The translations under genes were made by a program, and so were the position numbers. Positions 1 through 64,000 of a stretch of DNA of 64,000 bases are shown here, in pieces. This stretch comes from a virus (lineage: Duplodnaviria; Heunggongvirae; Uroviricota; Caudoviricetes): the IMG/VR virus record IMGVR_UViG_3300008114_001632. One strand, 5' to 3'. How positions within the stretch are numbered: position 1 is the first letter of the stretch; each line of letters begins with the position of its first letter. The notes under the pieces were generated by a model. That model ran no database searches, was not told the origin of the DNA, and saw only the letters and a program-made list of their open reading frames with translations.

Positions 1-746
1 ATCGGCTCTGGTAGCATGTACACTTAATTGATTTGCTGTAGCATACCGTAAATAATAAGTTGTATCAGTTACTATTCCGGATGGATCAGTATCTTCTGCT
101 CGAAATTTGTAAGGAGTTCCGTTAATGGTATTGTCAAATCCGTGACCAGTAACTACAATATTACCATTTGAATAAGATTCAATAACCAACGTATAATCAC
201 TTGCATTAGCAGGCTCGTCTGGAATTCTAATTGGTAAGGCACCCGCAATATATCTATTATCAGCGTAACCTTTGGTAATAACTAGATCGTCAATGGTTAT
301 TTGAGGATTAGGTTGTTCTGCGTTAAACTCGTCAACTGCTTCTTGTGATATTGCTATACGAGCAATAGCTTTATTTCTTCCATCTAAAGGACCGCCTAAT
401 TGCGGTGATAAATCTTGTGATAATGCTCTGAAAGATGTTGACAGTACAATTTTATTAGGAGTATCATAGCTAATTAAAATACTATCGTCGGCAGTAGGAT
501 CAGCAGCTGAATTAGAAGCTAAGGCTCTAAATTTAATTCCGTCAGCGTTTGAATCAACAAATAATACAGTATTAGGTTCATAGCCGTCAGGAGTATCACT
601 TAGCGTAGTAAATCTAATAGTACCGCCTGCTCCAAAAATAGCATATAGTTCATTAAAGTTTTCGTTGGTCTTTCTAAACGACTCACGGATACTATCACCT
701 GTGCCGTCATTGCCTTCTACGCCAATGTTAATCTCTTTTCTTGCCA
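1..746 (-). CDS. virion structural / tail-fibre-like protein, N-terminal part (gene continues beyond window start)
   Basis: ATG at 744-746 (minus strand) preceded by GGAG RBS. N-terminus MARKEINIGVEGNDGTGDS... resembles conserved phage fibre N-termini. The ORF stays open to position 1. Confidence 0.45.
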
Positions 747-833
747 TACTTTACTCCGATATTAGATGTAGCAGGATTTCTTTCCTGCTCAATTATTTAT
801 CGTAAAATTTTATAATCTTAATGTAAATAGTAT

Positions 834-1121
834 ATGTTCATTGGCACTAGAATTGAAAAAACACAACACACTCGTAAAAGTAAACTGGGTGTTGAGCATC
901 TGTATGACAGGGAACGAACTTATGCTCTATTTCGGTGCGATAGTTGTGATACGGAATTTTCAAGAGAAAAAGGAAGTATGGATCCAAAGAGGTTGAGCAA
1001 CAACTATTTCCATGTTTGCTCAAAATGTGATGCTAAAAGATTTGCTCAGAAACGCGGAGTACAAAAAAAGCAGGTATGGGATTTACCTGCTAGCTCTAGT
1101 TTAGATATTAGTAAGTTATGA
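834..1121 (+). CDS. small zinc-ribbon protein (two CxxC pairs)
   Basis: CDSCD...CSKCD motifs; 95 aa. Confidence 0.35.
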   Translation: MFIGTRIEKTQHTRKSKLGVEHLYDRERTYALFRCDSCDTEFSREKGSMDPKRLSNNYFHVCSKCDAKRFAQKRGVQKKQVWDLPASSSLDISKL

Positions 1122-1352
1122 TTTTTTAAGTCCGTCACTAGTGACGTTAGGGGTTATTTTCATACCTTTAGGTGATTCTTGAAGTTTAGTAGTATCTTTC
1201 TTAACAGGAACGTAAGTCATGTATTGACCTTTGTCGTGTCTAATTCCTGTTACACGATCCAATTTTAAACTTCCGCTGTATAGTCCTGCCATAATTTAAT
1301 CTCCAGTTATTTGTATTTAGTTAAATAAAAGACCTTAAGGAGGTATTTTAAC

Positions 1353-1676
1353 ATGGAAATTATAATTGCAATTATAGTTGTAGTAGCTGGTACAGCGATT
1401 TGGTACGCAAATCGTAAAACTGGTATTGATGTCAATCAAGACGGAAAAGTTGATTTAGCTGATGCGAAAGCCGCAGTTGAAAAGACTGTTGAAGCTGTTG
1501 CAGAAGTTGCAGATGCTAACAAAGACGGTAAAGTTGATGTAGCTGATGTAAAAGTTGTAGCGACTAAAGCAAAAGCAGCCGTTAAGAAGACTGCAACCAA
1601 AGCAAAGGCAACCGTTAAAAAAGCAGCCACTAAGACTGCTTCAACACGTGGCCGTAAGCCGAAAACTAGTGCTTAA
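1353..1676 (+). CDS. membrane-anchored Lys/Ala-rich repeat protein (DGKVD repeats, histone-H1-like AK tail)
   Basis: Strong RBS AAGGAGG upstream. N-terminal TM helix; repeated DGKVD(L/V)AD and AKKTATKAKA motifs. Confidence 0.5.
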   Translation: MEIIIAIIVVVAGTAIWYANRKTGIDVNQDGKVDLADAKAAVEKTVEAVAEVADANKDGKVDVADVKVVATKAKAAVKKTATKAKATVKKAATKTASTRGRKPKTSA

Positions 1677-1960
1677 TTACGCGAGCGCAACAAACTTTCT
1701 ATAGTTTGAATTGCACTATCTTGGCGAGCTAGCTTTCGATCTAATACATCGATGGCTGCTCGCTGTTTTCTTATCTGCTCTTCCAGACTCTGCACATAAG
1801 CATGAGTAGGAATACGCTTTTCTATACCATCTTCTCCTAGCATAGTAAATGTGTCTACACCTTGACCACGAAGCCCGCCGGCAACTCGGTTAGGATTTTT
1901 GTCTGAAGTTTTAGGTACTACGCTTGATGTGCGACCGTACATTTTGGTTAAGTAGTTCAT
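1673..1960 (-). CDS. hypothetical protein
   Basis: 95-aa ORF; stop abuts preceding gene. Confidence 0.35.
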   Translation of the reverse strand: MNYLTKMYGRTSSVVPKTSDKNPNRVAGGLRGQGVDTFTMLGEDGIEKRIPTHAYVQSLEEQIRKQRAAIDVLDRKLARQDSAIQTIESLLRSRN

Positions 1961-2109
1961 ATTGTATTTACCGTTTCAATTCGTTGAGTAGAAATTCTTT
2001 AGGGTCACACCAATACGTTTCAAAAATAGATTCACCAGGGCCAGTTATCATACTAGTAATTACTTCACAGCGTTTAAGCCACAAAAACTTATTACTTAGA
2101 TAACAGCGC

Positions 2110-3210
2110 CTAGGCAATAAGCACAGTTTCTGCTGATGCCCTATCCTGCGCTTGTTGAACATCCAAGAATCCGTACTCATTCTTAATACTTGCATTGGTA
2201 TTGGCATAGTTATATAAGTCCAATGTTGCTAAATTCTTACATTTAGATTCAACCATAATATCTGCATATTCACGGAATGTAAGAGCCCAATCATTTACAG
2301 CGTCATTCCACATGTAATCGCTGTGTGCTCTAAGTTTAGCTTTCTTGTATCCGTTTTCTAGTAGCGTCCAAAGATCGGGGCGCTGGTGTTTGGAATGGCC
2401 AATAAGGCAGTCTTCCCGTGAAACACTATAATGTATAACAGGCCGAACACCACGCCAGCTATCAATAATCCTTTTAAAACGGTCGTCAGTAGCTTCAATA
2501 TATTCTCCAGAATTAATCCAATGATGATGTATGTCTAGCACCAAAGCGAGATGCTTTGATAGTTCGAGAGAGGCGTCGATTCCCCAAGACATTTCGTCGT
2601 TTTCGATAGTAATACAGTTTCGCGCCTCTGGTGAGAGACGCCCAAGTGCGCTGATAATACCGGCTGGACCTCTGCGACCCGCGATGTGGACATTGATTTT
2701 AAAGTCCTGAAATTGTTTGCCGAACCCCATCCAACGGGCCATATCTGCATGATATTCAAACTCCTCTATTGATCGATTAACAATGTCATCTGACTCAGAT
2801 GCCAACACAGTAAACTGGCCAGGATGCATAGACACACGCACATCAAGCCTACGAGCCGTTTCGCCCACCAAGGCAAACTCTCTTTCACAATATGCTCTAA
2901 CGTCTGGTAACTTCCAATAGTACCCCCAAGTCGGCTCAGTGTACACAGGAAGGCAATCGCTACCCAGTCTAACCATTCTAAGATCTTGCGGCAAACGTCC
3001 AACATATTCTATAAGTCTCCTATACGAAGCAATATTGTGCTCCATAATTTCCCAAAGCCGCTGTTCTGCTACAGCCTTAGTTTGTCTGTTCAACCATTGT
3101 ACAGTAGTTGACCGAGTATTTAGTGGTCTCTGAATTTCTTCCAAAAGTTTTTTCTTTTGAGTTCGATCAGGGTACATATATTTGCAAGCAAAGCCGATAC
3201 GTTTTTTCAT
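2110..3210 (-). CDS. uvdE: UV damage endonuclease (UvdE/UvsE family)
   Basis: TIM-barrel UvdE motif series: MHPGQF..L, EFEYHADM..MG, HIAG..G, ENDE, DIHHH. Confidence 0.7.
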   Translation of the reverse strand: MKKRIGFACKYMYPDRTQKKKLLEEIQRPLNTRSTTVQWLNRQTKAVAEQRLWEIMEHNIASYRRLIEYVGRLPQDLRMVRLGSDCLPVYTEPTWGYYWKLPDVRAYCEREFALVGETARRLDVRVSMHPGQFTVLASESDDIVNRSIEEFEYHADMARWMGFGKQFQDFKINVHIAGRRGPAGIISALGRLSPEARNCITIENDEMSWGIDASLELSKHLALVLDIHHHWINSGEYIEATDDRFKRIIDSWRGVRPVIHYSVSREDCLIGHSKHQRPDLWTLLENGYKKAKLRAHSDYMWNDAVNDWALTFREYADIMVESKCKNLATLDLYNYANTNASIKNEYGFLDVQQAQDRASAETVLIA

Positions 3211-3227
3211 AAGTTATTATACTAGAT

Positions 3228-4058
3228 TTAGCGCCAGTTGTCAACCACCCAAGGGTCTTCACAATTATGAGGATTTGGGTCTCCGTGAAATACTGTTACA
3301 CAACATTCAATCCTTGGTTTTACATCTTCTATCTGTTTAAATTTTCGATTTCCTTTAGTGCTGCCATAATCAAATTCTTTAGTACGTCTAACTTCCCATT
3401 TCCAACTTAGTATCCAACTGTCCGGATACAGCATTGCTTGATTTTTTTGTGTAGCTTCAAATAACCAATCTTGATCGCCATGTAGTCTTCTTTGAATATC
3501 GTGTTGATTTTCTCGGAATCCTGTCCAGACATAATCTAGCTGGCCAGTTTTAAATCGAACTACACTGCTATTATATTTTTTCCAACTTGGGCGCATAGCT
3601 CTGGTAAAATCTCTAATAGTACACCAGTGATTAGGTTGGTAGGTAAAAAGTTTATCTATATTACTTGCTATTACTACATCTAAATCCATGTAAAGTATTG
3701 TGCCATTAATAGGCAACTCTTTACTGTACATATAAGGTTTACACCACCATCCTTGTAAGTTGGCGGGCAAAGGTATTGTTTTTATTCTTGGATCTAGTCC
3801 ATTAGCGTTATCTGTTAAACAAACAAACTCGTAGTCTAAACTACAGTTTCTCTTAACCATGTTGTAGAGTTTGTTTACATATTCTGGACCGTATTTTGTG
3901 CCGTGTTTTAAACAAAGAAGATAATTTTTTAGACTATCTTCATGGGTAACTAAATTAGGCGTAATAATTTCTTGAGGCTTTTGTTTTTCTAAATGCCTCT
4001 GTTCTTTTATCTTACGCCATTCTTCTTTAGTATATTGACCTTTGTCAATCTTTGGCAA
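3228..4058 (-). CDS. putative nucleotide-sugar glycosyltransferase (DxD motif)
   Basis: YMDLDVV DxD-like motif; CLTDN; family assignment uncertain. Confidence 0.35.
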   Translation of the reverse strand: MPKIDKGQYTKEEWRKIKEQRHLEKQKPQEIITPNLVTHEDSLKNYLLCLKHGTKYGPEYVNKLYNMVKRNCSLDYEFVCLTDNANGLDPRIKTIPLPANLQGWWCKPYMYSKELPINGTILYMDLDVVIASNIDKLFTYQPNHWCTIRDFTRAMRPSWKKYNSSVVRFKTGQLDYVWTGFRENQHDIQRRLHGDQDWLFEATQKNQAMLYPDSWILSWKWEVRRTKEFDYGSTKGNRKFKQIEDVKPRIECCVTVFHGDPNPHNCEDPWVVDNWR

Positions 4059-4060
4059 TT

Positions 4061-4585
4061 TTAACCCTCATAAGTAGCAGAGTTACCAGCGTGTTCAAAC
4101 ACTTCAACTGAACGTAGACGAACACCAGCACCAACAGGATACCGTGCTTCAAATACTCTTCCGTCTGGATGAGTCCAAGCACGACCTTCTTTGTATGCTT
4201 CTAGTATTTCATTCATTGTGCGATATGCCAGTTCAGCAAATTTTTCGCATCCAACAGCTTCTACTAGACGCAAATCCAATACACCGCCTTCAGCTTGTTT
4301 ACCCAACTTAGCAAGTTCCTTAAACTTTGGGAGATGAGGATCATCTAAAGCCATAACAGTAGTGTGATCAAATTGCCATTCACTCCACTCTTTGAATGCT
4401 TTGAGTCCACCAAAGTCCATAACCCAGTTGCGATCATCTAGTGTTTTTGATTCAAAGATTAATTTGATACCAATTGAGTATCCGTGTAGTAACGAACAGT
4501 GTGAATGTGTACTACGCCATTGTCTAAAGCAACATGACAGACCTCTGTCATTGCCATAAGTTTTTGTTGAAAGATATTTTGCCAT
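4061..4585 (-). CDS. queD: 6-pyruvoyl-tetrahydropterin synthase / QueD-like
   Basis: C-x3-HG(Y) zinc/catalytic motif (HSHCSLLHGY), PTPS fold-like length. Start moved to the MAKYL ATG, which has a GGAG RBS. Confidence 0.65.
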   Translation of the reverse strand: MAKYLSTKTYGNDRGLSCCFRQWRSTHSHCSLLHGYSIGIKLIFESKTLDDRNWVMDFGGLKAFKEWSEWQFDHTTVMALDDPHLPKFKELAKLGKQAEGGVLDLRLVEAVGCEKFAELAYRTMNEILEAYKEGRAWTHPDGRVFEARYPVGAGVRLRSVEVFEHAGNSATYEG

Positions 4586-4676
4586 CTCTAGTCTCCTTTT
4601 TGTAGGTAGCAAGTTTGATGACATGCAGAGTATTTAAAGTGGGGTGAACGTCATTAAAAGACCACTGTATAGTATA

Positions 4677-5273
4677 CTATGTATTATAGTATATGTTACT
4701 TATCTTGTCAACCTCAACGTTAGATTTAATCCAGGCTTTGGGAGTCTCCCAATTAAGCGGACGATAGACTGTAAAATTTACTTTTGAAAAATGTTCAAAA
4801 ACTTTGCCTATTTGGTGTATCCAATAGCGTGGATCGACTGCGGACTTTGATGCTTCATCATAGCCCTGTGTGTCTTTGTATAAATTATTTACAAGTTTAT
4901 TGTCACTGTATAAATCAAAGCCTACTAGACTAACAGAACGTTCTTTAGATAATTTTGCCGCAAGTAACACAGCATAAGGGCCACTGCCCCATTGAAACGG
5001 CTCATCGGCTCGTATCACAGACTCGTATGGAATATCTGGAACTTCTCTAACATTTTTTAAATGTCGATAATCGCCATACCAGTCTTTTCTAGTATAAACT
5101 AATGTAGTCTCGTTTATATTATCTTTAATTGCTTCGTTGACCATACGTCTGTCAACACATACTAGATAGTCTACTTCATGGTCACGCATTATAGCGTTAC
5201 ACCCTATCTTATAACCTTTAAGACGATCTAGATCAATATGTTTACGACTTTCGCCGTTGCCAAAGACCCACAT
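4677..5273 (-). CDS. DUF115 / GT42-like (GNGxS...CN motif) protein; possible MptE-like kinase or glycosyltransferase
   Basis: VFGNGESR...GCNAI N-terminal motif shared by GT42 sialyltransferases and DUF115/MptE. Confidence 0.3.
   Translation of the reverse strand: MWVFGNGESRKHIDLDRLKGYKIGCNAIMRDHEVDYLVCVDRRMVNEAIKDNINETTLVYTRKDWYGDYRHLKNVREVPDIPYESVIRADEPFQWGSGPYAVLLAAKLSKERSVSLVGFDLYSDNKLVNNLYKDTQGYDEASKSAVDPRYWIHQIGKVFEHFSKVNFTVYRPLNWETPKAWIKSNVEVDKISNIYYNT
4683..4711 (-). promoter_or_regulatory. sigma70 consensus promoter TTGACA-17-TATAAT (minus strand)
   Basis: Exact -35 (4706-4711) and -10 (4683-4688) hexamers with a 17-nt spacer. Confidence 0.6.
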
Positions 5274-5285
5274 AAAATTGTTTGA

Positions 5286-6401
5286 TTAAACAGAAATTTG
5301 ACCAAATGGTTTCCACACACCTGGCGTGCCTTCACGTATACAGATCCAACCAGTATACCCTCCAGCTTGAGGATTTGCGTCCCATACTATATCACCTTTT
5401 TTGTAAGTACCTGCTGTAGGAATCTCTGTACCTACTTCAAACTTTTTATCTTGGAATCGCACAGGACCTGCTGTAGTGATATCAGCATCCTCAGCAAAGT
5501 TCTTAACACCTACACCTAGCTTATGCTTTAACACAACTTTTTCGTAAAAAGTTACAACACCATTGTGTGCAATATCAATCCTAGTAGAATCGTCTGTGAT
5601 AATTTCTAGTGCAGTTGTAGTCCATGTGCCTATTTTAAATTTCTTATCTTCAGTAGGATCAATTACAAATTCGTGATCCCAACTCATAATACTAATAGCA
5701 CCGTTAGGTGCATCTGTTCCTAAACCTAAACGTTGTGTGTCAGCATCCCAGAATAAAAATTCGTCCACTACCACGTTGCCTGCAACACGAAGCTCGTCTA
5801 ATGTACCTATTTGTTTTAGATTACTTTTAACAACACTAGTGCCTAGCTCAGTTTGTGTTAACACTGGTAGACCTGATATAGAGTAGTATTTGTCTTTGAA
5901 CAGGTCAATAGATTCTGAGCTAAAAAATCGATCCGGCTTTGGCTGTAGAACAAATTGTTTAGTGTAACTACCACCTGTCCAAATAAGTCCCTTACCATAT
6001 GCTAATGAACCGTCTTCGCCTTTAAATTCTAGCGGACTTGTTCTTTCATATCTTATGTCCGCTGATACTTCGTCAACGTGTAGTTTACGGGCATGTATTT
6101 CGCCCTCAACTGTTAAGTTTCCTTTAACAGTTAACGGACAAGCAACAACATTTGTATGAACTACATCAACTCGAATACCGTCATCTGCTACTCGTAAAAT
6201 TGCCTTTGTAGCAGTATCTTTAATACCGACACTTGCAAAGTTGGTAATCATACCACCGTTAATTTTGTCGCCGCTTAATTCTCTATCGAAAATTTTAGTC
6301 TTTTGGACTTCGCGTTTAGAAATCCCGTCGATAGCATCGCCGAGACTCTTTAGTATATCGTGAATGTTAGGATTGTTTGTGCTCATACATGTATTTATCA
6401 A
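5286..6401 (-). CDS. putative virion/tail-fibre-like protein
   Basis: 371 aa, beta-rich, Gly/Thr-rich, C-terminal fibre-like composition. Confidence 0.3.
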   Translation of the reverse strand: MINTCMSTNNPNIHDILKSLGDAIDGISKREVQKTKIFDRELSGDKINGGMITNFASVGIKDTATKAILRVADDGIRVDVVHTNVVACPLTVKGNLTVEGEIHARKLHVDEVSADIRYERTSPLEFKGEDGSLAYGKGLIWTGGSYTKQFVLQPKPDRFFSSESIDLFKDKYYSISGLPVLTQTELGTSVVKSNLKQIGTLDELRVAGNVVVDEFLFWDADTQRLGLGTDAPNGAISIMSWDHEFVIDPTEDKKFKIGTWTTTALEIITDDSTRIDIAHNGVVTFYEKVVLKHKLGVGVKNFAEDADITTAGPVRFQDKKFEVGTEIPTAGTYKKGDIVWDANPQAGGYTGWICIREGTPGVWKPFGQISV

Positions 6402-6420
6402 GATACATGTATGAGCGGGT

Positions 6421-7710
6421 TTATGCTACTTTAAGTAGTATAGTATCACTATTAATACGTCCGTTCATGATCGTATCTGTAGTATTGATGTCTTCTAAAA
6501 ACTTACGCAATACAACCTTACCGGCAGCTTTAAATGCTTTGATTTGTTCTTCTGGTTTACGCAAAGTTTTTTGGATACTCTTTACTGGATCAAATCCTTC
6601 AACAGTAGTACCTTTGACTGTAAGTCCACTCCCATTTCTGCCCATACCAGTTGGATCAATGCTAGACGCAATATATTTGCCCAACTTGCGAGTCTTTACA
6701 TTGAACACCCAAAGTTCATTTGCACCCACAATATCTGTAGGGTTAATGGATGCCAAACTGTACTTTTGATCCACTTTCATATATTTGAGTTTAGCAACCA
6801 ATTTATCAGCCGACTTAGGCTTTGCTGTACGAGGTTTGCGTGTAGCTTTGCTGGTGTCTACGATAAGCGTACAAGCGTCTACAAGCGTTTCTAGAGCCGC
6901 AATGTAGTTAGAGACATCCTTCTTAGCAAGGTGACTGTAGGCTTCTTTTAGTTGCTCTACATGATCTGCTTCTCTAGCATCCATTTTTTTGAGTTGTGCC
7001 GCTGTGGGTAAGTTTTGGAGCGAACGAAACTCTTCCAATTCCTTTTGATAAAAGCCAACCAATTTGCGAGCGTGTGCTTGTGTCACGCCCATTTTACTAA
7101 AGTGAGCCTTAAAATCAAAACCTTTTGGATTAAAGTTTTTGCGATCTTCAACAAATCCTTCAAGCCAATTATCGATATCTTCGGCAGCTTTTTGAGCTTG
7201 CTCTGTAATACGTTCTTGAATAGTAGGAGTATAGGTATTTGCTTTGACTTTTTCAGCCTTGGCTTCTTGGACCACAATCGATTTGCCTCCAACTATTGCT
7301 AGTTCAAGGGCAGTTTTAATATAATCAGTAACAGGTTTAATTGGACCCATAGTTCCAGAAAGGCCTTGCCAAAACTCGTCGTGTACTTTATTGTAGTCAG
7401 GCATACCATTACGAAGCAGTTTGCAGTAGATGCAAACGGTAATGTTTACACCAGCGGCTTTTACACTTTTGATTTCGTCAGCCTTGTAACCATTTTCTTT
7501 CATCCATGCTAGAACTTCTGGTAGCAAATCTGCAGGCTTGTAATTGTCGTAATAAAAGTCACGAGCAGAACGCACAGCACGGTGATACTGTTCACCTGGC
7601 CAAGTTTCCCAACCTTCAAAGCTAGGACCTTTGATTTTGGATCCTTGGCGTACAGTGGGCGCCAACCGAGCTTTCTTTTTTGGTACTTTGATTCCGACTT
7701 TGGTTGCCAT
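6421..7710 (-). CDS. hypothetical protein (429 aa)
   Basis: Long ORF with a good promoter at 7741-7769. Confidence 0.4.
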   Translation of the reverse strand: MATKVGIKVPKKKARLAPTVRQGSKIKGPSFEGWETWPGEQYHRAVRSARDFYYDNYKPADLLPEVLAWMKENGYKADEIKSVKAAGVNITVCIYCKLLRNGMPDYNKVHDEFWQGLSGTMGPIKPVTDYIKTALELAIVGGKSIVVQEAKAEKVKANTYTPTIQERITEQAQKAAEDIDNWLEGFVEDRKNFNPKGFDFKAHFSKMGVTQAHARKLVGFYQKELEEFRSLQNLPTAAQLKKMDAREADHVEQLKEAYSHLAKKDVSNYIAALETLVDACTLIVDTSKATRKPRTAKPKSADKLVAKLKYMKVDQKYSLASINPTDIVGANELWVFNVKTRKLGKYIASSIDPTGMGRNGSGLTVKGTTVEGFDPVKSIQKTLRKPEEQIKAFKAAGKVVLRKFLEDINTTDTIMNGRINSDTILLKVA

Positions 7711-7740
7711 GCTTTACTCCTAACAGTTGTGTAAGTCGTT

Positions 7741-7769
7741 AGTATATATGCTTATCCAAAAGAAGTCAA
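7741..7769 (-). promoter_or_regulatory. sigma70-like promoter TTGACT-17-TATACT (minus strand)
   Basis: Hexamers 17 nt apart, immediately upstream of the 7710 start. Confidence 0.5.
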
Positions 7770-8056
7770 CCTTTTTTGAGTAAAAAGTAGGTTAAATGTT
7801 TGCCCGAGAGAACACCTGTTATTACTACATTATAGCCCAATGAATGGTGATCTATGTTTGTGTGCCACTCTATGTCTGTGGCATTTTTCATACACCACTG
7901 ACCAATTTCAGTTTTTTGCCATTCACTTATTGGAAACGCGGCATATAGCTGTGGGTCTTCTACATCGCCCATGCTAAACTGGTATAGAAGAACTTTACGC
8001 CGTTCTTCTATGTTATTGCCAACTATATGATAAGTAGGTTGTCCTAACCAAGTCAC
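7766..8056 (-). CDS. hypothetical protein
   Basis: ORF. Confidence 0.3.
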   Translation of the reverse strand: MTWLGQPTYHIVGNNIEERRKVLLYQFSMGDVEDPQLYAAFPISEWQKTEIGQWCMKNATDIEWHTNIDHHSLGYNVVITGVLSGKHLTYFLLKKG

Positions 8057-8286
8057 GTCGATTCTTTTAATGCTTGGAAAGTCAAATCTCGAGCATAGAC
8101 ATTAGCTATGGGTTTAATCCAGCCAGCATTAATTGCTGTAATAAAAATACTTTTATATTCAGCTGGACAATTTTGACTTATTTCAAAACCTGCTCTTGGT
8201 GCGACTACAAGTCCGTCAGTGAGCATAAAGCCCGGCTCACCTTGTTTAATTGTTTTTAATTGACTGTGTGTTGTATTAATTTTCAT
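8053..8286 (-). CDS. hypothetical protein
   Basis: ORF with 4-nt overlap (ATGA) to the flanking genes. Confidence 0.3.
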   Translation of the reverse strand: MKINTTHSQLKTIKQGEPGFMLTDGLVVAPRAGFEISQNCPAEYKSIFITAINAGWIKPIANVYARDLTFQALKEST

Positions 8287-8448
8287 TTACTATTTCGCCG
8301 AAGCGTCCTACGAATGCTTCTTGGCGACAGTTATATTCTTGTAGTGTTTTAATGTTTTTATAATAGACCCATGGGTCTCCTTCTTTTTCTATTACGTCAA
8401 TAACTATAAATGTGTTGTCAACTGTCTTCCATCTGCTGCCAATTTTTA

Positions 8449-9765
8449 TCATAACTTTTCATCCTTTTCAAATCCTCTAAAAGTTTTGAACCTAGGAAAG
8501 CGAAGGCTATATGTACCGTCTTGATTTTGTGTTACGGCGTCTGCACGGACTTCCACCAAAGCACTAAGAAGATCATTACGACTAGTCCAAAAACTGGATC
8601 TTTGATCATCCGTAAAGCCACTGCCAACATTGACCCTAATATCACGCCCATCATCCGCGCCACTGCATACAAAAGCCCCAAGTCTTCCTTCATTTTTTCC
8701 GGTTCCTTCTTCTACGGCTGTAATACTTAATGTTACTTCTATAAATGGTTTAGCTTTGAGCCAACTGTGGCTCCGCTTGCACTCGTAGGGTGCATCAACA
8801 TCCTTGATCATAACACCCTCATAACCACCGTCTACAGCACGTTTATTCAGGTCTACAAAGCGTTTTTGTCCGTCGGGGGTGTCTAAGTCCACAGTTTCCC
8901 AGTCTAAGCATTGGACGTGTGGCAGAAAAGCCACATGTTTTGAAACCCAAGCCTGAACCATTTGACTGCGGACACTCTGTGGCTTTTCCCATACACCTTT
9001 TTGGAAATCCTCTAATGGACACATGTCAAACAGATGCAGTACTGCATCGCTTGCGGCAACATTGTCCTTACGGTGAACCTGCTTCATTAGGTCCTGAAAG
9101 CTGGCGCTCATTACTTCGCCGTCTAGCACTAGGTCATAAGCTGGCGGATTAAATTTTACTACTTTAGAAATTTCGTCTGCGATGTGTCCAAAGTTATGAA
9201 ACTCTTTACCATTGCGGCTAAACAGTTCGACTCTGCCGTCAACACGAACTACAGCAATGACTCGAACACCGTCTAGTTTAACTTCAATCTGTTTCTTGCC
9301 AGTCATCTTCTTTTCGTGATTAGCTGAGTCATGCGCAAGCTGACATTCAAAGATTGGAATTGTGTACTGCGGGAATTTTTTAGCAACCTTGTTTACAGTC
9401 TTTTCCGAAACACCGCAACGCAAATCCTTAATAAGGATGCGTCGATAGAATCGATTCCACTGTGATGCTGTAGCTGTGTCCATGCATAGTTTAATAGCAT
9501 CACGTGCCGCATGACCGGTTAGTTCTCTACGATTAAGTTGATCTGCAAGTGTTTTAAAATTAGCCCAAGTAAGTCCTTGCCCGTCTACAGTAGCTTCTGG
9601 TACTTGCTTAACGCCAAATGTTACAAGAGGATCCAAGGCCATACGTACACCTTCAAAGAACTCGTCTAGTCCTTCTTCCATAGCCGACTCGAGGATACCT
9701 TCTTTATTAAGACGGCTAGGGTGATCTTCTAAAGCACCAATAATGTATTCGGGTTGTGTACGCAT
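8449..9765 (-). CDS. ATP-dependent DNA ligase
   Basis: Nucleotidyltransferase motifs: KLDGVR (motif I), LDGEVM (III), EGVMIK (IV), WLKAKP (V). Confidence 0.85.
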   Translation of the reverse strand: MRTQPEYIIGALEDHPSRLNKEGILESAMEEGLDEFFEGVRMALDPLVTFGVKQVPEATVDGQGLTWANFKTLADQLNRRELTGHAARDAIKLCMDTATASQWNRFYRRILIKDLRCGVSEKTVNKVAKKFPQYTIPIFECQLAHDSANHEKKMTGKKQIEVKLDGVRVIAVVRVDGRVELFSRNGKEFHNFGHIADEISKVVKFNPPAYDLVLDGEVMSASFQDLMKQVHRKDNVAASDAVLHLFDMCPLEDFQKGVWEKPQSVRSQMVQAWVSKHVAFLPHVQCLDWETVDLDTPDGQKRFVDLNKRAVDGGYEGVMIKDVDAPYECKRSHSWLKAKPFIEVTLSITAVEEGTGKNEGRLGAFVCSGADDGRDIRVNVGSGFTDDQRSSFWTSRNDLLSALVEVRADAVTQNQDGTYSLRFPRFKTFRGFEKDEKL

Positions 9766-9771
9766 ATGTCC

Positions 9772-10161
9772 TCAGCTAAAGTTAAAATGGAATTCTTGTG
9801 CAAAGTAAAGATTGCCAGGCTGATCCTCACTGTTAACTAATTTTAACACCATTTCAGGTAAAAGTCTACCAGATCTGGTTAAGAAGTCTTCCTTGCTCAA
9901 ATTCTCTGCGAAATGAATATAGAAGTCTCCAAATCGTTCTTTGAATTCTCTAGCCGCAATAAATTTTTGACTATGCTTTAGTTTGCCTGGAACATACACC
10001 ATTTTACCTGTTTCGTCTGTAACAAAATCTGGTTGTACTTCGTAGTCATCTTTTTTTGGATATGCTCGTGTGATTAGAACGCACATGGTGCGCCCTTCTC
10101 CAGTACCTGCATAGTCGCTAAATATATATTGATATAGTTCACTCATTTTGCAGTCTTTCAA
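9772..10161 (-). CDS. hypothetical protein
   Basis: ORF. Confidence 0.35.
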   Translation of the reverse strand: MKDCKMSELYQYIFSDYAGTGEGRTMCVLITRAYPKKDDYEVQPDFVTDETGKMVYVPGKLKHSQKFIAAREFKERFGDFYIHFAENLSKEDFLTRSGRLLPEMVLKLVNSEDQPGNLYFAQEFHFNFS

Positions 10162-10342
10162 TTTCGTTAGCGGCTTCCTCTAAGAGATCCGCAATGCGAT
10201 CATTGGCACCTTCTTGCACTGATTTACGATCTTTAATTTGCCTACGTATTTCTGCTCGCTTACGCAAACGAAAAACTAGACTCTGTTCTGCTACTGGTAA
10301 ATGACTTTCGTCCTTCATTGTAATGGTACCTTGATGTTGCAC
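10139..10342 (-). CDS. hypothetical protein
   Basis: ORF. Confidence 0.3.
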   Translation of the reverse strand: MQHQGTITMKDESHLPVAEQSLVFRLRKRAEIRRQIKDRKSVQEGANDRIADLLEEAANEIERLQNE

Positions 10343-10564
10343 TCAACTACCCAATCTTCAAATCGAGTATGCTTGGTTACTTCTACTCCTAGTCCAACTG
10401 CTTCATTTACAAAATGCTGTAGTAGTGCATTATACAATTCGTCGGGCATAGTTTCTTTATCAAATTTAATTTTCATATACGTTTACCTAAAATGAATCCC
10501 CGTGAGTAGATGATGAAAGCCTTGAGAGCTCTCATCATCTCTCGCCAATAGTACTGACGATATG

Positions 10565-11074
10565 TCATTTGCTGATATTCTTTCTAGCTTCAGCTAATAA
10601 CACAGGATCGCCCTTAGTCATTACTTCTAACAACAATCTCTTTTCTTCTAAGTATGTTCTAGCAAACTTTTCATCGTGTGCCATAATACTACGAGTGTTA
10701 GAGATTAAGTCAGCTAACTTTACTGTTTGCGCCGCTGCCGGTGCCATAGCAGAGTGTGCCCTGTCAATAGCCTTGCGCACAGCTCGATTGCCTTGTTCAG
10801 GACGACTAACATCAGTTAACCATCCCACTAACTCTGCAACTTCGTCTCCGAATTCAGCACGGATCACTTCGTTAGTAACACCAGTGTCTTCTACAACATC
10901 ATGTAACCAAGCCGCCGCTAACATTGCGTCAGTGTGAGTCACTGTACTAACAATGCGAACAACTTCAGCAGGGTGAACGATGTATGGTTCACCTGTGTAC
11001 TTACGAAGTTGAGCTACAGCTGAATGTGCCGCTGTTGCAAATACCCTAGCTCTTTCTACGATTGTCATAATCAC
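10565..11074 (-). CDS. HD-domain phosphohydrolase (RelA/SpoT-type (p)ppGpp hydrolase-like)
   Basis: YxxHP...LHDVVEDT HD motif. Confidence 0.7.
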   Translation of the reverse strand: MIMTIVERARVFATAAHSAVAQLRKYTGEPYIVHPAEVVRIVSTVTHTDAMLAAAWLHDVVEDTGVTNEVIRAEFGDEVAELVGWLTDVSRPEQGNRAVRKAIDRAHSAMAPAAAQTVKLADLISNTRSIMAHDEKFARTYLEEKRLLLEVMTKGDPVLLAEARKNISK

Positions 11075-11077
11075 TCC

Positions 11078-11635
11078 TTACATAACAGTGGTGTGGTGTC
11101 CTTTAACCTTGCCAGTCATTGCATCAGCAATGGCTCGCTCCATAGTAACCGCAATCATTCCTGTTGCATCCATACCCATGTCTCTTGCACGATATTCTTC
11201 TAATCCACTCTTGCCACCGTGTAAGTGACCATGAAAGTGAACAGCACCTCTATGCATTTGATCCCATTCTGCAATAGGATAGTGAAACATTACTACACGA
11301 GTCTTTTCGTAGTTAATGCACAAATACGGATGTATTTCTACAAAACATCTACGAAACACTGGATCATTTAACAGTTTACGATCGTGATTTCCTTCAATCA
11401 AAATTTTTCTGCCATTCAATCGTTGCAAAATCTTTACAGCTTTGTCAGCTGGAAGAAATGCAACATCTCCTAGAATGTAAACGGTGTCATCTTGAGCAAT
11501 AGTTTCATTCCATTCTTCTATCATTTTTTCGTTCATGTACGTTACATCATTATGAAATCTTGCTCTTGCTTGTGAACAAAAGTTCATAATGTTTGCGTGT
11601 CCAAAATGCAGGTCACTAGTCAACCAAGTTGTCAT
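11078..11635 (-). CDS. calcineurin-like metallophosphoesterase
   Basis: SDLHFGH, GDV, GNHD, GHLH motifs. Start moved to MTTWL (ATG at 11633-11635). Confidence 0.7.
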   Translation of the reverse strand: MTTWLTSDLHFGHANIMNFCSQARARFHNDVTYMNEKMIEEWNETIAQDDTVYILGDVAFLPADKAVKILQRLNGRKILIEGNHDRKLLNDPVFRRCFVEIHPYLCINYEKTRVVMFHYPIAEWDQMHRGAVHFHGHLHGGKSGLEEYRARDMGMDATGMIAVTMERAIADAMTGKVKGHHTTVM

Positions 11636-11666
11636 TTTTTTCTCTCTTATCTTTAGTAATGCATAT

Positions 11667-11695
11667 ATTATATAGTCAAGACAAAGCCCTGTCAA
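11667..11695 (-). promoter_or_regulatory. sigma70 consensus promoter TTGACA-17-TATAAT (minus)
   Basis: Exact consensus; extended motif CTTGACTATATAAT shared with the promoter at 13780. Confidence 0.6.
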
Positions 11696-11736
11696 CCAAA
11701 TAGACTGACAGGGCATGTTGTAAAAAAAAGCCACAG

Positions 11737-12252
11737 TTAATCAGCGTACCAGATTTCTTTAAATCCTTCTGCTTCAGTCGGCATTTCAAAGTTATCAATC
11801 ATACTTTTAACAACTTCTAATGGAACGATCTTGTTAGGACGATTGCTTAGTCTACGTTCTAATTCTGTCCAGTCCGGAGTCTTAAACACTACAGCAACAT
11901 GCTCATAGTCTGGCAAGGCATTAAACTTACGTTTACGACTTGCCAAAGTTGTAGATGTTTGATCCCAAATAATGCGGCGACCTTCAGACTGCGCTTTTCG
12001 AACTCGACGCATCATTAAACGAATAGCTCTAGGCATTACCTTATCAAAAACTTCCGAATAGGTTGAACCCATTCGACGAGCAAATCGTTCTACAAAGTAA
12101 TCTGTAGAAACTATTACGTAGTCACTTTTTGGAGTCCAGTAATTAATTCCAGTTTGACCAAATGAAACAAATCCTTTGATCCAGTCTTGATTGTCTAGCC
12201 AAGTAGATTTACCTGCACCAGGAACTCCAACTAGTTGATAACACACAGACAT
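11737..12252 (-). CDS. P-loop kinase, polynucleotide-kinase (T4 Pnk kinase domain)-like
   Basis: Walker A GVPGAGKST at N-terminus; ~170 aa. Confidence 0.5.
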   Translation of the reverse strand: MSVCYQLVGVPGAGKSTWLDNQDWIKGFVSFGQTGINYWTPKSDYVIVSTDYFVERFARRMGSTYSEVFDKVMPRAIRLMMRRVRKAQSEGRRIIWDQTSTTLASRKRKFNALPDYEHVAVVFKTPDWTELERRLSNRPNKIVPLEVVKSMIDNFEMPTEAEGFKEIWYAD

Positions 12253-12265
12253 TACAATCCTCCAC

Positions 12266-12493
12266 TCATAGAATCTTCCCTAAACCCAACCAAATCAATT
12301 GATCTAAATCTTGTTGATAGTCTTTGCCCAGTCTACGTTTTTCGTAGATAGCATTAAGAATATCTTTGCCATCACCGTAGTCGGTTACACCTGCGCCGCG
12401 GCTTTCCAATTCTTCAATTAAGTCGTCTGTGTCGAAGTCGCTGAGATCAACATCAACTTCAACTTCTTTGTACATAGTTTTATACATTACCAA
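12266..12493 (-). CDS. hypothetical protein
   Basis: ORF. Confidence 0.3.
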   Translation of the reverse strand: MVMYKTMYKEVEVDVDLSDFDTDDLIEELESRGAGVTDYGDGKDILNAIYEKRRLGKDYQQDLDQLIWLGLGKIL

Positions 12494-12678
12494 TTCTCCA
12501 CGCCAGATATTTCAGTTTTAAACTCACCAGGGAGTCCGTTAATTGTGGTATGCACAATAAGCGCAGTAACACTACCAATGCCACTGTGGTTGTCTTGAAT
12601 TAACTCAAAACTAGTAGCCTCCGGAAACTTGTCTATAGTGTCCAGAATCTTTTGAACTTCTTCTCTACATAGATACAT
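12487..12678 (-). CDS. hypothetical protein
   Basis: ORF. Confidence 0.3.
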   Translation of the reverse strand: MYLCREEVQKILDTIDKFPEATSFELIQDNHSGIGSVTALIVHTTINGLPGEFKTEISGVENW

Positions 12679-13145
12679 TAATCAATACTCCTAAATGTAC
12701 GCCAATCATCAATGTTTGGTTTTTCGTCAGCATCATATGTCCAACCCAAAGCCTTCATCATACGATGCTTGACTAGCAAGTTTGGACTACGGAAACGTTC
12801 TGTGTCATTGAAGCCCATCATGACTCCGACTTCGCACACAGCACCACTACGACATACGCCTGCATAACAATGCACAACAACATTCATACGGTTCTCTAAT
12901 GCGTGTTGTAGCAGTCGAACAAGCTCTGCGGCCTGCTCGTGACTACACTTCATTGCTTCCTCTAACACTTCGTCTTTTTCTTCTACATCTAAAAATTCAA
13001 AGTTATGACGCTCTTTGAATTGGTGTTTAGCTTCAGGACGCCAGCTGGCAGGATCCACAATACTGATCAGCATACTGTTAGCGCCGGCGTCGTGATGGAA
13101 TCCTGTTGGAATATCAGCGGCTGCTACATTTTCAATCCAAGGCAT
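12678..13145 (-). CDS. protein-tyrosine / dual-specificity phosphatase
   Basis: HCYAGVCRSG = HCxAGxxRSG P-loop. Confidence 0.7.
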   Translation of the reverse strand: MPWIENVAAADIPTGFHHDAGANSMLISIVDPASWRPEAKHQFKERHNFEFLDVEEKDEVLEEAMKCSHEQAAELVRLLQHALENRMNVVVHCYAGVCRSGAVCEVGVMMGFNDTERFRSPNLLVKHRMMKALGWTYDADEKPNIDDWRTFRSID

Positions 13146-13546
13146 TATACTCGCTCCTTTAAGTATTTTATAGCAGATTCTAGTCTACTAATATCATCAT
13201 TCATATTACCTAACCCTAAATTACATTTATGACAAAGCCAACCTCTAAATTTTCCAGTAGCATGATCGTGGTCTGCACACCAAACTCCTTTTTTATTAGG
13301 ATTGTGTCCCTTTGCTTCTTCTTCGTTTCTGTTACAAATAGGGCATGTATAATCTTTAGGTCTAATAGGTGCAGTCGATTTTATCTTCTTCAATAAAGCA
13401 GATTGTTTCTTTGCACATGGTTTACATTCATATCTAAGATACTTTGCACCACCATCTGTACCAAACATTCCTAAAGGAAGATTCAATAAGCACATTCCGC
13501 AGGTTTTTGTTTTTTCATCAAGGCCTTCGAATAGTTCTTTTATCAT
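13145..13546 (-). CDS. endonuclease VII-like (T4 gp49 family) Holliday-junction resolvase
   Basis: [22 protein letters not shown] motif. Confidence 0.65.
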
Positions 13547-13773
13547 GATGAACGTTCTTTTTTCACACGACCAATTCGGCTAGCCTTGTTCCAAGTGTAA
13601 TCGTGACCACTTGGTAGTTTACCATTGCTCACTGTGTCAGCACCAAATATGCCAACGATTTCAAAATCTTTTCCAACGATAGTTACATATTCATTCATAT
13701 GCTTTGCAACATTCATTGCTTCAGCAAGTGTAAGAACTTTGAGTGTTTCTTCTTTTCCTATTACGTTATACAT
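13543..13773 (-). CDS. hypothetical protein
   Basis: ORF directly downstream of the consensus promoter. Confidence 0.35.
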
Positions 13774-13779
13774 ATTGCT

Positions 13780-13808
13780 ATTATATAGTCAAGTTGTAAT
13801 GTTGTCAA
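13780..13808 (-). promoter_or_regulatory. sigma70 consensus promoter TTGACA-17-TATAAT (minus)
   Basis: Exact hexamers with 17-nt spacer. Confidence 0.6.
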
Positions 13809-13893
13809 CTGGTGTGGTAAAATTAATCTTCTACCGATCCACATATAATTTTTAAAAAAAAACTACTACTAAATACTTTTTTAGGAGTTCAGA

Positions 13894-14736
13894 ATGAACA
13901 TAGGTGTGTATGGAGATAGTATTTCTAGATATGATCCTAACCAAGAATGGAATTTTGTAAGTTTATTAAAAAAAGAGTTTGATGCTAATATTGTCCATTC
14001 TGGAATCCCACATTGCAGTGAGGAAAGAATATTATTCAATTTAAAGAAAACTAAAAAACTAGATACAGCAATTATATTCCATGCCGCACCGTATCATATC
14101 TTTATGCCTAGCTGGAACAAAGATGTTTCGAACATAGACAAAACTACATTTGATAGAAAATACACTGCTCGAAATTGGGTAGAATCAATGTGGGGAACTG
14201 ACTTTAAAGAACATGATTTTTATATTGATTTTTTTGAAAACGTCCCTAACGGAGCATGTTTACAATTATTAGAATATTATAACATTCATTTTGAAAACTA
14301 TACTGATGCATTTATAAAATGGCAAGATGGGGATAGTAGTGAAATTAAACAAGCACTATTAGATCAGGTTCGAATAGCATCAGACGATGAAAAGTTTTAC
14401 CAAGAACTTTGGACTGCTTTTGAACTAACTAGAAAATATATGTATCATCCAGATTTACAATTAAACAGATACTATGGGGCATTAATGCAAATTGATTCGT
14501 ACTTGCATAATAAAAAAATACCCTGTGTACATTTTTTTAGTAAAGATCAATGGTACCCTTCTTGGTATACTATTACGTCTGGACCTGTAGATCTTTCTAT
14601 GCGCGAGCTATATAAAGATAACAGCCAATATAACATTGGTTATCAACAATCTGCTAATGCAATGAACGCAGAAGGAAATAAGATAATTTTTGACAAAATA
14701 AAAGAACTGTTGGCAACTAGTAGCACAATACCTTAA
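13894..14736 (+). CDS. SGNH/GDSL-like hydrolase family protein
   Basis: GVYGDSIS N-terminal GDS motif; AGGAG RBS. Confidence 0.4.
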   Translation: MNIGVYGDSISRYDPNQEWNFVSLLKKEFDANIVHSGIPHCSEERILFNLKKTKKLDTAIIFHAAPYHIFMPSWNKDVSNIDKTTFDRKYTARNWVESMWGTDFKEHDFYIDFFENVPNGACLQLLEYYNIHFENYTDAFIKWQDGDSSEIKQALLDQVRIASDDEKFYQELWTAFELTRKYMYHPDLQLNRYYGALMQIDSYLHNKKIPCVHFFSKDQWYPSWYTITSGPVDLSMRELYKDNSQYNIGYQQSANAMNAEGNKIIFDKIKELLATSSTIP

Positions 14737-14744
14737 ATCAATAT

Positions 14745-14821
14745 GCGACTCGTAGTAGAGTGGTCACTACACTTGGGACTGTAACCCAAGAAGCGGAGGT
14801 TCGAATCCCCCGGTCGCTCCA
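14745..14821 (+). tRNA. non-canonical tRNA-like gene (anticodon region xUGUx; possible Thr or pseudo-tRNA)
   Basis: GGTTCGAATCC T-loop and CCA; D-stem GTAG/CTAC. The acceptor and T stems conflict by 1 nt and position 33 is C, so this is a tentative call. Confidence 0.4.
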
Positions 14822-14845
14822 TAATATAAAATCATACACAGTTAA

Positions 14846-14921
14846 TGGTGCCGCCTCCCCGGATCGAACAGGGTTCCTCGGATTTTCAATCCGTTGCTAT
14901 GACCACATCAGCTAAAGCGGC
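14846..14921 (-). tRNA. tRNA-Phe(GAA)
   Basis: Hand-folded cloverleaf; anticodon loop TTGAAAA; CCA encoded. Confidence 0.75.
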
Positions 14922-15057
14922 AAAAATAAAATGTAGTAGGTTGAGACAAAACTCAATTAGTTTGCGTCACGATCTTTAACGACAGCGAGCTTATCTCTAT
15001 GAGACCTCTACTATCCGCAACACCTTTTACACAGCACCTAGCTGGTTACTACAAATT

Positions 15058-15131
15058 TGGGGTGAAGTCGGGAATCGAACCCTGGTCTACTGTTTCACAG
15101 ACAGTCGTGTTACCACTACACTAACAACACC
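15058..15131 (-). tRNA. tRNA-His(GUG) with G-1:C73
   Basis: Anticodon loop CTGTGAA; an extra 5' G pairs with C73; two U:U mismatches in the acceptor stem. Confidence 0.65.
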
Positions 15132-15137
15132 ATTGAT

Positions 15138-15212
15138 TGGCACCCCTGGATGGAATCGAACCACCGTCCCCACGTTCGTAGCATGGTATCCTATCCATTG
15201 AACGACAGGGGT
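15138..15212 (-). tRNA. tRNA-Arg(ACG)
   Basis: Anticodon loop CTACGAA. Confidence 0.7.
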
Positions 15213-15219
15213 ATATATT

Positions 15220-15294
15220 TGGCCGGCCCTGAGAGGATCGAACTCCCACCGTCGGTTTCGAAGACCGAAATGATATCCATTTCACCAAGGGCCG
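15220..15294 (-). tRNA. tRNA-Arg(UCG)
   Basis: Anticodon loop CTTCGAA; C1-G72. Confidence 0.65.
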
Positions 15295-15317
15295 TATTAC
15301 CATAGAAAAACACACTC

Positions 15318-15414
15318 GGCTCCCCTTACAACCTTGTTCCTGTCAATTCAGGATGAAACTGGATGAACCCAGAGGCTCCCCTTGGTTGTTTGTATCTGTC
15401 AATTCAGATTGAAA
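15318..15414. repeat. ~40-bp direct repeat, two copies (GGCTCCCCTT...CTGTCAATTCAG...GAAA)
   Basis: Copies at 15318-15357 and 15374-15414, lying between tRNA genes. Confidence 0.6.
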
Positions 15415-15427
15415 GTGTGTTTATCTA

Positions 15428-15503
15428 TGGTAGGAGCACCGGGACTCGAACCCGGAACTGGCAGATTAAAAGTCTGCTGTGATAACCATTTCACCATACT
15501 CCC
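15428..15503 (-). tRNA. tRNA-Lys(UUU)
   Basis: Anticodon loop CTTTTAA; perfect T stem. Confidence 0.75.
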
Positions 15504-15507
15504 GTAT

Positions 15508-15583
15508 TGGTCCACCCGGTGAGATTCGAACTCACACCTCATTGATTAAGAGTCAAGTGCGCTACCGTTAACGCTACAAGTGG
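15508..15583 (-). tRNA. tRNA-Lys(CUU) (tentative)
   Basis: Anticodon loop CTCTTAA; paralogous to the tRNA-Asn at 22008. Confidence 0.55.
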
Positions 15584-15757
15584 TTGGTCGTAATTAAATT
15601 GATTTAATGTGCCAACCAGGACCAATACGGGGTCAAGGTTGACACTAACGTTTACTTGAACGTTTCATGTCATTCTCCTATTTTAAATTTTTGTCAATAA
15701 AGTAAATTAAAGCTACTATCATAAGTAAAACTACGATCGCCCCATTTTGTTTTCTCC

Positions 15758-15949
15758 TTAATAAGATGCGTAATCACTAAACTTAGGAAACTCAAGACGA
15801 TCACGCTCAACTACCTTTATTTCATATTCATCTATATTGTCATCATAGAATTTAATCTTAAATGTGTCTTCGTCTATTTTTTCTAATATTTCGCAGTCGA
15901 CAAAATACGATCCGTACATACTAGTATCAAGATATCTAATCGTTGGCAT
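15758..15949 (-). CDS. hypothetical small protein
   Basis: AAGGAG RBS. Confidence 0.4.
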   Translation of the reverse strand: MPTIRYLDTSMYGSYFVDCEILEKIDEDTFKIKFYDDNIDEYEIKVVERDRLEFPKFSDYASY

Positions 15950-15967
15950 ATATTTCTCCTTTAAAGT

Positions 15968-16043
15968 TGGTAGTGATGGTCGGACTCGAACCGACGATAA
16001 ACTCCGTATGAAGGAGGTACATTAGCCGCTATGCTACATCACT
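15968..16043 (-). tRNA. tRNA-Met/Ile2(CAU)
   Basis: Anticodon loop TTCATAC. Confidence 0.7.
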
Positions 16044-16044
16044 A

Positions 16045-16118
16045 TGGCAGGGGTACTAGGGTTCGAACCTAGACTAACAGAGTCAAAGTCTGTGGTGCTA
16101 CCATTACACTATACCCCA
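16045..16118 (-). tRNA. tRNA-Gln(UUG)
   Basis: Anticodon loop CTTTGAC; U1:U72. Confidence 0.65.
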
Positions 16119-16240
16119 ATAAATTTGGCACTTCGTTAGCCACACCGCTTTGGACACGGATCTAGACCCCTGCTTCCACAGGACTTATAGGCTTCAATAC
16201 TACATTCCGCTACGAAGCCCGAGCGGATTGTTGCAGTAAC

Positions 16241-16318
16241 TGGAGCACAGGGTGAGATTCGAACTCACGGTTTTGCGGATTTGCAATCCACTGCATTGGG
16301 CCTCTCTGCCACCTGTGC
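16241..16318 (-). tRNA. tRNA-Cys(GCA)
   Basis: Anticodon loop TTGCAAA. Confidence 0.65.
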
Positions 16319-16325
16319 GTATTAC

Positions 16326-16400
16326 TGGCCTCGCCTACAGGAATCGAACCCATATTCGTAGGGTAGAAGCCTACTGTATTATCCATTATACTAAAGCGAG
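16326..16400 (-). tRNA. tRNA-Arg(UCU)
   Basis: Anticodon loop CTTCTAC. Confidence 0.7.
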
Positions 16401-16407
16401 TTATACT

Positions 16408-16481
16408 TGGCGTACCTCCAGGGACTCGAACCCCGACGAACAGTTTTGGAGACTGTGATGCTGCCATTACATTAGAGATAC
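16408..16481 (-). tRNA. tRNA-Trp(CCA)
   Basis: Anticodon loop CTCCAAA. Confidence 0.75.
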
Positions 16482-16488
16482 ATTAATT

Positions 16489-16563
16489 TGGTAGCCACGG
16501 ACAGTTTCGAAATGTCGACCTATCGCTTATCAAGCGAGTGCTCTTCCTCTGAGCTACGCGGCT
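16489..16563 (-). tRNA. tRNA-Ile(GAU)
   Basis: Anticodon loop TTGATAA; unusual T arm. Confidence 0.6.
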
Positions 16564-16568
16564 ATGTT

Positions 16569-16654
16569 TGGTGGAGATGACTGGAGTCGAACCAGTAGTG
16601 CCCGAAGGGCGGCGGATTTACAGTCCACTGGGGTTACCAATTTTCCTACATCTC
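16569..16654 (-). tRNA. tRNA-Tyr(GUA), long variable arm
   Basis: Anticodon loop CTGTAAA. Confidence 0.75.
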
Positions 16655-16714
16655 CAAACTTAGTGACACTCTCCGCTATGCTTTTAGACGCCGTCGCAGG
16701 GCGAATGAAGAGTG

Positions 16715-16794
16715 TGTAGTTAAGAACACTAATAACGCCTTTTACAAAGTTCTGGGCTATGAGTCCAGTCGTCCCTATAGTGTTCTTAACTACT
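16715..16794. repeat. 16-bp perfect inverted repeat (GTAGTTAAGAACACTA / TAGTGTTCTTAACTAC) with 46-nt loop
   Basis: Reverse-complementary arms at 16715-16731 and 16778-16794. Confidence 0.6.
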
Positions 16795-16899
16795 CTAGGA
16801 TTTTAACATCTGTGTTGTCGCCACAGACTTCATCCCCTAGGCCGCCCATTTGCTAGTTTAAAGTGATAGCAGGATCTCGTTTCCTATAGCACTAAAAGA

Positions 16900-16946
16900 A
16901 AAACCCCCGGAGTATTTTACATTCCGAGGGTCTTTTTGTTTTTTGA
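16900..16946. terminator. bidirectional rho-independent terminator
   Basis: CCCCCGGAG...TCCGAGGG hairpin flanked by an A-run and a T-run. Confidence 0.55.
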
Positions 16947-17095
16947 GCTGTTACTGGTTATGCGTAACTTGCTCCTACAGAAAGGCCCTCGCCTGGTAGT
17001 CGATACCAGCGAATGCAAAACATCTGATGTTTTCTAATTTGCTTAAACATTTTGATCATCTTTCTTTCTGTTAGTTAATTTCTTACTATGTGTAT

Positions 17096-17124
17096 AGTAT
17101 ACTGTATTTATTTATCTCTGTCAA
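17096..17124 (-). promoter_or_regulatory. sigma70-like promoter TTGACA-17-TATACT (minus)
   Basis: Hexamers with 17-nt spacer, upstream of the tRNA array. Confidence 0.55.
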
Positions 17125-17194
17125 GAGATTTTCTTTAAAAAGTGACAAAAATATTGTTGTATTTTTGCCACACTCTTGAATACGGAAACATTTC

Positions 17195-17269
17195 TGGTAC
17201 CTGGTCACGGTTTCGAACCGCGGACCTTCGCCGTGTAAAGGCGTTGCTCTACCCCTGAGCTAACCAGGC
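17195..17269 (-). tRNA. tRNA-Val(UAC)
   Basis: Anticodon loop TTTACAC. Confidence 0.7.
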
Positions 17270-17276
17270 AAATTCT

Positions 17277-17951
17277 TTAGTCCTTACGACCACCAAATAG
17301 TTGTAGTAACATTAAGAACAAGTTGATAAAGTCTAAGTACAAGCTAAGAGCGCCTGCAATTTCTGCCTTACCATCATTGTCGTAACTAACCATCTCACGA
17401 ATCTTTTGTGTGTCGTATGCTGTTAAGCCTAAGAACACAATAATTCCGATAGCACTAATGACCATTTGAAAAACTGTACTACCAATAAAAATATTGATTA
17501 TACTTGCAATAACAATCGCAATCAACCCAATGAACATAAATTGGCCAACTCCGTCCAAATTACGTTTAGTGAAGTAGCCATAGCCACTCATTGTAGCAAA
17601 TAGAACGGCAGCTCCCATGAATGCGCTTACAATGCTTCCCATGTTATATACTACAAAGATTGTAGCAAAACTTAGACCCATTAATGCGGCAAATCCATGT
17701 AAAAATAGCTGTAACGCACTCTTACTCATTTTGTCCATTGCAAAGCTAACGCCAAGAATGGCTACAAGCGGCGCAAAGATTACAAGCCATTTCATTGCGC
17801 CTGTAAAGAAAAATTCCATCAGCGTTGTATTTGATCCTACAAGATAACTTACAATCATTGATGTGATAACTGCCAGTGCCATATGTCCGTAAACACGGCC
17901 CATTGCACTATTAATCTGCGATGCAGAACGAAAAACACCTGTTGCATACAT
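17277..17951 (-). CDS. Bax-inhibitor-1 / YccA (TMBIM) family membrane protein
   Basis: 7-TM profile with BI-1 family conserved C-terminal region. Confidence 0.7.
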   Translation of the reverse strand: MYATGVFRSASQINSAMGRVYGHMALAVITSMIVSYLVGSNTTLMEFFFTGAMKWLVIFAPLVAILGVSFAMDKMSKSALQLFLHGFAALMGLSFATIFVVYNMGSIVSAFMGAAVLFATMSGYGYFTKRNLDGVGQFMFIGLIAIVIASIINIFIGSTVFQMVISAIGIIVFLGLTAYDTQKIREMVSYDNDGKAEIAGALSLYLDFINLFLMLLQLFGGRKD

Positions 17952-18597
17952 AAGTTTGTCTCCTTTGTAAGATTACTTATAAAAAAACGAAAGTTAGCAA
18001 GTAAGTAATGAACTGTGCAAGGTGCAAACGGGCTGAGGTTACTCTAGGCCCTAAGCAAATTACAATATGCAAAGCACAGTGGCTTGCGTATTTCCGAACA
18101 GCAAATCACAAGTTCGATAGATTCGGGGCATACAAACACGATCAGTTTTCAAGACTGATTGCCAGTATTGGAGTCATCGCATGAAGCGATAACGGTGTTC
18201 ATCCTCATCTCTCGCCTTCTTCCGGGTAGTTTACTGTTACCAGCATACTACCAAAACCTTATAGGTGCTCTCTGTTGGAATCGAACCAAACTGTTTAACT
18301 CCGTATCTTCCTTGCACGTTCAGCAGTTAGTCGACTTAGTACCTACTGGTGTTCTCAAGTGTAGTTAAACTTCAAAGAGCATTTATAAAGTGTCTAGCTA
18401 CTCACACCACATGAGCCCTAGACTGAGCGGTTACTCTGTCCATAACATTTATTCTTTTGGAAAGGTGCTAAACCTCACCTAATGCGTCCCCGGATTCCCT
18501 ACACGGGATCGGAAGGCCAATGCACTACACGCCTAGCACTCTTTATGGTGACTGCCCCACCCCCTGTGTATAACGGGCAAGGGAGCCCGGGTTTTCC

Positions 18598-19170
18598 TTA
18601 GATCAATTCTTCGTGCTTAAGAATGTCCACAGCCTTACCACTTAGGGCAATAGTTGTACGAACATTAAGCTCTAAGAGCTCGTCCTGCAATTTCTGCTTG
18701 GCCTTTTTGGCTTCTGCTACTTTTGCACGGAATGTATCTACATCTTTGCGAGTCAATACAGAAGTACTAACTTCATCACTGTGGCCGTACAAACTTGCAC
18801 GAGTGTCTTCTTTGCGGTTCCGAATTTTATTCAACTTGCCCTCAATGACTTGAGCAGACTCACGAACGTCATGAGCTGTTAGACCTGAAAAGAATTGGAT
18901 ATCTTTCTCAAGCTGAGCCAAGTCTGCCAACTTTTCATTGACACCTGCTTGTGCATTTGCACGGCTCACTGCCTTGCGAATTTCGTACAGCACATCTGTC
19001 AGTGCTACACGACGAAACACATTGCTGTTAAATTCCTGAGCAGCCTTAGATATTTCAGCTTCAGCCTCTTGGAACTCGTTGATGCGAATTGTTTGTGTCA
19101 ACGTGATACTTTTAACAGTATCGTTGATGCTGTTCTGAAGTGCGCTTGCTTTACGAAGTGTAAGTTCCAT
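18598..19170 (-). CDS. coiled-coil hypothetical protein
   Basis: 190-aa helical ORF; promoter-like element at 19199-19225. Confidence 0.4.
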   Translation of the reverse strand: MELTLRKASALQNSINDTVKSITLTQTIRINEFQEAEAEISKAAQEFNSNVFRRVALTDVLYEIRKAVSRANAQAGVNEKLADLAQLEKDIQFFSGLTAHDVRESAQVIEGKLNKIRNRKEDTRASLYGHSDEVSTSVLTRKDVDTFRAKVAEAKKAKQKLQDELLELNVRTTIALSGKAVDILKHEELI

Positions 19171-19240
19171 GTTTGTGTCCTTTTCTCTATGTGTTAATTG
19201 TATATGATTTGTGTCTACTTGTCAAGTATTTTTTAATGTC

Positions 19241-19330
19241 TGGCGGAAGCGGTGAGATTCGAACTCACGGACCCTTTCGAGTCTTTAGTTTTCAAGACTA
19301 ACGCAATAAGCCGGGCTCTGCCACGCTTCC
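19241..19330 (-). tRNA. tRNA-Ser(UGA), long variable arm
   Basis: Anticodon loop CTTGAAA. Confidence 0.7.
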
Positions 19331-19344
19331 TTTGAAAATAAAAC

Positions 19345-19423
19345 TGGTTGCGGAGGCAGGATTCGCACCTGCGATCTCTAGCTTATGAGACTAGCGAGGA
19401 CGACTGGACTCCTCTACTCCGCT
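19345..19423 (-). tRNA. tRNA(CAU) - Met or lysidine-Ile; atypical (A1:A72, T-loop TGCGAAT)
   Basis: Anticodon loop CTCATAA. Confidence 0.55.
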
Positions 19424-19619
19424 TCAAAATATTATACAGCTGACAACTCATTAGTACTTCCATCGTTATAAGCACCATTCACCCGAATTAACAAGCTCGA
19501 GCGGGACTCGGTACGTCACTTGGGATACTAGTCCAGTTAGCAACCAATCTGCGCCGATCTTCCGATCAGCCGGGAGTTGAACCCGTCCCCTTCTACTATA
19601 TCAGTCCTTCGAAGAAACC

Positions 19620-19648
19620 TTTATAGCGTGACATTCTCTTGCTGACAA
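19620..19648 (-). promoter_or_regulatory. sigma70-like promoter TTGTCA-17-TATAAA overlapping palindrome TGACAACGAATTGTCA
   Basis: Hexamers 17 nt apart; perfect 6-bp inverted repeat at 19643-19658. Confidence 0.4.
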
Positions 19649-19799
19649 CGAATTGTCATGTGCATAACATTTCTGCTATTCTGAAACACACTACGACATT
19701 GTTATACAACCAGCTCTAATTGCTGTTTGTGGTAATGTGTTTTAGAATAGTGTTAAGACTGAGATTACATCTTAACCATAAGCACCTCTAGCATTACCG

Positions 19800-20510
19800 T
19801 ACACCTTGCGAGTATACGTTCTCTAGACATCCACTAAGTCCATATCACTATGTAACCTAGTCTGCTTACAGTATCGCCGTTTTAAGTCAGGCAGTAGACT
19901 TGACGCCATATGCTATTCTACACCATCTATTCCGTTAACCTTGCGAGCTATTCGAGTGCGCTAACACCCTACGAAACTTCCAGTATAAACTAATGTTACC
20001 TTGCGAGCTTCATTAGACTTGATTGTGTTACCACTCAAGTATTAGATACTTTTCACATACGACCGAGGCAGTCTTTGCATTTTTGTTTAAATGATCGGAT
20101 TTGAACCGACAGCATTCTTCTTAACAGGAAGATGATCTACCATTGATCTACATTAACCTACCGCGATGAGCTGCCTCAGTTGCTTCATACTCTTTTGGAA
20201 TACAAAATACAACTCACCACATACCTTTTGCCTCGCGAGCTACTCAGTGATGTTTCACGATCGGTGTACTGTATTACTACAGCCCACTAACCATTTACAT
20301 TGTATACGAGCTCTTAGGTGCGACCCCTCGAACAAGTACACTACCCTTTCTCATACCAACTAACTGATTGGTTTTATATGGAAGTCAGCACCACCTGTTA
20401 CTTTTCACTGCCCCGTGTTCCTTGCGGCACGTCGAACAATGTTCTTTCCCATACATCAGCTTTGCTGTTACATCCACCGGTCTTATGAGTGAACGCTACC
20501 TCGCGGTAGT
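19800..20510. repeat. array of >=6 degenerate copies of motif (T)TACCTTGCGAG(C) in an ORF-free region
   Basis: Copies at 19801, 19935, 19995, 20229, 20416 and 20494, with diverged flanks. Confidence 0.55.
20086..20160 (-). pseudogene. degenerate tRNA-Asn(GUU)-like pseudogene
   Basis: D, anticodon (CTGTTAA) and T arms fold; acceptor stem 5/7; no CCA. Confidence 0.4.
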
Positions 20511-20650
20511 GAGCAGGCTTGTTTACGTGAACCATTGCTGGCGCTAGTATGTAGGCATTCTAGCTTTGGGTGTGTCGCCACACTTATTCTTTGTAAACGG
20601 CAAGCCGCCTACAGGATGATAAACCACCCTTAAATTCTTAACATGTGTCT

Positions 20651-20679
20651 ATTTTAGCAAATTTTTACTGTCTTGTCAA
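20651..20679 (-). promoter_or_regulatory. sigma70-like promoter TTGACA-17-TAAAAT reading into the ORF-free repeat region
   Basis: Hexamers with 17-nt spacer. Confidence 0.45.
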
Positions 20680-20708
20680 CATCTTTTTAAAAATATTTCT
20701 AAAACATT

Positions 20709-20782
20709 TGGAGCGGGTAGCGAGAATCGAACTCGCGAATAAACCTTGGCAAGGTTTCAGGTTACCATTACATCATACCCGC
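20709..20782 (-). tRNA. tRNA-Gly(GCC)
   Basis: Close to E. coli tRNA-Gly(GCC); anticodon loop TTGCCAA. Confidence 0.8.
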
Positions 20783-20787
20783 ATATT

Positions 20788-20862
20788 TGGTGGACCGTCG
20801 GGGGATCGAACCCCGACCTAAGCCTTGCAAAGGCCCCGTGCTCCCATTATCACTAACAGCCC
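20788..20862 (-). tRNA. tRNA-Ala(UGC)
   Basis: G3:U70 identity pair; anticodon loop TTTGCAA. Confidence 0.8.
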
Positions 20863-20868
20863 AAAAAA

Positions 20869-20946
20869 TGGTCGGAGTACAAGGATTCGAACCTTGGACC
20901 CCCTGGTCCCAAACCAGGTGCGCTAGCCAGACTGCGCCACACTCCG
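20869..20946 (-). tRNA. tRNA-Pro(UGG)
   Basis: C1-G72; loop TTTGGGA. Confidence 0.7.
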
Positions 20947-20947
20947 A

Positions 20948-21172
20948 TTATACTTTTCTTAGATACTCTCTACCAATTTTGCCTTCTTGAATTTCAAGCA
21001 GTGCAGAAACTGGCGCATTAACTTGGGTAGACATTTCGTCGTTCCTGTGTTTCCTTGCTATTTCTCTAGCTCTAACTGAAGCAATTAATACTAGATCAAA
21101 TCTACCACCAACATTTTCAACACATTTATTAGTATCAATAGTTGGACCACGACTTAAAGTTTTTGCTTTCAT
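20948..21172 (-). CDS. rpoZ: RNA polymerase omega subunit (RpoZ)-like protein
   Basis: GGRFDLVLIASVRAREI and LLEIQEG match E. coli omega GNRFDLVLVAARRARQ and ALREIEEG. Embedded in the tRNA operon. Confidence 0.6.
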   Translation of the reverse strand: MKAKTLSRGPTIDTNKCVENVGGRFDLVLIASVRAREIARKHRNDEMSTQVNAPVSALLEIQEGKIGREYLRKV

Positions 21173-21188
21173 ATCTACCTTTTAAAAT

Positions 21189-21262
21189 TGGAGCGGGATA
21201 TCAGAATCGAACTGATGACCGAAGATTGGAAATCTGCTGTTTTACCATTAAACTAATCCCGC
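21189..21262 (-). tRNA. tRNA-Gly(UCC)
   Basis: Anticodon loop TTTCCAA. Confidence 0.7.
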
Positions 21263-21273
21263 TTACTAACATT

Positions 21274-21356
21274 GGTGCCCCAGGTCGGACTCGAACCGAC
21301 ACGCCTTGCGGCACTGGCTTCTAAGACCAGCGTGGCTACCATTACACCACCGGGGC
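21274..21356 (-). tRNA. tRNA-Leu(UAG), long variable arm
   Basis: Anticodon loop CTTAGAA. Confidence 0.7.
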
Positions 21357-21370
21357 AAAAACTAACACTT

Positions 21371-21444
21371 TGGTGCCCCTACACAGAATCGAACTGCAAA
21401 CTACGGATTACAAAACCGTCGTTATACCATTTAACTATAAGGGC
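21371..21444 (-). tRNA. tRNA-Thr(UGU)
   Basis: Anticodon loop TTTGTAA. Confidence 0.7.
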
Positions 21445-21497
21445 AAAAACTTTCTATATTTTAATTGTACACTCTTTACAATCAAAGTCAACTAATA

Positions 21498-21574
21498 TGG
21501 CGCACCGTAGGGGACTCGAACCCCTGGCCTCTTGCGTGACAGGCAAGCGATCTAACCAACTGAGCTAACGGTGC
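21498..21574 (-). tRNA. tRNA-Asp(GUC)
   Basis: Anticodon loop CTGTCAC. Confidence 0.8.
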
Positions 21575-21829
21575 AAAATCTTTAATAAATTGTTTGAGGA
21601 AGTTCTTGACACGCATCACCAACTTGCGTCAAGACCTCATTACAGGCCTAGTAGTTCCGCCGCCTTCCTGGAGTTTGGAATAGTTCTTGCCCTTTGACTC
21701 GATGGTGTCTCGTCATACTCTAGAACCCTCCTGCTTCATGGGTATCAAGGCCGAGCATTTCTGCTACGCAATCACCTTTTCGTTCACCCCTAGCGGACTA
21801 GGTAACCTTAAACAACTTACTAAAAAACT

Positions 21830-21904
21830 TGGTACACGATACGAGAATCGAACTCGTCTTTCCGCCTTGAAAGGGCAGCGTCCTAACCGATAGACGAATC
21901 GTGC
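21830..21904 (-). tRNA. tRNA-Glu(UUC)
   Basis: Anticodon loop CTTTCAA. Confidence 0.7.
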
Positions 21905-21912
21905 ATTTAATT

Positions 21913-22002
21913 TGGCGGAGCGTCAGGGAGTCGAACCCTGTGACCCTTTTTACGTGATCTACGGTTTAGCAAACCGCTGCCTTACCATCCGGCCCACGCT
22001 CC
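21913..22002 (-). tRNA. tRNA-Ser(GCU), long variable arm
   Basis: Anticodon loop TTGCTAA. Confidence 0.7.
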
Positions 22003-22007
22003 TAAAT

Positions 22008-22083
22008 TGGCTCCTCAGCGTGGGATCGAACCACGGACACCTTGATTAACAGTCAAGTGCAACTACCGCTGTGCTACTGAGGA
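22008..22083 (-). tRNA. tRNA-Asn(GUU)
   Basis: Anticodon loop CTGTTAA; perfect acceptor stem. Confidence 0.8.
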
Positions 22084-22190
22084 ATAAATCTGCTTTCAAC
22101 TGTACACTTTTGTACACAGATGAAAACAGATTAATCTGTTTCCGTATTCAACTTTTTAAAGAACGTTTGTAAACTTGTTACAGTTTACGT

Positions 22191-22219
22191 AGTATAACAC
22201 CGAAAAAGTTCTGTGTCAA
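22191..22219 (-). promoter_or_regulatory. sigma70 promoter TTGACA-17-TATACT for the tRNA operon
   Basis: Hexamers with 17-nt spacer. Confidence 0.6.
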
Positions 22220-22283
22220 CTACTTTTTAAAATCTTTTTACTTGAACAACTCTGCAGCCGCTTTGTTGTTTAAGTAAGTGTCT

Positions 22284-22312
22284 ATTGTATTGCCTTATTG
22301 CTTGCCTGTCAA
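22284..22312 (-). promoter_or_regulatory. second tandem promoter TTGACA-17-TACAAT
   Basis: Hexamers with 17-nt spacer. Confidence 0.5.
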
Positions 22313-22337
22313 CTGTTTTTTTGTTGTTTTTACGCAA

Positions 22338-22371
22338 CAAAAAACCCTGGGTGTTTAGTCCAGGGTTTTTA
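22338..22371. terminator. bidirectional rho-independent terminator
   Basis: CCCTGG-GTGTTTAGT-CCAGGG hairpin between A6 and T5. Confidence 0.7.
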
Positions 22372-22566
22372 AAGTTTGTTAGTGCTTACTTACAACTTCA
22401 TAACCCTAGTCATGGTGGCGTCACTGCCTGGATTCTCTGATCCAAGTGTTGTTGACGCTACGGGGGATAGTGTTACGAATAGCATTGAAAGCATTTCCTT
22501 TTTCATATATTTTATTTATCCCAGTTCTAAAAAACTACCTTATAATAGGCTCAAAACGGAGATTTG

Positions 22567-22944
22567 TCAACCAACCTCTTGTATGTTTGAAATGTTAAGT
22601 TCAACTGCTTGAACTCGATCATATCGAAAACTACGCCAGTTGTCAGCGTCTATGTCCCAAACATTGATTGTGCCAGGCTTGCTTGGCTTTGAACTGTTGG
22701 ATGGACGTGACTTTTCTGGAATATAATTCAAACTTTTTGTACAGGTCATAATTCTTTGATCACCGTCTAGTTTGAGGAACGTCACTCTTAGGATCTGTTC
22801 TTTGAGCATCTGGGTCAGGGCTTCCTCTGTTGGGATCCCTTTTAGTGCCGCCATTGTATCTTGTACCGTAGATTCGGTCCCATCCACTGCTGTATTTTGC
22901 ATCATCTGCGCCTTTTCTTCTTGCACTGCCTTTTCCTCCGTCAC
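22567..22944 (-). CDS. hypothetical protein
   Basis: ORF upstream-adjacent to clpP in the same operon. Confidence 0.4.
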   Translation of the reverse strand: MTEEKAVQEEKAQMMQNTAVDGTESTVQDTMAALKGIPTEEALTQMLKEQILRVTFLKLDGDQRIMTCTKSLNYIPEKSRPSNSSKPSKPGTINVWDIDADNWRSFRYDRVQAVELNISNIQEVG

Positions 22945-22947
22945 TCA

Positions 22948-23565
22948 TTATCGTTTCTCTACAACTTTATCTGCTAAACCGTAATCAACCGCTTCTTGTG
23001 CATTTAAGAAAGTATCAAATTTCATTGTTTCAAAAAGCTCATCGTATTGTTTGCCTTTGGTGTTGTGTTTGACATACAGCTCGGTTAATCGCTTGTTGAG
23101 TTTTTTACTTTCTTCCATTGAACGAATAGCATCTTCAAATTGAAGTTCTTGTACATGAACTGAACCACGTGTTCCAGGAGTACCTGAACTAACTCGATGT
23201 ATCATAGTACGGCTTTCAGGCAGTACTACTCGCTTACCTGCCGTGCCTGCTTGTGCTAGGAACGAGCCCATTGAACATGCCTGACCCATGACAATAGTAC
23301 GAATATCACATTTGATGTACTGCATTGTGTCGTAGATAGCTAGTCCTGCGGTAACTGCACCGCCAGGCGAATTAATATATAGGTTAATGTCTTTGTCTGG
23401 ATTCTCTGCTTCTAAAAATAATAACTGTGCTACAATTACATTAGCCATATTATCTTCTACAGGGCCGTTGAGCATAACAATTCGATCTTTGAGCAAGCGG
23501 CTGTAAATATCATATGAACGCTCGCCGCGAGTCTCTTGTTCAACAACCATTGGGATTAGTGGCAT
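22948..23565 (-). CDS. clpP: ATP-dependent Clp protease proteolytic subunit ClpP
   Basis: Full-length ClpP with the Ser-His-Asp region (GQACSMGSF...MIHRV). Confidence 0.9.
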
Positions 23566-23807
23566 TATCTTCTTCCTTCGTAAGTAATAGTTTCTTTTGG
23601 GCCAGCAGTAGTAAACTCAAGACCTGCCATCGAGCCAACATAGTTATTGCCTCGATGATTAAATTTAAGTATCATTTTAATTTTTCTTTGTATACTTACA
23701 CTAATAAGCATGCCTGGGCGAAATTCTAGGATTTCAGCTGGCACTATTTCATTTTTATCCGTGCAGTGCAGATCAACAGTATCTGCGTATGTTTTTTTAA
23801 CTGTCAT
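23565..23807 (-). CDS. hypothetical protein
   Basis: ORF. Confidence 0.3.
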
Positions 23808-24028
23808 TATCTTAATTCCATTAGTTTGAGATTTAGTACAAAATTCTCTACTAGTAGTTTAACAATAATAGCCTTGTTTGTCAAGTTATCATTATTCATC
23901 TCAAGTACATGGGAAGCCATAAGTTCATAAGCATCATGTTCACTAATAGCTAACATGCCCCAGTCAATAGGATCTTCCATTTCAACTTCCATAGCAAGAT
24001 CTACTAGAGTTCTTACATCTCGATTCAT
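23807..24028 (-). CDS. hypothetical protein
   Basis: ORF. Confidence 0.3.
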   Translation of the reverse strand: MNRDVRTLVDLAMEVEMEDPIDWGMLAISEHDAYELMASHVLEMNNDNLTNKAIIVKLLVENFVLNLKLMELR

Positions 24029-24789
24029 AACAATTTCCAGTCACCTTCAACACTGAAGAAACTAAGATCAGTTCCTCGCACAGTCTGAACAGGATAATTT
24101 GCCTCAATGGTTACAGGTTTATCTAGAAACTTTTCAAGAATATGACTTAGTTTGTTTTTGCCGTCTACGCTCAAACGATGCAGTACATTTTGTTCATTTA
24201 CAAACCAGTACCAATTTAGATCTTGATTTTTAGTTTTGCGATGAATCTTATCTACAAATGTCAATGTCCTAGATTCCTTTTCGGGTCGAGCACGATTATG
24301 CATGGGCACTACTGTAGTTTTCTTTAGATTATCTATTATAGTATCTTCTTTATAAAAAGAAGGCAAGCGAATCATCATAGGCAAAAACTTTAATTTTAAT
24401 TTTGTTGGATCCATGCTTAACAGCTCTTGCAGATCTACTCTAAAGTTACTCATACTCTGCGACTTCAATGCTAGAATAGTAAGTTTATTCCTGTAATACT
24501 TGCGAATCTGATTTGCTCGCTGAATTTGAAAATCGTTAGGAGCAGTTACCTTTAGGCCATCGAATCCTTTCGAATACTTAAGAGATTTCCAAGCTTCTCC
24601 AATTTCCCAAAGTGGTGCGTCTGCGTCAATAGCAGAAATAATAGAGGCTAACACATCGAATGGTGCATCAAACGTCTTTTCTTGATCTTCAGTCTTAACT
24701 TCAAAATCATCTAACCAGGTGTATTGCGCTGGTTTAATTTGTGCTAGTATCTGTCCAAGCTGTGTTACTGATGTCATATTCATGTCCAA
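24025..24789 (-). CDS. hypothetical protein
   Basis: ORF. Confidence 0.4.
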   Translation of the reverse strand: MDMNMTSVTQLGQILAQIKPAQYTWLDDFEVKTEDQEKTFDAPFDVLASIISAIDADAPLWEIGEAWKSLKYSKGFDGLKVTAPNDFQIQRANQIRKYYRNKLTILALKSQSMSNFRVDLQELLSMDPTKLKLKFLPMMIRLPSFYKEDTIIDNLKKTTVVPMHNRARPEKESRTLTFVDKIHRKTKNQDLNWYWFVNEQNVLHRLSVDGKNKLSHILEKFLDKPVTIEANYPVQTVRGTDLSFFSVEGDWKLL

Positions 24790-25619
24790 AGTGATTGACG
24801 GATTTTAATTAGACGAATCATCATAGCTTCGTCTTCCTTTTCATAAGCCTTTTCGATCTTAGTAAGTAACTTGTGTGCTTTGTCGCTGGCCTTGCGATCT
24901 TCTGGGTCTTTTGAATTAAGACTTGAGAACATGCTACCAGGGTACTTTACACGCATAGCATCACAGTGAGCACTCCAGCCACTTGCTTCGTATGGGTCTG
25001 GACGAGTGCGATAGGTAACAGTCCACCAGGTGTAAAGTTCGATAATTTCTTTAGCAGCCGTAGCTTGGTATGTAGGCTCTGCTTTGTGCTTTTCACCTTC
25101 GTCTAACCATTCTTCGTTAGTTAGAGTTGATGCCCATTTTAAGTATTCCATACCAGCTTCTGGACAACGCCAAGTTCTCCAACGCAGCCATCCCTTGCGC
25201 CACCAAGGAGTTTCAAATTTAGTTTTAGCTTCGTCACTCCATATGCAGTGATGCCAGGCTTGCTCTATCTCAACAAAATCCACCAGCTCGTTAAAAAGGC
25301 AAGGAAGAAACCGATTGCCCACATCGCACCAATCCCCAGGCTTAATATCGCGAGCATGAGCAGTAAGGCTATGGCTGCGACTGACCCAACGATTATTAAT
25401 ATAATATCTAATGTCATTTAATTTCCTTTCAGGCCATGTGACAAAGTCTTGGATGTGTCCAAGTGCTTCTTCGGCTAACCAGTAGCGAAAGTTGTGTTTC
25501 ATTTGTGCTTGAGTAGTCCACTCATCCCATTCTTCGGCTGTGCCGGCGCCGAGCTTTTTGGTGCCGCGAATCCAATCTGCAAACTTTGAGCAACTCCAAT
25601 AATTACCGTGTTGAGCCAT
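24780..25619 (-). CDS. hypothetical Trp-rich protein
   Basis: ORF. Confidence 0.4.
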   Translation of the reverse strand: MAQHGNYWSCSKFADWIRGTKKLGAGTAEEWDEWTTQAQMKHNFRYWLAEEALGHIQDFVTWPERKLNDIRYYINNRWVSRSHSLTAHARDIKPGDWCDVGNRFLPCLFNELVDFVEIEQAWHHCIWSDEAKTKFETPWWRKGWLRWRTWRCPEAGMEYLKWASTLTNEEWLDEGEKHKAEPTYQATAAKEIIELYTWWTVTYRTRPDPYEASGWSAHCDAMRVKYPGSMFSSLNSKDPEDRKASDKAHKLLTKIEKAYEKEDEAMMIRLIKIRQSLWT

Positions 25620-26073
25620 TTTGTACTTCCTTTAAACTTTCATCTCTAAACAGTTTAACATCTTTGACTGCACTTGTCAATGTATGTGCATAATTGATTG
25701 CCTGCTGTTCACTCATTAAAACAGTAGTTTCTGCACGAACATAACCTTTAGTCCAAACGTCCCATGTTAAGCGCAGCCTAGTAACAACACCGTTTACTAG
25801 ATCTTTCCAAAACCAATCCCACTCTTGCAACCAAGGACTATTGATATCGTAACGCTTTTTAACTGCTTCAGTCCAGTAGTCAGTTTTAACTGTAGCATAT
25901 GTGTTCACACTAACACCCATTTCGTCTGCTTCTACTTCTACAGTTAAAGCATGATCTGGTTGTCCGCATCCGCATACTACGTGATACCATTTTGAATTTC
26001 CAAAGTCGTTAGTTTTTAAAATACCTTCTGCTGGTGCTTGTGGCTTCATATTTTCTCTCCGCAATGTGGGCAA
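25603..26073 (-). CDS. hypothetical protein
   Basis: ORF. Confidence 0.4.
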   Translation of the reverse strand: MPTLRRENMKPQAPAEGILKTNDFGNSKWYHVVCGCGQPDHALTVEVEADEMGVSVNTYATVKTDYWTEAVKKRYDINSPWLQEWDWFWKDLVNGVVTRLRLTWDVWTKGYVRAETTVLMSEQQAINYAHTLTSAVKDVKLFRDESLKEVQNGSTR

Positions 26074-26282
26074 TGCCTAGCTGTAGCATTACGCATTTCT
26101 TTTAGTGTCCGGTTGAGCTTTCTAGCATCAGCAGTAATCCTACGTATGCTTTTACGATCTCTGTCGCTTTTGGCCTTATCTAGTTCTTCTTTAAGGTGTA
26201 GCTTCATTTTAGCTAGCCTACCTTCAAAGATTTCAATGAAACCTGTTATACCAGGACTCTTGTCTGCTGGCGTGCCGCTCAT
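26046..26282 (-). CDS. hypothetical protein (C-terminal CPHCG zinc-ribbon-like)
   Basis: ORF. Confidence 0.3.
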   Translation of the reverse strand: MSGTPADKSPGITGFIEIFEGRLAKMKLHLKEELDKAKSDRDRKSIRRITADARKLNRTLKEMRNATARHCPHCGEKI

Positions 26283-26752
26283 TCTTCAAATCCTGACATT
26301 TTCATTTCTTGACTGCGTAATCGTTCTTGATGTTCATTCTCATGCAGATCACACAATGTTCTAATCCATCCGCCATTACGCTGTGTACCAGGAGCACCAC
26401 ACTCTTCGCAACTTGCATCTGCCCAGGCTTCTGCCATACGTACCATGCCTGCAATAGTGTCGTCGCCGCCTTGGTAGTAGAAGCGTAGTCCGCCAAACTT
26501 TTCTTTAATCTGTTCCACAGTTACTTGCGGAACTGCTTCGGGTATTGGATGAACATACTTGTTATTTTCTAACAGCCGTTTTCGTTGATCGTTTCGCCAA
26601 TCTGCGTGACTTTGAATGTTAGCACACAATGCTTCGATAATAGGATACCAACCCGCACCTACAGCAAAGCCACCATATCTGCCTTCGAACATTTTTGGAA
26701 AACGTTCTTCCATGCGTTTAGCAAATTCTTCATACTCGTTGGTATCTTCCAT
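26279..26752 (-). CDS. hypothetical protein
   Basis: ORF. Confidence 0.4.
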   Translation of the reverse strand: MEDTNEYEEFAKRMEERFPKMFEGRYGGFAVGAGWYPIIEALCANIQSHADWRNDQRKRLLENNKYVHPIPEAVPQVTVEQIKEKFGGLRFYYQGGDDTIAGMVRMAEAWADASCEECGAPGTQRNGGWIRTLCDLHENEHQERLRSQEMKMSGFEE

Positions 26753-27189
26753 TATATCTCCAAATATTCGTAATTAACACTTTCTGGGTTTTCTTGTAAA
26801 ACTATTGCTCCGTTGGCTAAGTGAAACTTTCTAGCCATTTCTGTCTTAGGGCTTAATGTTACATACCGACTAACTTTTCTAGTTTGTTTGATATGTCTCG
26901 CAACACCAAATACTATGTCTCGACCTGCACCTTTGGTATAACTCCATACTGTATAAAACACAACAATATCACCATCGTTGTCGCAGAAGTTCATTAACTC
27001 TTGTTCTGTGGTAGGTACAGTGTGTGTATATGCAACACAGATTACGCCATGTACACTACCGCTAAAATCATCTTCTAATAACCAAACTTGATTGGGTTTT
27101 CTAATCCTAAACTCTACGGGTATGTGCGGACGTACAGGGTCATCTTTTAAATACGCTAAGTGAGAATCATGTGTTACATTAACCAGCAT
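26752..27189 (-). CDS. hypothetical protein
   Basis: ORF. Confidence 0.4.
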   Translation of the reverse strand: MLVNVTHDSHLAYLKDDPVRPHIPVEFRIRKPNQVWLLEDDFSGSVHGVICVAYTHTVPTTEQELMNFCDNDGDIVVFYTVWSYTKGAGRDIVFGVARHIKQTRKVSRYVTLSPKTEMARKFHLANGAIVLQENPESVNYEYLEI

Positions 27190-27611
27190 CAGCTTAGACC
27201 TGCTAGAAGTTTATATTTTTCCCAAGCGAGTTGTACTGAGGGGTTAGATGCAACTTCTGTTTCAGGAGCAAACGTTTCTAACCAGTAGTAGGGCAATCGT
27301 CGAGGGTGAGACCCAAACTTGCGAGGTTGGTGCAGTTTACCAGTTTCCCAAAGTTCAATGCTTACGCTACGAAATCGATCTTCATCCTCTGCAGGATAGT
27401 CCATCCATTCTGGATTACTAAGTGGGTTACCAAAAGTTTGGCCGCCCCCGTATCCTTCCCAGATACCTTTCCATTGATCAGCATCTCTCGGATCAAAATC
27501 AGTGCGAGTGATCAACACCAACACATCGTCAATGTCTACTTTTCCGTCAACAATATCACGCACACATCGGCTGTAACTCAGTCCAATCTTCATTTCGTAC
27601 TCTCTTCGCAA
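27189..27611 (-). CDS. hypothetical protein
   Basis: ORF. Confidence 0.4.
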   Translation of the reverse strand: MRREYEMKIGLSYSRCVRDIVDGKVDIDDVLVLITRTDFDPRDADQWKGIWEGYGGGQTFGNPLSNPEWMDYPAEDEDRFRSVSIELWETGKLHQPRKFGSHPRRLPYYWLETFAPETEVASNPSVQLAWEKYKLLAGLS

Positions 27612-28191
27612 TAAGTTTATGAATGCCTGGGTTTACTTTTAATACATGCGGCATCATCTCATGTCTAATATAGTTACGAGTATAACAGATATTTGCATTA
27701 CTGTCATCCTCTATATACTCAATGTTATTTAAATTTGTCCACAGTTCGAAGTCCCTCTTTCTGGTTAAGCGAAACGGTCGTACTACATTTTGCCGAGTGT
27801 ACGGAATAATTTTTGCTGTACCATGCATACTACTCCAAATCCAAGTCTCTACACAATCATCCAAATGGTGTGCAGTTACTACAGTATGGCCTTTCCAAGC
27901 TTCACCATTGAACCAAGCATAGCGTTCATTACGCCACCATTCTTCTTTGCTCATATTTTTTGGACATTCGCCTTCAATAGTGTGTTCTCTGTATCGAACA
28001 TCAGTATACTTGGTACGGCATTGTTCTCTAAGCCAAGCACCAGCTTTTTGTCCATGCTCAGTTTTATGATTAAAGTAGGCCACAGTTACACGATGATTTC
28101 TACGCAAGAAATCTAGTGCAGCCATTGAGTCTACACCGCCTGAACAGGCCAGTACAATATCACGAGGGAGTTTGCCCTGTAGCTTAATCAT
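27556..28191 (-). CDS. PP-loop ATPase, tRNA(Ile)-lysidine synthetase (TilS) N-domain-like
   Basis: SGGVDS PP-loop plus the HHLDD motif characteristic of TilS. Confidence 0.6.
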   Translation of the reverse strand: MIKLQGKLPRDIVLACSGGVDSMAALDFLRRNHRVTVAYFNHKTEHGQKAGAWLREQCRTKYTDVRYREHTIEGECPKNMSKEEWWRNERYAWFNGEAWKGHTVVTAHHLDDCVETWIWSSMHGTAKIIPYTRQNVVRPFRLTRKRDFELWTNLNNIEYIEDDSNANICYTRNYIRHEMMPHVLKVNPGIHKLIAKRVRNEDWTELQPMCA

Positions 28192-28517
28192 GTAATAACT
28201 TGTTTCTGCGGTGTGTTACGATAAAGACTAGTACCTCGCTCGCGAATTAGGTCCACAAGATACTGCGGATTGTCTCGAGCAATATCCATTAACTCTTCTT
28301 GCCTAATTGTATCAGTAGCAGTAAACAACCAAATCTCAGGACTACGTTGTGGATTGTATCTAGCTCTCAGCATCATAGCGTTAAGATTAACCGGAGCAGT
28401 TACCGTAGTATTCTTAAGATCAGCTAGAAGCTTTTGGCGCTCGTAGGTAGTGATGTCCCAGATTCCTTCAAATCCAAGACAGTCCCAATAGGCAAGAAAT
28501 TTACGCTCTTTAATCAT
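28188..28517 (-). CDS. hypothetical protein
   Basis: ORF. Confidence 0.35.
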   Translation of the reverse strand: MIKERKFLAYWDCLGFEGIWDITTYERQKLLADLKNTTVTAPVNLNAMMLRARYNPQRSPEIWLFTATDTIRQEELMDIARDNPQYLVDLIRERGTSLYRNTPQKQVIT

Positions 28518-28923
28518 AATGGCTATCTACTAATCTTAACAATGTTTGATATTTTTCCCAAGCAATTCTTACACTTGGATTTTCATGTCGTATGCGAGTT
28601 TCTCGTTCAGCTTGTACTACTAGATTTGATACTCGACTTACGTTGTTATTGAAGAAATTGTTGTCATGTAACCCTGCTTTTGATAACCATTCGTCATGTT
28701 CTAATAGAGCACGGAATCGATCCTCAGGCAGGTGAATTTCTACGCACTTAACTTCATCGTAAGGAATAGCTTGATATATGTTAGGGTCGCTTTCACTCCA
28801 CATCTTATAATCAATACGGCGACTTCTACGATGCATGCGCTTGCTTTCTTGTACATATGCATCATACTTGTGACAGAATTCTTTTATATCATTCATTTTT
28901 ACAACCACCTTAATACGAACCAA
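28510..28923 (-). CDS. hypothetical protein
   Basis: ORF. Confidence 0.35.
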   Translation of the reverse strand: MVRIKVVVKMNDIKEFCHKYDAYVQESKRMHRRSRRIDYKMWSESDPNIYQAIPYDEVKCVEIHLPEDRFRALLEHDEWLSKAGLHDNNFFNNNVSRVSNLVVQAERETRIRHENPSVRIAWEKYQTLLRLVDSHYD

Positions 28924-29138
28924 ACCATATCTTGCTCGTCAGCAAAGCAGAACCTATATTTTTTAGGAGCATCACGGCCGGCCCAAAAGAGACACCAGCG
29001 TCCAGATCGATTACCTATAGCTTCCCATCGAGCTCCAAACTGATCAATGCACCATTTACTGGCAGGTCCGTGTTTATGAGCATCAATTAGAACTTCATGA
29101 TCAAGATGACGATATTCTATCACATCTGTCCGCCCCAT
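28899..29138 (-). CDS. small protein of the FxLRW C-terminal paralog family
   Basis: Ends ...WFVLRWL. Confidence 0.35.
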   Translation of the reverse strand: MGRTDVIEYRHLDHEVLIDAHKHGPASKWCIDQFGARWEAIGNRSGRWCLFWAGRDAPKKYRFCFADEQDMVWFVLRWL

Positions 29139-29521
29139 CGAAGCATAAAAAATGTTACATCTTTTTCATCGATAAAATAGTATGCGTGAATTTCGTCAGT
29201 GATATAACTTGCATCACTTACGTCAGTAACATCATACCAAAAGAAAGTTTTGCAGTTGGCTTGAGCCCATCTTTTAATATCAAGTCCTCGAACACCGTGA
29301 TGATCTTTGGGATCGCTAATAAGAACTCGTATAGCCTTGCTCATTAAATCCTCAGGCGGTTTAATTGAGCTTGGATCCCAAAAGAACACTAGTTCATCCT
29401 CGCTGGCTAGATAGTCTTCAACTGTGATAGGACGCTGTCTTTTCATCCCAGTGTCTTGAATCGTAGATCGTCGCTTGTATTTCATATCCGAGTAATGCGG
29501 TACTAATTCTAATACCAGCAT
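29120..29521 (-). CDS. small protein of the FxLRW C-terminal paralog family
   Basis: Ends ...FFMLRWGGQM. Confidence 0.35.
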   Translation of the reverse strand: MLVLELVPHYSDMKYKRRSTIQDTGMKRQRPITVEDYLASEDELVFFWDPSSIKPPEDLMSKAIRVLISDPKDHHGVRGLDIKRWAQANCKTFFWYDVTDVSDASYITDEIHAYYFIDEKDVTFFMLRWGGQM

Positions 29522-29679
29522 GGTCCTGTCTGTGTGTTAATGAAAATGTAAAAGCAATTAGATCTGCACTTTGTATGACTTCAACTTCCCAGTGCTTGCG
29601 ATCCCAAGGAGTATTACCATGCCAACAGCGAATGTTGCGCCATTTTTTGCTCCACGGATTCCTAATGCTAAAGTGTAAG

Positions 29680-30393
29680 TCAATCATTTTGTAGTTCGCC
29701 GCAAACTCTTTTAATAGTTTCTAAACATATATCGTCAAAGCCTGCGCCTTCCTCAACATCAGTGATAACGCCTAGCAGTTCATATGCTAGGTGTTTACGC
29801 TTTACTTTTTCTTTTTTTTTTGATTTCATCATTGCAGGTTTAGCATTATGAAACTCGCTAAAACTTTCCTTAAATGCATCTGGATCTTTTTTTGCATTAT
29901 CAACAGCATTGCGAATAACATCTTCCATCAGTTCATTAAGTGTAATGTCACGCTCATGTGCCTGCTTCATAAGATCAAACAGCATATCATCGGGCAAGTC
30001 CAACGGAACGCTTACACGAGTGTCGTAATCTTCGCCATCACGAATAGCAAGTCCTTTTTGGATAAAGTCGTCGTCAGCTTCCAAATCAATCCAATTAACA
30101 TCATCCCAGGCTTGATTGCCTAGTACACCACGATCCTCAGATTCACTGTCGTGGATGGTTTTAAACAAAGGGTTGATAATACGATATGCACGTTCGTTTT
30201 TATAATCGCATACTTCTACAGTATATACTGTTTGAGTTCTAGTGTCAAAAACAATATTAAAACTGTAGCCGTCATGATCACCATTCCAAGAACTTAAACT
30301 ATAAGCGTCTGGGCCAAAACACATCCAACCGTAATCCCCGCCTTCGGTGATACGATAATCAACTAATTCCATCCATTCTTTTACTGTAAGCAT
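29680..30393 (-). CDS. acidic hypothetical protein
   Basis: ORF. Confidence 0.4.
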   Translation of the reverse strand: MLTVKEWMELVDYRITEGGDYGWMCFGPDAYSLSSWNGDHDGYSFNIVFDTRTQTVYTVEVCDYKNERAYRIINPLFKTIHDSESEDRGVLGNQAWDDVNWIDLEADDDFIQKGLAIRDGEDYDTRVSVPLDLPDDMLFDLMKQAHERDITLNELMEDVIRNAVDNAKKDPDAFKESFSEFHNAKPAMMKSKKKEKVKRKHLAYELLGVITDVEEGAGFDDICLETIKRVCGELQND

Positions 30394-30447
30394 TTTTGTT
30401 CCTTATTGTTTACTGATGTTTCATTATAAATGATGTTATCTCTTTTG

Positions 30448-30741
30448 TCAAACATCTGTTCGTTCATTCTTTTTTACTAATTCTTGTTCGCATTGTGCAA
30501 TGGAGGCGTCAAGCATAGCAGTTGTGATTTCTTTGGGATTCATTCCAAAATGTAGTTTAATCATGTCTACTCCCTGCCCGCGACTGATCATATCACGCAA
30601 CATGGGATTCAATGCTAGACAACATTCTCGCACAATCAATTCGGCGAACTTTTCTGGGTCAAACCCTATCAACTTCATTGCGGCTTTGTTAATTTCATCG
30701 TAGCCAGCGACTTTGGCTAGGGTCTTAATTCGTTCATTCAT
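30448..30741 (-). CDS. hypothetical protein (MNERI/FAELIVREC paralog A)
   Basis: Shares the MNERI start and KFAELIVREC motif with the next ORF. Confidence 0.4.
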   Translation of the reverse strand: MNERIKTLAKVAGYDEINKAAMKLIGFDPEKFAELIVRECCLALNPMLRDMISRGQGVDMIKLHFGMNPKEITTAMLDASIAQCEQELVKKNERTDV

Positions 30742-30920
30742 TCTTCAACTCCAAAATGCTGTTTAATCTGTGCCCTAGCATCGTCATACCCATGTAGATA
30801 TAAATTAGACATACATTCCCGAACAATCAACTCGGCGAACTTTGTTGAGTTAAACCAAGCAGGTCCATACTGACGAGGCTCCCAACATTGGATTTCAAGT
30901 TCTTGAATTCGTTCGTTCAT
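30738..30920 (-). CDS. hypothetical protein (MNERI/FAELIVREC paralog B)
   Basis: Tandem paralog of the preceding ORF. Confidence 0.35.
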   Translation of the reverse strand: MNERIQELEIQCWEPRQYGPAWFNSTKFAELIVRECMSNLYLHGYDDARAQIKQHFGVEE

Positions 30921-31321
30921 TCTTCAATCGCCCTACGAAAAATAATTTCTTGCCGAGCAAATGCATCCTGTTCCCAGGGCATATCTAAATATTTTGTTTT
31001 GTTGCTATAACGCTTGCCGGCCCACGTATAACCATTTTTGACACTTTTTAGTATGCCCTTGGCCATTTGACGGACATGCACCATTTCATGTGCTAGTGTA
31101 AACCCAATTTCTTTAAGATTACGATGTGGCTTAACTACAACAATATAAGAGTCTAACACGTCAACAGGAATAGTTGATCCCATATTAGCTGTTCCGTCAT
31201 CTTCAATTTGGATTATAACAGCCTTACGACTTGAATCCAAACCAAGTTGTGTAATCAAACTAGGAAGAATAGCTTCTACAAACTTTTTATTTCGTTTACT
31301 ACCGCTGACTTTGAATTCCAT
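30917..31321 (-). CDS. putative zinc metallopeptidase (HEMVH; SprT/Wss1-like)
   Basis: LAHEMVHVRQ HExxH motif; paralog of 37026..37544. Confidence 0.4.
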   Translation of the reverse strand: MEFKVSGSKRNKKFVEAILPSLITQLGLDSSRKAVIIQIEDDGTANMGSTIPVDVLDSYIVVVKPHRNLKEIGFTLAHEMVHVRQMAKGILKSVKNGYTWAGKRYSNKTKYLDMPWEQDAFARQEIIFRRAIEE

Positions 31322-31349
31322 AGGATTCTTTCTGTGTTGCTATTTGTGT

Positions 31350-31378
31350 ATTATAGCACAAAAGAAAAGGGTCGTCAA
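31350..31378 (-). promoter_or_regulatory. promoter TTGACG-17-TATAAT partially embedded in a terminator hairpin
   Basis: Hexamers with 17-nt spacer. Confidence 0.45.
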
Positions 31379-31392
31379 GACCCTTTTCTTTA
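31361..31392. terminator. bidirectional terminator AAGGGTC-GTCA-AGACCCTT
   Basis: Hairpin flanked by A-run and T-run. Confidence 0.6.
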
Positions 31393-31400
31393 TACAGACA

Positions 31401-31595
31401 TTACGTAGTTTTATTTTCGTCTTTCTGCTGTATCATAACGCTGGGGGGATATGATTCAAATGTCCATATCTTTACTGGTTTCCAATATTTATGGATCATA
31501 TTGTTTATAGCGATGGTTCCTGCTACAACAATAACAAATCCTAACATTATTAAAATACTTCCTGCTAAAAATACAGCCGCTTGATTCATATCCAT
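31401..31595 (-). CDS. small membrane protein
   Basis: 64 aa with one TM helix, downstream of the SPFH gene. Confidence 0.35.
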   Translation of the reverse strand: MDMNQAAVFLAGSILIMLGFVIVVAGTIAINNMIHKYWKPVKIWTFESYPPSVMIQQKDENKTT

Positions 31596-31597
31596 AA

Positions 31598-32392
31598 TTA
31601 TTTGTTCATCATTAATGCATTAAAGTTACTGGGCACAACAATGGTCTGTACCTGTCCGTTCTTAATACCTTCACTGATGTTCAACATGGCCTGTGCCTGC
31701 ATGAACTGAATACTTGCACCTGAGTTGTTGGCTAGTGCTGCCATTCTACGGCTTTCGGCTTCAGCAGTCTTAACTTCAACTTCCTTCTGCTTCAATTCGT
31801 TCTTGCTTCGAACCAATGCGTTAGCACTTTCAACAACACTGTCTGCTGGCACAACGTTACGAATCAGCACTTGGCTAATCATAATACTGCCGTCCAACTT
31901 TTCGTCTGCTAGGTTTCGAACAATTTCTTCCTGGATGAACTTTTCCATTTCACCGCGGTTGTCTGCCATATCCAGTGCTTCGTACTTACGTGCGGCCTTG
32001 TAGATAGCATTACGAGCATTCTGAACAATGTAGTTGTACATCACATAGGTGTCGCCTTTGAACTCTGCGTGAAATGCTCTATTCTTTGTAGCGTACAGTT
32101 CAGACACTTGTTGTGGATTGATGTTGTAAACAACCACAGCATCCAAGTCTTTCATTGTTGAGTTGTCTTTGGCCACTGGAGTCATATTCTCTAGTGTAAC
32201 ATTAACATCCTTGATTGGAAATGTTAGCACATCACCAATCAACACTTGATTGAACGAGCCGGGCAACAGCTCACCTGGCTGTACCTGTTTGTCAAATCCA
32301 ACTCGTACACCAACTTCACCAGTTTCGATACGAGTACATCCAGTAGCAAGAACTGCGGCGGCAAGAACTGCAAGAGTAAAAATACGTTTCAT
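31598..32392 (-). CDS. SPFH/band-7 (stomatin/prohibitin-like) lipoprotein
   Basis: LATGC lipobox; SPFH-domain-like region with coiled-coil tail. Confidence 0.6.
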   Translation of the reverse strand: MKRIFTLAVLAAAVLATGCTRIETGEVGVRVGFDKQVQPGELLPGSFNQVLIGDVLTFPIKDVNVTLENMTPVAKDNSTMKDLDAVVVYNINPQQVSELYATKNRAFHAEFKGDTYVMYNYIVQNARNAIYKAARKYEALDMADNRGEMEKFIQEEIVRNLADEKLDGSIMISQVLIRNVVPADSVVESANALVRSKNELKQKEVEVKTAEAESRRMAALANNSGASIQFMQAQAMLNISEGIKNGQVQTIVVPSNFNALMMNK

Positions 32393-32577
32393 TGTGTTTC
32401 CTTAGAATAAAATTACGATTACCATCATCACTAGAACAGCTAGTAATGCGACAATTGTACTGTATGCTACAGTTTTTGTCAAGGCCCATTTCTCTTTTCC
32501 TGACATTGATCTTACAGCAGTAATGCCAAAATAGAAAATAAAAGATAAGATGATAAATGATAGAACAATTTTTGCCA

Positions 32578-33036
32578 TTAGTGATTTTCCTTTGTTAAAT
32601 TTGCAACCAATAAAAATTTTTCAAATGCCTTGCGCACAGCATGATTTGTCATTAATTTGTCTGCCTCTTCCTGCATGGCTTTGACCCCAGCTTCGGCAGC
32701 ATCTCGAGCAGAACCATGTGAAAACATGAAACGAAATTCTTCCGGCACGTCAGAAATAAATTCTTTCCATTTGCGTTGAGTGTGTTCGTCTATCTCTCTG
32801 CTCATTGGGCGTAGTTCTGTAGCTTCCTGTATCTTACGACAGATAGCATCTTCAGCAACACGCCCAGCGGCAATCATAGCCGCATAGTTTGGATCAATGT
32901 TAAAACGTCTACTGCCACCGCCTGGGTAAACGGACACTAAATGATCACCTTTGGGAAACGCATCTAATAGTTCGTTGTCGTATTCTGATACAGCTTCGTA
33001 CTTGCGTCCAATTTTTTTATAGAAAATAACTTTCAT
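32578..33036 (-). CDS. hypothetical protein
   Basis: ORF. Confidence 0.4.
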   Translation of the reverse strand: MKVIFYKKIGRKYEAVSEYDNELLDAFPKGDHLVSVYPGGGSRRFNIDPNYAAMIAAGRVAEDAICRKIQEATELRPMSREIDEHTQRKWKEFISDVPEEFRFMFSHGSARDAAEAGVKAMQEEADKLMTNHAVRKAFEKFLLVANLTKENH

Positions 33037-33300
33037 TTAAGAGACCCACCGTAAAATAAACATTGTAGCATCTTTAGAATCTTGAAACAACCACACTAAG
33101 CCCATTGTCTCAAAAGGTCCTTTGACATTTTTCTCAACCCAAGTGTCAAGAACTTGCCCTGTTTCTTGTGTCATTGGTTTGAGCACAATTTTAGTCCAAC
33201 CTAATTCAATCAACATTTCGGATAAGATATGAAAGTCTATCTCGTCGGACATTCGCTTACCAGCCCGATTAATGATATCTTGTTCTATGTTCATGTCCAC
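33037..33300 (-). CDS. small protein of the FxLRW family
   Basis: Ends FILRWVS. Confidence 0.35.
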   Translation of the reverse strand: MDMNIEQDIINRAGKRMSDEIDFHILSEMLIELGWTKIVLKPMTQETGQVLDTWVEKNVKGPFETMGLVWLFQDSKDATMFILRWVS

Positions 33301-33536
33301 TTTAATATAAAATGCGTTAGAGTTTTGTCATCTGATATTTCAACTGTCATACCCTGCGTTTGTGCTTTTGGATTATGTCTGCACCATTCTACAAGAGCAT
33401 CAGCATGTTCTATCCAGTATGCTAAATCAGTTAAAACTATTATGTGTTTTTCTGTACCGGTAAGAGAAGAATCGGCCACTATGAACCGATTCTTCTTCCA
33501 GTCAGCAAAGATATCTTCGCTCACGTTAGACTTCAA
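33291..33536 (-). CDS. small protein of the FxLRW family
   Basis: Ends FILKWT. Confidence 0.35.
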   Translation of the reverse strand: MKSNVSEDIFADWKKNRFIVADSSLTGTEKHIIVLTDLAYWIEHADALVEWCRHNPKAQTQGMTVEISDDKTLTHFILKWT

Positions 33537-34383
33537 TTATGATGTTTGGATTCCAACCTGTGTCTTCGCTGTAACCATCGTTTTCATAACCACGTGGGTT
33601 ACACACAATTCGTGTTTCGCCAATCATATAATCAAACGGATGATGAGTATGTCCGTGTGTCCACAGTTTGACTTGTGGATGATCCAAAATGAACTCACTC
33701 AAATCACTGTGATATGCACCGTTCATCAAAAACTCACTTGCATATGTAGGGTGTATGCTTTGCAAACTAGGACTATGATGTCCAACTACTACACAGCGTT
33801 TGTCTTTGTGTTCGCTAAGAATATGCTTAACATACTGAAGCGTTTCACGGTGACGAATAACTGTGTCAGCAGGTTTTAACGGAGTGAATCCTCTTTCATC
33901 GTTTTTAATGATGCGGAAATCGTTCATCATATCACGCACAGCATGCAGAGTCAACGGATCATGCTTGTTCATGTCAGTCCACAAAGTTCCGCCGACAAAC
34001 ACAACATCGTCAATAACTTTAACATCACGCTCTAAGAAGTAGACATTAGGAAACTTAGCACACTCATCTCTGAGGTACTGAATACCTTTAACCCACTTGC
34101 CATGATAGAACTCATGATTACCTGCAATATAGATTACATGTGGAAACAAGTTGCTCATCCGCTTTAAGAAATCACGGAAGGTGGCTACTCGTTGTTGCTT
34201 GCGACCAAGGTCAGCAAACGCACCATGACTATAAGGATTGAAATCAAAGTTTGGATGGTCGTGCAGATCCTCAGCAACCATAATGTCGCCTGAGAGAATC
34301 AGAACATCAGCATTGTCTGCGTTCTTAATATCGTAGCAATCAGAAAACTCTAAATGCAGATCTGATACAACTGTAATTTTCAT
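33526..34383 (-). CDS. calcineurin-like metallophosphoesterase
   Basis: VSDLHLE, GD, GNHEFY motifs. Confidence 0.7.
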   Translation of the reverse strand: MKITVVSDLHLEFSDCYDIKNADNADVLILSGDIMVAEDLHDHPNFDFNPYSHGAFADLGRKQQRVATFRDFLKRMSNLFPHVIYIAGNHEFYHGKWVKGIQYLRDECAKFPNVYFLERDVKVIDDVVFVGGTLWTDMNKHDPLTLHAVRDMMNDFRIIKNDERGFTPLKPADTVIRHRETLQYVKHILSEHKDKRCVVVGHHSPSLQSIHPTYASEFLMNGAYHSDLSEFILDHPQVKLWTHGHTHHPFDYMIGETRIVCNPRGYENDGYSEDTGWNPNIIIEV

Positions 34384-34385
34384 TG

Positions 34386-35210
34386 TTATACTTTATATAA
34401 TTTAACGTGATTAAGCCTAGTCTCAGGAACTTCAAAAGTTCTATTTTTTCCGTGTCCTTTAACTTTGGCTTTAAACTTCTTTCTTTCGTCAACTGCGTGT
34501 TCGTACTTGTTCATAAAGCTAACTAGGTTACCCATATAGTCAGCAACATAGTTATAGCTCTGCCATTGCTCTGAATAGAATCGGCTAAGAATCTTCATTA
34601 CACCTTCAATGGAATCGCCTTCTTTGCCTATGTCTTGACTAGCATGATATTCTGTACGCAACAGCTTCTTAAATTTATTTTCTTCAACTTCGCGCTTTAC
34701 CAATTCTGGAACATAGGATAAGACACCTAGTTTTCCGCCGTCCACTTCGTCCAAATTAACTGCATCAAATACATCTTTCTGGAAGCCAGTGAGTTGATTG
34801 CCAATAACACCTAGAGTATAGCGTCTAAAATGTTTAAGAGCAATGTCTACATTTTCATAGTCATCTTCTGTTACTGTTAACGGAATATGGTCTGGTGGAA
34901 TCCACTGCGAAGGTTCAGCGTAATGAAATTTTACCAGTTCTTTATTTGCAAAACGAGTCTTGTTCTCAGGTTCGTTAAAACGTTCAGTAACTTTAACATA
35001 GCCACTGTTTCTAGCCTGAGCCGCAAATGCCACAGCTAGTACTTCCTGAGTTTTGAACATTTTTTTCTTTAGGGGCTGTACTCGAGTCTTAGGCCTAGTA
35101 AGAGCTTCGTCTTCTTCGTCAGCAAGCTCGTAAGCCATTTCCATATACTTGAATTGTTTTTTGCTCATTGCGCCCCAATCAAGATCGTTTGGGTCAGGAA
35201 GTTTGCTCAT
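34386..35210 (-). CDS. hypothetical protein
   Basis: ORF. Confidence 0.4.
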   Translation of the reverse strand: MSKLPDPNDLDWGAMSKKQFKYMEMAYELADEEDEALTRPKTRVQPLKKKMFKTQEVLAVAFAAQARNSGYVKVTERFNEPENKTRFANKELVKFHYAEPSQWIPPDHIPLTVTEDDYENVDIALKHFRRYTLGVIGNQLTGFQKDVFDAVNLDEVDGGKLGVLSYVPELVKREVEENKFKKLLRTEYHASQDIGKEGDSIEGVMKILSRFYSEQWQSYNYVADYMGNLVSFMNKYEHAVDERKKFKAKVKGHGKNRTFEVPETRLNHVKLYKV

Positions 35211-35242
35211 AGTATGCCTCTCAATGCCTAAGTAATGTGTAT

Positions 35243-35271
35243 ATTATATACTCAAATATGTTAGCTGTCAA
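35243..35271 (-). promoter_or_regulatory. sigma70 consensus promoter TTGACA-17-TATAAT (minus)
   Basis: Exact hexamers. Confidence 0.6.
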
Positions 35272-35272
35272 G

Positions 35273-35767
35273 TTATTTTTTGAAAAGATTGCCCACTGTT
35301 GGACTTACTGCTTCCCACATGTTTTTGGTAAAGTTTCTTTTCATAAAATTTTGGATAGCACTAATGTACTGCAAATTATTTGGATGATTAATTTGTTCAT
35401 CAGTCCAGCCCAATTGTTTAGCTTCGTCTCGACTAACAATATGATCATGCTGAGGTTCGTGAAACAGTTTATCAATGCCATCTTCTTTAACTACTTTGTT
35501 TTCACCTTTACCAAAGTCAAACAATCTGTAAACACCAACTCCGTCCGTCCAACCGTCTAGAGTTTTAGCATACATCAGCTGAGCCTCTGCATCTGACCAA
35601 CGATACTTGAGTCTAAGATCTTGAACTTTGACCCATTTAAGATCTTTGCGTTTTGCAAATTCAGAATAAATTCTGTCGCTGATGTATGTAGCTTCACACA
35701 ACCCTTTGAAGGGATTCTGCTTGCGTTCCTCAATCAGAGCATTGACTTTTGTATAGTCATTGCACAT
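35273..35767 (-). CDS. HNH endonuclease-like protein
   Basis: EPQHDHIVS...N..N HNH-like motif. Confidence 0.4.
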   Translation of the reverse strand: MCNDYTKVNALIEERKQNPFKGLCEATYISDRIYSEFAKRKDLKWVKVQDLRLKYRWSDAEAQLMYAKTLDGWTDGVGVYRLFDFGKGENKVVKEDGIDKLFHEPQHDHIVSRDEAKQLGWTDEQINHPNNLQYISAIQNFMKRNFTKNMWEAVSPTVGNLFKK

Positions 35768-36966
35768 TAAACAAGGTCCAATTCAAACTCAAACTTTTCT
35801 TCAGTCCACTGTGGCTCATTCCAGTTCCAGGTTACAGGGCCACCGTAGGCTTCGCAGAGCTGTCGAATACCTTCAGCAATCACCATAGGCTCAAAACGGA
35901 TAGAATTGATTTCGTTATCTTCTTTGCACTTCTTTTTAATTTGATCGTGCAGTTTGTTACCATGATTGTCTTTGGGCAACCAAGTTTTAATTGCCTGCTG
36001 AATAGCATAGTCCATTAGCATAGGATTAATAGTGTTATCCTGCGCTTTAAGAAACTCCATCAGCCCCCAGCTATTAGCAGTTTGAAATGTGCTGGTAGGG
36101 AACATCACAGCATTTAGCTCAATAGCACGAGTAGAAATGCTAGGGCCGTAGTCTTTCCAGTACTTGACCATGTTACCAATACCTGTTAGCACCTTGCTGT
36201 TAATGCTTACTTCTTTGTCACCCTTTTCAACTACAATAATATCGTTGCGTTGAAACACATCATTCATGTCCATGCATAGTTGGTCTTCAGGATCAACAGA
36301 GAACTTAGCCTGTACGCTTGCTTCGCCTCGTTGCACACGAATACGAAACTTGTCAAAGTCAGAACATTGCAGACTATTAATATTGATAGCCGCATATTGT
36401 TGAACGTCCCAGTATTCGTCGTCACTTAGGATGTAGTTAAGAGGAACTTCTTCAATTCCAAAAAACATACATGCTAGTGTACGGTGTTGGGCATCATTAA
36501 CAAAGATGCGTCCTTGCGAATCTTTTCGCCCCACACCTGGAAATACTAGTCCGGGTTCAAATTGAAACACTAGATCAACAAGAATGTGTTTCAGAAAAAT
36601 ATCTCTTTGTTTTTCTGCGTTCTTGTATAGTTCTTCAACTTTAGTTAGCCCGCCAAAGTAATTTAATGGTGGAGTATTATGAATACTGCTTGCATTCAGT
36701 AGACTGTTTAATTCGGGCAAGTCAATTCCACGCAACGGATTGTTTGATCCAAGATTTGATAGCACACGGAAGCACTCCACTAACATGTCTTCAAAGCTAG
36801 GAGTTTTACCTAGTCTACGAGTACTAATATAAACGGGGATGTGTTTGATACGCTCTTCTTTTTCTTTGAAAGAGAGCGAGTTCCATTGAACGCGATCTTT
36901 TTTGGGACCAAGTAGTTTGAAAAGATCTTGTCCAAAAAGATCAGTTACTTTTTTTGGGTAAGCCAT
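35767..36966 (-). CDS. ParB/DGQHR-like nuclease-domain protein
   Basis: VNDAQHRTLA motif (DGQHR-like). Confidence 0.4.
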   Translation of the reverse strand: MAYPKKVTDLFGQDLFKLLGPKKDRVQWNSLSFKEKEERIKHIPVYISTRRLGKTPSFEDMLVECFRVLSNLGSNNPLRGIDLPELNSLLNASSIHNTPPLNYFGGLTKVEELYKNAEKQRDIFLKHILVDLVFQFEPGLVFPGVGRKDSQGRIFVNDAQHRTLACMFFGIEEVPLNYILSDDEYWDVQQYAAININSLQCSDFDKFRIRVQRGEASVQAKFSVDPEDQLCMDMNDVFQRNDIIVVEKGDKEVSINSKVLTGIGNMVKYWKDYGPSISTRAIELNAVMFPTSTFQTANSWGLMEFLKAQDNTINPMLMDYAIQQAIKTWLPKDNHGNKLHDQIKKKCKEDNEINSIRFEPMVIAEGIRQLCEAYGGPVTWNWNEPQWTEEKFEFELDLV

Positions 36967-37000
36967 GTGTTGCCTTTAGTAGTTGCCTATAACAGTACAT

Positions 37001-37029
37001 ATTATAGTATCAATCTAAACGGCAGTCAA
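37001..37029 (-). promoter_or_regulatory. promoter TTGACT-17-TATAAT (minus)
   Basis: Hexamers with 17-nt spacer. Confidence 0.5.
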
Positions 37030-37544
37030 CCTTTAATATATTCTATCTCTTCAGAAGTTATATCGTCGTCTACGTGACGTGTGTCAAAAATGATGTTTTT
37101 GGTATGACCTCTAGAATCGATCCATCTGGTATACAATCCGGGTTCACGTCCAAATGCTTCAATTTCCCACGGACTATCCCAATAGTCAAATTCGTCTGGG
37201 TAAAGTGTGCCTTGGAATTTGGTAAAACGGGCAGGACGGCTCATGTATTTCATTTCACCTGTTGCATACTGTTTTACATGTACCATTTCATGGCATATGG
37301 TTCTAAGTTTTTTGCTTAATTTTAATGAGTTGTTAACTCTAATAAGGAACTCTTTTGGGCGGGATTCTTCATCAACATACTCGCAATCGCCATCATACTG
37401 ATTGTCAAGATCTTTAATAAATTCTATACGGATCAACAAACCGTCTGCAAGGCGCTTGCTCATGAGCATTTCTGCGCAGAAGCGAGTCAAATCCTTAACG
37501 ATTTTTTGGGTTTTTCGTGTACTTCCTTTGGTGTAGATCTGCAT
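37026..37544 (-). CDS. putative zinc metallopeptidase (HEMVH) paralog
   Basis: ICHEMVHVKQ and PWEIEAFGRE match 30917..31321. Confidence 0.4.
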   Translation of the reverse strand: MQIYTKGSTRKTQKIVKDLTRFCAEMLMSKRLADGLLIRIEFIKDLDNQYDGDCEYVDEESRPKEFLIRVNNSLKLSKKLRTICHEMVHVKQYATGEMKYMSRPARFTKFQGTLYPDEFDYWDSPWEIEAFGREPGLYTRWIDSRGHTKNIIFDTRHVDDDITSEEIEYIKG

Positions 37545-37639
37545 GGTACTTCTCCAAAACAGTAGAACTATTCACTACTGTATTTACACTTTACACGAAA
37601 AAAATTAACAGTCAAGTTTATCGGAGTTAAAACCCAATA

Positions 37640-37861
37640 TTATATACGGAATGAAATACGTCCTTTGGATAGATCGTATGAGCTCATTTCTACTTTTACA
37701 CGATCTCCTGCTACTAATCGGATTTTGTTTTGACGCATACGTCCGCTGGTGTAGCAGACAATCATGCTTTTGTTCACATCTAATAGTACGTTAAATGTTT
37801 GATTTGGTAAAACCTCTACTATTTCGCCCTCAACTTCTAGTAGATCGTCATTCTTTGGCAT
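37640..37861 (-). CDS. infA: translation initiation factor IF-1
   Basis: S1-like fold; [30 protein letters not shown] closely matches bacterial InfA. Confidence 0.85.
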   Translation of the reverse strand: [73 protein letters not shown]

Positions 37862-38069
37862 CTGTTTCTTTTGCCTTTTCTATAATAATAGTGCCCTGAT
37901 CACCCCATAAAACTTTTACTCGATCGCCAGGTGCTAGCCCTATAGCATTAGATACTTCTTCAGGAATTTTCATTAGACAGTTCTCAGGATCTGTGGGAAT
38001 GTCCTCAAAAATATCCTCTGCTTTAAATACCCAGCGTTTAGCTTCTTTTTCTTCCATTTTTTTCTCCAT
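37848..38069 (-). CDS. AbrB/MazE-like swapped-hairpin small protein
   Basis: LMKIPEEVSNAIGLAPGDRVKV motif; overlaps the infA start by 14 nt. Confidence 0.35.
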   Translation of the reverse strand: MEKKMEEKEAKRWVFKAEDIFEDIPTDPENCLMKIPEEVSNAIGLAPGDRVKVLWGDQGTIIIEKAKETDAKE

Positions 38070-38084
38070 GATTAAGTACTTATA

Positions 38085-38627
38085 TTAAAACTCTAAATCA
38101 GCCGCAACAATAAAGCGATCTTCTTGACTCTGCAGAATTCCTGGACGATGCCAAGTTTTTCCGGGCCAAATGATCCAATGCCCTATTCGAGCTTCAGCGA
38201 AGTGATGTCCAGGGTTTTCTGGCCCTTGCGGAGCGAACTCGGTTCCAGCAGTTGACATATCAACACCTGATGGTAATTGAAGATAGTATACTCCGCTTAT
38301 AACTTTAGAATCTTGTCTAAGATGCTGATGCCAATAAGTATTTCTATCTTCTACGGTGTAGGACAGTGATGTCATATACCCCCAGCTTTTAATTGTTTTA
38401 ATTGGAACGTCTCTTTTTAGATAAGCAAAACAACTCCAAATAAAACTCATTTTTAGATTAGTCCATTCTTCTCCAGGTAATCCAAAAATATTTACATTTG
38501 TTTGATATCGAGGACTATTTGTCCAATATTGTCCGTCAGCTACCAACCGTCGGATGTTGGTGACATATTTTTCTCGTTGGTTTGGACCAATGAGATTATT
38601 CCAGTCGTAATATTCGTATTCAATCAT
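38085..38627 (-). CDS. putative 2OG-Fe(II) oxygenase family protein (cyanophage-type)
   Basis: HQHL...SGVYYL motif shared with 54108..54686. Confidence 0.45.
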   Translation of the reverse strand: MIEYEYYDWNNLIGPNQREKYVTNIRRLVADGQYWTNSPRYQTNVNIFGLPGEEWTNLKMSFIWSCFAYLKRDVPIKTIKSWGYMTSLSYTVEDRNTYWHQHLRQDSKVISGVYYLQLPSGVDMSTAGTEFAPQGPENPGHHFAEARIGHWIIWPGKTWHRPGILQSQEDRFIVAADLEF

Positions 38628-38667
38628 AAGATAACTATAACATTATTTAAACATTAAGTCAAAAAGA

Positions 38668-38695
38668 ACCCCACCGAAGTGGGGCAGCTTTCTAG
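38668..38695 (-). terminator. rho-independent terminator after the pqqA-like gene
   Basis: CCCCAC-CGAA-GTGGGG hairpin followed by a T-run on the minus strand. Confidence 0.55.
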
Positions 38696-38708
38696 AACAT
38701 TTTTACTA

Positions 38709-38780
38709 TTAACGATTCATCACGTACATTGTGATTTCGAAACCAAAACGCATATCAGTTGCTGTTGGTGTTGTCCACAT
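38709..38780 (-). CDS. pqqA: PqqA-like precursor peptide (23 aa)
   Basis: MWTTPTATDMRFGFEITMYVMNR fits the PqqA consensus MW.KP...D.R.G.E.T.Y...R with conserved E and Y. AAGGAG RBS; own terminator. Confidence 0.65.
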   Translation of the reverse strand: MWTTPTATDMRFGFEITMYVMNR

Positions 38781-38894
38781 AATAGTTCTCCTTGTTAATG
38801 AAATAAGTACTGTCTTGCATTAGTACTTATAAACATTATACTGACAAAACTACCTAAAGTACATAGTGAAAATCATTAATTCACTATCGTGAAA

Positions 38895-39401
38895 TTAGCT
38901 ATTCAAAACCTTAGCAACTGAGTTCATCACACTAGCAATACGACCAATGTCACGAAGCTGTTCAACAGTGTATCCTTCTGTCTTCAATGTCTCGTAATGT
39001 GCCTTAACACAGAAGTGACACTTGCCCACAATACTAGCAGCCAAACTAAATGCTTCAAAGTTTGCTTTAGTTGTTCCGCCGTGACTTGCAATAGCGTTCA
39101 TACGTAACTGAGCAGGCAATCCTTTGAGTGCAGGATCATCAGCCATCTCAACGAATGGGTACCACACGTTGTTCTGTGCCATAATGCTTGCGGCTGTCAT
39201 TGCTGACTCTGCATGTACAGGAGCATCTGCTAACAGGATGCTTAGTACCTTGCCGTTACCTGTTGCGGCTAGTGCAGCCACAGCACAACCCAAGGCTACA
39301 TCTGCGTCTAGTGTACTGCGTACTAAAACAGCATCAAGATTTAACTTGGTATCCTTTGCATAGTCTGGTAGTGCGCCTTTTATTGTTTCAATAAAACTCA
39401 T
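38895..39401 (-). CDS. ahpD: alkylhydroperoxidase AhpD-like (carboxymuconolactone decarboxylase family)
   Basis: CHFCVKAH CxxHxxxH motif. Confidence 0.7.
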   Translation of the reverse strand: MSFIETIKGALPDYAKDTKLNLDAVLVRSTLDADVALGCAVAALAATGNGKVLSILLADAPVHAESAMTAASIMAQNNVWYPFVEMADDPALKGLPAQLRMNAIASHGGTTKANFEAFSLAASIVGKCHFCVKAHYETLKTEGYTVEQLRDIGRIASVMNSVAKVLNS

Positions 39402-39811
39402 CGTGTTTGATCTCCTAAGATTTTATATCCACGTCCAGTAGGATGGATTCCGTCTGCACTCATATGGCTTTTTGGTCTAGGCAATATCACATCACCGTAT
39501 TCTTTGGCAATGCGTACAATAGCATCGTGCGGAATAGGTTTACGATCTTGTCCAGGGTCAATCCAAAATACTCGATCGCCCTTAACAGCTTCTCGCATTT
39601 TACGAAGTTCTGCTTCTGTCTTGACGCCTTTGTGATCATTGGCTCCTAGACTAATAATAATAGTTTTAGCAGGTTGTGAGGAGGCTTTAGACAAATAATC
39701 TTTGTTCCATTGCCAACTGTTCCATCCACCTTTTGAATAACTTACGCACTCTGGTCTAGCCATTGCTGTACCAACTGCAATGCTATCACCTACTATTAGG
39801 CAGTCTAACAT
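39398..39811 (-). CDS. SGNH/GDSL hydrolase
   Basis: IVGDSIA, GANDH, DGIHPT blocks. Confidence 0.6.
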   Translation of the reverse strand: MLDCLIVGDSIAVGTAMARPECVSYSKGGWNSWQWNKDYLSKASSQPAKTIIISLGANDHKGVKTEAELRKMREAVKGDRVFWIDPGQDRKPIPHDAIVRIAKEYGDVILPRPKSHMSADGIHPTGRGYKILGDQTR

Positions 39812-40350
39812 TATAGAGTCTCTCCCCCGACTGTGCGATTACAAGCGCAAAGTTCGCCAGTTTGTAGCGCATCCAATACACGAAGTGTTTCTTCTGGGCT
39901 ACGACCAACGTTTAAGTTGTTAACAGTAACGTGTTGGATTTCATTGTTTGGATCAACGATGAATGTTGCACGAAGTGCGGCACCTGCTGGTGCGTAGAAC
40001 ACGCCCAACTGTTCAATCAAGCTCAACTCGCCACGCTGTGTATCAGCAAATTGTGTATGAGTAATTTTCTTTAGATCTGCGTGAGCATTTTGCCAGCTAA
40101 CTTTGCAGAACTCATTGTCTGTGCTACCTGTGAGCAATACTGCATCGCGATCAGCAAAGTCTTGTGCCAATTTGTCGTAGGCTACAATTTCTGTAGGGCA
40201 AACAAATGTAAAATCTTTTGGATAGTAAACGATTACTTTCCATTTTCCTGCAAAACTCTCGTCTGTAATTTCAAAGAACGCATCTTCTGGTTGTCCTGGC
40301 TTAACACCTGTGACTGCAAATTTTTCTAGTTTATCACCAACTGTTTTCAT
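39811..40350 (-). CDS. ahpC: peroxiredoxin (AhpC/Tsa family)
   Basis: FTFVCPTEI peroxidatic Cys motif. Start set at MKTV (40348-40350, AAGGAG RBS). The Cys near the C-terminus is resolving-like. Confidence 0.85.
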   Translation of the reverse strand: MKTVGDKLEKFAVTGVKPGQPEDAFFEITDESFAGKWKVIVYYPKDFTFVCPTEIVAYDKLAQDFADRDAVLLTGSTDNEFCKVSWQNAHADLKKITHTQFADTQRGELSLIEQLGVFYAPAGAALRATFIVDPNNEIQHVTVNNLNVGRSPEETLRVLDALQTGELCACNRTVGGETL

Positions 40351-40544
40351 ATACTTCTCCTTAGTGTGTGTCATGAAATAATAATTATCAGTTTAAAATT
40401 ACCTCAGTGTAAATACTGAGTTTTCTACCTGAACAAGTTTATTATACATGTATTTACAATAGAAATCAACTACTATCCAGCAGTTTTTCATTGTATTTTT
40501 TAATAACGATCATTGAAGGAATCAATAAAGAAAAATAGCAGTCA

Positions 40545-40578
40545 TTAAAAAAGGCCCCTTCGGGCCTTTTTTTTGAAC
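40545..40578. terminator. bidirectional terminator GGCCCCTTCGGGCC
   Basis: Hairpin flanked by A5 and T8. Confidence 0.7.
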
Positions 40579-40586
40579 TAATAAGT

Positions 40587-41153
40587 TTACAGTTCTGGTT
40601 CTGGATCTTGTACTGGCATCGGTTTGCCTGTAGCACTCATCATAGGTGTTGAAGTTGGAATAGTCCCCCAACTTGGTACAGCACTCATTGGAGTACCACC
40701 TAATGGCTGTGCGCCAAAACTTGGGGCTGCTGGCTTATTGAAACTAGCAGTTGCTCCGCCAAAACTTGCACTAGCACTAAATCCGCTAGGTGCAGGTGTT
40801 GTTGGTGCTGGGCTTACTGTAGGTGCTTTATTAGCTGCATCTAATGCTTTGGCTCTTAGATCTTTATCACCACCTGCTAACATAATACCACTTAGTGTAC
40901 CTGTTAAGAATGTAGCAATTGGAATAATTAATTCAAAGAATTTTTGATCAATTGGACTAATTGCGTTTAAAGGCTGTGTTACAAATATTAATGAATACAG
41001 CACAACAAATACAATACCGAATAGTGTCAGTGATAGACAAATACCGATAAAGAATTTTAAGCGAGCCATTAATTGCTCTTCAGTATAGATAAAGTGTTCT
41101 CCTGTATCTTCATCTTTTTTAGTGAATTTTTTTAGTAGTTCCATTATTTGCAT
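40587..41153 (-). CDS. membrane protein with Ala/Pro/Ser/Gly-rich low-complexity C-terminus
   Basis: Two TM helices then a PAPTT/SFGG-rich tail. Confidence 0.4.
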   Translation of the reverse strand: MQIMELLKKFTKKDEDTGEHFIYTEEQLMARLKFFIGICLSLTLFGIVFVVLYSLIFVTQPLNAISPIDQKFFELIIPIATFLTGTLSGIMLAGGDKDLRAKALDAANKAPTVSPAPTTPAPSGFSASASFGGATASFNKPAAPSFGAQPLGGTPMSAVPSWGTIPTSTPMMSATGKPMPVQDPEPEL

Positions 41154-41428
41154 TCCTTAATATCAATTTTTGAAGTAGCTGGTTTACTCATTGCTGGAGT
41201 ATCCCCGTCCTTTGGTGGTCCTAGTCTAGGATCTCTACCGCCTTTGAATATATGCTCCGGGCATGTTCGTGTTACATCACATCTCGGTAGCTGACATTCT
41301 GCTTTCTCCCAATTGTCTGGGTTTTGGCATGGGTAACGGAATCTATCACCATCGCTGAAATATGCTAATCCTAACGGTAACGCTAGAAGTAGTATTATCC
41401 ATTTAAATAGTTTTAAGTCACTGTTCAT
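41144..41428 (-). CDS. small secreted Cys-rich protein
   Basis: Signal peptide with multiple Cys. Confidence 0.4.
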   Translation of the reverse strand: MNSDLKLFKWIILLLALPLGLAYFSDGDRFRYPCQNPDNWEKAECQLPRCDVTRTCPEHIFKGGRDPRLGPPKDGDTPAMSKPATSKIDIKECK

Positions 41429-41528
41429 TCCCTCTCCTTTGAACTAAAAGTGTCATTGTATTTACCAAATTCTAATTTTTGGAGTGGCTACAGCTAAATA
41501 CAATAGCAGAGCGTAGGGGGCTTTTTTT

Positions 41529-41807
41529 ATGGATTTTCTAACATTAGTAGGAGATGTTGGATTTCCGATCGCAGGGGCACTAGCGGCCGGAATCTTTGTG
41601 TTTATCTCGCTGAAGTTTATTCTAGCGGGCGTTACTGGATCAGTAAAAACACTAAAAAACATTATTGCACAGCTTGATAATCGTGTACAAACTATGAACA
41701 ACGATCTAGTAAAGATCGATGCTCTCATGAGCTATGCACTAAAAGTAAAACCTAACGTAGACCGAATTGCGGCTAACGAAGGTAAGAACGATGCAAGGAG
41801 AGACTAA
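41529..41807 (+). CDS. small N-terminal-TM coiled-coil protein (paralog 1; holin/XhlA-like?)
   Basis: GFPIAGALAAGIFVFI TM helix then a coiled coil; plus strand. Confidence 0.45.
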   Translation: MDFLTLVGDVGFPIAGALAAGIFVFISLKFILAGVTGSVKTLKNIIAQLDNRVQTMNNDLVKIDALMSYALKVKPNVDRIAANEGKNDARRD

Positions 41808-42139
41808 TGTTAGATGATATTGCAAAAGCAATTAATGAGTATGGATTTCCTATTATTGCCGCAATGGGCATGGGATATTTTATCTACTTTATATGGAAGT
41901 GGGTAACTGAGGAAATAGATCCTATCATAGGTGAAACAATGGGTACGCTGATTAAGTTAGTAGATCGTGTACGAATGTTAGACAACGACATGATTCGCAT
42001 GAACACAAAACTAGCAATGGTGCTAGAACACAAAACAATGCTTGATCAACAACTTAATAACGATGATCGAGCAGAATTAGATTTTATTATTAACAAATAT
42101 CAAAGCCAAAGTCAGAAATTTGACAGTACAGGTAAGTAA
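41807..42139 (+). CDS. small N-terminal-TM coiled-coil protein (paralog 2)
   Basis: AAGGAG RBS; GFPIIAAMGMGYFIYF TM helix; LDNDMIRMN coil parallels paralog 1. Confidence 0.45.
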   Translation: MLDDIAKAINEYGFPIIAAMGMGYFIYFIWKWVTEEIDPIIGETMGTLIKLVDRVRMLDNDMIRMNTKLAMVLEHKTMLDQQLNNDDRAELDFIINKYQSQSQKFDSTGK

Positions 42140-42140
42140 A

Positions 42141-44186
42141 TTATTTACTTGTCGCTATAAAAACGCCGTTCCAATCTTTAGGTAGAGTTTGAGTCTGCTG
42201 GAACTCACAACGCTCTATCCACATGTCGTAATACTTGTCCATTTTGCCGTCAAACTGACCTTTTAGTTGTTTACACATGCTAATAGCCGTACTAAACTTT
42301 TGTCCTCTGTATGCACCGTGCATTGATTCGTGTATTTTTTTAGCAACATGATACGTATCAGTGATATCATCTAATACTGTATAGATAGCAATTCCTACAC
42401 TCTTACCTTTTACAGCAAGATCATCAATCTTAAGGAAGAAGAAGTCATCTCCACAGCGATCAACTGTTGCGCCGCCAACTAGCAACAAGCATCCATACTC
42501 TTTACATTTACTTTCAATACGGGCAGCAGTACTAACAGCATCACCTAGTACATCGTAGCTGTGTCTTGCAGTTGATCCCATCTCTCCAATATATCCCAAC
42601 CCTGTATTAATACCAGCACCCATGCCAACGGCAGGTCTTCCTTGAGGTATAATGATTTCTTCATTAAATTTCTCCACTGCTTTAAGCATCTTCAATCCTG
42701 TGCGTACTGCTGTAGCAGGATGGTTCAAATCTTCAATAGGTGCATTATGTATATGCATACTAGCATCACCAATGTACTTAATAATCATACCGTCTGCATC
42801 TAGTACAGGTTGTGTAATGGCATCCATGTAGCCGTTCATTATTTTTGTAAGACCTGCAACGTCATCTCCAAAACTTTCACCTAAGGGTGTAAAGCCGCGT
42901 AAGTCTGAGAACAGTATACTGACTTCTTTCTTAACACCCTTCTTAATTAAGTCTGGATTTTCTTGTAACAGTCTAACTACTGTAGGGCTAGCATAGCCTG
43001 CAAATTGTTTCTTGATTGCTTGTTTCTGTAAGAACTCGCTTATAAACTTAATGCCATAAGCATGAAGCATAACCAGAACAAGCCCGACCACAATACCAGT
43101 TGAATCGAAGAGCCAACTAAACTGTGCATAAGCATAGGAGCCAGCGAATACACTAGTCCCAATAATAACAACACCTGAAATAATACCAACATAAGTCCAC
43201 CTTGTTAAGAATAATAATAGTATACCTGCTAATACTAGTGTTAAGATTTCTACACCGTTGGCATAATCTGGTCTCTGTATAACTATACCGTTAATCATTG
43301 TAGCAATAACACTAGCCTGCACAGCATGTGGGAATACAGCACCCATACTGGTTGGTACAGGATTACTGATACCAGCTGCGGTTGGACCAACAATAACAAT
43401 AGCACCATCTAGGTTTTTAGGCAACTCAAGTAAACTAACATTTTTACTTTGTTGACTCCAATCAATCCATACCCGACCTAAGTTATCTGTAGTAACAGGA
43501 CCAAACTTAGGTATACGCATTTTTTCAACACCGCCTTCAAAAAGTTTGATTTGAAAGGTTGAATCGCCAGCTGCTACTCGCAGTGTTTCCATAGCTATGC
43601 TAGGATAAAGTTTATCGCCAACTGCAACGATAAGAGGTAATCGACGATTCACTCCGTCAACTTCAGGCATAGTTGATACAATACCAATTCCTGCTGCTGA
43701 ATTTTCTAACTGCGGTACGTTAGCAATAAGGCCCGGGTATTGTACAATTTGATCTAACCACTCTGGCCCTAGTACAGCACTGCCTGGGTTGCGTGGTATA
43801 TTTTTAGTTTTATCAGCAGGCACTGATCCTAGTACTACAGGATATTGTTTAAGAGCTGAGGCAAGAGTTGAGTCGCCACCAGTGCGATCAGGCTCAGCCA
43901 TAAGCACATTGAGAACGACAAGGCCAGCACCACGATCATACAAATCTTTAATAATTTTAGCATATTCTGCCCTGGGTAATGGCCATTGGCCGTATTTGTC
44001 TAAAGCAGCTTCGTCTATGTTAACTGTATAGATGTTATTTTCTGTAGGTGCTTTAGAAGTAATTAATGTATCAAAGTAGCGTAGTCTTACACTTTCAACG
44101 AATGTAGGATCTGCTATTCGTATGCCTACTACTAACGCTAGAGTTAATAGAGCAGTCCATGGACTTAAAAGTATTTTTTTAATCAT
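42141..44186 (-). CDS. CHASE2 sensor-domain adenylate/guanylate cyclase (class III)
   Basis: N-terminal periplasmic domain plus TM helices. C-terminal cyclase block (FSDLRGFT...GDA, YDV.GD.V..A.R.E). Confidence 0.7.
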   Translation of the reverse strand: MIKKILLSPWTALLTLALVVGIRIADPTFVESVRLRYFDTLITSKAPTENNIYTVNIDEAALDKYGQWPLPRAEYAKIIKDLYDRGAGLVVLNVLMAEPDRTGGDSTLASALKQYPVVLGSVPADKTKNIPRNPGSAVLGPEWLDQIVQYPGLIANVPQLENSAAGIGIVSTMPEVDGVNRRLPLIVAVGDKLYPSIAMETLRVAAGDSTFQIKLFEGGVEKMRIPKFGPVTTDNLGRVWIDWSQQSKNVSLLELPKNLDGAIVIVGPTAAGISNPVPTSMGAVFPHAVQASVIATMINGIVIQRPDYANGVEILTLVLAGILLLFLTRWTYVGIISGVVIIGTSVFAGSYAYAQFSWLFDSTGIVVGLVLVMLHAYGIKFISEFLQKQAIKKQFAGYASPTVVRLLQENPDLIKKGVKKEVSILFSDLRGFTPLGESFGDDVAGLTKIMNGYMDAITQPVLDADGMIIKYIGDASMHIHNAPIEDLNHPATAVRTGLKMLKAVEKFNEEIIIPQGRPAVGMGAGINTGLGYIGEMGSTARHSYDVLGDAVSTAARIESKCKEYGCLLLVGGATVDRCGDDFFFLKIDDLAVKGKSVGIAIYTVLDDITDTYHVAKKIHESMHGAYRGQKFSTAISMCKQLKGQFDGKMDKYYDMWIERCEFQQTQTLPKDWNGVFIATSK

Positions 44187-44479
44187 TATATTGACGTACC
44201 TAGTTTAATTTTAGATTCTGTGCCTACTCCTAGTATGCAACTAGTTTCAGGAGTCATTTTAAGTAATGTCCAAGATCCTTCTTTTTCATTGATCCATAAA
44301 CTGTAGGCACTATTATCACTAGAATGCTTTCCGCCCCAGGTTAATATTTCTTTATAATTTTCCCCAAGGCTTTTTATGATCTTTTCAGTACTGTCACACA
44401 ACAAGGGATAATCATATCTAAATTGTGCATTGACTGTGCTAGACAAACAAACTAATAAAATTAATAATATTTTTCTCAT
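44186..44479 (-). CDS. small secreted protein
   Basis: Start moved to MRKILLILLV (GGAGGT RBS); signal peptide. Confidence 0.4.
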   Translation of the reverse strand: MRKILLILLVCLSSTVNAQFRYDYPLLCDSTEKIIKSLGENYKEILTWGGKHSSDNSAYSLWINEKEGSWTLLKMTPETSCILGVGTESKIKLGTSI

Positions 44480-44940
44480 GGTCTTTTTACCTCCACATCG
44501 TGTAGTGAGCCATCTTCTTGTGTCCAATTTGGCAACAGCTTATTAAAAATACGACCATATACTCCTGCCCTACCGCTAGACCCTTGTACATCATATTCTA
44601 TCACTTGAATCTTATCGTCGTATGTTATTAAGAAATCTTTTATTATAGCAGTGATAGCTGATATAACTTGTGCGGAGTTACCAGTTCCGGTCATGCTAGT
44701 TTTGCCGTCACCGTTAAAACTAATTTCCCAGTAACCACGGTAGTCAACTTCTTCATTTTCTTCTTCATCATCGTAGCCTACTACATCACGGTCTGCATCT
44801 ACATGATCGTATTCTGAATTCTTTGCTTTGAATTCATACAGCACATTGCCCACAGTAAATTCAGCAGTGGCCTGACGCTCACTGCGATAAGTCCATTTCC
44901 ACGGCACTGAAGTTGCCGCCATTAGTTCATTTATTTTCAT
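44476..44940 (-). CDS. hypothetical acidic protein
   Basis: ORF. Confidence 0.4.
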   Translation of the reverse strand: MKINELMAATSVPWKWTYRSERQATAEFTVGNVLYEFKAKNSEYDHVDADRDVVGYDDEEENEEVDYRGYWEISFNGDGKTSMTGTGNSAQVISAITAIIKDFLITYDDKIQVIEYDVQGSSGRAGVYGRIFNKLLPNWTQEDGSLHDVEVKRP

Positions 44941-45491
44941 TTTCTTTTGTCCGATGTTGGACCTTTAGGCATGTAATCCTTACCATAACTAATACGACTG
45001 CCTGTGATAGTTTCTAGTGCAACGTGTAATGCTGTGCCGCTTAGATGTTTACGTAACCACTTCTCTGCTAGATTATTAATAATCTTTTCATTAGCATAAA
45101 CACGCCCGCTACCTTTTGTACGATCGTGTACATAAGCATGACATGCTTCGTGAGCTGCAATCGCAACATCACGAGCAGCCTTGCTTTCTAAATTTGGAAT
45201 ATTAATACTGCCGCCAGGGCCAGATTCTTCGGTATCTTTAAACATTGGTGTTTCGTTACTGGGGTAGACATAATACATGCCGGGCTCTAAGTCATCATCG
45301 TCGTCTGTTACTCGACTTCTACCTAATATATCTTGAATAGCTTCGTATGCAGTCCATAGCGTCGGTGCCGGCGCTCCACCAACTTTAGTAGTAGGCAACA
45401 TTGGCTTATCTTCTGGATCAAAGTCACCGTACCGCTGACGCAATTCATCGTCGCTAGCTTCTGCTTCTTGGATTATTTCAAGTATTTTCAT
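44937..45491 (-). CDS. putative metallopeptidase (HEACH HExxH motif)
   Basis: IAAHEACHAYVHD. Confidence 0.35.
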   Translation of the reverse strand: MKILEIIQEAEASDDELRQRYGDFDPEDKPMLPTTKVGGAPAPTLWTAYEAIQDILGRSRVTDDDDDLEPGMYYVYPSNETPMFKDTEESGPGGSINIPNLESKAARDVAIAAHEACHAYVHDRTKGSGRVYANEKIINNLAEKWLRKHLSGTALHVALETITGSRISYGKDYMPKGPTSDKRK

Positions 45492-45504
45492 ATGAAGTAT
45501 TTAC

Positions 45505-45534
45505 CATAAAAAACCCGCCTGGCGGGTTTTTTAT
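45505..45534. terminator. bidirectional terminator CCCGCCTGGCGGG
   Basis: Hairpin between A6 and T6. Confidence 0.7.
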
Positions 45535-45549
45535 TTCTAAACCTACTAG

Positions 45550-46671
45550 TTAATTTTGTGTTACAATAAGAGTGCTGGTACTACCTTTATTCACGTTTTG
45601 AATAATAGTCTGCCCATCTTGAATTAAGGTAAATGTAATGTTCTTTGTTGTATCAAATGTTGCTGTGGTATTGTGTGTACCTGCCTTGTATAATGTAACC
45701 TTAGTTTGATCATCATTAAAATAATACAACAAGCCTAATGGTTTGTTTGCTGAGTATCCTGGTAATATTGGATTGTCTAATTCATTGCTCAACAAACTAG
45801 CATTTTGTCTATCAAGTTCATTTAATTCATTAAATGCTAATAGGTCTGCATTTAAATCATTTCTATCTAACTCATTTTTTTTATCTAAAGAATTTTCATC
45901 TAATGCACTAAACTTTAACAAATCGATATCTAGTTCGTTAAAATCTAAAATAGATTTTTCTTTCTTAGCTAGGCCAGCCTGTTCTGTATCTGCAACTTCT
46001 TTAGGTTTGCTAATGATCAACATGTTGTTAATGTTTGCTTGGTCTAATTTTACAATTGTAGGTTCTGTAGGTACTGTGTAAGCACTGTTAACTAATGTAG
46101 CTTGATATGGTACATCTAATATCACAACACCTGCTAGATTTCTAACTTCGATAGCACCAGTAACACAGCCTCCGTTTGGAGAACAACTAGGAAGTAGTAC
46201 TACAAGACTGCGTCCTAATTCATCTACTGTCATAGAAAAATCAGTGCCTCGCACAGCAATAGTAGCGGTAGGTGTTTTGATAGCAACCTGTTGCGGATTA
46301 TTTTTTGCTATTTGTCCGCTTGCATAACGAGCTGTGCCTAAGGCCATATTGATGGCTAATTTACCAGAACCTTTTTTTGGATCATAGACAAAATCATCTA
46401 TGATCATTTTACTGTGTTCTGTAAGTTTAACTGTAGTTTTATCTTCAAAGGTTAATTCAGCTTTGGCTTTAGCTGTGGAGATGGTGTCATTCATCTCCAC
46501 ACCCGTGTTTAGACTAGAAGGAATACTTTTCTTATTCCTTACAATTTCTGTAGGCCCAGTCTGTTCAGTAACTTTACCAACACCGGCAAAGCTATTAATC
46601 GGACTGAGTAACAATAACGTTATTATTAGAACCGTTGCTGGTAATAACTGCATTTTTAGCGAATACTCCAC
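45550..46671 (-). CDS. secreted FecR-domain-like protein
   Basis: Signal peptide; IAVRGTDFSM FecR-like motif. Confidence 0.4.
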   Translation of the reverse strand: MEYSLKMQLLPATVLIITLLLLSPINSFAGVGKVTEQTGPTEIVRNKKSIPSSLNTGVEMNDTISTAKAKAELTFEDKTTVKLTEHSKMIIDDFVYDPKKGSGKLAINMALGTARYASGQIAKNNPQQVAIKTPTATIAVRGTDFSMTVDELGRSLVVLLPSCSPNGGCVTGAIEVRNLAGVVILDVPYQATLVNSAYTVPTEPTIVKLDQANINNMLIISKPKEVADTEQAGLAKKEKSILDFNELDIDLLKFSALDENSLDKKNELDRNDLNADLLAFNELNELDRQNASLLSNELDNPILPGYSANKPLGLLYYFNDDQTKVTLYKAGTHNTTATFDTTKNITFTLIQDGQTIIQNVNKGSTSTLIVTQN

Positions 46672-47284
46672 TCTGTGTTAGTGTCACTGCATTGGCAAGT
46701 TGATTAGTGCCACTGCCTGAAACTGTTATTTCTCCATTATGTAAACCTACACCTGATGCTGTATGTGTTACATTGTTGTAATCGCCATTAATATTAATTT
46801 TACTCTGCACAACGCCACCACTTAACGTCTGTATAGTATTGTTGCTATTACCTGTAATTTCAGATCTAATAATACTAGCATTACAACTTGAACTTAATGC
46901 AGTACCACAACCGATAGTTTGATTGTTGTTGCTACCATCTGCTGAAACTACTATGGTAGATCCTGTTCCATTAGATTCATTGTTAACAATCATACTAAGT
47001 GTATTGCTAGCACCAATTTGACTTATAGTTACATTATTGAGATCGCCACGAATTATAGCAGCATCATCAACGTTGCCGTTGCCACCAACATTACCGTTTA
47101 CTGTGTTGCCTGCTCCTGTTTGTGTAATAGATACAGATGTATTATCACCGATCTGATCAACATAAACATCGTTGGCCCACGCCCCCGATGACAGCATTCC
47201 AGCCATCATTAGAATTGTAAGTACTTTTCTCGACAACTTACCACCGCCTGTGATTCTTTTTTTCATTTTTCGCTCCAGATGCAA
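46595..47284 (-). CDS. curlin-repeat (CsgA/CsgB-like) secreted protein
   Basis: Signal peptide; repeated S-x5-Q-x-G-x-x-N blocks such as SVSITQTGAGNTVNGNV, NVTISQIGASNT, AVTLTQSGVFAKNAV. Confidence 0.55.
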   Translation of the reverse strand: MHLERKMKKRITGGGKLSRKVLTILMMAGMLSSGAWANDVYVDQIGDNTSVSITQTGAGNTVNGNVGGNGNVDDAAIIRGDLNNVTISQIGASNTLSMIVNNESNGTGSTIVVSADGSNNNQTIGCGTALSSSCNASIIRSEITGNSNNTIQTLSGGVVQSKININGDYNNVTHTASGVGLHNGEITVSGSGTNQLANAVTLTQSGVFAKNAVITSNGSNNNVIVTQSD

Positions 47285-47345
47285 GTTATGTTTGTTAATG
47301 CATCTAATTTTAAGTTTAATAAAGACTTTCTCCTATGCTTAACTC

Positions 47346-48593
47346 TCATTTTGGTCTGTGTTCTGAAAGCACGTCAGCTCGCACATACCCCTTACGCTTC
47401 TCTGCGTCTACTACATAATGCCACCCCTCCGGACCTGGAGAAATGATATTAAATTCTGTTCCCTTTTTCAATTGCCATGTTCGTTGACTTTTTTCATTTG
47501 GTTCTTTGTATACAAACGAATCTTCTTTAAGATATCTAGAACTCCACAATTGAGCGGGTGGCTTAACTACTGGAGCAGTATTTGTATTTGTTTCTACTTT
47601 TTCTACAACTACTAAATGTTCTGGTTGTATAGGAACTATCCTTGTTATTTTTTCTGCTTTGGGCTCGACTGTTTGGCTTGCTCCATTGCTTTCTTGCTTG
47701 ACGGGCTCGATCGGTGCGGGTGGTAAGGGCTCTGGGGCTCCTTGGGGTGCTTGTGAGGTTTGTGGTTGAACCAGCTCATCTTTCTTTTCCTCCTTTACTA
47801 CAGGCACTTCTTGTGTTACAGATTTTTTAAATCTCCACATTCCTTTCTTTTCGCCTTCAATGATCATGTCATATACTGCTTGTTCTATAGCAACACGAAC
47901 AGCATATGTTGTAGGTTCATTTAGAGCCTGCCCGTTTTCTAATTCTAGTGCTTTGGTTCCAGCATCAACAAATCTTAATACGCCAACGTTATGTTGTGTG
48001 CTATAGATAGTTTTGCTCACAGCATTAGAAATTAATACTTCCCCACTGTTTACACTTACTAGTCTAAGACTAATTACAATTTCATCTACACGATATTGTT
48101 GACTTCCGCCAATACCTAAGAATCGTGCGCCGTTGCCGCCACTGCGTATGTTGCTGTCGTAGCCAATGATACCACCTTCGATCATAATTCCTGCCACAGT
48201 CATTGGCTTTAATGGTCTAGCATCTTTACCTTCATAAACCTCGCGTTGATTACGTATCAACTGTCGCTCTTTAATAAGGTTATCTAATCCCACACGCTCT
48301 ACAACTTTAAACCAATTTTTTGAGTCTTGAAGTGCTTTGATTAAAAATACTTCAGATCCTTGTGTCACTGCCTTTGAAAACACAGCTAACCTATCATTAG
48401 GTTTCATTTGTCCTGTCTTGTCTGTGAATCCGTAAACTGCAATGGTCATTGGAGGACCGTCTAACTGTGGTATTTTATTAGTAAGACTCTCTCTTGGTGT
48501 TAGAGCCACAGCATCTTCCCTAGCCGCATCCATGTGTATGGTGGCGCATCCTGAAAGAACAGTGACAAGTAACAATGATAATATTAATTTCAT
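47346..48593 (-). CDS. csgG: curli production assembly/transport lipoprotein CsgG
   Basis: LSGC lipobox; CsgG-family core. Confidence 0.75.
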   Translation of the reverse strand: MKLILSLLLVTVLSGCATIHMDAAREDAVALTPRESLTNKIPQLDGPPMTIAVYGFTDKTGQMKPNDRLAVFSKAVTQGSEVFLIKALQDSKNWFKVVERVGLDNLIKERQLIRNQREVYEGKDARPLKPMTVAGIMIEGGIIGYDSNIRSGGNGARFLGIGGSQQYRVDEIVISLRLVSVNSGEVLISNAVSKTIYSTQHNVGVLRFVDAGTKALELENGQALNEPTTYAVRVAIEQAVYDMIIEGEKKGMWRFKKSVTQEVPVVKEEKKDELVQPQTSQAPQGAPEPLPPAPIEPVKQESNGASQTVEPKAEKITRIVPIQPEHLVVVEKVETNTNTAPVVKPPAQLWSSRYLKEDSFVYKEPNEKSQRTWQLKKGTEFNIISPGPEGWHYVVDAEKRKGYVRADVLSEHRPK

Positions 48594-49039
48594 TAAAATG
48601 CAAAGCTCGCTATAGGTACAGTAATTTCTGTTCGGCTACCGTTGGCCTCAATAATAGTTAGAGTTACTTCTGTGGCCGATTTAACCCAACTGATATTAGT
48701 TCCTTGAAAGTCCATAGTTCCGCTTGTTCCTGTACCTTCAGCAAACATTTGATCTGCTAATTGTTTAGACAATTGTGCGTAGATACGTGCTTCTACGTTA
48801 ACAAGGAATTTACTTAGATTTGTTTGTTTTGCAGCAGCTTCTGCCTTAGCTATAGCAGCCAGTTCTTCGCTCTTAATTTCTTTCTTTTTAGATTCTTCTA
48901 ATTGATGGATTGACAAGACGTGCTGACTGAATCCATTGCCTGGTATAAAGGCTGGACTTTGAAAATTATGTATTAGCTCTGTAGCGAATGCACTACCTGC
49001 AAACACTAGCATTGCCCCCAATGCTGTGATGTATTTCAT
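48593..49039 (-). CDS. csgF: curli assembly protein CsgF-like
   Basis: Signal peptide with FQSPAFIPGNG N-terminal CsgF-like motif; immediately upstream of csgG. Confidence 0.55.
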   Translation of the reverse strand: MKYITALGAMLVFAGSAFATELIHNFQSPAFIPGNGFSQHVLSIHQLEESKKKEIKSEELAAIAKAEAAAKQTNLSKFLVNVEARIYAQLSKQLADQMFAEGTGTSGTMDFQGTNISWVKSATEVTLTIIEANGSRTEITVPIASFAF

Positions 49040-49154
49040 GACCCTCTCCTCGGTTACCCCTTATACTATTTAACGAGAGGTGAGGAAATATTCTATGCTT
49101 AGTTAATAATAATTAATTAACTTAGGTCAATAATAGGCTGAAAGAAATTTATTT

Positions 49155-50816
49155 TTACGACTTAGCTGCCATATAACCTGGAGTTGGAGTTTGTTGATCG
49201 TCATTCCAGTTAAATCCTGCACCCATTGTTACAGTCTTTCCTAATTTCTTAACTAGGTCATTACCGTCTTTAATAATACTATAATCTAAAGTATCTGTTC
49301 TTAAAAACATAATTGTTGTTATGCCGTCTGCTAGGTGATAGCTTTCGTATGCTATTTTAGTATAGGCTCTATTCATTTTCATCCAATCTACAGTGCCGTC
49401 TTGCTCAACAGCTGAAGCAATTAATTTATCAGCATTTTTAATAGAATCAAAGTTTAACACTAGTGATTTGATAGTAGTATGAAATAGTTCAAATGTTTTA
49501 TCAAAATTACTGTATGGCTCGAGTACTTCTTCGTTCAGTGCCTGAAACCCTTTTGGATTCCAATTGTACTTATTGCCTAATTTTGCTTTGCCGTTTGTAA
49601 TGTTGTATTGATCGCCATTAAATTTGTTAACTGCAACTTTTACCCTAGCGCCTTTTTTGTCAGTAGTAAAAATAGATGCGTTCTTAGGAGCAGTTGCTAC
49701 AATATTAGCAATACCTTTCCTCCAAAGATCCCATCCCGCAGTTGCTTTTGCAATACTCTTACTGTTTAATCTACCGCCTGTAGATGCACTGGCCTTAATT
49801 TCTACTTCAACATCGCCTACTTTTAAGTCACCTTTTTTAGCTTTCTCAGCTGGGTTTCCCATCATTGATAAGGCCATTTCTCCTGGGCCAATTGCCCCAG
49901 ATGTTTTACCTGGCGAATAACTAAAAATATTCTGTTCTACAAATATATCAAACAATTTTTTATATTTAGGATTTACATAGTTTTTAATATTTCCGCGATC
50001 GGTACCGATAACTGATAACATGTTAATTACATCGCCTTTTACGCAGGCTGCTAAGAACTGTTTAATCTCAATTGGTGATGCGTTGGCCTCTTCTTGAATA
50101 TCTACAATTTTTCCAAACAAGGCTTGTTTTAATGTTTTTGTAAATTCAGCTGCGTTTACTGCTTTTTTCTTTGCCTGTGTTTTTTCTTTAGAAGACATTT
50201 TTTCTAAATTTTCTTCTTGATAACCTTGTACTTTGTTTCCTAAAGCTACAAGGTAAACACTTACTTCTTTAACAAAACTTTCAGCTTCTTGTTGTTTTTG
50301 TACAGCATCGTCTTTTGCTAACTGGAGTTCTTCCACTTGTTTAGTTAAAGCGTCTAATTGTTGTCTAAACGGTTTAATAAAATTTTTCTTTATTTTCTCA
50401 TCAATATCTGAAGCTTCAACCGCCTTTATTTGTTGCTTTAGTGTATCGATAGTAGAAATAATTGCGCTGCTAGCACCTTCTGCTTCTAAAATACTCTCTG
50501 TAGACATTCTAGCAGGTGCAGGTGCAGGTTGTGCAGGTGCAGGTTGTGCAGGTGCAGGTTGTGCAGGTGCAGGTTGTGCAGGTGCAGGTTGTGCAGGTTG
50601 TGCAGTTTGTATCTTAGCTTTGGCTAAAAATGCACTTATTGATGATGACAAATTTTTTAATTTTGTCGCAACAGATGCTTTTACATTTTCTTTTTCTGGA
50701 GGAAGATTTCCAAGAAAAACGCCAATTGTATCTAGATCGTGTATAGCTTTTTGTGCTTCAAGATCAGATTCAACTGCTTCATGTACAATAGTTTTTCCAA
50801 AGTCGTAAAATCGCAT
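49155..50816 (-). CDS. hypothetical protein with (QPAPA)n linker
   Basis: 553 aa; internal 15-bp tandem DNA repeat encoding AQPAP x5. Confidence 0.4.
   Translation of the reverse strand: MRFYDFGKTIVHEAVESDLEAQKAIHDLDTIGVFLGNLPPEKENVKASVATKLKNLSSSISAFLAKAKIQTAQPAQPAPAQPAPAQPAPAQPAPAQPAPAPARMSTESILEAEGASSAIISTIDTLKQQIKAVEASDIDEKIKKNFIKPFRQQLDALTKQVEELQLAKDDAVQKQQEAESFVKEVSVYLVALGNKVQGYQEENLEKMSSKEKTQAKKKAVNAAEFTKTLKQALFGKIVDIQEEANASPIEIKQFLAACVKGDVINMLSVIGTDRGNIKNYVNPKYKKLFDIFVEQNIFSYSPGKTSGAIGPGEMALSMMGNPAEKAKKGDLKVGDVEVEIKASASTGGRLNSKSIAKATAGWDLWRKGIANIVATAPKNASIFTTDKKGARVKVAVNKFNGDQYNITNGKAKLGNKYNWNPKGFQALNEEVLEPYSNFDKTFELFHTTIKSLVLNFDSIKNADKLIASAVEQDGTVDWMKMNRAYTKIAYESYHLADGITTIMFLRTDTLDYSIIKDGNDLVKKLGKTVTMGAGFNWNDDQQTPTPGYMAAKS
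50515..50600. repeat. 15-bp tandem repeat (GCAGGTGCAGGTTGT)n inside a CDS
   Basis: 5-6 perfect copies. Confidence 0.7.
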
Positions 50817-50836
50817 AATAAATCCTTATTGTATAT

Positions 50837-51532
50837 TTATACGATGTTAGGGAACAGCATGTCTGTGCAAAACTTATCAACGTCTGCTTCATTTAAACCT
50901 AAACTTTTCATTACGTTAGGAGTATGGGGATTCTGTCGCTGATTGTGACAGTACCAATTCTGTGCTTTGATGGTTTCATCAACACCGCATGTATTTTGGA
51001 ATCCGCTGATTTCATCAAAATATGCATGAAGATTGTTAAGTGCTATGTTTATAATTGCAACTGCTTCTTCTTCGGTGTTTACGTTGCCGGCAGCTAACAT
51101 TTTGTCTGTAAAGATATTCTTAGCCCACTGAGGCAACTCTCTTTGTTTTTTTGGAATAAAATTTTCTACACTATCTTTGTAGCCTAATATCATAGGATGA
51201 TCTGCACCACCGCTTGACGGACTAAAATCGTGGAATGCTCCAGTCATCTTATTTTTGCCGGCAATAACATCAAAGCCGTATATAGGTCCACCGTTGGTTA
51301 GTTCTGGAAACACGCATACATGCATCATCCATAGACCTTTAGTGACTCTAGCATCAACTACATCTATGTGAGCTCTGCGTACATACTGATTAGACCATAC
51401 CCTATTAATCCATCCTGAATCGGGTTGATTAAAGTGTTCCATTCCATCTTCGTGTACTTCATTAGCCTGTTGGTCAAAAACTGCTATGATGTCGTCTTTA
51501 CACTTGATCAGATGATTCCAAATAATGCTCAA
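50837..51532 (-). CDS. ferredoxin-dependent bilin reductase family (PebS/PcyA-like)
   Basis: Length and motifs fit the HY2/FDBR family; overlaps the heme oxygenase gene as in cyanophage ho1-pebS pairs. Confidence 0.5.
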   Translation of the reverse strand: MSIIWNHLIKCKDDIIAVFDQQANEVHEDGMEHFNQPDSGWINRVWSNQYVRRAHIDVVDARVTKGLWMMHVCVFPELTNGGPIYGFDVIAGKNKMTGAFHDFSPSSGGADHPMILGYKDSVENFIPKKQRELPQWAKNIFTDKMLAAGNVNTEEEAVAIINIALNNLHAYFDEISGFQNTCGVDETIKAQNWYCHNQRQNPHTPNVMKSLGLNEADVDKFCTDMLFPNIV

Positions 51533-52070
51533 TGTCTAACTCCATTAGTTCTTGAAATAATTTAGTGCTTGACTCAAATACATACTTTGCTTCTTCGGCC
51601 ATGCTGTCTTTTGTCTTAGCTCTAATTAGTTCTTTGAGCTTATCTTTGTCTGTATTGAACTGATACATTCGACCTTGACCAGGAACCATCTTTGCAATCA
51701 TTTGGCCGCCGCTTAAATCTCCCATGTGTAGTACATAGATATGTGCCATAAGTGCGTCAGCATCAATCATTATGTTTCGCATGTGATTGATGTATTCTAT
51801 AGTACTAGGTACTATAACTGGCTGAACATCTTTTGTCCAAAGTTCTGCAAAATCTTCTTCAATTTTCAGTTTACGTCTGATATCTGGTAAATCACTGAGT
51901 AGGCCTTGTGCGCCTGCAAGTGCTTCTAATAGATCATATTTTTTATGTTGATTCCACAAGTATGTGGCATATAGTTCGGGATTAATTTTACCGCTTACGA
52001 TAACTTTTACAAATGCTTGGCGTTCAGCATTTGTATGTTGTTCTTTTGTAAGTTCTTTTAAATTGCTCAT
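51498..52070 (-). CDS. ho1: heme oxygenase
   Basis: HMGDLSGGQ matches the HO-1 YLGDLSGGQ motif; helical HO fold length. Confidence 0.75.
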   Translation of the reverse strand: MSNLKELTKEQHTNAERQAFVKVIVSGKINPELYATYLWNQHKKYDLLEALAGAQGLLSDLPDIRRKLKIEEDFAELWTKDVQPVIVPSTIEYINHMRNIMIDADALMAHIYVLHMGDLSGGQMIAKMVPGQGRMYQFNTDKDKLKELIRAKTKDSMAEEAKYVFESSTKLFQELMELDIEHYLESSDQV

Positions 52071-52372
52071 TCTTTTTCTAACCTAATCTGCAAGGGAAAT
52101 CCCTTGTCTCTTGAAGCTACAGTAGTTTCTACACTTTTTTGTTCTGCAATTTCGTATGAGTATATACCAACTACTGCACTACCTTCGCTGTGAATTTGAA
52201 GTGTAAGTGCTTCTGCACTAGTTTGGCTATGTTTAAAAGTTTTCACTAAAACTTCTATTACCCATTCAATTGGGGTAACATCATCGTTAATAAAAATAAC
52301 TTTGTATTTGGCCGGCTCTTGAGTGATCTGTTTAATTTTTTCGTCAATTTGGATATCTGCTAAAGTACTCAT
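52067..52372 (-). CDS. clpS: ClpS adaptor protein
   Basis: YKVIFINDDVTPIEWVIEVL matches the E. coli ClpS core. Confidence 0.85.
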   Translation of the reverse strand: MSTLADIQIDEKIKQITQEPAKYKVIFINDDVTPIEWVIEVLVKTFKHSQTSAEALTLQIHSEGSAVVGIYSYEIAEQKSVETTVASRDKGFPLQIRLEKE

Positions 52373-52421
52373 TTATGTCTCCTAGGTTAAAATAGGGGGA
52401 GGGTTAACTCCCCCTAGACTG

Positions 52422-52886
52422 TTACTCGCTGTCTATAGTTAGTGCTTCAACTTTAGAAGGTGCTTGAATAGCAATCTTCTTAGGTTGTAGTGCTTCTGGA
52501 ACTTCACGCTTCAAACTAATGTTGAGCATGCCTAGTTCTAGTGTAGCACCTTCTACTTCAACATGGTCAGCAAGAGTAAATTCTCTACGGAAATTGCGAG
52601 CACCAATTCCTTTGTGTAGATAATTTACTGTGTCATCTCCCTTCGGAGAGGTCCCCTCAATGCGTAGGATATTTTTGTCCTTGGTAATTTCCAAGTCATC
52701 CATACTGAACCCAGCGACTGCGATACTAATTGTATAGTCGTCTTCGCTTAGTTGTGCAATGTTGTATGGAGGATATCCCTGCGATGCTGAGTTAGCAAAT
52801 TGTCTTTCTAACTCATTGAACATTCTATCGAATCCGATAGTAGCTCTGTGAAATGAGGGTAAGTCTAGAGTTGTAAGTCTTGTCAT
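52422..52886 (-). CDS. small heat-shock protein (Hsp20/IbpA family)
   Basis: Alpha-crystallin domain profile. Confidence 0.8.
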   Translation of the reverse strand: MTRLTTLDLPSFHRATIGFDRMFNELERQFANSASQGYPPYNIAQLSEDDYTISIAVAGFSMDDLEITKDKNILRIEGTSPKGDDTVNYLHKGIGARNFRREFTLADHVEVEGATLELGMLNISLKREVPEALQPKKIAIQAPSKVEALTIDSE

Positions 52887-52944
52887 AATTTTCTCCTTAT
52901 AATAAGCAAGATTTAATATTGAGCCCGATTATCGGCGCTCAAGT

Positions 52945-54111
52945 TTATTTACCATTGCTTGCATAAACAGCATTAAATTGCTGAGTTACACGAACAAAGG
53001 TTGTGCATTTGCTAAGTTGCTTTAGCGTCTTAGCGCCTGCATACGTACAGGTACTACGCAAACCGCCTAGTATGTCCTGTACAGTATTTAGTACCTTACC
53101 TTTATAAGGTACTAAAACTTCTCGCCCTTCGGCGCTACGGTATTCTTTTAAACCACCAAAATGTTTTAGGTTGGCTGCTTCAGAACTCATACCATAAAAT
53201 TCTACAAATTTCTTTTCTTCTATTTTGCAGCCAGTCCATGTCCACTCTGACTGCCCGTCTTCTAGGATACGCTGTCGGGCCTGTAACTCGTTAGTTTCGT
53301 AGAGTCTTGTAATGACTTCTCCGCCGCCTTCATCGTGTCCAGCCAGCATCCCTCCGAGCATAACAAAATCCGCTCCTGCGGCAAATGCCTTGGCGACATC
53401 TCCTGGACAGGTACAACCCCCGTCTGCAATAATATGTCCCCCCAAACCATGAGCAGCATCAGCACACTCCATAACAGCACTAAGCTGAGGATAGCCAACG
53501 CCAGTTTGAATACGAGTTGTGCAAACGCTCCCAGGACCAATGCCCACTTTAATAATATCTGCTCCACTTAAAATTAACTCCTCAGTCATTTCGCCTGTCA
53601 CTACATTGCCAGCAATGATTACGATTTCTGGATATGCTTCACGAAGCTTTCTAATAAAAGTTGCAAACCGCTCGGAATAGCCGTTAGCAACATCCACACA
53701 AACGTATTTAATGTTTGTTAGTGTTTCGCTGTACACATTAGCAAACTTATCGTAGTCAGCTTGTGTAATTCCCATTGAGTATGCTACTCGATGAGTTCTA
53801 TAATATTCATCTGCATTAAAGAAGTCAATTAATTCTTCTGCACTATATGTCTTAACTAGACATGTAAACATGCCTTCATGTGCAAGAATGTCTGCCATAG
53901 CAAACGTACCAACTCCGTCCATATTAGCAGCCATGATTGGAACACCAGTGTATTGATATTCTTCCCAATTTTCGTGCTCAAAAGCAGGACTGTAATTTCT
54001 AAATTTAAACTTACGGAATAAGTCTACTTCCTGCCGAGAGCCTAATGTACTACGCTTAGGACGAATTAACACATCTTTGTAGTCTAACTTTATATCTTGT
54101 TCAATTCTCAT
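52945..54111 (-). CDS. guaC: GMP reductase (GuaC; IMPDH/GMPR family)
   Basis: Matches E. coli GuaC end to end ([40 protein letters not shown]). Confidence 0.9.
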
Positions 54112-54686
54112 TGTTTTTCGCCGTAGTTAAATGATATACTGATTCTATCTGAGTTTGATTTATTACTCTGTACGCTGTGTTTGAGCCAACCTGGAAATAT
54201 ATACAGAGCACCTGATTTAGAGGCATAGGTAGCCCTAGTACTTGTGTAATAGGTTCCTTTTTCTACTTGAGTAGGAATATGGTATTCGCCGTTGTCTGAT
54301 CGTTCAAACTGAATATTACCTTGTCCCTCTTGAGCATCAACATAGTAAACTCCACTTAATACGCTATTAGTATGATTGTGGAGATGATTGTAGGCATTTG
54401 GTGGATTAATATTAATCCATATATTATATAATTCTAATTGCGGCAGACCAACTTGTCTTGCACATCCTGAAATTTCTAATCCAATAGCTTCTACTAGCGC
54501 ATCAACATCAGCGTTATCACCTGATTTAATATCGCTACTTTGATAACCCCCAAAGTTGCTAATAACTCTACCTGGATCAGTTTTTTGTCTTTCATACGCA
54601 AACCGTTTTAATTCAGCGTTGTTACCAAAGTGTGTCATAGACGACCATATGACACTAGGAAACCACAATTCTGTGTGCATTGCCAT
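54108..54686 (-). CDS. putative 2OG-Fe(II) oxygenase family protein
   Basis: HNHT...SGVYYV motif; paralog of 38085..38627. Confidence 0.45.
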
Positions 54687-54689
54687 ATG

Positions 54690-54929
54690 TTACTTTCTTG
54701 GCTTTATATTAAAAGGATCTTGTGATAGTTTTTTAAGCCAGCGCGATCTTGCCGCCGCTTTTGCTTTTTTTCTAGCTGTAGTTGGTTTTTCGTAGAACTC
54801 TTTATCTCTAAGATCTTGCAAGAGACCGCTGTCTTCTACTTTCCTTTTGAACCTTCGTAGAGCTCCGTTAACATCATCATTACGAACTTCAACTCGAAGT
54901 CCTTTAAGTTCTGATTTTTGATACCTCAA
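54690..54929 (-). CDS. rpsU: 30S ribosomal protein S21
   Basis: ALRRFKRK...EFYEKPTTARKKAKAAA closely matches bacterial bS21. Confidence 0.85.
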   Translation of the reverse strand: MRYQKSELKGLRVEVRNDDVNGALRRFKRKVEDSGLLQDLRDKEFYEKPTTARKKAKAAARSRWLKKLSQDPFNIKPRK

Positions 54930-54930
54930 A

Positions 54931-55308
54931 CTAATCTCCTAATTTACCAGATAAAAAGTCTAGATTAAAAATTCTATTCTTACTGATTATATTATATAAG
55001 TTATCGCTACCATTTGTCAACCAATAGGTTTTATCTTTGGCTATAAAGTAAGCTACTAGATCTCTAATCTTTGTATCGCAATTGTCAATGTCTAATATGA
55101 CACAGTCTGCTTTGTAAAAACAATCAAATAACCATTCAGGTTCGTGATCGTCTTCTTTTTCGTAAAGGTAAACTATAACGGGTTTATCAAAACTTTCTAT
55201 TAGGTCTTGGAACTGAGATTTGATTACTGCACTAGGGTATACTAGCAAAAAACTATATTCCTGGCTGTAGTATTTGTCTGGTGGTGTAACTAAAGTAATA
55301 TCACTCAT
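54931..55308 (-). CDS. hypothetical protein
   Basis: ORF. Confidence 0.4.
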   Translation of the reverse strand: MSDITLVTPPDKYYSQEYSFLLVYPSAVIKSQFQDLIESFDKPVIVYLYEKEDDHEPEWLFDCFYKADCVILDIDNCDTKIRDLVAYFIAKDKTYWLTNGSDNLYNIISKNRIFNLDFLSGKLGD

Positions 55309-56719
55309 CTTTGGATCTTATGCTTTTCCAGATTGCTGTTTGTTTTTTTTGTTCTTCATTCTGTATGTATCCCACAGTAGGATTTTGCTCAACATCGTTT
55401 GATTCAACTGTTTCCAAAGTCACTTGCTGATCTTTATCCTTCATCATATAGGTTTTTTTAGCTTGTGCTCTACCTACATAATCTTCCCAGGGAAGTTTGT
55501 TTATCTTGCCATCGAGATAAAGTTGTTTAAAAAATTTAAGACTTAGATTTGGATTATCTTCTTTCCAATCATGCTTGGCTTGATTCCATTCTTCTAAATT
55601 ATCTAAAGCATCTAACTGCTCTTTAGTTAGGCGAAATTCTTCCGATGATTCTATAAGTTTTTTTTTAGACAGATCTTCAGGCTGATCTACATTGGTAGCT
55701 TCAACCTTAGGTTGAGGATCTTCTTTAGTTTCTTCTTGTTCTATCTTAGTTATTGTTTCTACTTTTGGTTCAGATTCTTGCTTGTCAAAATCAATAAATT
55801 CTAGTTCTTCTTTTTCAATCTCTGCTATTAATCGATTGCCTTCTTCTATGTCAGGCTGAGAAACTATAGGTTCTGTAACAGTAGGAAGCTCTTCATCTTC
55901 TTTTAGTATCGGCCCTCTGATACCGTCTGAGAAATCATATTCATCTCTTAACTTATCTTTATTTTCTCTATACCACTGCCAAGTCATCTGTGCGCCTAAT
56001 AACATTAATATTGCCAGTGGGTCAAACACAAATACAATTATTATAATAACCCATGTTACTGCACGTTCTAGCAAATTAGCATCAGGATTATCTCCGTACA
56101 GTAGGGCCGCTATGTATTTGATTGGGCCTACTTCTGCTTCAACTTTGCGTACCTCGGCAGCAATAGGCGCTCTTTCTTCGCTAAGGGCGGCAATAGTTTT
56201 CTGTTCGGCCGCAATCTCAGATTGAAGGCGGACACGTTCTTTTTGTTGTGCTCTTCGGATTGCAACAGCTTTGTCGGCACCTTTTTCATCATTGCTTCGA
56301 CCCATAACTTGGTCCACAGCTTCATCCATCTGTCTAAGCGCCTTCCGGTTCGCATCTATATTGTCCTTTGCCGTTTTGATTTTTTCATCGTAAATAGCTA
56401 TCTTGCTTTGGACATCGCCACTTACAATATTTTGATCCAAATGTGCTTTGCTTAAGAAACCAAATATTCCCATGCTAGTAATGACCATGAGTACTATTAC
56501 TGCGGCACTCATGTACACTTTCATTCCTAAAGGTATCTTAGTCCAATATGCTTTGAGCCAACTTGCGGCAACTAACTTAGATATTTCTAATGTAGTGCCC
56601 ATAACAACAATGGGCCAAAATGCCGCGGCAAATACTGCGGTAAGACCTATAACGCTGTAGTATATGGCCACTGCTGATAGAGTTAGGCCGGATAGTGCAA
56701 GTAAGATAGCAAATATCAT
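55301..56719 (-). CDS. membrane protein with long coiled-coil and acidic tail
   Basis: Multiple TM helices at the N-terminus and middle. Confidence 0.4.
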   Translation of the reverse strand: MIFAILLALSGLTLSAVAIYYSVIGLTAVFAAAFWPIVVMGTTLEISKLVAASWLKAYWTKIPLGMKVYMSAAVIVLMVITSMGIFGFLSKAHLDQNIVSGDVQSKIAIYDEKIKTAKDNIDANRKALRQMDEAVDQVMGRSNDEKGADKAVAIRRAQQKERVRLQSEIAAEQKTIAALSEERAPIAAEVRKVEAEVGPIKYIAALLYGDNPDANLLERAVTWVIIIIVFVFDPLAILMLLGAQMTWQWYRENKDKLRDEYDFSDGIRGPILKEDEELPTVTEPIVSQPDIEEGNRLIAEIEKEELEFIDFDKQESEPKVETITKIEQEETKEDPQPKVEATNVDQPEDLSKKKLIESSEEFRLTKEQLDALDNLEEWNQAKHDWKEDNPNLSLKFFKQLYLDGKINKLPWEDYVGRAQAKKTYMMKDKDQQVTLETVESNDVEQNPTVGYIQNEEQKKQTAIWKSIRSKDE

Positions 56720-56735
56720 AAGTAGTATTTATCGC

Positions 56736-57158
56736 TTATCCATGCACGAATTTCCAAGTCTTACCTTGTAGGCAGGCCTCTTCTCTAAAACTTTTTGGAT
56801 TGCCTTTGTACCAGATAGTAGAATGTAATACTGTACATGTGTTTGGTTTTATAATGGATACTCGAACTTCACCTCTTGCCGAACTAGTCTTGCTAAACCA
56901 TTTGCAAGATTCGCCCACAGAAATTTCATCAAGTGCGAAATATACGCAACGTTCATGTTCTGCTCGATCTTCTGTTGGGACAGAATAAGCTGTGTACTTG
57001 CCCCAGTTATAAAGAATGTTAATAGAGCTTCCTGGATTTGAATAAGTCCGAGCTGTACTAACATCTCCGTAATACGGAGTTGATGAACAGGCTGTTAAAC
57101 TAATTAAACTCAGGATGCCAAGAACCATCCGGATGTTGGCAAAGGATGCCTTGAACAT
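56736..57158 (-). CDS. lipoprotein
   Basis: LTAC lipobox. Confidence 0.45.
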   Translation of the reverse strand: MFKASFANIRMVLGILSLISLTACSSTPYYGDVSTARTYSNPGSSINILYNWGKYTAYSVPTEDRAEHERCVYFALDEISVGESCKWFSKTSSARGEVRVSIIKPNTCTVLHSTIWYKGNPKSFREEACLQGKTWKFVHG

Positions 57159-57408
57159 TTTTATCTCGTCCTTTAATGTTAACTACAGTTTGGTAAGGGC
57201 GGCATTGTTTTGCAACACCTGCTTGTTTACGCCAATGCCCTGGCTTGTCAGAACATTCGACCTGTGTCTGGCTTTCTACTCGCTCACCATTCTTTGTTTG
57301 AATGTTCTGAGTAGTATAACAGTACTGAGGTCCTTGATCAGCAACTTTGGTTGCTGAGGAGCAGCCAGATAGTATTACAATTGCTCCTAGTAGGACTAGA
57401 GTTTTCAT
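57100..57408 (-). CDS. lipoprotein
   Basis: LSGC lipobox. Confidence 0.45.
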   Translation of the reverse strand: MKTLVLLGAIVILSGCSSATKVADQGPQYCYTTQNIQTKNGERVESQTQVECSDKPGHWRKQAGVAKQCRPYQTVVNIKGRDKNVQGILCQHPDGSWHPEFN

Positions 57409-57884
57409 TACTGCTTCCTAGCACTAGCTTCAGCTATGAGTTGATCGAATACGTTCTTTTTCATTTCAAGTCGAACAAATGTATAGTGACGACCGTTCAT
57501 TGTAAAATGACCTTTTTCGCTTTTTACATGCCTGCGAATTGCTGTGTCAGTAACCTTGTAAGAAATCATAGTACGAGTAGTCTTTACATCGTCTTTGATA
57601 TCAATCACAGTTTCTGAATTAACAGAACCATTGATACGTTTGGCAAAGTTATTCATAGCGATTGCATCCATTTGTTCTTCAGATGCTTGAGAGTATTTTG
57701 ACTCGCCTGCACCGCAAGCATAAACATAATCCTCTTTCCACCAGAACCAACCCTTAACACCTTCTTGCACACATTCCTGATACCAGGTTGGTTGTGCGTA
57801 AGTCTTGCGTTCTGGAACGTCCTTCATTGAAGAACAAGCAGAAAGAACTGCAATAATTGGTAAAACTAAAAATGCCTTTTTCAT
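57408..57884 (-). CDS. lipoprotein
   Basis: LSAC lipobox. Confidence 0.45.
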   Translation of the reverse strand: MKKAFLVLPIIAVLSACSSMKDVPERKTYAQPTWYQECVQEGVKGWFWWKEDYVYACGAGESKYSQASEEQMDAIAMNNFAKRINGSVNSETVIDIKDDVKTTRTMISYKVTDTAIRRHVKSEKGHFTMNGRHYTFVRLEMKKNVFDQLIAEASARKQ

Positions 57885-57962
57885 GTGTGCCTCTGTGGGT
57901 TGTTAATACAGTCTATAGTATAACAGGACCCGTAGGTCCTGTCAAGATTGAATTTTACCAAA

Positions 57963-58328
57963 TTACTTAAAGAATATTAAAGCCATCATCATAGCTTGGA
58001 CAATAAATCCAATACCAATAGTGACTAAATTTAACATGTCTTTCTGTACTGCGGCTTTAATAAACATCAGTACCAATCCAGTCCAAACTAACAGTACTAG
58101 ATCCACAGGTGGTAAACTGTCTGTTAATCCACTCATCACAGCCAGTAAACTAGGAATAGTTGAAGCATGTAATATTACAATACCTAGCCACCCAAAAGTT
58201 TCTGCTGATACTTTAGAGATTGAAGCAGAGATTGTTTCTTTAAATTGTTCAATATTAAAATTTTGCATATATTCTTTCAATCGTTCTAGGTTTTTCGTTA
58301 TAAAAGATGTGAGTTCCAATTTTTCCAA
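57963..58328 (-). CDS. small multi-TM membrane protein
   Basis: Three predicted TM helices. Confidence 0.4.
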   Translation of the reverse strand: MEKLELTSFITKNLERLKEYMQNFNIEQFKETISASISKVSAETFGWLGIVILHASTIPSLLAVMSGLTDSLPPVDLVLLVWTGLVLMFIKAAVQKDMLNLVTIGIGFIVQAMMMALIFFK

Positions 58329-58863
58329 TTTTTTCTAACTTCCATTGTGGGTTAACATAATCTGCATGATAATACAGGGCTGTTTTTAATACGTCAAGTT
58401 TAAAATTTTCCAATAATACTTTTTTGGCTACAGCATAGCTTTCTTTGTAAGCTTCTGAGTTTATTGGTCTGTTACGATGTGTTGAATCACAATACCATGA
58501 GAACTGGCATATGGTTCTTATTGTTGTAGTCTTTTGATAAACTACACCGCAAACGTCTTTTGGAAACGCTGGGTGCGCAACACGGTTTAGGGTAACTTGT
58601 GCTACGGCTACCTTTCCTTCAAAAGGCTCATAACCTGCTTCTCGATAAATGTTAAGTGCTAAACATTCGAGTTCTTTTTCTCTAGTCTTAATTGTTACAA
58701 CATCTGGGAAACTTACTCCCGCTGACATTTTGAGAGCTTGAAACTTATTGCTTGTGATGTGTTGCAGAATAACTACTGCAAACAACAAACCTACTGCAAG
58801 GGCTAATGCCCTGATTGTCTTTTCCATAAGTCCTCCTTTGACTTGGTGTGATACAAAATTCAT
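58255..58863 (-). CDS. SleB/CwlJ-type cell-wall hydrolase (possible endolysin)
   Basis: Hydrolase_2 motifs (AVAQVTLNRV, VVYQ, QFSWYCD); N-terminal TM/signal anchor. Confidence 0.6.
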   Translation of the reverse strand: MNFVSHQVKGGLMEKTIRALALAVGLLFAVVILQHITSNKFQALKMSAGVSFPDVVTIKTREKELECLALNIYREAGYEPFEGKVAVAQVTLNRVAHPAFPKDVCGVVYQKTTTIRTICQFSWYCDSTHRNRPINSEAYKESYAVAKKVLLENFKLDVLKTALYYHADYVNPQWKLEKIGKIGTHIFYNEKPRTIERIYAKF

Positions 58864-59155
58864 ATCACATTACATAAAGGGAGTTAACTTCACGAGGCTC
58901 TGAAAGAACCCTACTTTCGTGTAGTTGTCTCCATTGGACGCACAATCTCATAACTTGTGTGCCTTTGGCGACCCTTGGCGTCCCGAAAATACGGGTTTCT
59001 CATTGGCCAAGACCCGCGGAACCATTTCAGCTTGTGACATACTTTGGTTCTACTATCTCAGTTTCTGTGCGAAACGTTTAATATATATCCTATTGTACGA
59101 CATTCCATAAAGAAATGCAAGGTTTTTGACATCTTTTGACAAAATTACTTGTTAA

Positions 59156-61093
59156 TCAAACAATTTGGGTTATGTTAGCCTGTCCAAATCGGAGGCGGCG
59201 TCTCCAAAATACTCTCTCAACAAATTGAGCATCGCTCATAGTAGATTCGTTAAAGTCAAACTTTAGCGTAGTAGGTACTTTGTGTAACTCACTGGAGTGA
59301 TCGTTTAAATATTGCCAAACATTGTGTTGGTATTGTTGAGTTCGTGGATAAGAATTGCGTTCTTTGAGTGGCACGGTAAGATGTCGTTGTAGATCCATAA
59401 GGTCCTGATGCAACTCTTGCCCAAGTTCAAATTCTTTTACAAATTCATCTAACAAGTCATACCATTTGGCAACAACCTCAGGTTGAAGTGTTAGTATCAT
59501 GCGAGTATGAAATATAATACTGTTGCCATAAAGTTTGATTCCAGGTATTCCGCTGTCAAGTGTGCAACGCCCGTGTTTGAACCAATCACATAGTACATCA
59601 ATCTGTTGTTGTTTCAGTATACGATACCATTCATGCTGTTGTGCCTGTTTAAATAATTTGGTATACATTTCCTCATAGGAAACATTTTTGTAACGATTTA
59701 AGAATCTAGTAACTAAGTTGCTGTAACCGCCCACGTGCCAAGTAAACAAATTCCAGTTGAATATACTAGCTTCAATGATGTCATCAAAAGACATATGGGC
59801 AGTACTAATTACAACATCTATGCTCTCAGCTGTAACCCCAGTATTTTCATGAGCCGACGGACTAAAATAATCATAAATTTTTGTAGTCTTGATGTCGTAG
59901 ACTTCTTTTTGGACTCGATTTAATTCTGCATTTTCTAGTACTTGGCAGTAGTAGATATCGATATCGTTGTGCATACCTAGGTCTAACAGTTTCCAAAGAT
60001 TGTTTTGCCAAGACTCAAGTGTTTCTCGCGGCAACCCCATGATCAATTCGGTACCAATGGGTACACCTTTTGCTCGTCCAATTTCTAGTATTTCAGCAAT
60101 GTTGTTGCTTTTAAGATTTTTGCGTTTGATAGCATCAAGAGTATTATCGTCAAAAGTTTGTAAGCTAATCTTAAGACCTGTTGTAGGTCGTAGAGTTTTT
60201 TTGACCAGCAGTTCTACAATGTCAATTACTTCTTGATTTTGATTTTTAGCAAACGATTGAGAGATACCAGTTGGAGCACCATACTGACGCTGTAGTTCAA
60301 TAAATCGCTCTACAATTGATCGATCTCGCTCAGGAAAAATACCAAAATTAGCATCAGCAACGTGTACAAAATCTATGCGGTTACGACTCATCCATTCAAG
60401 TTCAGCATATACACGCTCTATAGTAAACTTTTTAATTTTGCTTAGTGTTAAACTACCCCAGTCACAAAATGTACACTGATACGGACAACCACGATTGGTT
60501 TCCAGTGTAGCTGACCAGTTAACCTTGGGATTATCTATTAACAGTTGATCAAAGGTGCCTGTTAGATAAGGACTGGATAAAATTGATAAATCATCAACTC
60601 GTGCTGCCTGACCAGTATCTAGTACGCTACCATTTTGATTTATTAGCACACCTGGCACATGATCAAAGTTCTCAATGTTACGCAGGATTTCAGTAAAAGT
60701 AATTTCACCTTCGTTTTTAATAATAGCATCAATCCAAGGATACTTAGAAAATATTGCAGGGTCTGACACAGCCGGCTCTGGTCCTCCAAAAATAATTAAA
60801 CAATTAGGATTGCGTAATTTAAGAGCCTCAGCTAAGTGTAAATTATATTGTAGATTCCAAACGTAGGTACTAAAGCCAACTACTGAATCGTTTTTTAATT
60901 GTTCAACTACTTGCTCTATTGGGTCACGTCGCCAGATTAATTGATTTAATTCAAACTGCGAATCAATGTCTGGTTGAGATTGAGCGTGTGCCCAAAGACA
61001 TCCAACTGTGTATGGTAAATGAAACGAATTGAGTTCTTCTGGACCTACTTGGAAATTTACTTGTACAAAACTAACTTTATGTTTTTCATTCAT
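59156..61093 (-). CDS. B12-binding-domain radical SAM protein
   Basis: CPYQCTFCDW CxxxCxxC motif with an N-terminal B12-binding-like region. Confidence 0.7.
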   Translation of the reverse strand: MNEKHKVSFVQVNFQVGPEELNSFHLPYTVGCLWAHAQSQPDIDSQFELNQLIWRRDPIEQVVEQLKNDSVVGFSTYVWNLQYNLHLAEALKLRNPNCLIIFGGPEPAVSDPAIFSKYPWIDAIIKNEGEITFTEILRNIENFDHVPGVLINQNGSVLDTGQAARVDDLSILSSPYLTGTFDQLLIDNPKVNWSATLETNRGCPYQCTFCDWGSLTLSKIKKFTIERVYAELEWMSRNRIDFVHVADANFGIFPERDRSIVERFIELQRQYGAPTGISQSFAKNQNQEVIDIVELLVKKTLRPTTGLKISLQTFDDNTLDAIKRKNLKSNNIAEILEIGRAKGVPIGTELIMGLPRETLESWQNNLWKLLDLGMHNDIDIYYCQVLENAELNRVQKEVYDIKTTKIYDYFSPSAHENTGVTAESIDVVISTAHMSFDDIIEASIFNWNLFTWHVGGYSNLVTRFLNRYKNVSYEEMYTKLFKQAQQHEWYRILKQQQIDVLCDWFKHGRCTLDSGIPGIKLYGNSIIFHTRMILTLQPEVVAKWYDLLDEFVKEFELGQELHQDLMDLQRHLTVPLKERNSYPRTQQYQHNVWQYLNDHSSELHKVPTTLKFDFNESTMSDAQFVERVFWRRRLRFGQANITQIV

Positions 61094-61102
61094 AGAGAGT
61101 AT

Positions 61103-61567
61103 TTACCTACGCATACTAGAGATGTCCACTGCTTCTTGATCACTGAAGACAGGAACCGCATTACTCTTGTGCATAGTGGCAATACCTTTTACCATAGTGC
61201 CAGTATACACTTTGGCTGGCTTAAGAGTAGCAGTGCCCAATCCGCTGTTCAAACTTTTGATATGTGCAGTTGTATTGCGACCTTCTGGAATTTTTAAACT
61301 GTATGTCGAGCTTAGGCTAGACGCCTTTGGTAAAGGCTTGCTGGGAGATTGGATTTCCCATTTCTTTTGAAAAGCCTTCCAACTTTCTTCTTGCTCACGT
61401 GCTTTTCTAGCATGTTCTGCCGAAGCGAATTTCTTCTTACCTTTTTTCTTACCGGTGGTACTGAGCCACGGGCCTTCCAAATGCATAGACATAATAACCC
61501 TTGCAAAGTTGAATACAAATATAACTATAACAGATATCAAAAAATAAATCAAATAAAATGGTAACAC
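61103..61567 (-). CDS. hypothetical basic protein
   Basis: ORF. Confidence 0.35.
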   Translation of the reverse strand: MLPFYLIYFLISVIVIFVFNFARVIMSMHLEGPWLSTTGKKKGKKKFASAEHARKAREQEESWKAFQKKWEIQSPSKPLPKASSLSSTYSLKIPEGRNTTAHIKSLNSGLGTATLKPAKVYTGTMVKGIATMHKSNAVPVFSDQEAVDISSMRR

Positions 61568-61569
61568 TC

Positions 61570-61600
61570 AAATAAAAAGCACCCAAAGGTGCTTTCTATC
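61570..61600. terminator. terminator AAAGCACCCAAAGGTGCTTTCT
   Basis: Hairpin plus T-run on both strands; same element recurs at 62738. Confidence 0.6.
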
Positions 61601-61615
61601 TGTGATTGTCTAAGT

Positions 61616-62065
61616 TTAGAACTTGTAACGAACACCGGCAGTAACACGATTACCGTCGAATGTATTAACACGGTCTTGACCATATTGACGTGCAAGATCG
61701 AGACCAACACTAACTTGTTTAGTAACTGGCAAACTTGCGCCAATACCAACAGTCATTGCATAACCGTCAGACCCAGTCTGGTTGTCCAAATATGCGACAC
61801 CAACTTTAGGAGTTACAGTTACAACACCTAGGTTAGCAACATCGTAGCCAGTAACAATGCTGTAACGATTTTGATCGTTAGTACCAGAAGTGAAACGATC
61901 AAACCCGGCTGTGACACCAACCTTGCCAAAAGATTGACCAACAGTCAAACCATAACCATCACGGTCAGTACCTGCATAATCACGAGTACCTGTTACACCT
62001 ACTTCTAAAGCAGATACCGACATTGCGGTTACTGCTAAGATTGTTGCTATTGCAATTTTCTTCAT
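61616..62065 (-). CDS. outer-membrane beta-barrel protein (OmpA-like/OmpW-like small porin)
   Basis: Signal peptide; alternating beta-strands; C-terminal ...VRYKF. Start set at MKKIAIA (AAAGGAA RBS). Confidence 0.6.
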   Translation of the reverse strand: MKKIAIATILAVTAMSVSALEVGVTGTRDYAGTDRDGYGLTVGQSFGKVGVTAGFDRFTSGTNDQNRYSIVTGYDVANLGVVTVTPKVGVAYLDNQTGSDGYAMTVGIGASLPVTKQVSVGLDLARQYGQDRVNTFDGNRVTAGVRYKF

Positions 62066-62270
62066 TTTTAATTCCTTTAAATGTATGACTAATCTAGTCA
62101 TGTGCAATTATATAGTATCTTTACTTAGAAGTCAAGCACAAAAAAGGCATAAATATATTTGAGACTTCTTAAAGCAATTCTTTCGCTGTTAAGCCTTATA
62201 TGCCAATATTATATTGGGAGTAAGTTGATCTAAGTAGTTTCCAAATAAAATCATTTATAAGGAAACTATT

Positions 62271-62735
62271 ATGAGAAAAACTATTCTCGCAGGCGCCATC
62301 GGTGTCTTATTACTAACTGGCTGTGCATCTGACAACTATCAACAATACGCCCGAACTCAAGAAAACATTGCTCTTGCAAGGGCAGAAGCAGAAATTGCTC
62401 GATACAAAGCATTAGAAGCTATTGCCAATTCAGGTGATACTACAGCTCGAGTAGCCGCGGTAATTGCACTACAACAAGGTTCTCCACAAAACAACAGTCC
62501 TAGAGTTGAACAACCCACTAGCACCGGTGACACGGCTTTACGTTGGGCTAGTGTAATTGTGCCCAGCCTTACTCAAATTTACGGTATTGGAAAAAGCACT
62601 GATCTTGCCATAGTCAACAGTAACAATAATAAAGACATTTCTATTAACACTAACCAAACTATGTTAGGGTTTGGTAAACTTATTGTTGATCCAATTGTTG
62701 GCACAGGCGACGACGTCCTTCTGTACCCACAATAA
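62271..62735 (+). CDS. lipoprotein
   Basis: LLTGC lipobox; plus strand. Confidence 0.5.
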   Translation: MRKTILAGAIGVLLLTGCASDNYQQYARTQENIALARAEAEIARYKALEAIANSGDTTARVAAVIALQQGSPQNNSPRVEQPTSTGDTALRWASVIVPSLTQIYGIGKSTDLAIVNSNNNKDISINTNQTMLGFGKLIVDPIVGTGDDVLLYPQ

Positions 62736-62737
62736 AG

Positions 62738-62764
62738 AAAAGCACCCGAGGGTGCTTTCTGGTA
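62738..62764. terminator. bidirectional terminator AAAGCACCCGAGGGTGCTTTCT
   Basis: Hairpin plus T-runs on both strands. Confidence 0.65.
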
Positions 62765-63120
62765 ATTTCTGTTACGAGGTATTTCCTACCCTAAGCAGTG
62801 TTTAGGCTGCTAATGCGTATTCGCTTGAATTTGCGTTTACTTGATTTGCTTGATTTACGGTCATCGCCTACCGTGTTGCCGTCTCCATTATCTCACCCTG
62901 TCGAAACCATGTCAGGCCCATCATAAGAATACTATTTTTCAATTTTGTGATAAACACGAACATTATTATTGTACATATAAACAACCCAGCATACGCTTAC
63001 AATTATCGTTATAGTAGCAAAAATTAATCCTTTAATCATTTTAATTTCCTTATGGTGGACCTGGCGGGAGTCGAACCCGCGTCCAGAATGCCTTCACTTT
63101 GAAGGGATTACAACAATTCC
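62763..63120 (-). ncRNA. ssrA: circularly permuted (two-piece) tmRNA (ssrA)
   Basis: Acceptor piece ends GCGGG-TTCGACT-CCCGC-CAGGTCC-A-CCA at 63053-63085. Coding piece begins GGGCCTGACATGGTTTCGACAGGG at 62902, pairing with G3:U70. Tag ORF GCAAACGCAAATTCAAGCGAATACGCATTAGCAGCCTAA = ANANSSEYALAA* at 62802-62840. Terminator at 62738. Confidence 0.6.
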
Positions 63121-63324
63121 TTAAGCAGGCTGAATATTGCTAGCCTGTTGTCCTTTCATACCCATTGTGACTTCAAATCTTACGCTCTGACCTTCTTGTA
63201 GACTTTTGAAGCCACCTGAATTAATCTGAGAGAAATGAGCAAAAAGGTCTGCTCCGCCGCTATCCGGTGTAATGAATCCAAAACCTTTGGCGTCGTTAAA
63301 CCATTTTACTTTTCCTGTTACCAT
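63121..63324 (-). CDS. cspA: cold-shock protein CspA family
   Basis: [15 protein letters not shown]1 and VFAHFS RNP2 motifs; long 5' UTR. Confidence 0.85.
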
Positions 63325-63462
63325 TGTTACTTTTTCCTAATTTAAAATACCTCATTTACGTTGAGGTGTTAACGGGTTGAATACAACCATTTACATAAGA
63401 AAGTGTATAGCTAAAAGAATAGTAACAAGAATTACTACAATTACGTCACACACTTTCATTAA

Positions 63463-63567
63463 TTATTTCTTACGTGTTGAAGCCCGTTTAGCCATAGCTT
63501 TAACTGTCTTTGGCTTTGGTGGCTTTTTGCCTTTTAAGATTTGACTAACTCGTCTAGGGCTTGGCAT
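63463..63567 (-). CDS. tiny basic peptide (34 aa) MPSPRRVSQILKGKKPPKPKTVKAMAKRASTRKK
   Basis: Third of three translationally coupled K/R-rich mini-ORFs. Confidence 0.3.
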   Translation of the reverse strand: MPSPRRVSQILKGKKPPKPKTVKAMAKRASTRKK

Positions 63568-63570
63568 ATC

Positions 63571-63645
63571 TTACTTGCGCTTTTTAATAATTCTACGTGC
63601 AGTAGCTTTGATACTGCGTGGATGATGAGCTCTAAATTTAGCCAT
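63571..63645 (-). CDS. tiny basic peptide (24 aa) MAKFRAHHPRSIKATARRIIKKRK
   Basis: Start overlaps the upstream stop (TAATG). Confidence 0.3.
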   Translation of the reverse strand: MAKFRAHHPRSIKATARRIIKKRK

Positions 63646-63716
63646 TATTTGCTCCTTTTAAGGGCACGTTTTGCCGCACGAACTGCACGGACTTTTTGAG
63701 AGTATTGTCTTGCCAT
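63645..63716 (-). CDS. tiny basic peptide (23 aa) MARQYSQKVRAVRAAKRALKRSK
   Basis: AAAGGAA RBS; the promoter at 63754-63782 lies immediately upstream. Confidence 0.3.
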   Translation of the reverse strand: MARQYSQKVRAVRAAKRALKRSK

Positions 63717-63753
63717 TTTAATTCCTTTATTAAAAGTTGCTTACATATCTATA

Positions 63754-63782
63754 TTTATAACAGATCTAAGCAAAGATGTCAA
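63754..63782 (-). promoter_or_regulatory. sigma70 promoter TTGACA-17-TATAAA (minus)
   Basis: Hexamers with 17-nt spacer. Confidence 0.55.
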
Positions 63783-64000
63783 CCTCTGATTTGCTTGTTT
63801 CTTTGGTTTTTTCTGGGCGAATTGGTTCTAACCAAGTATCGGGTATGTAGGCCTGCGGAGATACACCAAGCAATGTAGATAAGTCTTCTGCTTCTATCCA
63901 CCAATAATGATCTGTTACTGCACACTTACAGGGCATAGTTCTAAATTCAAACAGTTCACCTTGCTCAAACTTTCCAATATATTCTTTTACCTTAACAACA
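63772..64000 (-). CDS. hypothetical protein, C-terminal part (gene starts beyond window end)
   Basis: Open frame to the window end; stop at 63772-63774. Confidence 0.35.

Follow-up and report, generated by a model that had tools for sequence, protein, structure and literature searches.

In this analysis of a 64,000-nucleotide stretch of viral DNA (the window), we characterized an island of 27 tRNA genes, 26 on the minus strand and one on the opposite strand, whose anticodons represent 20 of 20 amino acids (Table 1). We consider it quite probable that the island supplies about one tRNA per codon box and so sustains translation largely without the host pool. Huge-phage tRNA islands that enclose a GOLLD RNA are already known, and this one is of that kind.

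On sequence grounds, the source is a freshwater phage, uncultivated, whose genome spans at least 316 kb. Across positions 13000-26000, the window shows 100% identity to metagenome contigs that come from several samples and reach 316,657 bp. Related tRNA islands occur on dozens of IMG/VR contigs, the relatives being viral contigs 200-360 kb long in which as many as 34 tRNAs lie within 16 kb. Some window proteins match PHROG virion and tail-fiber families, and most window ORFs have no family match. Huge phages encode up to 67 tRNAs per genome, plus tmRNAs and tRNA-modification enzymes (Al-Shayeb 2020, PMC7162821). These contigs, relatives and published genomes uphold the view in a preliminary description of this DNA that it belongs to a huge phage, for which a large tRNA complement is typical. 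The other translation-related genes of the window are a two-piece tmRNA and a TilS-like protein that comprises the N-terminal lysidine-synthetase catalytic domain only (PP-loop SGGVDS; top PDB match A. aeolicus TilS, 1wy5, 4e-15).

Two independent detectors, ARAGORN and an Infernal search with RF00005, the tRNA model of Rfam (gathering score 29), were concordant for 28 of 28 tRNA calls in the interval 14745-22083, of which 27 lie on the minus strand and one on the plus strand. All 28 reach the gathering score, with 47.7-67.2 bits for the minus-strand tRNAs, and CCA is encoded in 27. Each of the 26 stand-alone minus-strand tRNAs has non-identical homologs (87-99%) in other huge-phage arrays, in a set of 2164 tRNAs from 162 loci that were each independently called as a cloverleaf. 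The plus-strand tRNA-Thr(UGU) encodes CCA, carries two stem mismatches and has a closest homolog only 68% identical among these 2164. After re-registering, tRNA-His(GUG) reads with the bacterial G-1 and an encoded CCA; two U-U mismatches lie in its acceptor stem. The coordinates and isotypes of the 27 genes (26 minus, one plus) in the preliminary description match both sets of calls exactly, the single difference being an extra call, tRNA-Asn(GUU) at 20085-20157, within the GOLLD RNA. Its claim of all-20-amino-acid coverage also holds, as ARAGORN on both strands recovered more than 20 tRNAs and left no amino acid uncovered. The three arrays that it delimited (14846-17269, 19241-19423 and 20709-22083) stand as coordinates, but the island is interrupted by GOLLD, an rpoZ-like ORF, the 190-aa family, a Bax1-I/YccA-like ORF and conserved structured spacers.

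The GOLLD match spans the full RF02032 model (Rfam-modelled part 19756-20220, 5' domain 20221-20643), and full-length homology over 888 nt is kept in 11 distinct relatives. GOLLD has been found near tRNA islands, and its linker sometimes holds tRNAs (PMC12286853; PMC6582537). We rejected the linker call as a 28th free decoding tRNA, since it lies inside GOLLD, has no CCA and has an acceptor stem reduced to 4 bp; its GC content is 35.6%. In the covariation test, pairing is 100% in its D, anticodon and T stems, where double changes are numerous, and its anticodon among relatives is GUU, UUU or CUU. We infer that this tRNA-like domain, covalently attached to GOLLD, belongs to the structure of that RNA.

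The gaps between the tRNAs carry conserved structured RNAs that were absent from the preliminary description. The clearest of these, E1, has strong covariation support and stands outside the curated RNA families, with no match in Rfam. It is built of seven helices, including a T-arm-like hairpin, with invariant joining regions, and is found in at least 97 phage loci, seven by single-sequence nhmmer (L010, L035, L039, L007, L014, L038 and L045) and 90 by profile, where it usually occupies a "tRNA slot". Among 71 distinct copies, the share of paired cells is 97.8%, versus 33-47% in slid controls, and 318 cells are double changes. A2 combines a 7-bp acceptor stem and a T arm (GUUGG-UUCGAUU-CCAAC) with a long internal domain that replaces the D and anticodon arms; its acceptor, T and internal stems covary among 10 distinct copies, and neither ARAGORN nor Rfam calls it a tRNA. 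A1 comes after the 190-aa gene in many phages, and Element B lies upstream of that gene in most relatives and upstream of Bax1-I here. E2 stands before the first tRNA of its array, as in 20 loci with a conserved E2, in a 539-nt gap with a whole-gap fold z-score of -7. E3 contains an internal duplication, CUGAAUUGACAG and GGGGAGCC being present in two copies each, and is kept in five other phage loci, and E4 includes a hairpin and adjoins tRNA-Lys(CUU) on the upstream side.

Among the protein genes, that for the 190-aa protein is a hallmark of such tRNA islands. Its family has 566 members, none annotated, and its AF2 model is all-helical (pLDDT 85.8) and matches no PDB fold at E<=0.001. The Bax1-I protein has a weak YccA match in NCBIfam, the rpoZ-like ORF carries Pfam RNA_pol_Rpb6 on identical contigs, and the 63-aa ORF gave no match in family searches.

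Consensus promoters for the arrays, as proposed earlier, are borne out: between 13.5 and 23 kb, seven minus-strand sites agree with TTGACA-N17-TAnnnT in at least 11 of 12 positions, versus a mean of 0.2 over 200 shuffles, none of which gave more than 2. Over the whole window, near-consensus sites number 19 versus 1 on the two strands. Downstream of the promoter at 17096..17124 come a 33-aa ORF (16958-17059) and, at about 16905-16950, a strong hairpin that resembles a terminator. Host RNA polymerase would initiate at several of these near-perfect sigma-70 sites to yield long precursors, which host enzymes would process to the 26 minus-strand tRNAs, with RNase P acting at the 5' ends and 3' trimming to the encoded CCA. 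E1, A1/A2 and E2-E4 would probably be freed from shared precursors by the same cuts that release the neighboring tRNAs, and GOLLD would be made from its own promoter inside the island.

Table 1. Features of the tRNA island and other translation-related genes of the window.
Feature	Position	Strand	Evidence
tRNA-Thr(UGU), orphan	14745..14821	+	ARAGORN; Rfam 31.0 bits vs gathering score 29, borderline
tRNA-Phe(GAA), CCA encoded	14846..14921	-	ARAGORN, Rfam; 97% homolog in another phage array
tRNA-His(GUG)	15058..15131	-	ARAGORN, Rfam; 92% homolog
tRNA-Arg(ACG)	15138..15212	-	ARAGORN, Rfam, homologs
tRNA-Arg(UCG)	15220..15294	-	ARAGORN, Rfam, homologs
E3, structured spacer, 133 nt	15295..15427	-	fold z-score -3.6 to -4.8
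tRNA-Lys(UUU)	15428..15503	-	ARAGORN, Rfam, homologs
tRNA-Lys(CUU)	15508..15583	-	ARAGORN, Rfam, homologs
E4, conserved element, ~100 nt	15584..15685	-	nhmmer matches in 39 related loci
63-aa ORF within array	15758..15949	-	also called as gene on identical contigs
tRNA(CAU) no. 1, elongator type	15968..16043	-	ARAGORN, Rfam, class comparison
tRNA-Gln(UUG)	16045..16118	-	ARAGORN, Rfam, homologs
tRNA-Cys(GCA)	16241..16318	-	ARAGORN, Rfam, homologs
tRNA-Arg(UCU)	16326..16400	-	ARAGORN, Rfam, homologs
tRNA-Trp(CCA)	16408..16481	-	ARAGORN, Rfam, homologs
tRNA-Ile(GAU)	16489..16563	-	ARAGORN, Rfam, homologs
tRNA-Tyr(GUA), class II	16569..16655	-	ARAGORN, Rfam, homologs
E2, structured leader, ~245 nt	16656..16900	-	fold, conservation
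Sigma-70 promoter TTGACA-17-TATACT	17096..17124	-	consensus match
tRNA-Val(UAC)	17195..17269	-	ARAGORN, Rfam, homologs
Bax1-I / YccA-like membrane protein, 224 aa	17277..17951	-	Pfam PF01027, 1.7e-53
Element B, conserved leader, ~300 nt	17952..18250	-	repeated UUGUGAnUUGC motifs
A2, tRNA-like element, 117 nt	18264..18380	-	covariation
A1, conserved non-coding element, ~215 nt	18383..18597	-	36 loci
190-aa protein, function unassigned	18598..19170	-	46 IMG/VR loci, nearly all within tRNA arrays
Sigma-70 promoter, upstream of 190-aa gene	19197..19225	-	consensus match
tRNA-Ser(UGA), class II	19241..19330	-	ARAGORN, Rfam, homologs
tRNA(CAU) no. 2, initiator-type variant	19345..19423	-	ARAGORN, Rfam, class comparison
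E1, conserved structured RNA, ~215 nt	19440..19660	-	fold z-score -5.4, covariation
GOLLD RNA, ~890 nt	19756..20643	-	RF02032, 201 bits vs gathering score 150
GOLLD tRNA-like linker, called tRNA-Asn(GUU)	20085..20157	-	ARAGORN, RF00005, covariation test
GOLLD sigma-70 promoter TTGACA-17-TAAAAT, TG before it	20651..20679	-	consensus match
tRNA-Gly(GCC)	20709..20782	-	ARAGORN, Rfam, homologs
tRNA-Ala(UGC)	20788..20862	-	ARAGORN, Rfam, homologs
tRNA-Pro(UGG)	20869..20946	-	ARAGORN, Rfam, homologs
RNA polymerase omega (rpoZ)-like ORF, 74 aa, within array	20948..21172	-	TIGR00690, 32.4 bits vs cutoff 23.6
tRNA-Gly(UCC)	21189..21262	-	ARAGORN, Rfam, homologs
tRNA-Leu(UAG), class II; sole Leu tRNA of window	21273..21356	-	ARAGORN, Rfam, homologs
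tRNA-Thr(UGU)	21371..21444	-	ARAGORN, Rfam, homologs
tRNA-Asp(GUC)	21498..21574	-	ARAGORN, Rfam, homologs
tRNA-Glu(UUC)	21830..21904	-	ARAGORN, Rfam, homologs
tRNA-Ser(GCU), class II	21913..22002	-	ARAGORN, Rfam, homologs
tRNA-Asn(GUU), stand-alone	22008..22083	-	ARAGORN, Rfam; 97% homolog
Tandem sigma-70 promoters (two), upstream of first array	22284-22312, 22191-22219	-	consensus match
Bidirectional terminator hairpin	22340-22370		
Third sigma-70 promoter	22542-22570		consensus match
TilS-like protein, 211 aa	27556..28191	-	TIGR02432, 108.8 bits vs cutoff 93.6
Two-piece (permuted) tmRNA, tag ANSSEYALAA	62711..63172	-	ARAGORN; RF01850, 166.9 bits vs 84; RF04321, 144.1 bits vs 47

The two CAU tRNAs were classified by comparison with 163 CAU tRNAs from relatives. 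No. 1, with a paired A1-U72 and the anticodon loop UUCAUAC, is most likely an elongator tRNA-Met; that it is instead a lysidine-modified tRNA-Ile2, and hence the AUA decoder, is doubtful. No. 2 has an A1xA72 mismatch followed by G2:C71, C3:G70 and G4:C69, together with A73, A11:U24, an 11-nt D loop without GG and the T loop UGCGAAU, and the same subtype occurs in relatives, there with C1xA72. It is odd for an initiator type in that the three G:C pairs are absent and the elbow is non-canonical.

Codon choice in the phage leans toward NNA and NNU, and the NNA codons are matched by its U34 tRNAs. The anticodons, mostly U34 and G34, suit this preference for A- and U-ending codons, an initiator-type tRNA is included, and the only decoders missing would be those of UUA, UUG and probably AUA. 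There is no Leu-UAA/CAA tRNA within the 64-kb window, although 45% of Leu codons are UUA or UUG, and probably no AUA decoder either (AUA is 25% of Ile codons). The set is therefore near-complete, as had been claimed, at the level of amino acids, but its codon coverage is not, and independence from the host is incomplete, at least within the window; further tRNAs may lie elsewhere in the phage genome.

Another possible explanation for the set is selective codon compensation. The sole lead to a host comes from the phage ClpP, which shares 74% identity with the ClpP encoded on the chromosome of Marinobacterium/Oceanospirillaceae. Relative to this lineage, a candidate host only and sampled through about 4,900 codons of a single 20-kb locus, the phage shows no more than a modest enrichment of exact-cognate codons (mean log2 +0.23 vs -0.28, p = 0.04). 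Of the 12 codons most enriched in the phage, 11 can be read by its tRNAs, a count that includes AUA only if CAU no. 1 carries lysidine, which the class comparison makes doubtful. The set also serves codons that the phage under-uses, and it therefore resembles a basic set with one tRNA per box rather than a selected subset. The codon-usage or translation-takeover strategy suggested earlier is thus a candidate reading only. With the host lineage still a candidate, the pattern of the set agrees better with a general independence of host tRNAs than with selective compensation.

A variant contig, L005, retains part of the tRNA set only, which, if real, would make the full set dispensable. The role of the island is most likely to keep phage translation running with little reliance on host tRNAs, the phage tRNAs presumably being charged in the infected cell. 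Such a supply would benefit the phage where the host pool is ill-matched to its AT-rich genes, is depleted in infection, or is cleaved by host anticodon nucleases.

ARAGORN called 28 tRNA genes in 14745-22083, 27 on the minus strand and one on the plus strand, and the Rfam tRNA covariance model RF00005, run independently, scored the same 28 at or above the curated threshold. The preliminary description had listed 27 tRNAs, for all 20 amino acids, in arrays downstream of consensus promoters; its tRNA coordinates and isotypes agree exactly with both methods, the anticodons called bear out the full repertoire, and the calls neither fall below about 20 nor leave several amino acids uncovered. The one additional call is a tRNA-Asn(GUU) that is part of GOLLD, a large RNA discussed below, and because this call is best read as a GOLLD domain, the functional count comes to 27, coinciding with the number first given. 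The promoters are also borne out: seven minus-strand sites with at least 11 of 12 matches to TTGACA-N17-TATAAT lie in 13.5-23 kb, against a mean of 0.2 and a maximum of 2 in 200 shuffles of the sequence, and across the whole window such sites number 19 on the coding strand and one on the opposite strand. The 26 minus-strand stand-alone tRNAs score 47.7-67.2 bits with RF00005 (gathering score 29), with ARAGORN concordant, and all have a 7-bp acceptor stem, a discriminator base and an encoded 3' CCA, the CCA being present in 27 of the 28 calls; tRNA-His, its register shifted by one base, has the bacterial G-1:C73 pair and then CCA. Spacers inside the sub-arrays measure 1-14 nt. Each of the 26 has non-identical homologs at 87-99% identity in other huge-phage arrays, along with numerous others at 80% or more, and every homolog was independently called as a cloverleaf. 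Because these diverged homologs are all still called as cloverleaves, we argue that tRNA function has probably been maintained.

The plus-strand tRNA-Thr(UGU) is borderline with RF00005 (31.0 bits against 29); it encodes CCA, has two stem mismatches, and its best homolog among 2164 related-phage tRNAs is only 68% identical. Preceded by a 280-aa ORF, for which no protein family or homolog search gave a match or a detectable relative, this orphan completes the sole plus-strand unit of the island, which runs convergently towards the minus-strand array and may have been inserted as a module. A relaxed ARAGORN search of the gaps for missed tRNAs (introns allowed, threshold 80%) yielded only intron-containing calls that were not plausible and a single weak 'permuted tmRNA' (18123-18559), all of which we rejected because Rfam is empty there at E ≤ 1. 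Coordinates of the features discussed are collected in the table.

Features of the tRNA island and associated genes, with coordinates in the window
Feature	Coordinates	Strand	Remarks
Plus-strand unit	13894-14821	plus	280-aa ORF, then tRNA-Thr(UGU)
tRNA-Thr(UGU)	14745-14821	plus	
E3, internally duplicated spacer	15295-15427	minus	5 loci
E4	15584-15685	minus	upstream of tRNA-Lys(CUU); 39 loci
CAU no. 1 tRNA	15968-16043	minus	
E2, structured leader	16656-16900	minus	ahead of the array's first tRNA; 20 loci
33-aa ORF	16905-17059	minus	with strong terminator
B leader, about 300 nt	17952-18250	minus	repeated UUGUGAnUUGC motifs; ahead of the 190-aa gene in most relatives, of the Bax1-I gene here
A2, tRNA-like element, 117 nt	18264-18380	minus	acceptor (7 bp), T and internal stems covary across 10 distinct copies
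A1, conserved non-coding element	18383-18597	minus	after the 190-aa gene in 36 loci
190-aa ORF	18598-19170	minus	
CAU no. 2 tRNA	19345-19423	minus	
E1	19440-19660	minus	
GOLLD	19756-20643	minus	
tRNA-Asn(GUU) call (linker tRNA)	20085-20157	minus	within GOLLD
GOLLD promoter	20651-20679		TTGACA-N17-TAAAAT
rpoZ (RNA polymerase omega) homolog, 74 aa	20948-21172	minus	between tRNA-Pro and tRNA-Gly
ClpP	22948-23565		
TilS-like protein, 211 aa	27556-28191	minus	
Cellular-type signalling/envelope genes	42141-44186; 45550-48593	minus	CHASE2-adenylate/guanylate cyclase, FecR-domain protein, CsgG-like lipoprotein with SH3 domain
Two-piece (circularly permuted) tmRNA, betaproteobacterial type	62711-63172	minus	tag ANSSEYALAA (ARAGORN)

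Two of the tRNAs carry the anticodon CAU. Bacterial initiator identity, as established in the formylation and initiator literature, consists of a 1:72 mismatch, G2:C71, C3:G70, A73 and A11:U24. CAU no. 2 combines initiator acceptor features (an A1xA72 mismatch, G2:C71, C3:G70, G4:C69 and A73) with A11:U24; it lacks the three consecutive G:C pairs of the anticodon stem (CUAGU/GCUAG, with G30:C40 as the sole G:C pair), as do the initiator-type tRNAs of relatives. The D loop is unusual, as is the T loop (UGCGAAU), and the same 79-nt subtype occurs in relatives, there with the canonical C1xA72 mismatch. CAU no. 1, with anticodon loop UUCAUAC, belongs to the only class of elongator CAU tRNA in this phage group, and relatives have a separate tRNA(UAU) with a long variable arm for AUA; from these two observations, CAU no. 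1 is most likely an elongator Met. We also considered it as a tRNA-Ile2, over which the class comparison in relatives favours elongator Met without settling the question. The UAU tRNAs of relatives (L010:2811-2900, L045:769-860 and 51 other copies) are 90-92 nt long, with a class II-like long variable arm and a short D arm, an architecture that is unusual for an AUA decoder; none was found in the window. Some related arrays additionally hold tRNAs with a CUA anticodon, amber suppressors that ARAGORN labels 'Pyl' (L028:10762-10838, L153, L175 and L244), several of which lie 20 nt downstream of the spacer element E1.

Overall, the set amounts to about one tRNA per codon box, mainly with U34 and G34 anticodons. 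Leu-UAA and Leu-CAA tRNAs are absent from the window calls, UUA and UUG making up 45% of Leu codons, and a decoder of AUA (25% of Ile codons) is probably missing from the window too. Together UUA, UUG and AUA represent 5.3% of all codons in a count of 16,193, and a further 15.4% of codons are uncovered if U34 reads A and G only. Because relatives commonly own Leu-UAA (69 copies), Leu-CAA (65) and UAU (53) tRNAs, these gaps are specific to this phage or to this window. The TilS-like protein scores 108.8 bits with TIGR02432 (cutoff 93.6), and its SGGVDS motif aligns with A. aeolicus TilS (1wy5), its best PDB match. It comprises only the N-terminal PP-loop catalytic domain, the C-terminal tRNA-binding domain(s) being absent, and reaches 61.7 bits with the full-length TilS model NF007942 (cutoff 606); the class comparison of the CAU tRNAs revealed no clear Ile2-type substrate for it in the window. 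The tmRNA is matched by RF01850 (166.9 bits against 84) and RF04321 (144.1 bits against 47), and in a related phage the tag of the permuted tmRNA (L031:16117-16521) is much longer.

What such a set is for depends in part on the host, and the best lead comes from ClpP, whose chromosomal counterpart in Marinobacterium sp. xm-d-530 and Oceanospirillaceae MAGs shares 74% identity with it and stands in a tRNA-tig-clpP-clpX context; cellular matches beyond Marinobacterium and Oceanospirillaceae reach at most 56% identity. A closer ClpP match, L060 at 89%, was discarded as a host, being a mis-binned phage contig with 20 tRNAs. We therefore compared the codon usage of 91 crudely called window genes (16,193 codons) with that of a stand-in host of about 4,900 codons from one Marinobacterium clpP locus, the host being assigned from ClpP similarity alone. 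The phage, at 39% GC, prefers NNA and NNU codons, and U34 tRNAs are an exact fit to NNA. Relative to the stand-in host, phage tRNAs can decode 11 of the 12 most phage-enriched codons, provided in the case of AUA that CAU no. 1 carries lysidine; UUA, also among the 12, is read by no window tRNA. As to the codon-usage strategy suggested in the preliminary description, codons for which the phage has an exactly matching tRNA show a modest enrichment (mean log2 +0.23 versus -0.28; Mann-Whitney p = 0.04), and the set equally includes tRNAs whose exact cognates the phage under-uses (AUC, UUC, UAC, AAC and CAC). A broad, basic set is more in keeping with a general independence of the host's tRNA pool than with selective compensation. 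Such independence would be of use against poor codon match, host tRNA depletion or cleavage by defence nucleases, and a function of the island in translation takeover or codon usage is plausible.

A narrower version of this idea, possible if somewhat doubtful, is that the island mainly replaces host tRNAs that are degraded or cut by anticodon nucleases or other tRNA-targeting defences, from which the diverged phage copies would escape. T5 tRNAs reportedly evade anticodon nucleases, and host tRNA degradation is said, in work on a Vibrio phage, to drive the acquisition of phage tRNAs. In a published case, a phage tRNA gene counters a defence that cleaves tRNAs: Septu cuts tRNA-Tyr, and T6 escapes it through amplification of its own tRNA-Tyr gene (PMC13096335). 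Full replacement would need just such a broad, one-per-box set; compared with tRNAs of like anticodon from the candidate host lineage, the phage tRNAs reach only 59-68% identity, and several have odd anticodon loops, such as those with C38 in Arg-UCU, CAU no. 1, Gln and Val. The sequence, however, gives no sign of such host defences or of host tRNA loss, protein family scans of the window showed no RNA-repair genes of the Pnkp or Rnl type, and computation alone does not separate this account from that of host-pool independence. Pure codon compensation, a mechanism proposed in T4-like phages and mycobacteriophages whereby tRNAs are selected singly for codons that the phage uses often and the host seldom, is unlikely here. 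It would account for the A- and U-ending preference of a 39% GC phage, for the enrichment of exact-cognate codons, and for the exact phage tRNA that matches each of AGA, GGA, ACA, GUA, CAA, GCA, GAA and CGA, the most phage-enriched codons relative to Marinobacterium sp. xm-d-530, a host assigned from ClpP. It does not account for a set of about one tRNA per box that also serves the five under-used codons, or for the lack of any window tRNA for UUA and probably for AUA, both of them among the three codons most enriched in the phage. The missing UUR and probably missing AUA decoders argue against simple codon compensation as the whole story.

In addition to tRNAs, the gaps of the island hold conserved non-coding elements, and folding z-scores relative to shuffled sequence are -5.4 for the gap 19424-19755 and -7 for the gap 16656-17194. 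E1, which lies in the first of these, had homologs in seven earlier-fetched loci; scanning viral contigs for a 15-nt motif gave at least 116 loci, at least 90 of which hold E1 by profile search, bringing the total to at least 97 loci (copies include L010:3972-4190 and L182:39-261). In most loci E1 has tRNA orientation and stands 2-7 nt past one tRNA and 4-7 nt ahead of the next, that is, in a tRNA slot. The window copy is not flush with its neighbours, and its closing stem has been replaced yet is still complementary. Seven helices are supported by 71 distinct copies, with 97.8% of cells paired versus 33-47% in slid controls and 318 double-change cells versus 10-52, values that none of 500 shuffles reached. 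The RNA, of about 215 nt, features a T-arm-like hairpin and invariant joining regions. Searches with the 4227 covariance models of Rfam 15 gave no match to it at E ≤ 1 over 9.5 kb, and no meaningful match at E ≤ 10 for a 241-nt stretch of the best copy. We considered a minimal RNase P RNA, in which GAGAAAGUCAC and UGAAUGG would recall CR-I (GAGGAAAGUCC) and CR-IV; the supported helices, which pair GUCA/GUC with UGAC/GAC, are unlike P4, and RNase P covariance models found no match on E1. A bacterial Y RNA (YrlA) was set aside, there being no Rfam match and no Ro/TROVE protein among the proteins scanned. E1 may be among the 8,495 unnamed IMG/VR RNA candidates of PMC10690425.

Among the companion elements, B, E2, E3 and E4 are conserved in 5-44 loci. 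In A2 a long internal domain replaces the D and anticodon arms, and tRNA finders do not call it; in relatives it is immediately followed by an initiator tRNA (CGCGGG...CCCGCAACCA) that is deleted in the window. Protein-coding genes are embedded as well. The 190-aa protein, the hallmark of related islands, received no function from Pfam, PHROGs, NCBIfam or PDB sequence searches or from its 566-member homolog list; its AlphaFold2 model is all helical (pLDDT 85.8), and the best Foldseek match in the PDB (E = 0.015) is a protein of unknown function. The rpoZ-like homolog has a second, weaker copy in the cassette type carried by the related contig L005. Non-tRNA RNAs within a phage tRNA array have a parallel in T4, whose cluster of 8 tRNAs reportedly gives rise to a precursor that also yields the stable RNAs 'species 1 and 2' (rnaC and rnaD), said to be about 120-140 nt, of unknown function and freed by tRNA-processing enzymes. 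For E1, A2 and E2-E4 this likeness is drawn from descriptions of the T4 RNAs.

The largest RNA of the island is GOLLD, which RF02032 matches at 201 bits (gathering score 150) over 19756-20220, a match that spans the whole model (positions 1-416 of 416). The homology shared with 11 distinct relatives stretches it to about 888 nt, adding a 5' domain that is outside the Rfam model, and an alignment of 11 distinct homologs of about 890 nt has 83% mean column identity and visible compensatory changes, with a conserved 3' domain and a more variable 5' domain. Its setting is that of a phage, beside tRNA genes and with a tRNA in the linker, and it has its own promoter directly upstream. The linker tRNA has conserved GOLLD sequence on either side. 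In the 11 relatives its D, anticodon and T stems show 100% pairing and numerous double changes, and overall 95% of cells are paired versus 37-53% in slid controls; in the acceptor stem, pairs 4-7:66-69 are kept, the outer three are unpaired, and CCA is absent. The anticodon varies at position 34 alone: most relatives have GUU, L005 and L049 have UUU, and L010 has CUU. These features point to the linker tRNA being a built-in tRNA-like domain of GOLLD, in accord with the 'covalently linked tRNAs' of cryo-EM work, which resolved one marine GOLLD as a 14-mer nanocage (PMC12286853), and with the 'pseudo-tRNA' within mycobacterial GOLLD (PMC6582537).

GOLLD is also where the related contig L005 changes type. 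L005 follows the window at 99.2% identity between 26000 and, in descending order, 19733, beyond which the two sequences are completely divergent. Of the 78 sites in its GOLLD that separate two parental types, the first 22 are window-type and the last 56 are of the type of L049, with a single switch between alignment columns 372 and 474, and over the following 6.8 kb L005 matches both L048 and L049 at 100%. L005:10415-18110 is accordingly a single-crossover mosaic, window-type to mid-GOLLD and then carrying the downstream tRNA cassette of the L048/L049 type. Either a real crossover took place inside GOLLD, or an assembler joined two co-occurring strains over about 100 identical bases; a real recombinant would carry just 19 tRNAs in the part covered, duplicates included.

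One reading, which we consider quite possible and hold tentatively, joins the RNAs of the island. E1 would be the founding member here of an undescribed class of RNAs of about 215 nt in tRNA slots, with A2 and E2-E4 perhaps representing further classes; E1 would be excised by the enzymes that mature its neighbouring tRNAs and would act, as GOLLD may, on tRNA or the translation apparatus, for instance by docking at the tRNA elbow via its two T-loop-like motifs. GOLLD, in turn, would provide a homology anchor for cassette exchange between co-infecting phages. That the arrays are instead selfish, recombination-spread mobile cassettes in which many members are decaying, non-functional pseudo-tRNAs is very unlikely. 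The modularity of the island, with an entire downstream cassette swapped in L005, the wide differences in gene order among relatives, the orphan tRNA-Thr and the loss of the relatives' initiator tRNA would all be in keeping with such cargo. However, every one of the 26 minus-strand stand-alone tRNAs scores well above threshold and keeps CCA, their diverged homologs are cloverleaves, the promoters are intact, and L005 may be an assembly chimera, its parents sharing about 100 identical nt at the junction.

The source of this DNA is an uncultivated freshwater huge phage. Its ClpP is sequence-identical on many metagenome contigs, the longest of 316,657 bp, and five of six fetched loci are 100% identical to the window across 13000-26000. 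Homologs of the 190-aa ORF occur on 46 IMG/VR viral contigs, many of them 100-280 kb, and nearly all lie within large tRNA arrays of up to 34 tRNAs in 16.5 kb; the relatives being tRNA-rich viral contigs, the region was correctly taken for a huge-phage tRNA island from the outset. We found no cultivated relative: megablast of the 9-kb island against 50,697 phage records returned only a short tRNA-Ser match to Xanthomonas jumbo phages. The window also carries cellular-type signalling and envelope genes. That it is a piece of bacterial chromosome or megaplasmid with a Mycobacterium-like 'tRNA array unit' is very improbable: GOLLD-bearing tRNA arrays are found on mycobacterial chromosomes and plasmids (PMC6582537; PMC5966550), cellular-type genes are present (ClpP, CHASE2 cyclase, CsgG, IMPDH/GMP-reductase-like, radical SAM and tmRNA), and the close relative L060 was binned in a bacterial MAG, but IMG/VR classes the relatives as viral, the genes are nearly all on one strand, tightly spaced and mostly without family, a few match PHROG virion and tail-fibre families, rRNA and core housekeeping genes are absent from the 64 kb, and similarity to cellular genomes is confined to single genes.

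Huge (>200 kb) phages are well known for their large tRNA complements, for tmRNAs and for genes of tRNA modification, and they carry up to 67 tRNAs per genome (Al-Shayeb et al. 2020, PMC7162821). The present phage, of more than 300 kb and from an environmental metagenome, resembles them in its dozens of clustered tRNAs unlike those of the host, its tmRNA and its tRNA-modification enzyme; it differs in its compact, one-per-box set of 27 tRNAs against that maximum, and in that the 64-kb window showed no aminoacyl-tRNA synthetases, initiation factors or ribosomal proteins. GOLLD itself (RF02032) is as described before, a large RNA in a phage tRNA island with a conserved 3' domain, a variable 5' domain and a linker tRNA (Weinberg 2009; Kretsch 2025, PMC12286853; PMC6582537; PMC7549688). 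To those accounts we add the 4-bp acceptor without CCA, the variation of the anticodon at position 34 only, the consensus promoter of its own and, in one variant contig that is either real or a chimera, a crossover inside GOLLD that exchanges the downstream cassette. Mycobacterium 'tRNA array units' are similar in having about 30 tRNAs for most amino acids and an embedded GOLLD with a pseudo-tRNA, and a phage origin has been suggested for them (PMC5966550; PMC6582537). Those units are linked to an HNH endonuclease and reside on chromosomes, plasmids or mycobacteriophages of high-GC Actinobacteria, whereas the window belongs to an AT-rich freshwater huge phage with other embedded genes and RNAs.

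Altogether, a tRNA island with GOLLD is an already known phenomenon, of which this is one more well-resolved example, and its value lies in its detail: the basic, incomplete set, the GOLLD series and the spacer RNAs. The island provides a near-minimal decoding set and not a hand-picked one, in which the UUR and probably the AUA decoders, seemingly those most needed, are left out. The function of GOLLD has been open since 2009, and the locus supplies a comparative series of 11 full-length homologs that reveals a linker tRNA with a truncated acceptor stem and an NUU anticodon. The newest content is E1 and its companion elements, together with this comparative detail on the GOLLD linker. With strong covariation, at least 97 loci and no Rfam entry, E1 is a concrete candidate for experiments, and the 'spacers' of huge-phage tRNA arrays prove to be full of conserved structured RNAs.

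What the first reader, a model, noticed from the sequence alone, without database searches (positions are those of the whole stretch)
19424..20700. 1.27-kb ORF-free region with degenerate TACCTTGCGAG motif array and a decayed tRNA-Asn
No ORF longer than 65 aa occurs on either strand. There are at least six diverged copies of (T)TACCTTGCGAG(C), each followed by partly related 20-40-nt tails, for example GCGAGCTATTCGAGTG versus GCGAGCTACTCAGTGA. A tRNA-Asn(GUU)-like pseudogene sits at 20086-20160 and a T-arm-like element at 19555-19580. Minus-strand promoters at both ends (20651-20679 and 19620-19648) point into it. It may be a graveyard of duplicated tRNA or small-RNA units, or an array of processed ncRNAs like the stable RNAs in T4 tRNA clusters.
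Basis: seen in the sequence. Interest (0 to 1): 0.7.

Follow-up and report, generated by a model that had tools for sequence, protein, structure and literature searches.

The report
GOLLD RNA plus an unnamed partner RNA
The gene-free stretch is not a graveyard of dead tRNAs: it encodes a known giant phage RNA (GOLLD, which builds RNA-only cages) carrying a built-in tRNA-like module, followed by a second, apparently undescribed 218-base structured RNA that looks built to pair with copies of itself.

Summary
Window 19424-20700 holds two structured non-coding RNA genes on the minus strand, inside a 28-tRNA phage cluster.

1. A GOLLD RNA of about 969 nt (about 20644-19676). It matches Rfam RF02032 at 201 bits against a threshold of 150, over the full model. 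It also has a 5' domain supported by covariation, a strong sigma-70-like promoter, and a clade-specific 3' hairpin.
   - The "TACCTTGCGAG repeats" are GNRA-tetraloop hairpins (CUCGCAAGG) of GOLLD. They are not duplicated units.
   - The "decayed tRNA-Asn" is a conserved tRNA-like module in the GOLLD linker. It is present in all 41 distinct relatives, and the anticodon is NUU in 39 of 41.
   - The module has a weak acceptor stem and no CCA, unlike the cluster's other tRNAs.

   - It matches no Rfam family, no cultured phage, and nothing in my literature searches.
   - It has more than 80 distinct relatives in freshwater viral and metagenome contigs.
   - Covariation is strong: 95% of cells are paired, and 28 of 50 pairs show compensatory changes.
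   - It has a permuted tRNA-like core resembling YrlA.
   - It has two self-complementary loops that change sequence but stay palindromic, which suggests self-association.

Verdict: GOLLD is a known kind. The partner RNA is the novel part.

The parts
20651..20679 (-). Sigma-70-type promoter in front of GOLLD: -35 TTGACA at 20679-20674, 17-nt spacer with a TG extension, -10 TAAAAT at 20656-20651. The inferred start is near 20644.
   Evidence: 11 of 12 matches. Conservation among relatives begins just downstream, at about 20640. L023, L030, L032 and L062 have TTGAC(T/A)-17-TA(T/C)AAT at the same place.
19676..20644 (-). Whole GOLLD RNA, about 969 nt: 5' domain, linker with a tRNA-like module, conserved 3' domain, and a clade-specific 3' hairpin.
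20221..20644 (-). GOLLD 5' domain. The Rfam model does not cover it.
   Evidence: RNAalifold was run on 35 relatives over window 20158-20645. It predicted 129 pairs, 70 of them with compensatory changes, and a covariation term of -26.1 kcal/mol. The sequence does not align with the 5' domain of the cryo-EM reference env-38.
19756..20220 (-). The part matched by Rfam GOLLD (RF02032): last 5'-side hairpin, linker, and conserved 3' domain.
   Evidence: 201 bits against a gathering score of 150, E = 3e-55, model positions 1-416 of 416.
20064..20178 (-). Linker loop closed by the helix UGAGGCAG (20178-20171) / CUGCCUCG (20071-20064). It encloses the tRNA-like module.
   Evidence: Read. The helix shows a compensatory change to GAGUCAG / CUGACUC in L023, L030, L032, L040 and L042.
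20085..20157 (-). tRNA-like module with an Asn GUU anticodon, embedded in the GOLLD linker. The cloverleaf is intact. The acceptor stem has only 5 of 7 pairs. The discriminator is A. No CCA is encoded.
   Evidence: 57.4 bits. The module is present in all 41 distinct relatives, and its D, anticodon and T stems covary.
19804..19812 (-).
19939..19947 (-). GNRA tetraloop hairpin CUCGCAAGG, copy 2. It aligns to a tetraloop hairpin of the Rfam consensus (cggccGgaAgcUcg).
19999..20007 (-). GNRA tetraloop hairpin CUCGCAAGG, copy 3. It aligns to the Rfam consensus ggcuCGCAAggcc.
20231..20239 (-). GCGA tetraloop hairpin CUCGCGAGG in the 5' domain, motif copy 4.
20420..20427 (-). GCAA tetraloop hairpin CCGCAAGG in the 5' domain, motif copy 5.
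   Evidence: the stem covaries.
20496..20509 (-). GCGA tetraloop hairpin CUACC-GCGA-GGUAG in the 5' domain, motif copy 6.
   Evidence: Alignment columns 150-163 show 5 pairs, all with compensatory changes.
19676..19752 (-). Clade-specific 3' extension of GOLLD, beyond the Rfam and env-38 3' end. It is a 15-bp helix, CACUAUUCUAAAACACA (19752-19736) / UGUGUUUCAGAAUAG (19690-19676), around a variable insert.
   Evidence: One pair covaries perfectly (C-G 27, A-U 12, G.U 1). The A.C mismatch is G-C in 10 relatives. Insert length is 10-71 nt.
19441..19658 (-). Second, unnamed structured RNA of 218 nt, with helices P0 to P6.
   Evidence: No Rfam match. No blastn match in cultured phages.
19595..19627 (-). 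Hairpin P2 of the 218-nt RNA. Its palindromic loop UUCGAA lies at 19613-19608.
   Evidence: The loop is UUCGAA in 39 of 52 new members and in nearly all of the first 24; the variants found are other palindromes.
19553..19585 (-). tRNA-like minihelix of the 218-nt RNA: T-arm CGGG-UUCAACU-CCCG (19585-19571), stacked directly on a 7-bp acceptor-like hairpin capped by GGAA (19570-19553).
   Evidence: In the T stem, 1 of 4 pairs covaries and the other 3 are invariant. In the 7-bp helix, all 7 pairs show compensatory changes.
19482..19505 (-). Hairpin P5 of the 218-nt RNA (CCCG/CGGG). The self-complementary hexamer CUCGAG lies at 19501-19496.
   Evidence: A palindrome sits at this spot in 30 of 31 independent metagenome variants, with 9 different core hexamers.
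19345..19423 (-). tRNA-Met, the next gene downstream (context). In L002 and L010 the orthologous tRNA-Met follows GOLLD directly.

Best explanation
The region encodes two structured non-coding RNAs on the minus strand of a phage tRNA cluster. The phage is a relative of Methylophilales phage Melnitz.

RNA 1 is a GOLLD RNA.
- It is transcribed from its own sigma-70-type promoter.
- No terminator-like site was found on that strand, so transcription probably reads on into RNA 2, tRNA-Met and tRNA-Ser. That precursor would be cut up by the tRNA-processing enzymes (inferred).
- By homology with the two GOLLD RNAs solved by cryo-EM, it is expected to fold into separate 5' and 3' domains. It should then self-assemble into a closed RNA-only multimeric cage held together by kissing loops and A-minor / tetraloop contacts.
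- The six 'TACCTTGCGAG' copies are the GNRA-tetraloop hairpins that supply such contacts.
- The tRNA-Asn-like module sits in the linker, which in the solved structure points into the cage interior. It is a conserved part of the RNA, not a pseudogene.
- The weak acceptor stem, the missing CCA and the variable discriminator suggest that the module is mostly retained in the RNA, as cargo, a store or a mimic, and is not an ordinary released tRNA (inferred).

RNA 2 is a separate 218-nt RNA.
- It is closed by a terminal helix and has a permuted tRNA-like core, in the order T-arm, then a 7-bp acceptor-like hairpin, then a D-like hairpin.
- It has two self-complementary loops.
- It is a member of a widespread freshwater-phage RNA family that has not been described.
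For: GOLLD identity
- The Rfam RF02032 match is full length, 201 bits against a threshold of 150.
- The same architecture occurs in 10 of 13 related loci scanned with Rfam and in 77 held loci by nhmmer.

Boundaries
- Conservation starts sharply at about 20640, just after the -10 box.
- It ends at 19676, after a covarying 15-bp helix.

5' domain
- RNAalifold predicts 129 pairs, 70 of them with compensatory changes.

Motif as GNRA hairpins
- This follows from the alignment to the Rfam consensus and from covarying stems.

tRNA-like module
- It is present in 41 of 41 distinct relatives at the same site, and its D, anticodon and T stems covary.
- ARAGORN's anticodon calls are GUU 19, UUU 6, CUU 3, AUU 1, GAU 1 and UCU 1. 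The 11 uncalled modules also read GUU or UUU.
- Acceptor stems have 7 of 7 pairs in only 4 of 41. None has CCA.
- Nearly all of the window's 26 free-standing tRNAs have 7 of 7 acceptor pairs (24 of 26 in the scripted register search) plus an encoded CCA. They include a canonical tRNA-Asn at 22008-22083.

Literature
- GOLLD forms 12- and 14-mer cages. The linker faces inward. tRNAs are sometimes found in the linker. GOLLD lies near phage tRNA arrays, and its expression rises during lysis (PMC12286853; PMC12990946).

RNA 2
-.

Strand
- Many G.U pairs support the minus strand.
Against: - There are no expression or processing data for this phage.
- Cage formation and stoichiometry are inferred from two distant homologues.
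- The 5' domain cannot be aligned to env-38 by sequence, so its fold and its contacts may differ.
- L043 and L044 lack about 200 nt of the 5' domain, so the domain is not invariant.
- The module still has a good cloverleaf, so release as a working tRNA cannot be excluded.
- My literature and Rfam checks cannot prove that RNA 2 is undescribed.
Confidence: 0.9

Rival explanations
1. Graveyard model: the region is decaying debris of duplicated tRNA or small-RNA genes with no present function.
For: - The short motif recurs.
- The embedded tRNA has acceptor mismatches and no CCA.
- There is no ORF.
Against: - The match to a curated RNA family is full length and above threshold.
- Column conservation is about 80-95% across 9 distinct relatives, with sharp boundaries.
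- Compensatory changes occur in 70 pairs of the 5' domain.
- They also occur in 28 of 50 pairs of the 218-nt RNA.
- There are no long repeat units.
Confidence: 0.02
2. tRNA-precursor model: GOLLD here is chiefly a carrier or regulated store for a working tRNA-Asn. RNase P and 3' processing enzymes release the tRNA, the host enzyme adds CCA, and it is used in translation. This is the 'inhibited storage' idea of PMC12990946.
For: - The cloverleaf is intact and scores 57.4 bits.
- The D, anticodon and T stems are kept by compensatory changes.
- The anticodon is conserved as NUU in 39 of 41 relatives.
- The literature raises this possibility.
Against: - Acceptor stems are imperfect in 37 of 41 relatives. 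In four of the 41 only four of the seven pairs form.
- None encodes CCA, although the cluster's free-standing tRNAs do.
- The discriminator is A, U, C or G with no pattern. The window's canonical tRNA-Asn has G73.
- The phage already has free-standing Asn GUU, Lys UUU and Lys CUU tRNAs.
- Some relatives have lost the D-loop GG and the standard T-loop.
Confidence: 0.25
3. The 218-nt element is a decayed tRNA, or a tRNA with an intron, left over after GOLLD. It is not an independent RNA.
For: - Relatives often have a tRNA directly after GOLLD.
- At relaxed thresholds ARAGORN proposes a 94-nt tRNA-like object at 19655-19562.
- The element contains a T-arm.
Against: - At default and intron-aware settings ARAGORN finds nothing.
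- The same full-length 215-nt architecture recurs in more than 80 distinct sequences, flanked by intact tRNAs on both sides.
- It has its own terminal helix, P0, which is replaced in the window and in L128 by a different but complementary pair of strands.
- Its helices P5 and P6 have no counterpart in a tRNA, yet they covary.
Confidence: 0.03
4. The 218-nt RNA is a bacterial-type Y RNA (YrlA family) that works with a phage or host Ro60 (Rsr) protein. It does not self-associate.
For: - The permuted order of tRNA-like arms is the same as in YrlA: T, then an acceptor-like stem-loop, then D (PMC4201824).
- The acceptor-like stem has 7 bp, as in M. smegmatis YrlA.
- YrlA RNAs are known in phages.
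Against: - No Rfam family matches at E <= 10.
- No TROVE-domain ORF was found among the 20 window ORFs scanned, which include every ORF of 350 aa or more.
- The GNCGAAN0-1G motif is not in the terminal stem.
- The RNA is twice the size of YrlA and has extra domains.
- A subgroup (L009, L105, L200) lacks the tRNA-like arms but keeps the rest.
- The palindromic loops are not explained by this model.
Confidence: 0.12

Closest known systems
GOLLD RNA (Rfam RF02032), with cryo-EM structures of env-38 (14-mer, PDB 9MEE) and Streptococcus agalactiae GOLLD (12-mer)
   Same: - The covariance-model match to the conserved 3' domain is full length and above threshold.
- There is a large structured 5' domain.
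- A variable linker lies between the two domains.
- The gene lies in a phage tRNA array.
- It has many GNRA-tetraloop hairpins.
   Different: - The 5' domain does not align with env-38 by sequence.
- There is an extra 15-bp 3' hairpin beyond the known 3' end.
- The linker always carries a tRNA-like module in this clade (41 of 41).
- The total length of about 969 nt exceeds the 833 nt of env-38.
- The oligomeric state is unknown.
Mycolicibacterium GOLLD with tRNA-Phe embedded in J13/15 (Morgado et al. 2020, as cited in PMC12990946)
   Same: A tRNA lies inside the single-stranded GOLLD linker.
   Different: - Here the anticodon is NUU (Asn or Lys) and is conserved across the clade.
- The acceptor stem is systematically weak.
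- No CCA is encoded.
Bacterial Y RNA YrlA (Chen et al. 2014, PMC4201824)
   Same: This comparison concerns the 218-nt RNA. It shares the tRNA mimicry with permuted connectivity: a T-arm, then an acceptor-like stem closed by a loop, then a D-like arm. The whole is closed by pairing of distal strands.
   Different: - There is no Rfam match, no nearby Ro60 gene, and no GNCGAAN0-1G stem motif.
- The RNA is about twice as long, with extra hairpins P2, P5 and P6.
- It has palindromic loops.
- It is located in tRNA arrays.
Symmetric kissing loops that covary as palindromes: OLE L9.3 and GOLLD L21a (Kretsch et al. 2025, PMC12286853). The HIV-1 dimerisation initiation site is a further example, from my own knowledge.
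   Same: The 218-nt RNA has loops whose sequence changes between relatives yet stays self-complementary, including at adjacent central nucleotides that cannot pair within one chain.
   Different: Self-association of the 218-nt RNA has not been shown. It has two such loops per molecule, so the stoichiometry is open.
T4 stable RNAs rnaC and rnaD (species 1 and 2) in the T4 tRNA cluster
   Same: They are small stable RNAs of unknown function, encoded among phage tRNA genes and released from tRNA precursors. rnaC ends with a T-arm-like hairpin.
   Different: They are not homologous. With filters off, the covariance model matches only the T-arm, at 6.3 bits.

Membership tests
GOLLD RNA (RF02032) | Covariance-model score at or above the curated gathering score, over the whole model | tested here: met
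   201 bits against 150, E = 3e-55, model positions 1-416 of 416, window 19756-20220 minus strand.
GOLLD RNA (RF02032) | A large, less conserved, structured 5' domain upstream of the conserved 3' domain | tested here: met
   About 420 nt (20644-20221) are conserved in 35 relatives, with 129 predicted pairs, 70 of them compensatory. Sequence homology to the env-38 5' domain was not detectable.
GOLLD RNA (RF02032) | A variable linker between the domains that can hold a tRNA | tested here: met
   The tRNA-like module at 20157-20085 lies in the model's linker region, between about model positions 62 and 110. The literature describes the linker.
GOLLD RNA (RF02032) | Encoded in phages or prophages, near tRNA arrays | tested here: met
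   The window has 28 tRNAs at 14745-22083. Its proteins resemble those of Methylophilales phage Melnitz. The relatives are IMG/VR viral contigs.
GOLLD RNA (RF02032) | Self-assembly into a closed homo-oligomeric cage | not testable with these tools
   Known only for env-38 and S. agalactiae GOLLD. Testing it here needs cryo-EM or mass photometry of this RNA.
Canonical tRNA gene of this phage | Cloverleaf recognised by tRNA models | tested here: met
   ARAGORN calls Asn GUU, and the Rfam tRNA model gives 57.4 bits.
Canonical tRNA gene of this phage | Fully paired 7-bp acceptor stem and an encoded 3' CCA, as in the cluster's other tRNAs | tested here: not met
   The acceptor stem has 5 of 7 pairs (G1.A72 and U3.U70 are mismatched). 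The 3' sequence reads A-CAA, not CCA. The other tRNAs are nearly all 7 of 7 with CCA.
YrlA / bacterial Y RNA (for the 218-nt RNA) | tRNA-like domain in the order T-arm, acceptor-like stem-loop, D-arm | tested here: met
   The T-arm and the 7-bp stem covary. The D-like 4-bp hairpin with a GG loop was read, e.g. GCAG/UUGC changing to GUAG/UUAC.
YrlA / bacterial Y RNA (for the 218-nt RNA) | Match to a curated Y RNA model | tested here: not met
   No Rfam family covers the element at E <= 10 in the window, or at E <= 1 in four other members.
YrlA / bacterial Y RNA (for the 218-nt RNA) | Encoded next to a Ro60 (TROVE) gene | tested here: inconclusive
   No TROVE domain was found in the 20 window ORFs scanned, which include every ORF of 350 aa or more. 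The window is only part of the genome.
T4 rnaC / rnaD stable RNAs | Sequence and structure similarity to the T4 RNAs | tested here: not met
   Model R1 with filters off matches only the T-arm, at 6.3 bits.

The most novel reading that the evidence does not exclude
The 218-nt RNA at 19658-19441 founds an undescribed family of phage tRNA-array RNAs. It is a permuted tRNA mimic that self-associates through two self-complementary loops: UUCGAA in P2 and a variable palindrome in P5. It would form symmetric homodimers or larger RNA-only assemblies. That would make it a small companion to the GOLLD and ROOL cages, which are encoded in the same arrays.

A further, weaker reading concerns GOLLD's caged tRNA-like module. 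Its anticodon is conserved as NUU (Asn or Lys). It could be a protected store or a decoy against host anticodon nucleases.
Probability: 0.45. Interest if true: 0.75.

Novelty: new member of a known kind. Interest (0 to 1): 0.5.

Why it matters
- GOLLD is one of very few natural RNAs known to build a protein-free cage, and its function is still unknown. This clade gives 41 natural variants in which a tRNA-like module with a conserved NUU anticodon is always present in the inward-facing linker. That makes the 'cargo / store / decoy' ideas directly testable.
- The clade also shows a 3' extension that is absent from the solved constructs.
- The partner RNA may matter more. It is abundant in freshwater viral metagenomes and matches no Rfam family. 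Its covariation is very clean, and it carries the same 'palindrome that stays a palindrome' signature that revealed intermolecular contacts in OLE and GOLLD.
- If the partner RNA self-assembles, RNA-only quaternary structure would extend to a small, easily studied RNA, and phage tRNA arrays would stand out as a place where such RNAs collect.

Tried and rejected
- **blastn against cultured phages.** The region hit only tRNAs. The 218-nt RNA hit nothing.
- **Synteny with Melnitz.** The nearest cultured relative has no large tRNA cluster and no GOLLD motif at the corresponding place.
- **Low-threshold and intron-aware ARAGORN on 19400-19760.** Only weak calls were returned, with inconsistent anticodon assignments. 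I rejected them as evidence for a tRNA.
- **First hand reading of helix P1 of the 218-nt RNA.** Pairing the internal GUCAC with GUGAC was rejected because changes in L055, L096 and L078 are not compensated there. They are compensated with the 5'-terminal GUGUCA.
- **All-against-all covariation on the mixed alignment.** It was confounded by the two 3'-domain versions, so I analysed version A separately.
- **Genome-contig scan with a 17-base pattern.** It returned about the number of hits expected by chance. Only 5 of the 80 loci fetched were real by the covariance model.
- **T4 rnaC/rnaD homology.** None found.
- **Pairwise alignment to env-38 GOLLD from the paper's supplement.** The 5' domain does not align, so I could not transfer the helix names P1-P27 or check individual kissing loops.
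- **Weak Rfam hits in the region.** The manA, SAM-II and microRNA hits are chance matches.
- **Search for Ro60 or RtcB genes in the window.** None found.
Full report
**Context**

The window carries 28 tRNA genes between 14745 and 22083, 27 of them on the minus strand, and a permuted beta-type tmRNA at about 62.7-63.2 kb. Its proteins resemble those of Methylophilales phage Melnitz: a CHASE2-cyclase is 53% identical, and there are also CsgG, ClpP and a DNA ligase. The window therefore comes from a large aquatic myophage-like genome. The finding lies between tRNA-Gly (20709-20782) and tRNA-Met (19345-19423).

**Checking the observation**

- ORFs: no ORF above 65 aa overlaps the region.
- Motif: the exact 9-mer CTCGCAAGG (minus strand) occurs three times, all within 19804-20007, against 0.26 expected. 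The repeat finder gives one family of four 12-mers and nothing longer than 25 nt. At two mismatches the 11-mer is not enriched across the window.
- tRNA-Asn: it is at the stated place, but ARAGORN calls it normally and the Rfam tRNA model gives 57.4 bits.
- Promoters: the promoter at 20679-20651 is strong, 11 of 12 matches with a TG extension. The second proposed promoter was not returned by the scan.

**What the larger part is**

Rfam's GOLLD model (RF02032) matches 19756-20220 on the minus strand at 201 bits (threshold 150, E = 3e-55), covering the whole 416-position model.

I fetched relatives through the flanking 190-aa ORF. Rfam found GOLLD in 10 of 13 loci scanned. nhmmer found it in 77 held loci, giving 41 distinct sequences.

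The extent of the RNA follows from conservation:
- Aligning extended regions shows that conservation begins abruptly at about 20640, a few bases after the -10 box.
- Conservation continues past the Rfam 3' end to 19676.
- The upstream 420 nt form the GOLLD 5' domain. RNAalifold on 35 relatives gives 129 pairs, 70 of them with compensatory changes.
- The last 77 nt form a 15-bp helix (19752-19736 with 19690-19676) around a variable insert. One pair covaries perfectly (C-G 27, A-U 12, G.U 1), and the single A.C mismatch is G-C in ten relatives.
- The env-38 construct used for cryo-EM ends at the Rfam 3' end, so this hairpin is an addition in this clade.

The RNA is therefore about 969 nt long.

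**The repeated motif**

On the RNA strand the motif reads C-U-C-[GCAA]-G-G or its GCGA variant, a GNRA tetraloop on a short stem.
- Two of the three exact 3'-domain copies align to tetraloop hairpins of the Rfam consensus. The third lies in a hairpin insertion relative to the model.
- The three 5'-domain copies sit on stems that covary.
- GOLLD cages are held together by A-minor, tetraloop-receptor and kissing-loop contacts. That explains why such hairpins recur. They are functional modules of one RNA, not duplicated genes.

**The embedded tRNA**

The module lies in the linker, inside a loop closed by the helix UGAGGCAG/CUGCCUCG. That helix itself shows a compensatory change in relatives.

Evidence that it is conserved:
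- All 41 distinct relatives carry the module at the same site, with compensatory changes in the D, anticodon and T stems.
- The anticodon is N-U-U in 39 of 41. It is mostly GUU (Asn), sometimes UUU or CUU (Lys), once AUU, with single GAU and UCU exceptions.

Evidence that it is not an ordinary tRNA gene:
- The acceptor stem is fully paired in only 4 of 41. None encodes CCA, and the discriminator varies.
- The window's free-standing tRNAs are nearly all 7 of 7 with an encoded CCA. They include a canonical tRNA-Asn with G73.
- Some relatives have lost the D-loop GG and the standard T-loop.

So 'decayed' is wrong, but 'not an ordinary tRNA gene' is right. tRNAs in the GOLLD linker are already known, for example tRNA-Phe in Mycolicibacterium. 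I did not find the clade-wide NUU conservation or the systematically weakened acceptor end reported in the papers I read.

**The remaining 250 nt**

The alignment showed a block of about 210 nt, roughly 90% identical, always lying between tRNAs.

Distribution:
- A covariance model built from six copies found 25 full-length matches in the held loci, with E from 1e-77 to 1e-12.
- It found 5 more in freshwater MAG contigs.
These gave 52 distinct full-length members.
- No Rfam family covers the element. blastn finds nothing in cultured phages. Literature searches found no description.

Structure:
- The RNA is closed by a terminal helix, P0. Relatives use GUUUUGU.../...ACAAAUU with several compensatory variants. 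The window and L128 use a different but complementary pair, UGACAAUUC/GAGUUGUCA.
- On a structure-independent MAFFT alignment of 17 distinct version-A members, my hand-drawn structure has 95.1% of cells paired. Shuffles give 80.8% and slid controls give 32-47%.
- 28 of 50 pairs show double changes, and the covariation score is 0.394 against 0.143. None of 500 shuffles reaches the observed values.
- The core has a T-arm (YGGG-UUCRAYU-CCCR). A 7-bp hairpin capped by GGAA stacks directly on it, and all 7 of its pairs are compensatory. A 4-bp hairpin with a GG-containing loop follows.
- This order of T, acceptor-like and D arms matches bacterial YrlA Y RNAs. The other YrlA criteria are not met.

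**Self-complementary loops**

- The P2 loop is UUCGAA in nearly all members. The exceptions found are other palindromes: GGCC-centred in L105, and GCCGGC, ACUAGU and UGUACA in metagenome members. In L071 the loop is replaced by an intramolecular GUUCGA-AAG-UCGAAC hairpin.
- The P5 loop begins with a hexamer that differs between members but is palindromic in 29 of 30 members of the first set.
- In a test where the search pattern did not constrain the gap, the P5 hexamer was palindromic in 30 of 31 distinct metagenome variants. The nine cores were GCCGGC, CCCGGG, CUCGAG, CGGCCG, UCCGGA, GUCGAC, GCAUGC, CAGCUG and GCUAGC.
- The chance that a random hexamer is palindromic is 1 in 64.
- The central two nucleotides are adjacent and cannot pair within one chain. 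Kretsch et al. used the same argument for OLE L9.3 and GOLLD L21a.
- I infer intermolecular, symmetric pairing. This has not been shown.

**Relation of the two RNAs**

- In all 26 held loci that contain both RNAs, they lie on the same strand, 0.4-5 kb apart.
- 13 of the 80 short metagenome contigs also hold GOLLD. In L268 and L309 the small RNA follows GOLLD directly, as in the window.
- The loci were collected through one or the other RNA, so this is co-occurrence, not a measured association.

**Mechanism**

Shown:
- family membership of GOLLD;
- the boundaries;
- the secondary structures;
- conservation of the tRNA-like module;
- existence and structure of the second family.

Inferred:
- transcription from the 20679-20651 promoter, reading through to tRNA-Met and tRNA-Ser (no minus-strand terminator-like site);
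- processing by the tRNA enzymes;
- cage formation with the tRNA module inside;
- self-association of the 218-nt RNA.

The function of either RNA remains unknown. My best guess is that both are RNA-only assemblies serving the phage's tRNA economy or its defence against host nucleases that target tRNAs.

**Verdict**

The main object is an ordinary, though feature-rich, new member of a known family. The adjacent 218-nt RNA is the part that deserves follow-up.

Noticed in passing
window 62736-63172 (-): A permuted (two-piece type) betaproteobacterial tmRNA gene with tag peptide ANSSEYALAA lies in what looks like a phage genome. Relatives L023 and L030 carry one too. It hints at a betaproteobacterial host.
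   Followed up: partly
window 20948-21172 (-): A 74-aa ORF with an RNA polymerase omega / Rpb6 domain (PF01192, E = 1e-10) sits in the middle of the tRNA cluster, with its own promoter-like site at 20976-20947.
   Followed up: no
window 17277-17951, 22948-23565, 42141-44186, 47346-48593, 59156-61093 (all -): The window carries auxiliary genes that are unusual for a phage: a Bax1-I family membrane protein, ClpP protease, a CHASE2-adenylate/guanylate cyclase, a curli CsgG-SH3 protein, and a B12-binding radical SAM enzyme. There are also GMP reductase/IMPDH, UvdE and FecR-domain proteins.
   Followed up: partly
window 18598-19170 (-), and L002-L047: A 190-aa ORF with no Pfam match is conserved (44-82% identity) in 46 viral contigs, almost always beside a tRNA array. 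Its position relative to GOLLD varies, upstream or downstream.
   Followed up: partly
L043 about 3936-4496, and L044: These GOLLD genes lack about 200 nt of the 5' domain (equivalent to window 20472-20292) but keep the rest. This is a natural deletion variant that could show what the 5' cap contributes.
   Followed up: no
L023 8813-8889 and 613-701: ARAGORN calls a tRNA with a CUA anticodon (labelled Pyl, i.e. an amber suppressor) and a tRNA with a 2-base anticodon in a related phage tRNA array.
   Followed up: no
L184 1284-1422: A weak second match to the 218-nt RNA model (18.6 bits, E about 1e-4) lies 260 nt upstream of the full copy. It may be a diverged paralogue.
   Followed up: no
L009 1102-1294, L105 303-498, L200 2669-2868: A subgroup of the 218-nt RNA family replaces the T-arm and acceptor-like hairpin with a GGGGGGCGCRAAUCCCC hairpin and an A-rich stretch. 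It keeps P0, P1, P2, P5 and P6, so the tRNA-like core is not universal in the family.
   Followed up: partly
window 14745-22083: Nearly all free-standing tRNA genes of the cluster encode their 3' CCA. A weak plus-strand tRNA-Thr call at 14745-14821 (31 bits) sits at the edge of the cluster.
   Followed up: partly
L040, L060, L064, L090, L111 and others, about 50 nt upstream of the GOLLD 5' end: In many relatives GOLLD has no promoter of its own. It is preceded by a T-arm-like hairpin and a conserved AGUGUGCAGUUGUAUAAGAAUUU spacer without CCA. This suggests a tRNA-like element fused to the GOLLD 5' end.
   Followed up: no

Follow-up and report, generated by a model that had tools for sequence, protein, structure and literature searches.

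A homologue of the omega subunit of bacterial RNA polymerase encoded within the tRNA arrays of uncultured phages

Introduction

Phages employ an assortment of tools to retune the RNA polymerase (RNAP) of their hosts: sigma factors, inhibitors, antiterminators, and covalent modification. The sigma factors T4 gp55 and SPO1 gp28 are well-known modifiers of this kind, as are T4 AsiA, T7 gp2, Thermus phage gp39, and Xanthomonas phage P7. Homologues of Rpb6/omega are found in nucleocytoplasmic large DNA viruses (NCLDVs), vaccinia Rpo19 being an example. Transfer RNA genes, for their part, can share transcription units with protein-coding genes; such mixed units include thrU-tyrU-glyT-thrT-tufB and secG-leuU in E. 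coli, the tRNA cluster of phage T4, and the tRNA punctuation of mitochondria. A small phage protein, placed at a defined site on the host RNAP, can redirect or retune the enzyme (PMC3950348, PMC6624301).

The bacterial omega subunit is a chaperone of beta-prime and latches it onto the enzyme (PMC7700224). Omega lies at the interface where ppGpp binds (site 1); what it does beyond assembly remains a matter of debate. In E. coli, the 5' diphosphate of ppGpp at site 1 is contacted mainly by Ala2 and Arg3 of omega, and the standard site-1-minus RNAP combines rpoZ(del2-5) with the beta-prime substitutions R362A, R417A, and K615A (PMC13192712). The "MAR motif" is cited as the ppGpp-binding signature of proteobacterial omega (PMC6416229).

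Here, we analyze a stretch of viral DNA of 64,000 nucleotides (hereafter, the window), in which a preliminary description had proposed an omega-like open reading frame (ORF) embedded among tRNA genes. We discuss the identity of this ORF, its genomic setting, its relatives, and the ways in which its product may act during infection.

The phage genome

The window has a G+C content of about 40%, and nearly all of its genes lie on one strand. The following genes were recognized in it:

UvdE-like endonuclease
ATP-dependent DNA ligase
Protein with virion/tail-fibre domains
Phosphoesterases
Endolysin
Hsp20
2OG-Fe(II) oxygenase
CsgG
GMP-reductase/IMPDH-like enzyme
ClpP
TilS-like PP-loop protein
tmRNA of the betaproteobacterial permuted type
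Cold-shock protein

Matches to PHROGs include the endolysin and a virion-protein domain. A CHASE2 cyclase of the window shares 53% identity with that of Methylophilales phage Melnitz and 35% with that of Pelagibacter phage HTVC008M. Melnitz-type phages are noted for curli-pore genes and permuted tmRNAs (PMC9004378), and the window carries both a curli-pore gene and a permuted tmRNA. No deposited phage resembles the window at the DNA level: a megablast search with 8 kb around the omega gene matched only Xanthomonas jumbo phages, and these only over short tRNA stretches. Judged by these sequence comparisons, the window is best read as part of an uncultured phage, rich in tRNAs, that is related to the Melnitz and pelagimyophage group but only distantly to Melnitz itself. 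The type of the tmRNA is only a hint of a betaproteobacterial host.

Identification of the omega ORF

The ORF under study is the following:

20948-21172, minus strand: omega (RpoZ/Rpb6-family) ORF, supported by HMMs, predicted fold, and dN/dS

It reads from an ATG at 21172 to a TAA at 20950-20948 and encodes 74 amino acids, MKAKTLSRGPTIDTNKCVENVGGRFDLVLIASVRAREIARKHRNDEMSTQVNAPVSALLEIQEGKIGREYLRKV. The preliminary description had quoted omega-core motifs from this product and assigned it to the omega/Rpb6 family. The quoted motifs are present, letter for letter, in the translation, and the assignment is supported by two curated HMMs, by sequence matches to omega chains in the PDB, and by the predicted fold. 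The Pfam profile PF01192 matches the ORF with 41.6 bits against a cut-off of 26 (E = 1.3e-10), in an alignment that takes in profile positions 1-51 of 53. The NCBIfam equivalog model for rpoZ, TIGR00690, matches with 32.4 bits against a curated cut-off of 23.6, over profile positions 4-59 of 60. The lack of a PF01192 match, or similarity limited to a short low-complexity stretch, would have refuted the assignment; neither applies, since the whole omega domain is spanned.

Searched against PDB sequences with phmmer, the ORF recovers 22 omega chains; the best 19 of these, all at E values of about 1e-5, include chains from Vibrio, Francisella, E. coli, and Pseudomonas. The sole non-omega sequence match is a designed protein (E = 4.5) and was set aside as non-significant. 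A profile built from the phage omega family raises these scores and recovers omega chains of Vibrio, E. coli, Pseudomonas, and Caulobacter at 30-39 bits; its matches are all proteobacterial, with no Gram-positive, Thermus, or mycobacterial omega chains at E <= 0.01. A structure prediction had been proposed as a further check. The AlphaFold2 monomer model, made from a 31-sequence alignment, has a pLDDT of 82 and a pTM of 0.70, with predicted helices at residues 14-21, 24-45, 53-62, and 70-73; the best 50 Foldseek matches of this model in the PDB are all RNAP omega chains, the best with TM scores of 0.6-0.7.

A calculation of RNA folding for the omega mRNA gave z = -2.8.

The surrounding tRNA array

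The omega ORF lies inside an array of 27 minus-strand tRNA genes at 14846-22083 (ARAGORN, Rfam). Its immediate surroundings are as follows, in the direction of reading:

21464-21491, minus strand: sigma-70-like promoter candidate TTGACT-16 nt-TACAAT (10/12), a consensus match only
21371-21444, minus strand: tRNA-Thr(UGU), upstream member of the putative unit (ARAGORN, Rfam)
21273-21356, minus strand: tRNA-Leu(UAG), upstream member of the putative unit (ARAGORN, Rfam)
21189-21262, minus strand: tRNA-Gly(UCC) with encoded CCA end, directly upstream of the omega ORF (ARAGORN; Rfam, 64.3 bits)
21173-21188, minus strand: leader ATTTTAAAAGGTAGAT, 16 nt, from the CCA end of tRNA-Gly to the ATG
21182-21177, minus strand: Shine-Dalgarno-like AAAGGT within the 16-nt leader
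20947, minus strand: spacer of a single nucleotide, from the TAA stop to the 5' end of tRNA-Pro
20869-20946, minus strand: tRNA-Pro(UGG), directly downstream of the omega ORF (ARAGORN; Rfam, 61.8 bits)
20788-20862, minus strand: tRNA-Ala(UGC), downstream member of the putative unit (ARAGORN, Rfam)
20709-20782, minus strand: tRNA-Gly(GCC), downstream member of the putative unit (ARAGORN, Rfam)

The omega cistron is thus on the same strand as the tRNAs and is abutted by them on both sides, at a distance of 16 nt upstream and 1 nt downstream. The position first ascribed to the ORF, between tRNA-Gly(UCC) and tRNA-Pro within a tRNA array, is borne out by ARAGORN and Rfam, and such embedding recurs in about 85 related loci. 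The promoter candidate is situated between tRNA-Asp and tRNA-Thr, and no terminator-like sites were found on the minus strand from 21491 to 20869. The series Thr-Leu-Gly-omega-Pro-Ala-Gly could be one transcription unit; the promoter is a match to the consensus, and co-transcription is inferred. We further infer that RNase P cleavage at 20947 would leave a 3' untranslated region of 1 nt on the omega mRNA. In a sensitive Rfam scan, the ORF-free gaps near the omega gene yielded only GOLLD and tRNAs.

The arrangement can be followed through the relatives of the gene. ARAGORN was run on all fetched loci, about 85 of which have both sides examinable, and in nearly all of these the omega gene and the surrounding tRNAs are on the same strand. 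Typically, the upstream tRNA ends 14-27 nt before the ATG, the downstream tRNA starts 1-10 nt past the stop, and, in nearly all homologous loci, an AAAGG-type element stands 5-8 nt ahead of the ATG. The identity of the flanking tRNAs varies by sub-clade (Met|omega|Pro, Met|omega|Arg, Thr|omega|Asn, Gly|omega|Trp, Asn|omega, and omega|His), from which it follows that the arrangement is maintained and no particular neighbour is. Over-long gene calls among the representatives at 50% identity start with peptides such as "GSSP", "RVRPGAP", and "SIPLPRS"; we read these as tRNA genes translated as protein, and as independent support for the embedding.

Distribution and selection

Relatives of the omega ORF are found on 168 IMG/VR viral contigs, some of them of 200-364 kb. 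In the protein database, the family comprises 223 clusters at 90% identity, nearly all of about 75 amino acids; among the 120 matches listed at this clustering level, identity ranges from 60% to 96%. These clusters are mostly metagenomic, a few also having NCBI entries, and the largest contigs that bear family members measure at most 332-387 kb. A phmmer search against 1.84 billion representatives gathered 214 clusters at 50% identity (E <= 0.001). The omega contexts on contigs of 89, 224, and 332 kb are phage-like and tRNA-rich.

Outside these uncultured viruses, no genuine homologue turned up in the collections searched. With three diverse family queries, tblastn recovered none from 50,697 deposited phage genomes, and no PHROG family matched the omega ORF. 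The only significant tblastn matches, in records of "Acinetobacter phage MD-2021a", were rejected because their gmk-rpoZ-spoT segment is bacterial chromosome, and those in Rhizobium phages (E = 0.2-0.8) were put down to chance. A motif scan that covered one genome for each of 185,579 bacterial and archaeal species gave just one locus, on a 7.5-kb contig of a "Crocinitomicaceae" MAG. This contig was rejected as a cellular homologue: it carries 17 tRNAs and is a mis-binned phage fragment. A match to P0149, a repetitive adhesin-like protein of 2,289 amino acids with 21 matching stretches, is spurious. Cellular omegas lie beyond the reach of the exhaustive phmmer search at library-wide significance, and the donor lineage is therefore resolved only to "closest to Proteobacteria". 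As far as the contexts of its members can be examined, this large and diverged omega subfamily is viral; for a few MAR-like distant members (e.g., P0189 and P0248), cellular or viral status is undetermined.

Selection on the gene is evident in comparisons among family members. The median pairwise dN/dS is 0.20 across 328 unsaturated pairs, and, for saturated pairs, pN is 0.36 versus a pS of 0.75; both point to purifying selection. Taken together, these results show that the ORF encodes a true phage homologue of bacterial RNAP omega and that selection maintains it.

These data also bear on whether the ORF has a role at all. Small ORFs of no known function are frequent in phage tRNA arrays, and the third-position G+C content of this one (GC3 of 0.16) is well under that of the other window genes (0.32 +/- 0.05), as might be the case for a host rpoZ that was captured recently and has no role, for a chimera of assembly, or for an ORF that arose by chance between tRNAs. 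Such an origin is effectively refuted by HMM scores above curated cut-offs, by clear purifying selection, and by the spread of the gene over 168 viral contigs and 214 clusters with a position conserved in about 85 loci. In addition, identity to cellular omegas is only about 35%, and the cellular gmk-rpoZ-spoT context is absent here and in the roughly 85 relatives, being seen only in the mislabelled Acinetobacter phage MD-2021a record.

The product might instead be a subunit of a phage-encoded multisubunit RNAP, in the manner of the NCLDV Rpb6 homologues. Some omega-bearing contigs are jumbo-sized (200-364 kb), and certain jumbo phages are equipped with multisubunit RNAPs of their own (PMC9123017). 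Against this, no beta- or beta-prime-like gene was detected with Pfam and PHROGs among the ORFs of the window, which shows only 64 kb of the genome. The nearest isolates, Melnitz and HTVC008M, are T4-like myophages, which use the host RNAP, and the multisubunit enzymes of phiKZ- and AR9-type phages are not known to include an omega. With these points against it, we regard a phage polymerase as improbable, and we return to the reading in which the phage omega serves the RNAP of the host.

Divergence from cellular omega

The conserved and altered features of the family were read from an alignment of 315 non-redundant family sequences with the omegas of E. coli and Acinetobacter. In the ORF, 17 positions match E. 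coli omega: R24-F-D-L-V-L29, A31, R34-A-R36, V55, A57-L58, E60-I61, G64, and L71. Most of them are 80-95% conserved among the 315 sequences; V55 and I61 stand at about 73-74%, and A35 and E60 at about 70%. To judge from this alignment, the two conserved helices with which cellular omega clamps beta-prime are kept in the phage protein.

The N-terminus is different. The E. coli residues M1-A2-R3-V4-T5 align to G9-P10-x11-I12-D13 of the family (T11 in this ORF), and the position that matches Arg3 is variable, being E, Q, or S. This segment is preceded in the phage proteins by roughly eight additional residues, among which Ser7-Arg8 is conserved in 75-77% of sequences. An S-R-x-x-x-[IVL]-[DN] motif is present in 233 of the 315 sequences, and a MAR-like one in only 8. 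E. coli Arg52 corresponds to Leu59, and R40, H42, and K/R43 are conserved in the phage family. The family has a median net charge of +4, compared with -1 to -2 for the E. coli and Acinetobacter omegas over residues 1-66. Tested by genomic context and by the MAR N-terminus, the phage omega is not a typical cellular rpoZ orthologue.

This divergence weighs on a simple explanation of the gene, namely, that extra omega keeps beta-prime folded and RNAP assembled as host expression collapses, with no regulatory change. Folding and latching of beta-prime is the established role of omega (PMC7700224), and the window encodes proteostasis functions in the form of ClpP, Hsp20, tmRNA, and a cold-shock protein. 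However, a host-like protein would then be expected, yet the phage product has about 35% identity, a distinct N-terminus, the opposite charge, and a family that extends over 214 clusters. We consider plain chaperone supply to be quite unlikely.

The same features could be of use to a protein that works as an adaptor or decoy. In that case, the phage omega on the host RNAP would present a new surface through which phage regulators direct the enzyme to phage promoters, or it would sequester a host factor that binds omega, or poison host transcription. The basic charge (median +4), the conserved R-x-H-K/R loop, and the N-terminal extension are in keeping with this. There is precedent in GafA of the gene transfer agent RcGTA, which binds omega directly (PMC9638019), and dominant-lethal omega mutants with tighter core binding are known (PMC7700224). 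Nevertheless, omega is not accompanied by any one partner gene from sub-clade to sub-clade, and genes for DksA/TraR-like and SutA-RBD proteins are near omega in only 3-4 loci and not in the window. An adaptor or decoy is unlikely in our estimation.

The search for partners extended to several neighbours. A gene for a 190-residue protein (18598-19170) co-occurs with omega in 33 loci, all of them in the close sub-clade and none among the fetched loci from more distant sub-clades; its product has no Pfam, PHROG, or PDB match. Its co-occurrence in the close sub-clade only was read as synteny, and it was rejected as an omega partner. Genes for zf-DksA/TraR, SutA-RBD, PTH2, and a split release factor were likewise rejected as obligate partners, as they are present in only 2-8 of about 85 loci; none of these four is in the window.

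A proposed role in infection

The reading that we prefer, by a modest degree, is that of a functional phage omega that acts on the host RNAP and alters its regulation; both its binding to beta-prime and its effect on ppGpp control are inferred. The remodelling of host RNAP assembly or stability suggested in the preliminary description is likewise an inference. In this proposal, omega would be transcribed along with the phage tRNAs and translated either on the precursor or on a mini-mRNA freed as RNase P and 3'-end enzymes excise the flanking tRNAs. The protein would bind host beta-prime, where it would replace or compete with host omega. The resulting RNAP would have an altered beta-prime/omega interface, which is both ppGpp site 1 and a docking surface for regulators. 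As a consequence, phage transcription may be less subject to the stringent (starvation) control of the host, beta-prime may be kept folded during infection, or both.

Several observations speak against this preferred reading. Binding to any beta-prime rests on inference: there is no experiment and no model of a complex, and the structure prediction is of a monomer. Assembled host RNAP already has its omega in place, and how the phage protein would dislodge it is unexplained. The conserved Arg8 might stand in for Arg3, in which case ppGpp sensitivity would be kept. Past the -10 element of the promoter candidate at 21491-21464, the sequence is AT-rich, which sets it apart from classic promoters under stringent control. 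Finally, E. coli without rpoZ has normal stringent control in vivo, where site 2 with DksA dominates (PMC7700224), and loss of site 1 alone might therefore have little effect.

A more specific version of the proposal is that widespread, uncultured, large aquatic phages swap host omega for a MAR-less version, which leaves RNAP blind or differently tuned to ppGpp, and that the supply of this version is tied to the tRNA array via a tRNA-punctuated transcript. We put this forward as a tentative possibility and consider it doubtful in its entirety.

If such a swap of omega were true, it would be the first case in which a phage substitutes its own homologue for a core RNAP subunit, and it would give viruses a new way out of the stringent response. 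The phage omega is a possible new viral counter to starvation-induced restriction. The 214 clusters with an altered N-terminus also provide a natural panel of variants for the function of omega and site 1. The conserved placement between tRNAs suggests a compact means of expressing a protein from a tRNA transcript, and it prompts one to ask why omega, of all proteins, should be coupled to phage tRNA arrays. In practice, the gene serves as a clean marker of these phages, and it exposes mis-binned or mislabelled records: the "Crocinitomicaceae" MAG contig, which is phage, and "Acinetobacter phage MD-2021a", which is bacterial chromosome.

Comparison with known systems

The JGI automatic pipeline already labels members of the family "DNA-directed RNA polymerase subunit omega". 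In the literature searched, jumbo-phage, Melnitz, and aquatic-phage papers included, we found no published description of a phage-encoded omega, nor one of host RNAP being retuned by a phage homologue of a core subunit; papers that use the Greek letter alone could be missed. The preliminary description expected a phage omega to be unusual, and this holds: the 50,697 deposited phage records gave no genuine match, PHROGs has no matching family, and the literature search brought up no paper. Altogether, the omega genes in tRNA arrays suggest an undescribed way to retune the host transcription machine.

The closest cellular counterpart is proteobacterial RpoZ. The phage omega resembles it in HMM family, helical fold, and the core motifs N-R-F-D-L-V-L-x-A-x-x-R-A-R and V-x-A-L-x-E-I-x-x-G; its length is similar to that of short omegas, and its closest relatives in the PDB are proteobacterial. 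It differs from cellular RpoZ in being phage-encoded, in its tRNA-array context, and in its identity of about 35%; it is also without Met-Ala-Arg, basic rather than acidic, and devoid of an acidic C-terminal tail.

Among viral systems, the phage modifiers of host RNAP are alike in strategy: a site on the host enzyme is taken by a small phage protein. Unlike the phage omega, those modifiers are sigma homologues or unrelated inhibitors and antiterminators, and none is homologous to omega, a subunit of the core enzyme. The NCLDV Rpb6 homologues share with the phage omega that they are virus-encoded members of the Rpb6/omega superfamily; however, the NCLDV Rpb6 serves a full viral polymerase, whereas the phage omega is of bacterial type, and no viral beta or beta-prime is seen in the window. 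The pairing of GafA with omega offers a further parallel, in that a virus-like element governs its own expression through the omega site of RNAP, and a link to ppGpp has been proposed; GafA binds the omega of its host, whereas the phage described here supplies its own (PMC9638019).

In its genetic organization, the locus resembles the mixed tRNA-mRNA units, since a same-strand cistron is abutted by tRNAs, so that tRNA processing would set the ends of the mRNA. It departs from these units in that the omega cistron is flanked by tRNAs on both sides, with gaps of 16 nt and 1 nt, and in that this layout is kept across a diverse family of phages despite changes in the flanking tRNAs.

Promoters and RNAs of the tRNA array

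The 27 minus-strand tRNA genes surrounding the omega ORF (14846-22083) are accompanied by six promoter-like sites, inside or adjoining the array and all on the gene-coding strand. In each, a perfect TTGACA is separated by 17 nt from a -10 element close to consensus (11/12 matches); the six sites suggest that several strong sigma-70-type promoters drive the array. The array also contains a match to the GOLLD RNA.

22570-22542 (-), promoter-like site
22312-22284 (-), promoter-like site
22219-22191 (-), promoter-like site
20679-20651 (-), promoter-like site, near-consensus with extended -10 (TTGACA-17-TAAAAT), upstream of ORF-free 20221-20650
19756-20220, possibly out to ~20643 (-), GOLLD RNA (Rfam RF02032), 201 bits with the full model against a gathering score of 150
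19225-19197 (-), promoter-like site
17124-17096 (-), promoter-like site

The GOLLD RNA sits within the same tRNA array as omega, and tRNA-Asn (20085-20157) overlaps its match. The variable 5' half of this RNA may be the ORF-free stretch 20221-20650, in which case the RNA would be ~890 nt long. Two further ORF-free gaps in the array, 21575-21829 and 22084-22566, gave no Rfam match at E <= 0.1; they may contain regulatory regions or non-coding RNAs that have gone unrecognised. CCA lies at, or a few nucleotides from, the 3' end in 26 of the 27 tRNA genes; the CCA ends therefore appear to be genome-encoded.

Protein genes and tmRNA

Several protein genes lie in or beside the array, and a permuted tmRNA and further protein genes are found elsewhere in the window. 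The cyclase, CsgG, the IMPDH/GMP-reductase-like enzyme, and the radical-SAM enzyme count as auxiliary genes.

17277-17951 (-), Bax1-inhibitor-family membrane protein, flanking or within the array
18598-19170 (-), 190-aa, apparently helical protein, within the array
22567-22944 (-), WYL_2/Sm-like protein, flanking or within the array
22948-23565 (-), ClpP protease, flanking or within the array
27556-28191 (-), PP-loop ATPase, TilS-like tRNA(Ile)-lysidine synthetase family (PF01171)
42141-44186 (-), CHASE2-adenylate/guanylate cyclase, 53% identity to Methylophilales phage Melnitz
47346-48593 (-), CsgG, curli pore
52422-52886, Hsp20
52945-54111 (-), IMPDH/GMP-reductase-like enzyme
59156-61093 (-), radical-SAM enzyme, B12-binding
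62711-63172 (-), tmRNA, permuted (two-piece), tag peptide ANSSEYALAA
63121-63324 (-), CspA-like cold-shock protein, directly upstream of the tmRNA

The TilS-like ATPase fits the two tRNA(CAU) genes of the array. ClpP, the WYL_2/Sm-like protein, and the Bax1-inhibitor-family protein form a proteostasis set with the tmRNA and Hsp20. For the 190-aa protein, Pfam, PHROG, and PDB returned only sub-threshold matches, none significant; in 33 related loci, which all belong to the close sub-clade, a homologue is encoded no more than 3 kb from omega. The omega ORF itself (20948-21172) shows an unexplained and unusually strong preference for A/T-ending codons (GC3 0.16 versus 0.317 +/- 0.051 in 28 other window ORFs).

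The CspA-like ORF and the tmRNA match overlap at the 5' end of the latter. Among Rfam families, the betaproteobacterial tmRNA scores best against it (166.9 bits), a hint at the host.

Omega in related loci

Two database labels among the omega loci are wrong. The "Acinetobacter phage MD-2021a" contigs (CAKLQH020000003.1, 144694-156909) carry pil genes, ispH, and gmk-rpoZ-spoT, and are bacterial chromosome; JBDNIA010000359.1, a 7.5-kb contig assigned to a Crocinitomicaceae MAG, is a piece of a phage tRNA array that holds 17 tRNAs and omega.

Some relatives (loci L002, L003, L005, and L006 below) carry further features.

L002 6089-6340; L005 8188-8373; L006 6297-6482, DksA/TraR-type zinc finger or SutA RNAP-binding domain
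L002 1374-1448; L003 2217-2293, tRNA-like genes with 4-nt (tttt) or 2-nt (tt) anticodons (ARAGORN)
L002 7343-7450; L003 9913-10593; L005 10206-10883; L006 8315-8992, split release-factor gene

The first group, homologues of other RNAP-binding factors, lies near omega in just 3-4 of the ~85 omega loci and is absent from the window. The odd-anticodon genes may be tRNAs of the frameshift-suppressor type, or else predictions that were folded wrongly. Near the split release-factor genes are genes for PTH2 peptidyl-tRNA hydrolase; neither kind was found in the 64,000-nt window. In these relatives the release-factor gene consists of a 35-aa PCRF piece and, after it, a ~170-183-aa product with PCRF and RF-1 domains, an arrangement resembling prfB's programmed +1 frameshift.
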